Positions 1-16,000 of a DNA stretch of 16,000 bases are shown here, in pieces. The notes beneath the pieces were generated by a model. The model was not told where the DNA came from. It did no database searches and saw nothing but the letters and a program-made list of their open reading frames with translations. How positions within the stretch are numbered: position 1 is the stretch's first letter; every line of letters begins with the position of its first letter. The translations under genes and the position numbers were made by a program. Source of the stretch: Poriferisphaera sp. WC338. Its GTDB lineage: Bacteria > Planctomycetota > Phycisphaerae > Phycisphaerales > Phycisphaeraceae. The DNA lies in assembly GCF_050931845.1 (NCBI RefSeq), contig NZ_CP194516.1, positions 2,858,017 through 2,874,016 on the forward strand. The letters are read 5' to 3'.

Positions 1-318
1 GCATTGTACGGGGTTGTTGGTGGGTCATTACCGGTGCTGTTCACGGGATCTGCAACCATTCATGGGTATCCGGGTGAGGGAAACCTGCTACCACTGTTAA
101 AGAAAGAATTGATCGAAGGCAAAACACAAAAAGAAGAGCAAACAGATGATGTCCCGCGGGAAGATCAATTGGATACCGCAGCTTTTTACCAGTATGGCCG
201 TGAGACATCGCATCAAAATATCACGACCAATTCCATTACAGGCTGTGATGGCTGCCCACGCGAACAAGTCGCAACAGAAACACCGCCTTCAAATCATTTA
301 CTACCCAACGGGTCATGA
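1..318 (+). CDS. hypothetical protein, 3' end only (gene starts upstream of the window)
   Basis: Frame 1 is open from the window edge to TGA at 316-318 (105 sense codons). No competing ORF of 60 aa or more lies on the opposite strand. No domain recognised, and the tail is acidic and low-complexity. Its stop overlaps the stop of the convergent ArsC-like gene (TCATGA, 313-318), which slightly lowers confidence. Confidence 0.4.
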   Translation, partial: ALYGVVGGSLPVLFTGSATIHGYPGEGNLLPLLKKELIEGKTQKEEQTDDVPREDQLDTAAFYQYGRETSHQNITTNSITGCDGCPREQVATETPPSNHLLPNGS

Positions 319-669
319 TCCCCATACCGCTTTCATCACATCTTCTTTGTAACCCACAGTGTACTTTTTGCCATTGGTAATGATGGGGCGTTTGCAGAGT
401 TTGCCATTTTGCGTAAGCAGCTTTAACGCTTCGGCTTCCGAAAGGTTTGGGAGTTTATCTTTCATATTGAGTTCGCGGTATTGAACGCCGGATTTATTGA
501 AGAGATCTTTGAGTTGATAGTCGCCAGCTTTGAGAATGGCTTTGAGCAAAGCCTGCGGTGGAGGTTGTTCGGTAATATCGATAAAAGTATGGTTCAGACC
601 GTGTTGGTCGAGATATTTTTTTGCGTTACGGCAAGTGCTGCATTTGTTGTAGCCATAGAGCGTGAGCAT
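313..669 (-). CDS. ArsC/Spx/MgsR-family thioredoxin-fold protein with N-terminal CxxC
   Basis: 118 aa. MLTLYGYNKCSTCRNAKKYL (beta-strand then CxxC) and the C-terminal KRPIITNGKKYTVGYKEDV match the ArsC/Spx/YffB family layout (compare Spx LRRPIIIDEKRLQVGYNEDE). GAGG Shine-Dalgarno lies 5 nt upstream of the ATG on the minus strand. Sits 41 nt downstream of the TPR gene on the same strand. Confidence 0.85.
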   Translation of the reverse strand: MLTLYGYNKCSTCRNAKKYLDQHGLNHTFIDITEQPPPQALLKAILKAGDYQLKDLFNKSGVQYRELNMKDKLPNLSEAEALKLLTQNGKLCKRPIITNGKKYTVGYKEDVMKAVWGS

Positions 670-710
670 ATAAACCTCGGTTAAATCGTTTGGGGATTGG
701 TGCTGCTGTG

Positions 711-3491
711 TCAGGATTGTTCGTGCTTACGTTCTAGCTCAATGAATTGCGTTTCAAACTTTAGGCCACCGAGCTTGGAATCACGAAGACGGAGCTGCCG
801 AATATGCAGCGGGATATCATCGGTTTTATAATTGAGCTTATCACTGATTTGCAGCTGGCGAAGCCATGCATGCCAATAGTGCGTCGGGTATGGAGGCTCT
901 GGGATACTGGTAATGATACGTGCGTAATGCTTCGCGGCAGCTCGGAGAGAACCATCTGTGTTTTGATTGAATTGTAATTCAGCAAGTGTCTGGATGAGGT
1001 CAAGATTGTCGGGGAAGGAAGATTCAAGGGCTTGAAGATCGGCGGCTGCTTGATCGTAGTTGCCGAGAAGTTGTTGAGCTTTGGCGCGAATGATTGCACA
1101 TGAAAGCATGTATGATGAGGAAAGACGGTTCTCTTTGGCGTAATCAATGAGTACGTCTGCAATTTGCACGGCAGCTGTTGCACGATGACGCAACGCGGTC
1201 GGAATCGATTTGGCGATGGCTTGCTCCGCAATGTCATCCATTTCACGCCCAAACTGGAGCAAAAGCTTATCTAAAACAGGGGCGGCTCGCTGCGGATCAT
1301 TTTTCATATAATCTTGAGCCACGCGAATAGCTTGATCGTGTTGCGCCGAAGCAATCAAAGCAGTCGAACGGATTTGAAAAGCATTAGGTAGAAGGTCATC
1401 AAGGTCGATGAAATCAGATTCAAAGTTGCCGAGTAACTTGATAGCATAGCTGTACTCTTCAGACCGCAAAGCAACTGAGGCGCGAACAATCGTCGCAGCA
1501 GCAAGCGCATAACGAACAGCCTTGCGGCGAAAAGAATCAAGGTTGTTTTTCTCAAGCTCCCGTGCAGCTTCCCGCTTCACACGATCTGCACGACGGTCGA
1601 TGTCGGCACGGATGCGAAGATATTTTGCATTGCCGATTGTGTCGTCTGCAATTTCCGTATCCAGGCAGAATAGTGCTTCACGTTGAGCATCAAAGTATTG
1701 CGGATGATCAAACGGCACACGGTCATATTGTTTAATTGCTTCATCGTACTGGCCGGCAGGCTGAAGAACGTGATAAGCATAAAAAACACGTTGATTGTCA
1801 GCTGCTTCTGAGATCGGGAAGAAATTAAACAGAACTTCTGTGGTTTGGATAAACTGCTCACGAATGCCGGGGAGTGCAGGATTTTCTTCAAAAAGCTGCT
1901 GTAATTGTGCGATCGAGAAATTGATCGCACGAGAAGCGTCGCCATGATCAGGATACTGTTGAGCGAGGCTGGTAAGCTGTTTAGAAACCTCAAGTAGATG
2001 CTTGGGAGACGGCGGCTTGGATTGATAAAAAGCAACCGTTTTGTTGTAGAGCGCATGAGCGCGAATGTCTTCAGGAATAGTGGGACTGGTGAGCGATTCA
2101 GCAAGCATGATCACACGTTGAAGCTGTTGCTTTGTTTCCGCATCCGTTGATGAATCATCCGGAGTTTGCACTTTTTGAAGAGCAAAATCTGTCATCATCA
2201 AACGAACACGCGGCGGAAGCTTATCAATCGCGTCCTGCTTAGCAAGCAAAGTGTCCCAGCGAAGAGCGATATAGTAACGCACCTGCTCTTTCTGAGCTTC
2301 GGAAAGCTGATCGTCCTCGAGGAGCTTGAAATAAGGTGAAAAAATATCTGCAGATGGATCGACAGCAAGCACACGGTAGTGCATGTCGGTGAGCATGATG
2401 CGGAAAGTGAGATTAGATTTAGCAAGCGGATGTTGCTTGAGTTGATCCAAGAGTGTGATTGCAGCAGCGAACTCGCCGGACTCAATCATGATGCGAGCTT
2501 GAGTGAGATTGGCGGTAAGATTGAGCAAGTCAGAATGACGGGCGCTGAGCACGGGGTTAAGCAGTTTGATGGCGGCGGTGTTATTACCCATTTGCAAAAG
2601 AGCGCGGGAAGCAAGAACCATAGATGCAAAACGGATGCCGGCTTCATCGCCACGGTCAGTGATAAAACGTTCTGTGTTTTGAAGTACAAGGTTGAGCAGG
2701 CGCATACGTTCGTTATCAGGCTGCATTTTGCGGCCGAGCAGCTTGTATTCAGTCGGCGCAGTGTAGTAGGATTCGGTGCGAGGGATCGCGGTGACATATA
2801 AAGCGGCGAGTGCCTGGAAGAAAGGGGTGCGTTTATGATCGTATTCGTCGAAGAGACGCTGGATGAGGCCGGAGCGTTGTAGCTGCGGCGCGTTAGCAGC
2901 GCGAGGAAGAATGGTTTGAAGTTCGAAGAGACGCTGCTTGGCACGGGTGGTAAGTTGAAGCGCTTCGATGGCTGCAACTTGGAAAGCTTGAGATTGTTGT
3001 GGTGTGGGTTGCCCAAATGTATAAGCCTCAGCAGCAAATTGATGAAGGACTTGCAATTGCTCGATAAGTAGAAGCTCAGCAAAGTCCGTCTGCCAAATCG
3101 GACATCGCGGGTTGTCGGTGAATTGATTGATGATGGCGTGGTATTGCTGAACCAGTGCAGCGAATTGATCACGTGCCTGGGCTTGAAGTTTTACAGCGGC
3201 AGGATCATTGGTTTTGGCTGCAGTAATAGCGGCTTCAGTGAGTTGTTTGTACTGAAGGCGGTGTTCGATCAATTTACGTTCAGCACGGATAGCAGAACGA
3301 TCTTCTGGAAATTGATCGGGGGATGTGAGGCGAATAGCGAGATCATGATCCCCTTGAGAAACGACGTAGTCGGCAATAGTTTGTGCCGCAAAATTCTGAT
3401 TGCATACCAAAAATACAACGCAAAAAACGGCGGACATCAAGAATGTGATGCCGTAGGTTGAGAGACTTCGTTTTGACCATTTGATCATCAT
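711..3491 (-). CDS. membrane-anchored TPR-like all-helical repeat protein (926 aa)
   Basis: Uninterrupted 926-codon ORF. N-terminal hydrophobic anchor or signal ITFLMSAVFCVVFLVCNQNFAAQ. The remainder is Ala/Leu/Gln-rich helical repeat sequence with TPR-like units (e.g. AKAQQLLGNYDQAAADLQALESSFPDNLDLIQTLAELQF). The start ATG overlaps the upstream ExbD stop (ATGA, 3488-3491). The TPR call is a compositional and motif impression, not a profile hit. Confidence 0.8.
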   Translation of the reverse strand: MMIKWSKRSLSTYGITFLMSAVFCVVFLVCNQNFAAQTIADYVVSQGDHDLAIRLTSPDQFPEDRSAIRAERKLIEHRLQYKQLTEAAITAAKTNDPAAVKLQAQARDQFAALVQQYHAIINQFTDNPRCPIWQTDFAELLLIEQLQVLHQFAAEAYTFGQPTPQQSQAFQVAAIEALQLTTRAKQRLFELQTILPRAANAPQLQRSGLIQRLFDEYDHKRTPFFQALAALYVTAIPRTESYYTAPTEYKLLGRKMQPDNERMRLLNLVLQNTERFITDRGDEAGIRFASMVLASRALLQMGNNTAAIKLLNPVLSARHSDLLNLTANLTQARIMIESGEFAAAITLLDQLKQHPLAKSNLTFRIMLTDMHYRVLAVDPSADIFSPYFKLLEDDQLSEAQKEQVRYYIALRWDTLLAKQDAIDKLPPRVRLMMTDFALQKVQTPDDSSTDAETKQQLQRVIMLAESLTSPTIPEDIRAHALYNKTVAFYQSKPPSPKHLLEVSKQLTSLAQQYPDHGDASRAINFSIAQLQQLFEENPALPGIREQFIQTTEVLFNFFPISEAADNQRVFYAYHVLQPAGQYDEAIKQYDRVPFDHPQYFDAQREALFCLDTEIADDTIGNAKYLRIRADIDRRADRVKREAARELEKNNLDSFRRKAVRYALAAATIVRASVALRSEEYSYAIKLLGNFESDFIDLDDLLPNAFQIRSTALIASAQHDQAIRVAQDYMKNDPQRAAPVLDKLLLQFGREMDDIAEQAIAKSIPTALRHRATAAVQIADVLIDYAKENRLSSSYMLSCAIIRAKAQQLLGNYDQAAADLQALESSFPDNLDLIQTLAELQFNQNTDGSLRAAAKHYARIITSIPEPPYPTHYWHAWLRQLQISDKLNYKTDDIPLHIRQLRLRDSKLGGLKFETQFIELERKHEQS

Positions 3492-4003
3492 GAGTTTACT
3501 TTGGCAAAGGCGATGTTTTCATAGCCAGCGGCCATAGCGGCGTTAAAGGCGTTCACGACGTGTTGCCAGCGGACTTGTTGTTGTGGTTTGATGAGGATGG
3601 GGTTGGTGGGGCGATAGACACCATTACGTTTTTGTGCAGGATCGTATTGAAGGTCAATAAGCATGTCACGAAGTTGACTGAAGGATGCGGTGGTGGGCAT
3701 GCCTTGAACCTCAATGCGAACGTTGTGGTAGCCGACGGTTTGAAGGGTAATGACGATAGGCTGCTCTGGGATTTGAAGCGCATCAGTAGCTTGATCGCCA
3801 CCGGTGGGAAGCTCGGCAGTCAGCGCTCCCTCACCAACCGCAAAGGAAGCGGTGACCATGAAGTAGATAAGCAGCTGGAAGATGACATCAATGAGCGGCG
3901 TAATTTGCAGTTGCATCTGCGCAGGGGGAACAATACGACGCTTACGTGAAGATTGATGCTTCACGGGCTGACTGAGTGAGGATGTTTGCGTTTGCTGGGT
4001 CAT
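3488..4003 (-). CDS. exbD: ExbD/TolR-family protein (paralog 2)
   Basis: 171 aa. Hallmark single TM with QITPLIDVIFQLLIYFMV, including the conserved TM Asp (D39, nt 3887-3889). Periplasmic C-terminal alpha/beta region ends AGYENIAFA. No clear SD, so the start at 4003 is the longest ORF and could be slightly further downstream. Confidence 0.88.
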   Translation of the reverse strand: MTQQTQTSSLSQPVKHQSSRKRRIVPPAQMQLQITPLIDVIFQLLIYFMVTASFAVGEGALTAELPTGGDQATDALQIPEQPIVITLQTVGYHNVRIEVQGMPTTASFSQLRDMLIDLQYDPAQKRNGVYRPTNPILIKPQQQVRWQHVVNAFNAAMAAGYENIAFAKVNS

Positions 4004-4032
4004 GAATGATCTTGATGCGTGTTCTTGTTGGT

Positions 4033-4527
4033 TTAGGGAGTGCCTTGATCCGCGGGGAGATAGGCGACAAGATTCACCGTACTAATGCCGGCGGCAGTGA
4101 TGGCGTTCATAATGGGCTGAACTTCATCGAAATAGATCGCAGCATCGGCACGGAGCATGACTGGGGCCTTAGGAAATTGTTCGGCGAGTGACTTGACCGC
4201 TTCAGCGATCTCCTGCAATTCGGTAGGCTCGAATTTTTGGAATGGCCCGACCTGAACAAAACGCACATTCCCTTCTAGCTCCAGCGGTTTAAAACGATCG
4301 CGATCGCTCGCTTGTACAGGAGCAACACTAATCACGATACGGTCGAGTTCGGCAAGCTGATGCGTCTGTGGGTCTTCGAGTTCGGGCACAAGCATCTTGA
4401 CAGTTTGCTTGGAGGCCATGGTATTGACGAGCATGAAGAAGATCACAAGCAGGAACACGATATCGATCAGCGGCGTGAGATTCATCCGCGGGGTCGCTGG
4501 TCCTCGTTTATGGATTCGTGATTTCAT
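4033..4527 (-). CDS. exbD: ExbD/TolR-family protein (paralog 1)
   Basis: 164 aa. MNLTPLIDIVFLLVIFFML is the canonical ExbD/TolR N-terminal TM motif with the conserved Asp (D22, nt 4462-4464). The C-terminal VMLRADAAIYFDEVQPIMNAITAAGISTVNLV matches the family periplasmic domain pattern. Confidence 0.9.
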   Translation of the reverse strand: MKSRIHKRGPATPRMNLTPLIDIVFLLVIFFMLVNTMASKQTVKMLVPELEDPQTHQLAELDRIVISVAPVQASDRDRFKPLELEGNVRFVQVGPFQKFEPTELQEIAEAVKSLAEQFPKAPVMLRADAAIYFDEVQPIMNAITAAGISTVNLVAYLPADQGTP

Positions 4528-4566
4528 CCGTTCCTGTTTCGTATGACTGGGCGGGCTTGGGTGTGA

Positions 4567-5526
4567 TTATTTTTTAGTGGTGTTGCCAAAGAGGTCGGCG
4601 TCGCCATTGTTTGGATTTGACTTTGCCGTGTTTTGCTCAGGTTCGATTTCCGCGGCAACTTCCGGTTCATCTTCCGCAACAACAACTGAGGATGCTGCGG
4701 CGGCTTGAGGAGCAACCGCAGAAGGTTGCGATGCTACTGGTGTGGGGCGTTGTACGGTTTGCGGAGTGTTTGCCTGCGCAGCGGCCTGACGGGCAGCTTG
4801 AATTTGTTGTGGGGTTGGTTTGAAAGGCGCAATGATCGATTCAACGATCAAAACACCCTCGGAAGCAAGGGAATCGATCTTATTCCTAATCAGCGCATAG
4901 GAGGCCAGTGCAGGAACTGCAACGACCAACCCCCAGAAGGTGGTGATCAGCGCGGTGGATATACCGGCAGCGAGTTGTGAAGGTTCTGCGTTACCACCTT
5001 CAGCGACGAGTTGCTGGAACGCGCGAATCATACCGTAAACCGTGCCGAATAAACCGATCATGGGAGCGATATTGCCAAGGACATTAAGGTATTCGATGGG
5101 TCGGAGAATTTTGACAGTTTCATTGTCGGCAGATTCTTCGATCGCCCGCTCCATAGCCATAAAACCGTTGGGGGCTTCATGGAGCGTGGCGCTGATGATG
5201 TGTCCGAGGTAAGATTTGTCTTTGTTGGCGTAATCGATGGCTTGACGAAATTGCCGTTGCATGAGAAGCATGTTGACTTTTTTCTTGGTCCCTTCGGGGA
5301 GCATACGGGTACGGCGGTATTGGGTCATGAGGTGGATGGAGAAACCGATGGAAAAGGCGGACATGGCGAGGAGAAGCCAGATGATAAGCAGGCCGAGGAA
5401 ATCGTCTGACCAGAGGAACATGCTGAACCAAGAACCTGTGTCTGCCGCGTCGGCTTGTGCGAAGAGCACAGGTGTGCCAAGCATACAAAGCGCGCTGCCG
5501 AGAAGGATGGAAAATGTTTGACGCAT
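4567..5526 (-). CDS. exbB: MotA/TolQ/ExbB proton-channel family protein with signal peptide and long C-terminal Pro/Ala/Gln-rich tail
   Basis: 319 aa. LGNIAPMIGLFGTVYGMIRAF (TM2) and GISTALITTFWGLVVAVPALASY (TM3) are the family core. N-terminal signal-like sequence ILLGSALCMLGTPVLFAQA. Residues about 236-319 form a low-complexity P/A/Q/E tail. Confidence 0.92.
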   Translation of the reverse strand: MRQTFSILLGSALCMLGTPVLFAQADAADTGSWFSMFLWSDDFLGLLIIWLLLAMSAFSIGFSIHLMTQYRRTRMLPEGTKKKVNMLLMQRQFRQAIDYANKDKSYLGHIISATLHEAPNGFMAMERAIEESADNETVKILRPIEYLNVLGNIAPMIGLFGTVYGMIRAFQQLVAEGGNAEPSQLAAGISTALITTFWGLVVAVPALASYALIRNKIDSLASEGVLIVESIIAPFKPTPQQIQAARQAAAQANTPQTVQRPTPVASQPSAVAPQAAAASSVVVAEDEPEVAAEIEPEQNTAKSNPNNGDADLFGNTTKK

Positions 5527-5603
5527 GGCATGGTTCCTATCGTGCGGATTGATCGTGCGAACAGAGACACAATCAGACGCATTGTTTATCGGCTTATGCC
5601 GCT

Positions 5604-6656
5604 TTATTGATACAGTTCATCCTCGGTGACAAAACGGTAGACGCCACCAGTGCCTTCTGCAATAAGGGGCATGGTCCCGGGACGGCCAAGTTCTTCAAGA
5701 GGATCATGGTATAAAAACTGGATGGTGTTGATCTTGGTATTGCTGTGGTTCGCTCTGGCAATCTCGCGGAGTAGATGCTTCTGGTTGACTTCATATTGGC
5801 CTTGGCCGGTGATGTTGTCGGAGAGGAGGTAGATGAGGCCGGGCTTGTATTTGAGAGCTTGTGTGAGGGCTTTGATGGGGTTGGTCTGCTTGCTGGGAAC
5901 GACATTGTGCTTGCGCGGGTCGATCCAGTCGATGACGGCTTGCTTTTGCGAGGCAGTAGCTTGCTTGAGTCCTTTAGGTGGAACTTCAAAAACTTCGTTG
6001 CCTTGAAAGAAGATGACAGTGAAGGTTTGTTTGTCGGAAAGATTGCGGATGGTTTTTTGAAGTTCAAGCAAAACGTATTTCATGGTATCGATAAGCGATC
6101 CGGAGGCGTCAACAACAAAGATGATCTTACGAGCATTACCACCTGAGCCGAAGAAGTTCGTTTTGAACTCGGCACCGCTGGCCATATCAGCCGCAAAGGG
6201 ATTAATCTTGGACGCACCACCTGCCAGACCGATCATGGGAACTTCAGTGACGGGCTTGACGTTGAGAGTGGTTTGCGGGGTGTCGATCTGTGTGATCGAA
6301 CGGCGAGCAGTATTAGAAGTTTGTTCGAGCGGTTTGAAATCGGTTTGCGTCAGCGGCGAACCGGGCGTATCAGAGAGACGGATGTTAGGAACCACGATCT
6401 GCTGATCCTGGATGACGGTCACGGTGGTCCAGACAGCAAAGATCGCGATGAGGATAAGAATGAGATGAATGCCGCCGGAGATGAGCCACGGAGCATAAGC
6501 TGCAAACCCTTCCGGCTTATCGTCTTCAAGCTGAAGATCATCGCCCTGCTCCGCAACCTGCACAGCCAAATCAGCTAATGCCAAATGGGCCGCCTCCCCA
6601 GTTTGAGGAGGATCGGTAGACGATAGCGTGCTGGGGTTTGAACTTTCCTGACTCAT
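5604..6656 (-). CDS. single-pass membrane-anchored von Willebrand factor type A (vWA) domain protein with TonB/TolA-like SxxxH anchor
   Basis: 350 aa. One TM (aa 56-76, PWLISGGIHLILILIAIFAVW), then a linker of about 100 aa, then a vWA fold. The vWA part shows KIIFVVDASGSL (MIDAS DxSxS, nt 6096-6110), KQTNPIKALTQAL (MIDAS Thr) and LIYLLSDNITG (MIDAS Asp). First gene of the minus-strand operon. Confidence 0.85.
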   Translation of the reverse strand: MSQESSNPSTLSSTDPPQTGEAAHLALADLAVQVAEQGDDLQLEDDKPEGFAAYAPWLISGGIHLILILIAIFAVWTTVTVIQDQQIVVPNIRLSDTPGSPLTQTDFKPLEQTSNTARRSITQIDTPQTTLNVKPVTEVPMIGLAGGASKINPFAADMASGAEFKTNFFGSGGNARKIIFVVDASGSLIDTMKYVLLELQKTIRNLSDKQTFTVIFFQGNEVFEVPPKGLKQATASQKQAVIDWIDPRKHNVVPSKQTNPIKALTQALKYKPGLIYLLSDNITGQGQYEVNQKHLLREIARANHSNTKINTIQFLYHDPLEELGRPGTMPLIAEGTGGVYRFVTEDELYQ

Positions 6657-6787
6657 CGGACCCGCAAAGATTGTATGACTCCCTGTCGTGACAAAACACG
6701 GCGCCTCGCTGCGTGAGGGCTCCCGGTTTATACGTCATACCATGATAACCGGGTCAGCAAAAGTGGGGGATGCTGGACCTGAAATAT

Positions 6788-6815
6788 TTGCATCTTGGCG
6801 ACAATGCCCCATAAT
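6788..6815 (+). promoter_or_regulatory. putative sigma70-type promoter for the Gfo/Idh/MocA gene
   Basis: TTGCAT (6788-6793), 16-nt spacer, CATAAT (6810-6815), about 70 nt upstream of the ATG at 6888. Consensus matching by eye only. Confidence 0.3.
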
Positions 6816-6887
6816 GCGCCGTTTGTCGCTTGCTAAACCGAGCCTGGGCAAGTCAATCTATCTTCTATATCAACAGGAGTTTTGAAT

Positions 6888-7970
6888 ATGTGTGCGAGAA
6901 AAGCCAAGGCATTGCGAGCAGCTTTCATCGGCGCAGGCGGAATCGCCAAACCACACCTCGATGCACTTGCAAGGATTGATGAGGTTGAAGTGGTAGCGTT
7001 GGCGGATGTAAATACCAAAGTGATGGAAGAACACGCCGAGGCGTATGCGATTGATTCTTCCGGCTTGTATACGGATTACAAAAAGATGCTGGCAAAAGTG
7101 AAGCCAGAGGTGGTGTTTGTCTGCACCCCAAACGGCTTACACGCACCAGCCTCAATCGCGGCAAGCAAAGCCGGCGCACACGTCATGGTTGAAAAACCTA
7201 TGGCAATGAATGCCCGTGAAGCGAAAAGGATGATCGACGCCGCTAAGAAAGCGCGAAAGAAGATCATCTGCGGTTTGCAGTTTCGATTTGACCCCAAGAC
7301 ACAGTTTTTGAAAAAGCAGGTGGATGCGGGCCAGCTTGGCAACATCATGTTTGGTCGTGTGCAAGCAATGCGACGGCGCGGCATCCCGAACTGGGGTGTA
7401 TTCGGCCAAAAGGAATTACAAGGTGGCGGCCCGATGATCGACATCGGCGTACATGCACTTGAGATGTGTCATTATGTGATGGGTTCACCCAAACCCATAG
7501 CCGCAAGTGGCATGACTTGGACTTACCTCGGCGATAAGCCCAGCGACCAGATCGAATGCCTTTGGCCAAACTGGGATCATAAAAACTATGATGTCGAAGA
7601 TCTTGCTGTCGGCCATATCCGTTTTGACAATGGCGCGGTGATTCATATTGAATCGAGCTTCATCGCACATATAGAGCCGACGTCGATCATGGATTTTCAG
7701 CTTATGGGCACCAAGGGCGGCTGCAAATGGGATTCGTCAACCGTGTCGACCGATCAACACGGCTACATGATTGATTACAAGCCGACGTATAACACGCCGG
7801 GCGATTTTAATGAGAACTTCTATCGCAAGAATCGCAACTTCATTGACCATCTGCTTTATGGCGCTAAGCCGATCGCACCGACAGAGGACGGACTCATGGT
7901 GCAGCAGATGCTTGACGCGATTTATCAATCCGCAGACAAAGGTGGCAAAGAAGTCCGTATCTCACCTTAA
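6888..7970 (+). CDS. Gfo/Idh/MocA-family NAD(P)-dependent oxidoreductase
   Basis: N-terminal Rossmann motif LRAAFIGAGGIAKPHLDAL, then VFVCTPNGLHAPASIAASKAGAHVMVEKPMA (the family EKP motif). The C-terminal alpha/beta domain is typical of the family. I prefer the ATG at 6888 over the track's TTG at 6882 because AGGAG (6875-6879) lies 8 nt upstream of 6888 and only 2 nt from 6882. Confidence 0.9.
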   Translation: MCARKAKALRAAFIGAGGIAKPHLDALARIDEVEVVALADVNTKVMEEHAEAYAIDSSGLYTDYKKMLAKVKPEVVFVCTPNGLHAPASIAASKAGAHVMVEKPMAMNAREAKRMIDAAKKARKKIICGLQFRFDPKTQFLKKQVDAGQLGNIMFGRVQAMRRRGIPNWGVFGQKELQGGGPMIDIGVHALEMCHYVMGSPKPIAASGMTWTYLGDKPSDQIECLWPNWDHKNYDVEDLAVGHIRFDNGAVIHIESSFIAHIEPTSIMDFQLMGTKGGCKWDSSTVSTDQHGYMIDYKPTYNTPGDFNENFYRKNRNFIDHLLYGAKPIAPTEDGLMVQQMLDAIYQSADKGGKEVRISP

Positions 7971-7994
7971 GTCAAACCATATAGCGAACATATG

Positions 7995-8024
7995 AACCAC
8001 AGGTGATTGTACCTGTGGTTTTTT
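7995..8024 (+). terminator. rho-independent terminator after the oxidoreductase gene
   Basis: Perfect 10-bp stem AACCACAGGT (7995-8004) / ACCTGTGGTT (8011-8020), 6-nt loop, then TTTT (8021-8024). Starts 25 nt after the stop codon. Confidence 0.75.
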
Positions 8025-8090
8025 CATGCACTAGATACATGAATTAAAAAGGCTTGTATGGCGTTATTGCCCATAGAAGCACGATCGCCC

Positions 8091-8120
8091 TTGACGGCCT
8101 GGGGCAACAGACGTGATACT
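8091..8120 (+). promoter_or_regulatory. putative promoter for the cytochrome b562-like gene
   Basis: TTGACG (8091-8096), 18-nt spacer, GATACT (8115-8120), about 37 nt upstream of the ATG at 8157. By-eye match only. Confidence 0.3.
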
Positions 8121-8156
8121 GTCCTGCATTCACAGCAACAATTACGGAGAAACACC

Positions 8157-8618
8157 ATGCCTAAAGAACAGAATTTCCGCGCTCGTTTTGGTTTGATGAT
8201 CTTTGTCACCCTTGGCTCTTTGGCCTTGCTTGCGCCGCTTAGTTTCGCAGACAAAGACAGCGAGCATGATGAAGTCAACCTGCATGAACTTATGGAAGAT
8301 ATGGAGGATGATTTCAAAGCACTTCGTAAGCAAATTAATAATGCAGATAAAAATGATTCGAGTGTGGAGCTTCTGACGGACCTTCAAGAAGATGCCGTGG
8401 AAGCCAAAGGGTTCATGCCAGACAACGTGCTCGATGCATCTGCGTCAGAAAAGGACGCATTGCAAACTGAATATCTAATTGCGATGAATAAGCTCATCAT
8501 AGAACTCGCACAAACTGAGATTGCCCTGCTTGAAAACGACAACAAGAAGGCGGTCAAAGCACTGGTGAAAGTGCGTGATGTACAAAGAAGTGGCCACAAA
8601 AAATTCAAACACGACTGA
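8157..8618 (+). CDS. secreted cytochrome b562-family four-helix-bundle protein
   Basis: Start chosen at ATG 8157, with GGAGA at 8146-8150. Signal peptide MIFVTLGSLALLAPLSFA. The mature part parallels E. coli cytochrome b562 as I recall it: LHELMEDMEDDFKALRK versus LEDNMETLNDNLKVIEK (axial Met region), and C-terminal RSGHKKFKHD versus RNAYHKKYR (axial His). Confidence 0.7.
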   Translation: MPKEQNFRARFGLMIFVTLGSLALLAPLSFADKDSEHDEVNLHELMEDMEDDFKALRKQINNADKNDSSVELLTDLQEDAVEAKGFMPDNVLDASASEKDALQTEYLIAMNKLIIELAQTEIALLENDNKKAVKALVKVRDVQRSGHKKFKHD

Positions 8619-8640
8619 TTGATATCGATGAATGACTCCG

Positions 8641-8675
8641 GGCTTGCGTGTGAAGACGTGCAAGCCTGATTTTTA
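8641..8675 (+). terminator. hairpin plus T-tract: probable intrinsic terminator or attenuator between the two cytochrome genes
   Basis: 11-bp stem GGCTTGCGTGT (8641-8651) / ACGTGCAAGCC (8656-8666) with two G-U pairs, GAAG tetraloop, then TGATTTTTA (8667-8675). Sits in the 73-nt gap before the ATG at 8692. Confidence 0.5.
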
Positions 8676-8691
8676 TATGACAGGACTCATT

Positions 8692-9675
8692 ATGGCTCGC
8701 CACTTGTTAGTTCGATTGCTGCTCGCATTTGGGATGATGCTCGCTGCGTTACCGTTTGCAATGGCGGAAACAAAAGAACAAACAGTGCCTCCAGCAAATA
8801 CAAGTGGCTCTGCAGGCGAAGCATTGCGGGATATGCATTTAGCATCACAGGTTCATGCGATCTTTAAAGAAAAGTGTTACGACTGCCACGGGGCACACCT
8901 AATCAAGCCGGATGGCGGATTTGGCTATACGCTTGATTTTGAGAAGCTACGGAGTACACCGGACTATATCGTGCCGGGTGATGTGAACAAGTCGTATATT
9001 TACGATCTTGTAGATTTTGGGGACATGCCGCCACTGGATAGTGACGTAGCACAGCTAACCAATCACGAGAAAGAACTTGTGAAGTGGTGGATCGAAGCAG
9101 GTGCACCAGCAATGAAAGTCGTAGACGAACCAATAAAAATCGCATCCATTGCTGCAGAAAAACCAATTGACACTTCTGATAAACCGAAACCAAAATTGGC
9201 GCAAGCAACCGTGACCACAACACCATCTCAGCCAGGCAAACGGTGGCTTAACTTCTTTGGACAATTCCATCCACCCACAACACATTTTCCAATCGCGCTC
9301 TTAATGATGGCCGCATTCGCCGAGTTGCTTTTTGTACTTTCTCGACGAGATGAGCTTAAAAGTGTGGTTCGCTTTTGCATATGGTTTGGCGTAATCGGTG
9401 CCATCTTTTCCGCTAGTCTGGGTTGGGCTGAAGGCGCATATCATCTTATGAAACCCTCTGAATTATGGGCTTTTAATTTGCACCGATTGCTCGGCACAAT
9501 GGTTGCTATCTGGGGTTTGCTCATGCTAATCTACCTTGAAGCGCGTGTTCGTCGGAGTGCCTGTGGCTGCCGAACAGGGTTGCGCGTATTGCTTTTTGTC
9601 GGTGCAATACTGGTATCAATCACCGGATTTCTCGGCGGGCTATTAACCTTCGGTGTTGATCATTACACATTCTGA
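8692..9675 (+). CDS. c-type cytochrome domain (Planctomycete cytochrome c / PSCyt1-like) fused to a 4-TM DUF2231-like membrane domain
   Basis: Start chosen at ATG 8692 (MARHLLVRLLLAFGMMLAALPFAMA signal peptide; AGGA 6 nt upstream). Heme-binding CYDCH at 8875-8889, within FKEKCYDCHG...PDGGFGYTLD...IVPGDVNKSYIYDLV...MPP...EKELVKWWIEAGA, the pattern I associate with PSCyt1. Pro/Lys/Thr linker. The C-terminal FHPPTTHFPIALLMMAAF plus three further TM helices resembles DUF2231. Confidence 0.8.
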   Translation: MARHLLVRLLLAFGMMLAALPFAMAETKEQTVPPANTSGSAGEALRDMHLASQVHAIFKEKCYDCHGAHLIKPDGGFGYTLDFEKLRSTPDYIVPGDVNKSYIYDLVDFGDMPPLDSDVAQLTNHEKELVKWWIEAGAPAMKVVDEPIKIASIAAEKPIDTSDKPKPKLAQATVTTTPSQPGKRWLNFFGQFHPPTTHFPIALLMMAAFAELLFVLSRRDELKSVVRFCIWFGVIGAIFSASLGWAEGAYHLMKPSELWAFNLHRLLGTMVAIWGLLMLIYLEARVRRSACGCRTGLRVLLFVGAILVSITGFLGGLLTFGVDHYTF

Positions 9676-9900
9676 CCACCTTACATTTCCCAACAATACT
9701 GCCAATACACCCGTACTACATCAGACATAAAGCTCTGGTTCTGCACACCAAATCCGCATGTCTACGGCATACATGTCTTTTGAATCTATTCATGAATAAT
9801 ACTTGTTCATGTAGCAAAGAGCGTTTAACATCACATCCGTCGAAACGCGATAACCATCTTTGAATATAACGTTCTGTACTTTCTCTTGGAGCAATATCTC

Positions 9901-10296
9901 ATGGCCGAACAGGTTGAGGGCCGCGCGCACGAGGAGATCGATGCGCCGGACATTTCTAACACACAAACATCCTCCAAAACAAAGCTGGATTACAACAACC
10001 CCAAGGTTGTGACATCCATACAAAAATACTGGGAAGCAAACATCCGTGTGATGGGTATCTTACTCCTGATCTGGGCGGCGGTCGGATTAGGCTGCGGCAT
10101 TCTTTTTGCAGACTGGCTAAATCAGTTCAACTTCCCCGGCACAGGCGCGCCGCTCGGCTTCTGGTTTGCTCAACAAGGATCCATCATTGTCTTTGTGTTC
10201 CTGATCTTAGTTTATGCGATCATCATGAATCGCTTGGATGCTTATCATCAACGAGAGCTTAAAAACCTCCATGAACAAGATGGAGGTGATGCATGA
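9901..10296 (+). CDS. DUF4212 protein (putative solute:sodium symporter small subunit)
   Basis: YWEANIRVMGILLLIWAAVGLGCGILFADWLN...GAPLGFWFAQQGSIIVFVFLILVYAIIMNRLD matches the two-TM DUF4212 pattern found upstream of VC_2705-type symporters. ATG 9901 is preferred, with GGAG at 9888-9891. Its stop overlaps the symporter start (ATGA at 10293-10296). Confidence 0.85.
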   Translation: MAEQVEGRAHEEIDAPDISNTQTSSKTKLDYNNPKVVTSIQKYWEANIRVMGILLLIWAAVGLGCGILFADWLNQFNFPGTGAPLGFWFAQQGSIIVFVFLILVYAIIMNRLDAYHQRELKNLHEQDGGDA

Positions 10297-12326
10297 GCGT
10301 ATTAACTTGGACCTACATCTTCGTCGGATTAACGTTTGGCTTGTACCTCTTCATTGCCTGGCGAGCACGAGTCAAAGACACCAAAGGCTTCTATGTCGCA
10401 GGCCGCGGTGTCCCCGCTTCAGCAAACGGCATGGCCACTGCCGCTGACTGGATGTCGGCGGCTTCATTCATCGGCATGGCAGGACTCATCTCCACCATGG
10501 GATATGCAGGCGGGCAATACCTCATGGGTTGGACCGGCGGGTACGTGCTACTCGCACTCTTACTCGCTCCGTACCTCCGCAAGTTCGGACACTTCACCGT
10601 ACCAGACTTTATCGGTGATCGCTTCTCTTCCAACTTCGCACGCATCGTTGCCGTCATTTGCGCGATCTTTATCTCGTTCACCTATGTCGCCGGTCAAATG
10701 CGCGGCGTCGGCATCGTCTTCTCACGCTTCCTCGAAGTCCCCATTACCTACGGCGTCATCATCGGCATGATCATCGTCTTCATCTACGCCACGCTCGGCG
10801 GCATGAAAGGCATCACTTGGACACAGGTCGCGCAATACTGGATTCTCATCACCGCGTTCCTCATCCCCGCCATCGCGATCTCCATCAAACTCACCGGCAC
10901 GCCCATCCCGCAGCTTGGTCTTGGCGCTCAGATCACCGACACGTCCACACACCTGCTCGACAAACTGAACAACATCGGAAATGATCTAGGGTTTGGATCA
11001 TATACCGCCGCTTCCGGTGCATCCGGCGGGGGCTTTAACAAACTATTGAACATGTTCTGCGTCACCCTCGCGCTTATGGTTGGCACCGCAGGCTTACCTC
11101 ACGTCATCGTGCGATTTTATACGGTGAAGAATGTGAAAGCTGCACGCTGGTCTGCATTCTGGGCGCTGCTCTTTATCGCAGGTTTGTATCTCACTGCACC
11201 AGCAACGGCTGCCTTTGCACGCTACTACATGCTGACAACTTTGAACGGCCGTACCTACGCAATGAATATCGGCGCCGCTGGTATTCAAACCAGTGACGGA
11301 CAAACCATCAGCATGACCAAAGATACGGAGGGGCTTAACCGTGTGATGATCAGCGGCGTGGACGCATCGGCGGCCCTTCCCTACAACCGCTTCAACACTG
11401 CCGAAGGTAAACAGTACTACATCATTCAGCGCGAATCCGGTGACATCATCTCTGAACTGCCACACTGGTATTTCAACTGGGAAAATACCGGTCTGATTGC
11501 ATGGTTTGATGGTAACAATGATGGCCGCGTGTCCTATACTGGACGAGATGACAACGAAGTTTTCCGTGCTGGCGGTGCACTGGCTGGCGCAACTTTCACA
11601 CAATTAAAAGTTGAACATCAGAAATGGCTTGATACCGGTGGTACACAAGGTGCCGATGCACGTGCCACATTGACGAAGGAAGAACTGTCCGGACCAGATA
11701 AGGACATCATCGTCCTAGCCACACCTGAAATGGCCGAGCTTTCCAACTGGATCATCGCATTCATTGCGGCAGGTGGCTTGGCGGCAGCTTTGTCGACTGC
11801 ATCGGGTTTGTTGCTGGTGATCTCATCGTCAGTCGCACACGACCTCTACTTCAATATCTTGAATCCAAAGGCATCGGAAGCATCACGACTCTTGGTCGGA
11901 CGTGTGGTGATTGGATTCGCGGTGGTGGTGGCTGGATTCTTTGGGATCTACCCACCGGGCTTTGTGAGTGAAGTGGTGGCGTTTGCATTTGGCCTCGCTG
12001 CAGCGTCATTCTTCCCGGCAATCGTGCTAGGCATTTTCTCAAAACGTGTCAGCACCGGGCCAGCGGTCATCGGTATGCTGGTCGGGATTATTTTCACCGC
12101 AACATACATCATCGGCGGCGTCTATATGGACATGCCCAACTGGTGCTTCGGGATCAGCACACGCGGCATCGGTGCCGTCGGTATGGTCTTGAACTTCATA
12201 GTAACGTTGGGCTTAACCCCCTTCTTCCCACCACCGAACGAAAATGTCCAAGCCATGGTTGCCGCGATTCGTGAGCCAGAATTCGAACCGCCAGCACCGC
12301 AGATCGAAGAAGCCGTGGTGCATTAG
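10293..12326 (+). CDS. sodium:solute symporter (SSF) family transporter, VC_2705/ActP-like large subunit, with a large hydrophilic insertion
   Basis: 677 aa with multiple TM helices. SSF-type motifs GFYVAGRGVPASANGMATAADWMSAASFIGMAG and GTAGLPHVIVRFYT. GGAGG lies 5 nt upstream. Paired with a DUF4212 gene. Residues about 312-482 are hydrophilic. Confidence 0.92.
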   Translation: MSVLTWTYIFVGLTFGLYLFIAWRARVKDTKGFYVAGRGVPASANGMATAADWMSAASFIGMAGLISTMGYAGGQYLMGWTGGYVLLALLLAPYLRKFGHFTVPDFIGDRFSSNFARIVAVICAIFISFTYVAGQMRGVGIVFSRFLEVPITYGVIIGMIIVFIYATLGGMKGITWTQVAQYWILITAFLIPAIAISIKLTGTPIPQLGLGAQITDTSTHLLDKLNNIGNDLGFGSYTAASGASGGGFNKLLNMFCVTLALMVGTAGLPHVIVRFYTVKNVKAARWSAFWALLFIAGLYLTAPATAAFARYYMLTTLNGRTYAMNIGAAGIQTSDGQTISMTKDTEGLNRVMISGVDASAALPYNRFNTAEGKQYYIIQRESGDIISELPHWYFNWENTGLIAWFDGNNDGRVSYTGRDDNEVFRAGGALAGATFTQLKVEHQKWLDTGGTQGADARATLTKEELSGPDKDIIVLATPEMAELSNWIIAFIAAGGLAAALSTASGLLLVISSSVAHDLYFNILNPKASEASRLLVGRVVIGFAVVVAGFFGIYPPGFVSEVVAFAFGLAAASFFPAIVLGIFSKRVSTGPAVIGMLVGIIFTATYIIGGVYMDMPNWCFGISTRGIGAVGMVLNFIVTLGLTPFFPPPNENVQAMVAAIREPEFEPPAPQIEEAVVH

Positions 12327-12346
12327 CCTCATTCAACTCATCTACG

Positions 12347-12374
12347 AAAAAAGCCTGCAATTGCAGGCTTTTTT
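12347..12374. terminator. bidirectional rho-independent terminator shared by the convergent symporter and RDD genes
   Basis: Perfect 28-nt palindrome AAAAAAGCCTGCAA/TTGCAGGCTTTTTT. It forms a GC-containing stem flanked by an A-run and a T-run, so it reads as stem plus U-tract on both strands. Lies 21 nt after the symporter stop and 27 nt after the RDD gene stop. Confidence 0.8.
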
Positions 12375-12401
12375 ATGCGCGAGGAAAGACCGATTTTAGA
12401 A

Positions 12402-14240
12402 TCAATCTTCTTTTTCGTCCTGATCAAGATGATCGAGTTTCATGGGTTGAGGTGTATCCATAACCACGACTGTTTGCATGGCCATGTCACCAACACGCTG
12501 ACGGTTCATAGAAATCAACGGAAAGAGAAGCAAAATCGGCACGAGCAAATCGAGTAGCTTAGAAAGACCACGCCCGAGAAGTTGACCTACGGCGGGCTTC
12601 TCACCTTTTATGGTGACGACGCGAATGCCAGCGATTTTTTTGCCAACGGTGCGGCCAGTGGCGATTTCACTGACTGTGGTGTAAAGAATGAAGGCGCCTA
12701 TGATGATCAGCGCAGGGACCATTTTTTCCCATGACAAACCTGCCTCCGCGCCTGGCCAACGACTCCATAATTCAGTAAAGCTAAGATTGAATGAGAACTT
12801 CACGATAAGAACGATCGGAAGGATGTCGATCATGCCAGCATAAAGCCGCTTGGAAAAATCACAGAGCACCATCTGCTTAGGAAGCGCAAGTTTGTTCTGT
12901 GCAGGATCTCGCATCATAAAGATCATGAGGAGAATCATGGCTGCCATCAGTACACCAAAGGTAATCATGTACTGCGCAAAAAGTTCAAACGCTTGCGGCT
13001 CATAGGCAGTAAGTGTGGTGGGTTTACCAATCTCTTTACCTTGGAGATCGAGTTCCGCAAGCGTGAGTGAGACATTGTGCTCAGCGCTGCTGGGTAAAGC
13101 GAAAAGGCTAGGCGTACTGGTGGGTTTTTGGGGCTTATGTTCAGGATTGGCTGCAATGACGCCAAGATGACCGTTGTATGGAACCGCAGCCCATGAGGCA
13201 TCGCTTTTAAGCGGCAAATCTAGTTTCCCGATTTTGAGTTCCTGGTTGTTACGGAGAATATCAAAACCAACAGAAAGGGTGCTGCCGGGTTGCTGCACCG
13301 CCAATGCCAGCTGCTTATTCACTTCGAGCATGGCGAAACCGCGAGCGTTAGGCCAATTGATATTGGTGCGTTGCCAACCTTCCCCATCGTGTTGATAGAT
13401 GCGGATGTTACTGAGATCCGTCACTCCCTGCACCGCCAACACAGGAAAAGCGGCCTGTTCACTGCCAGCGACCATCCATGCCTTGCCAACATGCGGCCAG
13501 TCCAATGGCAAATCAATGAAAGTCCATCGCGCCCGATCATGCACCATCAAGCGGTCAACCGGTTTGCCATCAGTGTTCGTTGATGTTGTGGGGTTCGCAG
13601 ATAATGCGGCTTCTGCGTTAGATTGGGGCTTGGCTTCATCCTGTGTTTGTGGCTCGGATACTGGCTGATCCTCAAGGATGGTGGTGATAGCATTTGAATC
13701 TGCACCATCTTCGATCACTTGATTAGCTTCACGAGTTTTTGCTTCAGCTGCTTTGGCGTCTGCTTCGTTTGCAAATTGTACAAGTGCGAAAGCATTTGTT
13801 TCATTAACCGCCAAACTACGAAGCTCACAATTCACGGTGATGGGCGATTGTGCGGACGAGGTGTACTGCCAGAAATCCTGTGCCACGGATTTGACCGGGC
13901 TGAGTGTTTGAAAGGCAATGCCGTTGTCAATTTTGTAGGCCAACCAGAGTTGTTTGTCACGTACAGCAAGCCCGCCGGGTGCGAGGATTCCTGAGAAAGA
14001 ATGTGCATAGGTAATCTGGCCGGCTTCATCTTTCACATTGCGATGATATACACTGACCTGCGGTACTTTGGCGTCCTGATCATGTGGCTGCACAAACCAG
14101 AGATCTTCACCGTCACTGACTGCAGTCAGTGATTGCGCCTCAGCATGAGCGGAGGCAAAAACACTCACCCATGCCGTACCCACCAACATCAGCATGAGCC
14201 AAAGACCCCGATAACACCTTCTTGCGTTTGTGATCATCAT
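12402..14240 (-). CDS. RDD-family membrane protein with signal peptide and a roughly 400-aa N-terminal extracytoplasmic region
   Basis: 612 aa. Signal peptide LWLMLMLVGTAWVSVFASAHA. Beta-rich region split by an acidic, low-complexity linker. TM helix YMITFGVLMAAMILLMIFMM. RDD-like C-terminus (KRLYAGMIDILPIVLIV ... TGRTVGKKIAGIRVV ... NRQRVGDMAMQTVVV). Confidence 0.85.
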   Translation of the reverse strand: MMITNARRCYRGLWLMLMLVGTAWVSVFASAHAEAQSLTAVSDGEDLWFVQPHDQDAKVPQVSVYHRNVKDEAGQITYAHSFSGILAPGGLAVRDKQLWLAYKIDNGIAFQTLSPVKSVAQDFWQYTSSAQSPITVNCELRSLAVNETNAFALVQFANEADAKAAEAKTREANQVIEDGADSNAITTILEDQPVSEPQTQDEAKPQSNAEAALSANPTTSTNTDGKPVDRLMVHDRARWTFIDLPLDWPHVGKAWMVAGSEQAAFPVLAVQGVTDLSNIRIYQHDGEGWQRTNINWPNARGFAMLEVNKQLALAVQQPGSTLSVGFDILRNNQELKIGKLDLPLKSDASWAAVPYNGHLGVIAANPEHKPQKPTSTPSLFALPSSAEHNVSLTLAELDLQGKEIGKPTTLTAYEPQAFELFAQYMITFGVLMAAMILLMIFMMRDPAQNKLALPKQMVLCDFSKRLYAGMIDILPIVLIVKFSFNLSFTELWSRWPGAEAGLSWEKMVPALIIIGAFILYTTVSEIATGRTVGKKIAGIRVVTIKGEKPAVGQLLGRGLSKLLDLLVPILLLFPLISMNRQRVGDMAMQTVVVMDTPQPMKLDHLDQDEKED

Positions 14241-14390
14241 GACAGGTTACGCAAAAGCTCCGCTGGGGTAAACTGGCTTAAGACATCGGAACATGTTGTT
14301 GCGTCTGGTTGCACTGTTTCTCTCTCGACCGCGACGGGGGCAGGCCGTGAGAATATCTCTCTGGGATACATCGGGCAATCGGAACGCTAT

Positions 14391-14419
14391 CTGACAAGGG
14401 GGCAGCCACCGCTTACAAT
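14391..14419 (+). promoter_or_regulatory. near-consensus sigma70-type promoter positioned to give a leaderless cdsA mRNA
   Basis: CTGACA (14391-14396), exactly 17-nt spacer, TACAAT (14414-14419). The expected transcription start 7-8 nt downstream coincides with the A of the cdsA ATG (14427). There is no purine-rich SD in the 7 nt between. Confidence 0.45.
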
Positions 14420-14426
14420 CATAGCC

Positions 14427-15401
14427 ATGCTAAAGTACCGCCTCATCTTTGGTCCGATCATGATTTTAGGATTGATCGCACTGATTTATTTCGATAACAA
14501 GCTCGACGACATCAATCTGCAAGGCACGTTTTTGCAGCCGATGTTTCTGGGGCGGACATATCTGCCAGCAGGATTGATCATGTTGGGGCTTTTTCTGGTG
14601 CTGATCTCACTGGCGGTGCGTGAGATCATCCACATGTTTCGGGCTAAGGGATTAGCACCGGACGGGCTGATGATCTGGCTTTCTGGGATCATTGGCTGCT
14701 CGCTCATCTATATCATCCCGTTCCAAACCGATTCACAGACCACGATCGCGATCTATGCTTCGTTCATGGTTCTCTTGTTCATGTTCACATTGATCCGACT
14801 AGCGATCCGGAAGATGACGACCGGAGCGTTGATTGCGGGGTCGCTGACGATGTTTGGGTTTTTGTATCTGGGCGTTTTGCCCGGGTTTTACCTTGCGATT
14901 CGGCGATGGCATTCGGCATGGGTCATTGCGGCCATCATCCTGATCATCAAATCGTGTGATATTGGCGCATACTTCACAGGATGTTCGATTGGGAAACACA
15001 AAATGATTCCGTGGCTGTCACCAAAAAAATCATGGGAAGGTTTGGTCGGTGGCATCTTGTTTTCAGGATTGGTCGCGGTGGGGCTGACGGCACTGGGCAA
15101 TTATCTAGGCGTCACGGGCAAATGGATGGGTGGCGGGGCGGATGGGGGTGACCGATTTTTCCAAGCACATCATTATCCGCTGTGGTTTGCGTTTGTGGTG
15201 GGGGTGCTGTTCGGGCTGCTTGGTCAGGCGGGCGACCTTACGGCAAGCATGTTCAAACGGGATGCAGCCATCAAGGATTCGGGGTCGTTTGTGCCGGGAT
15301 TTGGCGGGCTGATTGATATCTTGGATTCGCCGGTCTTGGTAGCCCCATTTGCGTATTGGGTACTGATCATCGCTGAGCAACTGTCACACGTTGGGGGATA
15401 G
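14427..15401 (+). CDS. cdsA: phosphatidate cytidylyltransferase (CDP-diglyceride synthase)
   Basis: 324 aa. The N-terminus MLKYRLI is identical to E. coli CdsA as I recall it. SCDIGAYFTGCSIGKHKMIPWLSPKKSWEG and SMFKRDAAIKDSGSFVPGFGGLIDILDS match the CdsA core and signature region. The track's upstream extension to 14133 is rejected. Confidence 0.9.
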   Translation: MLKYRLIFGPIMILGLIALIYFDNKLDDINLQGTFLQPMFLGRTYLPAGLIMLGLFLVLISLAVREIIHMFRAKGLAPDGLMIWLSGIIGCSLIYIIPFQTDSQTTIAIYASFMVLLFMFTLIRLAIRKMTTGALIAGSLTMFGFLYLGVLPGFYLAIRRWHSAWVIAAIILIIKSCDIGAYFTGCSIGKHKMIPWLSPKKSWEGLVGGILFSGLVAVGLTALGNYLGVTGKWMGGGADGGDRFFQAHHYPLWFAFVVGVLFGLLGQAGDLTASMFKRDAAIKDSGSFVPGFGGLIDILDSPVLVAPFAYWVLIIAEQLSHVGG

Positions 15402-15657
15402 AAAAATAACCCCGAATTGGTAGGGAATGCCTCAGAATGGCTTCACAAGGTCGTTTCACGGTCATTTCCGGGCAGTGAAAAGTAAAAACGCCAAAAAAAT
15501 TCCGGATTAGGGCTGGCATGTATCAACCAGCGGCCACAATTGACGATATGATATAGGCAGCTTCGGGAGTCACGAAGCTGGATCTGCACGCGCCAAAATG
15601 CCCCCGTAGATCCATGTACATGTTGTTTTTGATTTTGGATTATTTGGAGATCCGACC

Positions 15658-16000
15658 ATCGCTAGACGATTTAGACCGCAGCAGAAAGACACAGGCAAAC
15701 GCCTTCGTGTCAATGACCAGATTCGCATTTCTCCCATTCGACTGATCTCAGAGGATAATGAGCAATTAGGCGTTGTCGCGCTTGATGACGCAAAACGTCG
15801 TGCGCGCGAAAACAATCTGGATCTGGTGGAAGTATCACCGAACTCTGAACCATCGGTCTGCCGCATTATGGATTACGGCAAATGGAAATATGCTCAGAAA
15901 AAGAAAGAGCAGAAAGCCAAGTCGCACGCCAAGCAGAGCGAAATCAAAGGCATGCGTCTGCGTCCAAAGATCGACAAGCACGACCTCGATATCAAGGTTG
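15658..16000 (+). CDS. infC: translation initiation factor IF-3, 5' part (runs off the window), non-canonical ATC start
   Basis: Frame-1 translation gives [87 protein letters not shown]...[17 protein letters not shown]. This closely follows the IF-3 N-domain and linker (compare [26 protein letters not shown]). No in-frame ATG, GTG or TTG lies between the upstream stop (15607-15609) and the conserved domain. ATC at 15658 sits 7 nt after GGAGA (15646-15650). Confidence 0.85.
   Translation, partial: [114 protein letters not shown]

Follow-up and report, generated by a model that had tools for sequence, protein, structure and literature searches.

A class-wide conserved Ton/Tol-type stator gene cluster in Phycisphaerae with a predicted vWA-headed force transducer

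The stretch of DNA analysed here (hereafter the window) comprises 16,000 nucleotides of contig NZ_CP194516.1 from the marine planctomycete Poriferisphaera sp. WC338. On its minus strand lies a five-gene cluster that encodes a TM-anchored vWA protein, one ExbB/TolQ-like protein, two divergent ExbD/TolR-like proteins and a TPR solenoid of 926 aa, followed by an ArsC/Spx-like gene. The features, in the order of transcription, are:

5604 to 6656, minus strand: candidate vWA-headed transducer with TonB/TolA topology, 350 aa (AlphaFold2 and Foldseek)
6417 to 6506, minus strand: its TM helix, residues 51-80, with P56-W57, S60-x3-H64, A71 and W76, and no Asp
6354 to 6401, minus strand: its conserved linker motif IVVPNIRLSDTPGSPL, residues 86-101, a putative 'motor box' strand for pairing with ExbD
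5607 to 6134, minus strand: its vWA domain, residues 175-350, with MIDAS residues D183-x-S185-x-S187, T258 and D280
4567 to 5526, minus strand: ExbB/TolQ-like subunit of a stator pentamer, 319 aa (Pfam MotA_ExbB, 3e-28)
4033 to 4527, minus strand: ExbD/TolR-like paralogue 1 (ExbD1), 164 aa, TM Asp D22 (Pfam ExbD, 3e-20)
3488 to 4003, minus strand: ExbD/TolR-like paralogue 2 (ExbD2), 171 aa, TM Asp D39 (Pfam ExbD, 7.5e-18)
711 to 3491, minus strand: TPR solenoid, 926 aa, all-alpha, secreted or signal-anchored (Pfam TPR_14 and TPR_19)
313 to 669, minus strand: ArsC/Spx-like gene (Pfam ArsC; NCBIfam Spx/MgsR family, above cut-off)

The coordinates of the six open reading frames and the intergenic gaps of 77, 39, 29, -4 and 41 nt, as given in an initial annotation made from the sequence alone, proved correct, and the ATGA stop/start overlap between ExbD2 and the TPR gene was seen by direct reading of the sequence. 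The product of the first gene is 100% identical to an annotated 'vWA domain-containing protein [Poriferisphaera sp. WC338]'.

Pfam confirmed the identities proposed for the three motor proteins (E values above). The ExbB/TolQ-like protein has a signal-like N-terminus and a low-complexity C-terminal tail of ~95 aa, and its closest solved relatives were TolQ chains. It carries the PF01618 domain together with the pore-lining Thr pair and the TM3 Pro: residues T162, T196 and P205 aligned with TolQ T145, T178 and P187, and were conserved in 72/72, 71/71 and 71/71 homologues, respectively. The position of TolQ E173 and ExbB E176 is occupied by Thr in this family (66 of 71 sequences), so the motor is atypical. 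Both ExbD-like proteins contain the PF02472 domain with its proton-binding TM Asp: D22 of ExbD1 (kept in 70/70 homologues) and D39 of ExbD2 (66/66) aligned with TolR D23. The two paralogues resemble each other in the TM segment only, which makes them a heterologous pair. All stator proteins scored far under the NCBIfam equivalog cut-offs for TolQ, ExbB, TolR and ExbD; the ExbB-like protein, with 77.8 bits against 221, is by NCBIfam neither a TolQ nor an ExbB equivalog. Judged by these comparisons, the stator is nearer to TolQ/TolR than to ExbB/ExbD, yet below every equivalog cut-off.

From its cytoplasmic N-terminus, the vWA protein runs through a single TM helix and a disordered linker to the vWA head. 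AlphaFold2 modelled the helix at residues 51-80, disorder at 81-170 (pLDDT 37-58) and a globular alpha/beta domain at 175-350, with block-mean pLDDT mostly above 90. Pfam returned VWA_3 alone for this protein, below threshold (E 1.7e-4; score 22 bits, cut-off 27), and Foldseek matched the modelled head to solved vWA domains in the PDB at E values of 1e-11 to 1e-7, among them ITIH1, Cav alpha2delta, CMG2/ANTXR2 and integrin I domains. In the model, strands 177-183 and 274-279 terminate at the DxSxS motif and at D280, respectively. Among 119 homologues, D183 and D280 were invariant (119/119 each), S185 was kept in 113 and S187 in 118, and position 258, a Thr in WC338, was Ser or Thr in 92. The structural matches and the conserved residues confirmed the vWA/MIDAS identity read from the sequence at the outset, and the head keeps a complete and intact MIDAS site. 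The vWA protein gave no TonB_C (PF03544) match at E<=0.1 in either Pfam or NCBIfam, nor did any scanned protein of the window match the TonB_C, TolA, TolB or Pal/OmpA families in these libraries, which bore out the earlier claim that nothing in the window resembles TonB_C, TolA domain III, TolB or Pal. A cryptic TonB_C or TolA domain in the vWA or TPR proteins, which would have undermined the initial reading, was looked for in profile searches and structure models, and none was found.

The helix of the vWA protein carries a conserved signature. Its histidine, H64, was present in 119/119 homologues and S60 in 112/119, alongside W57 (114/119), A71 (115/119) and W76 (117/119), and among the 148 top representatives whose sequences were retrieved, 112 retained the signature. 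The helix contains this His and no Asp. The E. coli counterparts, verified on PDB chains 9ddo_F and 9k49_H, are S16-x3-H20 in TonB and S18-x3-H22 in TolA, and the S-x3-H helix of the vWA protein bears a candidate TonB/TolA-like motor-docking signature. The disordered linker, ~95 residues long, has a second conserved element just after the helix, of family consensus IIPxARLSxTPGAPL, with an invariant P90 and with S95, P98 and P101 conserved to at least 90% (alignment A1). It starts 22 residues past the helix His, as compared with 24 for PISVTMV in TonB and 28 for IDAVMV in TolA; the AlphaFold2 monomer model predicted no strand at this motor-box-like motif. In a sequence search, a profile of the N-terminal part of the family (helix and linker) matched neither TonB nor TolA, and the resemblance to them is thus confined to the motif level. 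Orphan vWA paralogues, such as P0091, retain the helix motif and recall orphan TonBs, which share one motor. The TonB topology and the conserved S-x3-H helix upheld the proposal that the vWA protein sits in the transducer slot.

The TPR giant was modelled as all-helical, with block-mean pLDDT mostly above 80 from residue 290, and its Foldseek matches were generic TPR superhelices, e.g. Ctr9, Ski3, IFT-A and TTC7; at rank 25 stood a Campylobacter flagellar periplasmic scaffold (9hmf_K). It had been described as an anchored TPR-like protein. The TPR assignment stood, on TPR_14, TPR_19 and the all-alpha model, but the anchoring is less likely: most of its homologues among the matches listed carry ordinary Sec signal peptides, and for this reason the protein is probably secreted.

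Across Phycisphaerae, these genes are conserved as a unit. In 72 of the 77 evaluable loci of this class, the vWA gene has ExbB downstream of it in the same orientation, which shows that the arrangement is not due to chance, and the full vWA-ExbB-ExbD-ExbD-TPR set occurs in 58 loci. The vWA-exbB/exbD synteny expected from the initial annotation thus holds across the class, and the vWA-ExbB linkage persists between sequences just 34-65% identical. Clustering of the neighbours counted the vWA gene in 82 loci, ExbB in 72, ExbD1 in 69, ExbD2 in 66 and the TPR giant, following ExbD2, in 60. No further gene is similarly conserved at the related loci, except one for a secreted TPR-like protein of ~380 aa, found between the vWA gene and ExbB in 65 of them and absent from the WC338 window. 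The ArsC/Spx-like gene, initially counted as a sixth member, has a counterpart at none of the related loci and lies outside the unit. All vWA relatives retrieved came from Phycisphaerae or other Planctomycetota, and the cluster is near-universal in the class and flanked by housekeeping genes. The cluster encodes no receptor, and no outer-membrane partner is encoded nearby, either in the window or among the conserved neighbours.

Taken together, the data favour, with a probability of about 0.7, a PMF-driven envelope machine of the ExbBD/TolQR type (5:2 stator) whose force transducer would be the vWA-headed protein of TonB/TolA topology, rather than TonB or TolA. This supports the initial reading of a stator with a vWA-headed transducer as far as sequence analysis reaches. 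In such a machine, the vWA helix would dock against the outer face of the ExbB pentamer by way of S60 and H64, like the helices of TonB and TolA; in an AF3 model reported in PMC12204202, vWA proteins of this kind have their conserved His at the motor site that TonB and TolA use. The post-helix linker motif would pair with the periplasmic domain of an ExbD1/ExbD2 heterodimer, and proton flow would turn the ExbD dimer and pull the linker. The MIDAS metal of the head would then grip an acidic residue on a partner in the periplasm or outer membrane, to which the pull would be delivered, so that MIDAS capture would stand in for the beta-strand capture of TonB and TolA. The secreted TPR solenoid may serve as a periplasmic scaffold or adaptor, and the conserved motifs of the disordered linker are plausible TPR ligands. 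We infer both the delivery of force to the vWA head and the partnership with the TPR giant. As to physiological output, the near-universal presence in the class, the adjoining housekeeping genes and the missing receptor make a housekeeping envelope function our preferred guess, be it the tethering and remodelling of the outer membrane, as Tol-Pal does, or the gating of one of its components.

It should be considered that the vWA protein may belong to the complex without transmitting force, as a membrane-anchored assembly factor, a regulator, a stator plug or a receptor that recruits the TPR protein, with the mechanical output passing through other parts, such as the periplasmic domains of ExbD or the TPR giant. 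What synteny and the helix motif demonstrate is association and not force transmission; the genes nearby include no outer-membrane target, and the second secreted TPR-like protein of the 65 loci suggests a periplasmic protein network as the core of the system. Nevertheless, a pure assembly factor would hardly explain the three-part TonB/TolA architecture with a ~95-residue spacer able to cross the periplasm, the invariant His at the TonB/TolA docking position or the conserved ligand-binding MIDAS site, and we regard this explanation as unlikely, at roughly one chance in eight. Less probable still is that the same architecture powers gliding or adhesion at the surface, in the manner of Myxococcus Agl-Glt, with the head or its partner reaching the surface. 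Agl also combines one TolQ-like with two TolR-like subunits, the vWA adhesin CglB works with Agl-Glt, and a gliding role was raised as a possibility in PMC12204202. Against this, Glt-like genes and outer-membrane components were found neither in the cluster nor in the conserved neighbourhood, the NCBIfam match to GltJ was insignificant (E 0.031), the WC338 cell is a sphere with one polar flagellum, and the vWA head, tethered to the inner membrane by ~95 residues, is not secreted. An ordinary Ton/Tol stator with its TonB or TolA encoded elsewhere, and with the vWA and TPR genes as unrelated neighbours, would fit the Pfam-typical ExbB and ExbD proteins; we consider it very improbable in view of the linkage in 72/77 loci despite such divergent sequences, the ATGA translational coupling to the TPR gene, the TonB-like S-x3-H on the vWA helix and the low equivalog scores of the stator. 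Although membrane vWA and TPR proteins occur together in Bat (Bacteroides aerotolerance) operons and Zorya uses MotAB-like 5:2 stators, a Bat-like membrane complex or a Zorya-like anti-phage system is scarcely credible and both were rejected, since the BatA-type N-terminal domain (BatA_N), MoxR and DUF58 were unmatched in the window and related loci, none of the five proteins matched a PADLOC defence model, whether ZorA/ZorB or any other, and class-wide conservation beside housekeeping genes is unlike a mobile defence island.

Among known systems, clusters of the order tonB-exbB-exbD1-exbD2 exist, for example in Xanthomonas, and the WC338 cluster shares with TonB-ExbB-ExbD a transducer gene in first place followed by ExbB and two ExbD paralogues. 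The vWA protein further matches TonB in its topology, in the S-x3-H of its helix and in having a conserved motif directly past that helix. Membership of the TonB family was nevertheless rejected, as the head is a vWA/MIDAS fold and not TonB_C; no TonB-dependent receptor was found nearby. The Vibrio TonB2 cluster (ttpB-ttpC-exbB-exbD-tonB2-ttpD) has a Ton-type motor that depends on an additional TPR protein from its own cluster, but its transducer is a canonical TonB2. TtpD2 of Vibrio (425 aa, with TPR motifs) is essential for iron transport and sets a precedent for TPR proteins as essential accessories of Ton clusters. With Tol-Pal (TolQ-TolR-TolA-TolB-Pal-CpoB), the cluster shares TolQ/TolR as the closest solved relatives of its stator, a TPR protein in the operon (CpoB in Tol-Pal) and a housekeeping-type distribution; it differs in having two TolR paralogues and a TPR protein of 926 aa, not of CpoB size. 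TolA domain III, tolB and pal were absent from the window, from loci L001 and L003 and from the conserved neighbours, and TolA/Tol-Pal membership was rejected; the supplement of PMC12204202 cites Witwinowski et al. for the lack of pal in Planctomycetes. The Agl-Glt system resembles the cluster in its stator composition and in a vWA domain at the working end, but CglB is an outer-membrane lipoprotein that is not tethered to the motor, and Agl couples through GltG and GltJ of TonB_C type, whereas Glt genes are absent at the WC338 locus.

The closest parallel is a class of vWA force transducers in PVC bacteria described in silico in PMC12204202 (Mol Biol Evol 2025), with Tichowtungia aerotolerans as type example and Planctomycetes among the listed carriers. 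The initial annotation knew of no characterised example of such a machine: this stands in that none has been experimentally characterised, but the class had already been predicted, and the idea of a vWA-headed transducer is consequently not new. A second class from the same paper, TPH-vWA, in which a vWA protein with a TolR-like Asp and no SHLS residues replaces TolR and no tolR/exbD lies beside tolQ, was ruled out by the His-bearing, Asp-free helix and the two ExbD genes of WC338. The cluster departs from the first class in several respects: the vWA gene comes first and the TPR giant last, whereas in the paper the vWA genes follow those for the TPR protein and the motor; there is one vWA copy as compared with two transducers in Tichowtungia; and of the SHLS motif S and H alone are literal, the L position being A71 and the second S position V75. 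Three features of the class were nonetheless present, namely the helix His, a vWA head in place of TonB_C or TolA domain III, and the gene neighbourhood, described in the paper as a TPR gene, one tolQ-like and two heterologous tolR-like genes and shared in full by WC338. For the predicted motor-box strand that the class carries in its disordered or proline-rich domain II, the WC338 linker offers a conserved motif as far from the His as would be expected, with no strand in the monomer model. Assigned by architecture, helix motif and neighbourhood, the WC338 cluster can with moderate confidence be placed in this recently predicted class, with which it shares a TM helix bearing the SHLS-motif His, a disordered linker of ~100 residues and a C-terminal vWA fold.

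The positions of the six minus-strand ORFs reported in the initial annotation were exact, and the gaps between them (77, 39, 29, -4 and 41 nt) were correct, the ATGA being the overlap of the ExbD2 stop with the TPR start. Profile searches assigned them as follows.

Minus-strand series in the window
5604-6656, minus strand: vWA protein (VWA_3, E 1.7e-4, under Pfam's cut-off)
4567-5526, minus strand: ExbB/TolQ-like protein (MotA_ExbB, 3e-28)
4033-4527, minus strand: ExbD paralogue 1 (ExbD, 3e-20)
3488-4003, minus strand: ExbD paralogue 2 (ExbD, 7.5e-18)
711-3491, minus strand: TPR giant (TPR repeats)
313-669, minus strand: ArsC/Spx gene (ArsC; Spx/MgsR family, exceeding the NCBIfam cut-off)

The vWA protein was 100% identical to the WC338 database entry "vWA domain-containing protein". 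As had been noted from the sequence, TonB_C, TolA, TolB and Pal gave zero matches among the proteins scanned in the window. Neither an Rfam family nor a tRNA was detected in the window, and a promoter/terminator scan showed no improvement over shuffled sequence.

Conservation of the gene series was then evaluated in relatives, one genome per species being scanned, which yielded 79 Phycisphaerae loci, 77 of them evaluable. ExbB lay downstream of the vWA gene and on the same strand in 72 of the 77, confirming the linkage of the vWA gene to exbB/exbD, and the full series of vWA, ExbB, two ExbD and a TPR protein of ~900 aa was present at 58 loci. Identity between vWA proteins across these loci was only 34-65%. 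Clustering of the neighbouring ORFs revealed nothing else comparably conserved, except for a secreted TPR-like gene of ~380 aa. These results established the five genes as a conserved unit. The ArsC/Spx gene (313-669), initially included in the cluster, had a counterpart at no related locus; it therefore falls outside the unit and was rejected as an operon member. Located 41 nt beyond the 3' end of the TPR gene, it probably has no connection with the unit, even if the two are co-transcribed.

The additional secreted gene was found between the vWA gene and ExbB at 65 related loci. Its product is usually ~380-400 aa long, with weak, C-terminal TPR matches, as illustrated by three loci.

Sixth gene at related loci (coordinates of each locus)
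L008: 10930-12108
L022: 10924-12129
L001: 11038-11571 (short form, 177 aa)

No homologue of it occurs anywhere in the 16 kb of the window, where the vWA-ExbB interval (5527-5603) measures 77 nt, and the nearest Poriferisphaera genomes likewise lack it. The number of vWA genes also varied: two or three tandem vWA ORFs were present at 28 loci (L007, L013, L014, L030-L032, L060 and L072 among others), with up to four vWA-like segments detected by tblastn at L072, and a few genomes (L029, L037, L040, L041, L053) carried orphan vWA copies with no ExbB beside them that retained the helix signature PW..S...H. The window holds a single vWA copy.

Outside the unit, a GFO/IDH/MocA oxidoreductase gene (6882-7970, plus strand) and the vWA gene form a divergent pair. 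The oxidoreductase occupies the same position in at least 21 Phycisphaerae loci (58-71% identity), a placement that may reflect either a shared local gene order or a functional relationship. At 8058-9675 (plus strand), a cytochrome b562-like protein with a signal or anchor sequence is paired with a PSCyt1-DUF2231 fusion protein, PSCyt1 being a planctomycete cytochrome c domain; this pair also adjoins the cluster in P. corsica (L003). Also kept in P. corsica is the pair at 9886-12326 (plus strand), a small DUF4212 membrane protein overlapping by 4 nt a 677-aa sodium:solute symporter (SSF). The minus-strand gene at 12402-14240 encodes a 612-aa protein whose long N-terminal region is extracytoplasmic and whose C-terminal domain is of the RDD type, and the 5' end of this gene overlaps the longest ORF of an opposite-strand CTP_transf_1 gene of the phosphatidate cytidylyltransferase type (14133-15401, plus strand), whose true start probably lies further downstream.

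The AlphaFold2 model of the vWA protein comprised a confident transmembrane helix (51-80), a disordered stretch (81-170) and an alpha/beta domain (175-350) with block-mean pLDDT mostly above 90. Foldseek matched this domain to solved vWA domains (ITIH1, Cav alpha2delta, CMG2, integrin I) at E-values of 1e-11 to 1e-7. The full-length family profile retrieved nothing from PDB sequences at E <= 0.01, and the vWA assignment is therefore based on the fold together with sub-threshold Pfam matches. A profile of the helix plus linker retrieved neither TonB nor TolA from all PDB sequences, only chance matches (E >= 0.8), and Pfam gave no meaningful match on that segment. The family comprises 555 clusters at 50% identity (E <= 1e-30), and the relatives obtained from the representative search and the cluster look-up all stayed within Planctomycetota. 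In 119 homologues the protein showed a helix signature of P56-W57, S60-x3-H64, A71 and W76, with H64 in 119/119 and S60 in 112/119; among the top representatives retrieved, 112 of 148 kept it. The equivalent spacing in E. coli TonB (S16-x3-H20) and TolA (S18-x3-H22) was confirmed in PDB chains of motor complexes; of the SHLS motif, the S-H half alone is literal in the vWA helix. A conserved post-helix motif, IIPxARLSxTPGAPL (window residues 86-101), starts 22 residues past the histidine, and the ExbD-binding segments of TonB (PISVTMV) and TolA (IDAVMV) start 24 and 28 residues past theirs. The MIDAS site of the head is complete and conserved (D183 119/119, S185 113/119, S187 118/119, D280 119/119; S or T at position 258 in 92/119), its residues standing at the canonical strand ends in the model. 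Taken from sequence and model, the vWA protein thus combines a TonB topology, a conserved helix face, a post-helix motif and a predicted metal-dependent ligand site. Synteny, helix, post-helix motif and MIDAS site are four lines that point the same way, to a motor-linked vWA protein.

The motor subunits were closer to TolQ/TolR than to ExbB/ExbD, yet far under every NCBIfam equivalog cut-off. ExbB residues T162, T196 and P205, which align with TolQ T145, T178 and P187, were invariant in 71-72 homologues, and the transmembrane aspartate was kept in both ExbD paralogues (70/70 and 66/66 homologues, respectively), so that by residue conservation the predicted proton path in the stator is intact. 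The site of the conserved TM3 glutamate (TolQ E173, equal to ExbB E176) is occupied by T191, a threonine in 66 of 71 homologues. Two further features of ExbB are an N-terminus resembling a signal peptide and a Pro/Ala/Gln-rich C-terminal tail of ~95 aa. The two ExbD paralogues resemble each other in the transmembrane segment only, a divergence that would fit a heterodimer.

The TPR giant was modelled as an all-alpha solenoid from an alignment that was shallow because the homologue search gave only 3 proteins. Its Foldseek matches were generic TPR superhelices and scaffolds, a lower-ranked one being the periplasmic scaffold of the Campylobacter flagellar motor. Most of the listed homologues carry ordinary Sec signal peptides without a lipobox, so the giant, initially described as anchored, is most likely soluble and located in the periplasm. 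The cleavage site is less clear in the WC338 protein.

In the mechanism that we propose, the transmembrane helix of the vWA protein would dock onto the ExbB pentamer and the post-helix motif would bind ExbD, whose dimer rotation would pull the linker while the MIDAS head grips an acidic residue on a partner; the TPR solenoid could be the scaffold of the complex or that partner itself. It should be considered that synteny and helix motif prove association only, and the vWA protein might sit in the same complex as a regulator or assembly factor that transmits no force, which we regard as unlikely. An output in adhesion or gliding seems remote, since neither Glt genes nor outer-membrane components are nearby. 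No outer-membrane protein genes were found among the conserved neighbours, and the flanking genes are housekeeping ones (GFO/IDH/MocA oxidoreductase, aldo-keto reductase, NUDIX, rhomboid). A housekeeping envelope role rather than gliding is weakly favoured. That this is an ordinary Ton/Tol stator with unrelated vWA and TPR neighbours is very improbable, being contradicted by synteny and helix motif. A Bat-like or Zorya-like system deserves hardly any weight, as Zorya found no PADLOC family match and Bat no Pfam/NCBIfam family match; the TPH-vWA class was rejected because the vWA helix carries His and lacks the Asp.

The architecture that the initial annotation proposed, a Ton/Tol-like stator with a vWA transducer, is already published as an in silico class of PVC bacteria (PMC12204202, Mol Biol Evol 2025), which the window locus joins as a new member of a described kind. 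The proteins predicted there, from Proteobacteria, Planctomycetes, Verrucomicrobia, Bacteroidetes and Rhodothermaeota, have a vWA head joined to an SHLS-type helix by a disordered linker that contains a motor box, and AF3 models in the same work put the conserved His at the motor's TonB/TolA site; the class is a computational prediction without assigned function, reported without deletion phenotypes, and the sixth gene is unmentioned as such, unless it is the 'TPR gene' of that paper. To this our analysis adds class-wide conservation figures, invariant MIDAS and motor residues, the threonine at the TolQ E173 site, tandem and orphan vWA paralogues, and a sixth core gene in the majority of relatives. 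Papers on Poriferisphaera and Phycisphaerae do not mention TonB, ExbB or ExbD.

Phycisphaerae lack Tol-Pal, and this motor has no TonB-type head linked to it. The unit might even be their main or only envelope-spanning force transducer, powering an essential outer-membrane process through a MIDAS-acidic-residue grip, a possible but doubtful reading. If true, this grip would stand in for beta-strand capture and be a form of coupling chemistry novel among 5:2 motors, and the process could be constriction or tethering in division, or polysaccharide uptake (laminarin in WC338), for which a SusC or TonB-dependent route is unreported in the lineage. WC338, a spherical deep-sea member of the Phycisphaerae (Planctomycetota) with one polar flagellum and a strict dependence on laminarin, is cultured, as is its relative P. 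corsica; its genome is complete and RNA-seq data have been deposited (PRJNA1337914). A single vWA copy and the lack of the ~380-aa accessory gene make its system a minimal one and a convenient test case.

To our knowledge, TonB and TolA were long held to be the sole outlets of ExbBD/TolQR-type motors. In integrin-type vWA domains, the MIDAS metal-acidic-residue bond gains strength under load. A vWA-headed transducer would show one motor wired to a different, metal-dependent grip, and could explain how outer-membrane processes are energised in PVC bacteria without Tol-Pal. The tandem and orphan vWA copies, in turn, look similar to the several TonBs that can share one motor.

Follow-up and report, generated by a model that had tools for sequence, protein, structure and literature searches.

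The 350-residue protein encoded at 5604-6656 on the minus strand of the window (the whole stretch of 16,000 nucleotides analysed here) is probably a PMF-coupled force transducer of the TonB/TolA type, whose head is a MIDAS-bearing von Willebrand A (vWA) domain. This reading draws on sequence, structural models and analogy with the Escherichia coli systems. The Ser-x3-His signature of the membrane anchor, taken with the adjoining proton motor, leads to the picture of a motor-driven "puller" with a vWA head. The translated product is 100% identical to the Poriferisphaera sp. WC338 entry "vWA domain-containing protein". The idea itself has appeared in print before, the protein being a member of a published class, the "vWA force transducers", for which Williams-Jones et al. 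(2025, Mol Biol Evol 42:msaf138) reported this motif and this kind of gene neighbourhood from the PVC group. The class was proposed in that year from sequence and structure prediction, and its seed is a pair of paralogous proteins from Tichowtungia aerotolerans (Kiritimatiellota).

All features given below lie on the minus strand. In the AF2 model a single transmembrane (TM) helix spans residues 50-79 (6420-6509) and is the only such helix, with pLDDT of 85-96. Its core segment, residues 56-76 (PWLISGGIHLILILIAIFAVW, from the translation of nt 5604-6656), maps to 6429-6491, with the codon of Ser60 at 6477-6479 and that of His64, the counterpart of TonB H20 and TolA H22, at 6465-6467; translation reproduces exactly the coordinates that the original prediction had given for the segment and the two residues. 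The original prediction had also called for a check on the conservation of Ser and His among orthologs, which the motif passes, His being invariant and Ser present in about 91-94% of homologs. In an alignment of the 120 best homologs (42-65% identity), the His64 position is His in 119/119 close homologs, while the Ser60 position holds Ser in 112, Ala in 6 and Thr in 1 of the same 119. P56 is kept in 113 and W57 in 114 of them, and the positions around P56, W57, Ser60 and His64 interchange among hydrophobic residues. Further afield, 131 of 148 additional representatives of 50%-identity clusters carry the TM His, and in these 131 sequences the residue four positions before it is Ser (119), Ala (7) or Thr (4); the His stays invariant even among divergent tandem paralogs. 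Against a crude background of TM-like 21-mers from other long ORFs of 81 related loci, the S...H pattern was found in 0/329 cases. As judged from these sequences, the Ser-x3-His of the vWA anchor is not a chance occurrence.

The E. coli TonB and TolA anchors quoted in the original prediction are correct: the sequences match PDB chains 9ddo_F and 9k49_H at full length and agree with the segments printed in the cryo-EM paper. Like TonB (PDB 9ddo), the protein has a single N-terminal TM helix with Ser-x3-His near its N-terminal end (cytoplasmic in TonB and presumably here), and TolA (PDB 9ddm, 9k49) has its own Ser18-x3-His22 anchor, which docks on S28/W32 of TolQ. Calling the motif TonB/TolA-type is right for its Ser-His half, which is conserved, but not for the remainder of SHLS, which is missing. 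The arrangement here is S-H-A-V, with Ala at H+7 (A71; 115/119 homologs) and Val at H+11 (V75; Val/Ile in the family) at the positions of Leu27 and Ser31 of TonB, TolA likewise having Leu and Ser, so the complete S-x3-H-x6-L-x3-S pattern is not matched. According to the cryo-EM paper, Leu and Ser of SHLS are also less conserved among TonBs. Similarly, the Pro-Trp said to precede the motif is there (P56-W57), although its Trp stands three residues ahead of Ser as against five in TonB, a shift of two residues. A helical conservation-moment test gave no significant signal of one conserved helix face (p = 0.27), since conservation extends to F73 and W76, which lie off the Ser/His face. An anchor profile (residues 50-100, 27 sequences) run over the whole set of PDB sequences at E <= 10 retrieved no TonB and no TolA; its sole matches were to V-ATPase subunit e, and these were taken as chance. 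Pfam at E <= 10 gave no family for the anchor and linker or for the residues 50-100 profile, and the full-length family profile had no PDB match at E <= 1. Since the anchor profile misses TonB, TolA and Pfam families, the resemblance is one of short motif and architecture and not of demonstrable anchor homology.

The three-part layout shared with TonB, as originally proposed, holds for the anchor, the disordered linker and the globular vWA domain in the AF2 model and by Foldseek; the linker, however, is not Pro-rich. The predicted disordered periplasmic linker (residues 80-172, ~93 aa; 6141-6419) has pLDDT of about 40-59 and 8.6% Pro, in contrast to the polyproline linker of TonB, and its length across the family ranges from 65 to 133 residues with a mean of 94. 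Near its start lies a conserved linear motif, QIVVPNIRLSDTPG (residues 86-99; 6360-6401), with the family consensus EVIIPxARLSxTPGA, which by family conservation and analogy with TonB is a candidate D-box or motor box. Its core, P90-NIRLSDT-P98, may be compared with P44-ISVTMVT-P52 of TonB, both being Pro-flanked stretches of seven residues at a similar distance past the His (26 residues here, 24 in TonB), with a residue pattern that is not identical. The conservation of each proline is 94% or more. By this analogy we infer that P90-x7-P98 may be captured by the ExbD periplasmic domains. In the AF2 monomer the motif does not fold into a strand.

[quoted passage not shown] Foldseek relates it to ITIH1, alpha2-delta, ANTXR and integrin I domains at E-values of 1e-11 to 1e-6, and Pfam VWA_3 scores 22.1 bits, under its 27-bit cut-off. 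The MIDAS sequence, D183-A-S-G-S187 (6096-6110), is well conserved, with D183 in 120/120, S185 in 114/120, S187 in 119/120 and D280 in 120/120 sequences. The fold and a complete MIDAS are common to this head and the integrin I, ITIH1 and anthrax-toxin-receptor vWA domains, identity to which is 14-20%; the likeness to integrin-type domains lies in fold and MIDAS sequence. Domains of the integrin I/ITIH1/ANTXR type bind acidic ligand residues via metal, and integrins function under tension.

As with TonB, an ExbB/ExbD-type motor is adjacent. The ExbB/TolQ-like proton-channel subunit (319 aa; 4567-5526) matches PF01618 (MotA_ExbB) at 98.4 bits (cut-off 22.9), and two different ExbD/TolR-like subunits, of 164 aa (4033-4527) and 171 aa (3488-4003), match PF02472 at 72.8 and 65.3 bits, respectively (cut-off 25.4). 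The presence of two distinct ExbD genes sets the motor apart from that of TonB. The TM Asp is invariant in both ExbD-like paralogs (D22 in 58/58 sequences of subunit 1, D39 in 70/70 of subunit 2). The motor subunits score higher with TolQ/TolR than with ExbB/ExbD models, and none reaches the NCBIfam equivalog cut-offs for TolQ, ExbB or TolR. The stop of the second ExbD-like gene overlaps by 4 nt with the start of the last gene of the conserved cluster (711-3491), which encodes a TPR protein of 926 aa with an N-terminal signal-type hydrophobic segment and is a candidate periplasmic partner of the vWA protein. A TPR protein in the operon is also known from the TolA system, where CpoB is far smaller, whereas TolB and Pal genes are absent from the window, and Pfam and NCBIfam searches with the vWA protein gave no TonB_C or TolA domain III match.

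The TM1 Ser and TM3 Pro conserved in the TonB motor have their equivalents here. S56 of the ExbB-like protein (5359-5361) aligns with ExbB S34 and TolQ S28, P205 (4912-4914) with ExbB P190 and TolQ P187, and the pore Thr, T196, with ExbB T181 and TolQ T178; each is conserved in 68/68 sequences, and the pairing with S34, P190 and T181 was obtained by MAFFT and independently by hhalign. A hand alignment of TM1, in which IGFSI was laid on IGFSI of TolQ so that S63 paired with S28, was rejected because S63 is unconserved while S56 is invariant and paired by both programs. In the E. coli cryo-EM structures, S16 and H20 of TonB touch S34 and W38 of ExbB, and W38 touches P190. The Trp38/Trp32 position is I60 in the ExbB-like protein and I, V, M or L across the family.

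The gene order vWA-(x)-ExbB-ExbD-ExbD-TPR (~930 aa) recurs in 71 of 77 informative loci, all from Phycisphaerae/Planctomycetota, across 36-65% identity; locus L001 also shows the arrangement. The remaining 6/77 lack an adjacent motor, and these orphan vWA copies occur as additional paralogs where the genome has the full locus too (L034 and L009 belong to one MAG). Related loci have a further periplasmic gene, which was not found elsewhere in the 16,000-nt window. PADLOC, run on all five cluster proteins with a Zorya-like defence motor in question, returned no match, a scan for operon promoters and terminators did not exceed the chance expectation, and a literature search on ExbBD of Poriferisphaera returned nothing specific.

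Docking of the anchor into the adjacent ExbB/ExbD motor, as the original prediction had proposed, is supported on grounds of analogy and modelling, because of the synteny, the invariant Ser56 and Pro205 of ExbB, the D-box-like motif and a published homolog model, namely the AF3 model of the Tichowtungia system, in which the His is placed at the TonB site (msaf138). The docking interface would not be identical to that of TonB or TolA, since the ExbB Trp which packs on TonB His20 or TolA His22 is replaced by I/V/M/L.

Membership of the published class is evident from homology to the Tichowtungia seed (BLASTP E = 5e-9, 23% identity; hhalign probability 97.6%), the BLASTP alignment being collinear from ISxGIH in the TM helix through the vWA domain. 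The seed helix has S31/H35 and, as in the protein here, Ala and Val (A42/V46) at the Leu and Ser positions. Both proteins end in a vWA domain, which is preceded by a disordered linker of ~100 residues with a juxtamembrane motor/stator box; nearby genes in both cases encode a TPR protein, one tolQ-like and two different tolR-like proteins, and the class has been reported in Planctomycetes. There are differences too. The transducer gene lies upstream of the motor here with the TPR gene last, whereas transducers are downstream in msaf138; the MIDAS (DxSxS...D) is invariant in the Phycisphaerae clade but reads DANKL in the seed; and the vWA region of the seed is about 120 aa longer. The S-H-A-V half motif, the D-box-like P-x7-P, an intact MIDAS and the loss of the ExbB Trp were not found in msaf138. 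Because the class is already in print, the gain here is a well-conserved, MIDAS-intact subfamily together with details of the interface, and not a new concept. Two other groups of membrane vWA proteins were considered. TPH-vWA proteins (Idiomarina seed, msaf138) are likewise membrane-tethered vWA proteins beside a tolQ-like gene; however, they replace TolR, have a helix with the pore Asp and without Ser/His, and lack tolR genes. Membership of that group is ruled out, as the helix here has Ser/His and no Asp and is accompanied by two tolR-like (ExbD) genes. The BatA/BatB type of the aerotolerance operon was also rejected, there being no MoxR, DUF58 or other Bat genes among the window ORFs.

In the mechanism that we propose, the downstream genes would form a motor of the 5:2 type, in which, as family membership suggests, five ExbB-like subunits enclose an ExbD-like heterodimer, with each ExbD-like protein contributing a proton-binding Asp. 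By comparison with the cryo-EM structures from E. coli and with the homolog AF3 model, the transducer would be inserted N-in with its single TM helix on the outer side of the ExbB ring, where the W57/S60/H64/A71 face may pack on ExbB TM1 near S56, and S56 may relay to Pro205 of TM3. Just outside the membrane, the ExbD periplasmic domains could capture the strand-like P90-x7-P98 region in the manner of the TonB D-box. More speculatively, the ~75 further disordered residues would give the vWA domain reach to a periplasmic or outer-membrane partner, and its metal-ion site might grip that partner, the candidates being the co-encoded TPR protein of 926 aa and some component of the outer membrane. 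Proton flow would then pull or remodel the vWA-bound partner.

Such a mechanism presupposes the orientation of the anchor, for which the flanking charges offer little guidance. In the N-tail acidic residues outnumber basic ones by about 10 to about 3, its mean net charge in the family analysis is about -7, and both TM flanks are acidic, with Lys/Arg more numerous on the N-flank than on the C-flank in only 22% of family sequences. The doubt expressed earlier about the positive-inside rule was thus well placed, and as the rule is uninformative in this clade, the topology rests on homologs. These support an N-in anchor and a periplasmic vWA domain at the level of sequence. Translocation of the acidic, Lys/Arg-poor N-tail (N-out) would leave the vWA domain in the cytoplasm, where vWA proteins do exist, and would put Ser and His in the outer leaflet, so that they could not be equivalents of TonB S16/H20; the flanking Lys/Arg counts are at least no obstacle to it. 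We consider this arrangement improbable, as homologs with the same helix have basic N-flanks, the N-tail of the Tichowtungia seed being Lys/Arg-rich (MWKLKRSKS...KKK) and divergent paralogs having RR, and as in other paralogs the same vWA domain directly follows a Sec-type signal peptide (P0221, at 9935-11200 of locus L024, and also P0250 and P0264). Moreover, the C-flank is strongly acidic too (EEEE), which leaves a cytoplasmic location no less disfavoured, and Ser56 of the partner ExbB lies in the cytoplasmic half of TM1.

The protein might also dock on the motor through its Ser/His face without doing mechanical work on a distal target, as a static tether, a localisation factor, a regulator or plug, or a scaffold with the TPR protein. 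Such a role is unlikely, yet deserves some weight: the linker is flexible and neither Pro-rich nor rigid as in TonB, the Trp of the ExbB relay network is missing, a target with a Ton-box-like partner could not be recognised, and the D-box paper itself suggests that the TM contact may only localise TonB. A working transducer is favoured by the conservation of the juxtamembrane strand motif at the position of the TonB D-box, while the invariant Asp of both ExbD proteins and Thr/Pro of ExbB argue for an active motor, and the preservation of the MIDAS points to a specific ligand. It could also be asked whether S-x3-H is kept for a cause that has nothing to do with ExbBD (for instance, because the anchor self-associates or the vWA protein has a BatA/BatB-like role), the motor serving another partner. 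The failure of the anchor profile to detect TonB or TolA, the half-present SHLS and the orphan loci would suit such a coincidence. We regard it as very improbable in view of the synteny in 71/77 loci across 36-65% identity, the invariance of His even in divergent tandem paralogs, and the recurrence of motif and neighbourhood in the distant Kiritimatiellota seed. Neither another candidate transducer (no TonB_C or TolA-type gene that might be an alternative motor partner is present among the window ORFs) nor the MoxR and DUF58 genes of a Bat-type operon accompany the motor in the window.

For a long time no proteins other than TonB and TolA were known to dock on the side of a 5:2 proton motor and carry its work across the periplasm, and a third class with another head would make the ExbBD/TolQR motor a general-purpose engine that takes different tools. 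The outer-envelope biology of Planctomycetota is poorly understood; Pal has been reported absent from Planctomycetes, and a 2012 survey recovered canonical TonB from no more than four Planctomycete genomes. As the phylum is thus reported to lack Pal and, for the most part, TonB, the locus becomes a concrete candidate for energy delivery to the outer membrane. A more far-reaching view, which is possible but which we hold only tentatively, is that the locus is the main device linking PMF to the outer envelope in Phycisphaerae, with an integrin-I-like head whose MIDAS grips an acidic residue of the TPR protein or of an unknown outer-membrane partner, a bond switched by motor tension, and a docking interface remodelled by the loss of the ExbB Trp and an almost invariant Ala at the SHLS Leu. 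If true, this would amount to a mechanically gated, metal-dependent vWA bond inside the bacterial periplasm.

The vWA protein, a product of 350 residues encoded at 5604-6656 (-), matches a 'vWA domain-containing protein' from Poriferisphaera sp. WC338 (Phycisphaerae, Planctomycetota) at 100% identity, and its gene belongs to a set of six closely packed genes, all on the minus strand (313-6656). As the original prediction had it, motor genes adjoin it, namely an ExbB/TolQ-like gene at 4567-5526 (-) (PF01618, 98 bits) and two different ExbD/TolR-like genes at 4033-4527 (-) and 3488-4003 (-). These are followed by a gene for a 926-residue TPR protein with a signal-type segment at its N-terminus (711-3491, -) and by a small ArsC/glutaredoxin-like gene (313-669, -). 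The stop codon of the second ExbD gene and the start codon of the TPR gene overlap by 4 nt (3488-3491), which suggests translational coupling of the motor and the TPR protein. No TonB_C or TolA-type gene was found across the whole window. Directly upstream of the vWA gene lies a divergent GFO/IDH/MocA oxidoreductase gene (6882-7970, +), which is kept in about 25 related loci. The genes at 8058-9675 (+), for a cytochrome b562-like protein of 186 residues and a protein in which a planctomycete cytochrome c motif (PSCyt1, weak) is joined to a DUF2231 membrane domain, are not related to the vWA-motor finding. The gene of a small DUF4212 membrane protein and the start of a sodium:solute symporter gene overlap (9886-12326, +), the two being a typical pair, and a 612-residue protein with a C-terminal RDD domain is encoded at 12402-14240 (-).

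Residues 56-76 of the vWA protein read PWLISGGIHLILILIAIFAVW, and the S-x3-H observation made for this anchor is confirmed, the codons of S60 and H64 lying at 6477-6479 and 6465-6467 as predicted. An AF2 model built from a 46-sequence alignment places residues 50-79 in a single helix (pLDDT 85-96). The E. coli anchors given for comparison were also correct; the TonB and TolA sequences agree end to end with PDB chains 9ddo_F and 9k49_H, and in the cryo-EM paper the TonB segment is printed as PWPTLLSVCIHGAVVAGLLY (S16/H20) and that of TolA as AIIISAVLHVILFAALIW (S18/H22). Invariance of both residues across orthologs holds for His64, which is His in 119/119 close homologs (from a set of 120 sequences with 42-65% identity), and mostly, not strictly, for Ser60 (Ser in 112/119). 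Among the 120 close homologs Pro56 is kept in 113, Trp57 in 114, Ala71 in 115 and Trp76 in 117, while the remaining anchor positions vary among hydrophobic residues. In another 148 sequences, each representing a cluster at 50% identity, the membrane His is present in 131, preceded at H-4 by Ser (119), Ala (7) or Thr (4), and most of the 17 without it are fragments truncated at the N-terminus or forms with a signal peptide. In divergent tandem vWA paralogs the His is kept and the Ser is lost. As a crude background, 329 TM-like 21-mers were taken from the other long ORFs in 81 related loci, and S...H occurred in none of them. On such comparisons the S-x3-H of the vWA anchor is evidently more than a chance occurrence. 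In three of the 148 representatives (P0195, P0249 and P0254) the membrane His is replaced by Trp or Tyr.

[quoted passage not shown] 2025 (Mol Biol Evol, msaf138). These authors state that no phenotype is known for the class, and their AF3 model has the conserved His bound to the motor 'precisely as observed' with TonB/TolA. The sequence of their Tichowtungia aerotolerans (Kiritimatiellota) transducer is printed in the supplement, where the helix reads AAISIGIHALLIILAGSIVAI (S31/H35) with A42/V46 at the Leu/Ser positions, a pattern (S-H-A-V) identical to that of the window protein. The two proteins are collinear from ISxGIH into the vWA domain (BLASTP E = 5e-9; hhalign 97.6%), and by these alignments they are homologous. 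The window protein has all the defining features of the published class that were tested.

The original prediction had regarded the positive-inside rule as ambiguous, and so it proved, both flanks being acidic across the family and Lys/Arg counts giving no discrimination. The presumed cytoplasmic residues 1-49 (6510-6656) contain 11 Asp/Glu and 1 Lys/Arg, and the net charge of the N-tail averages about -7 over the family, a strongly acidic character unlike that of TonB, TolA and the Tichowtungia protein. A short low-confidence AF2 helix covers residues 26-36 of the tail. Homologs point in three ways to N-in insertion and a vWA domain in the periplasm: the N-tail of the distant Tichowtungia protein is rich in Lys/Arg, divergent vWA paralogs carry RR immediately before the helix, and several family members (P0221, P0250 and P0264) have a Sec-type signal peptide in place of the anchor, ahead of the same vWA domain. 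With N-in topology, Ser and His would lie, as they do in TonB, in the half of the membrane nearer the cytoplasm, and would face S56 of the ExbB-like protein in the cytoplasmic half of TM1.

In E. coli cryo-EM structures, TonB S16/H20 contact ExbB S34 and W38 of TM1, with W38 touching P190 of TM3, and TolA S18/H22 contact TolQ S28/W32/P187 likewise. A MAFFT alignment of 68 ExbB-like proteins of related loci with the window protein and E. coli ExbB and TolQ, checked independently by hhalign of the family profile against E. coli ExbB, placed the window S56 at S34/S28 (invariant, 68/68), P205 at P190/P187 and T196 at the pore Thr (both invariant), and the W38 position is occupied by I/V/M/L (I60 in the window). 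The docking Ser and relay Pro are therefore kept and the Trp lost, so that the interface, if it exists, would be remodelled. The membrane Asp is present in every sequence of both ExbD paralogs, which speaks for a functional heterodimeric rotor. The predicted docking of the anchor on the adjacent motor draws support from the conservation of the motif, from synteny, from the conserved partner site and from the model published for a homolog. In the ExbB-like family TM3 also carries a new Trp that is invariant (W198), and a TM1 Trp (W50, 58/68) is mostly kept; the window protein (4567-5526) has a signal-like segment at its N-terminus and, in Poriferisphaera, a Pro/Gln/Ala-rich low-complexity C-terminal tail of ~85 residues.

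Of the TonB-like layout proposed earlier, the order of anchor, linker and C-terminal vWA domain is borne out by AF2 and Foldseek. In composition the linker is unlike that of TonB, being Ala/Gly/Ser/Thr-rich with 8.6% Pro (family mean 7.3%). Residues 80-172 have pLDDT 40-59. The vWA domain (residues 175-350, pLDDT >90) matched ITIH1, calcium-channel alpha2-delta, anthrax-toxin receptor and integrin I domains in Foldseek (E 1e-11 to 1e-6), and its metal-ion site (MIDAS) is complete and essentially invariant (D183 120/120, S185 114/120, S187 119/120, D280 120/120). Within the otherwise variable linker, the segment right after the helix is strongly conserved among close homologs, with an acidic run (83-86), I88/I89, P90 (119/119), R93-L94-S95, P98 (in 112) and G99 (in 105). 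TonB residues 43-54 (QPISVTMVTPAD), the D-box, form a strand between two flanking prolines that is captured by the ExbD periplasmic-domain dimer (Loll et al. 2024). In the vWA protein two conserved prolines likewise enclose seven residues (P90-NIRLSDT-P98), beginning 26 residues past the His as against 24 in TonB, with a similar, not identical, hydrophobic/hydrophilic pattern. No strand is predicted here in the AF2 monomer. By analogy, P90-x7-P98 is a good candidate for a D-box.

A scan with one genome per species gave 79 loci, all from Phycisphaerae or unclassified Planctomycetota. ORFs were called in these loci and searched with the window proteins; in 71 of the 77 informative ones the vWA gene has ExbB, ExbD, ExbD and a ~930-residue TPR gene downstream of it. 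The six orphan loci include at least one extra paralog whose genome also holds a full locus (L034 with L009, one MAG), the pattern known from genomes in which several TonBs share a motor. Many loci hold tandem vWA paralogs, 2-3 per locus (L040 7284-8762, L041 6461-7948, L056 7349-8857, L064 7115-8761), and a divergent upstream clade with the His-only anchor has an Arg-rich N-flank and a much longer linker. In about 58/71 syntenic Phycisphaerae loci an extra signal-peptide (periplasmic) protein of ~350-400 residues is encoded between the vWA gene and ExbB (L004 10015-11058, L008 11052-12161, L009 9918-11105), its C-terminus having ~110 conserved TPR-like residues (…YxDAGLSFMRVxxxFPxS..GPA..EAGxVH…). 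This protein is absent from the window, where a 77-nt gap (5527-5603) takes its place and no homolog lies elsewhere, and from the closest relative, L003. In L024 (9935-11200, P0221) a Sec-type signal peptide and the N-domain of the extra protein are fused to the family vWA domain, replacing the TM anchor and linker; the fusion shows export of the vWA domain for this paralog and hints at joint action of the extra protein with the vWA head. P0201 (1049 residues), with the vWA domain C-terminal to an unrelated region of ~800 residues, may represent a different architecture or an artefact of gene calling.

The window protein falls outside the TonB/TolA family proper, because it has no TonB_C or TolA domain III, its SHLS motif (S-x3-H-x6-L-x3-S) is incomplete, and a profile search with its anchor gave no detectable homology to TonB/TolA; a TonB/TolA-like way of working is something we only infer, by analogy. 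The second, TolR-replacing vWA family of Williams-Jones et al. 2025 was ruled out since the helix lacks an Asp and tolR genes accompany it. The idea of a vWA force transducer is already published, as is the gene neighbourhood of the class in Planctomycetes and the PVC group; a literature search returned no further paper on such transducers, and the window adds refinements and not a new kind of system. The six refinements that follow were not found in Williams-Jones et al. 2025 or in the parts of its supplement covered. SHLS is conserved as its Ser-His half alone, with a nearly invariant Ala at H+7; the MIDAS is complete in the Phycisphaerae clade and lost (DANKL) in the Tichowtungia protein, whose vWA region is longer; the partner ExbB has the Ser and Pro without the Trp; the motif next to the membrane takes the Pro-x7-Pro form seen in the TonB D-box; the gene order differs from the published neighbourhood, with the transducer first and TPR last; and most related loci have the additional ~350-residue periplasmic protein that is missing in Poriferisphaera.

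Planctomycetes have been reported to be without Pal, and a 2012 survey of Planctomycete genomes recovered TonB from just four of them. The vWA/ExbBD/TPR locus may therefore be a principal route of proton-motive force to the outer envelope in this lineage.
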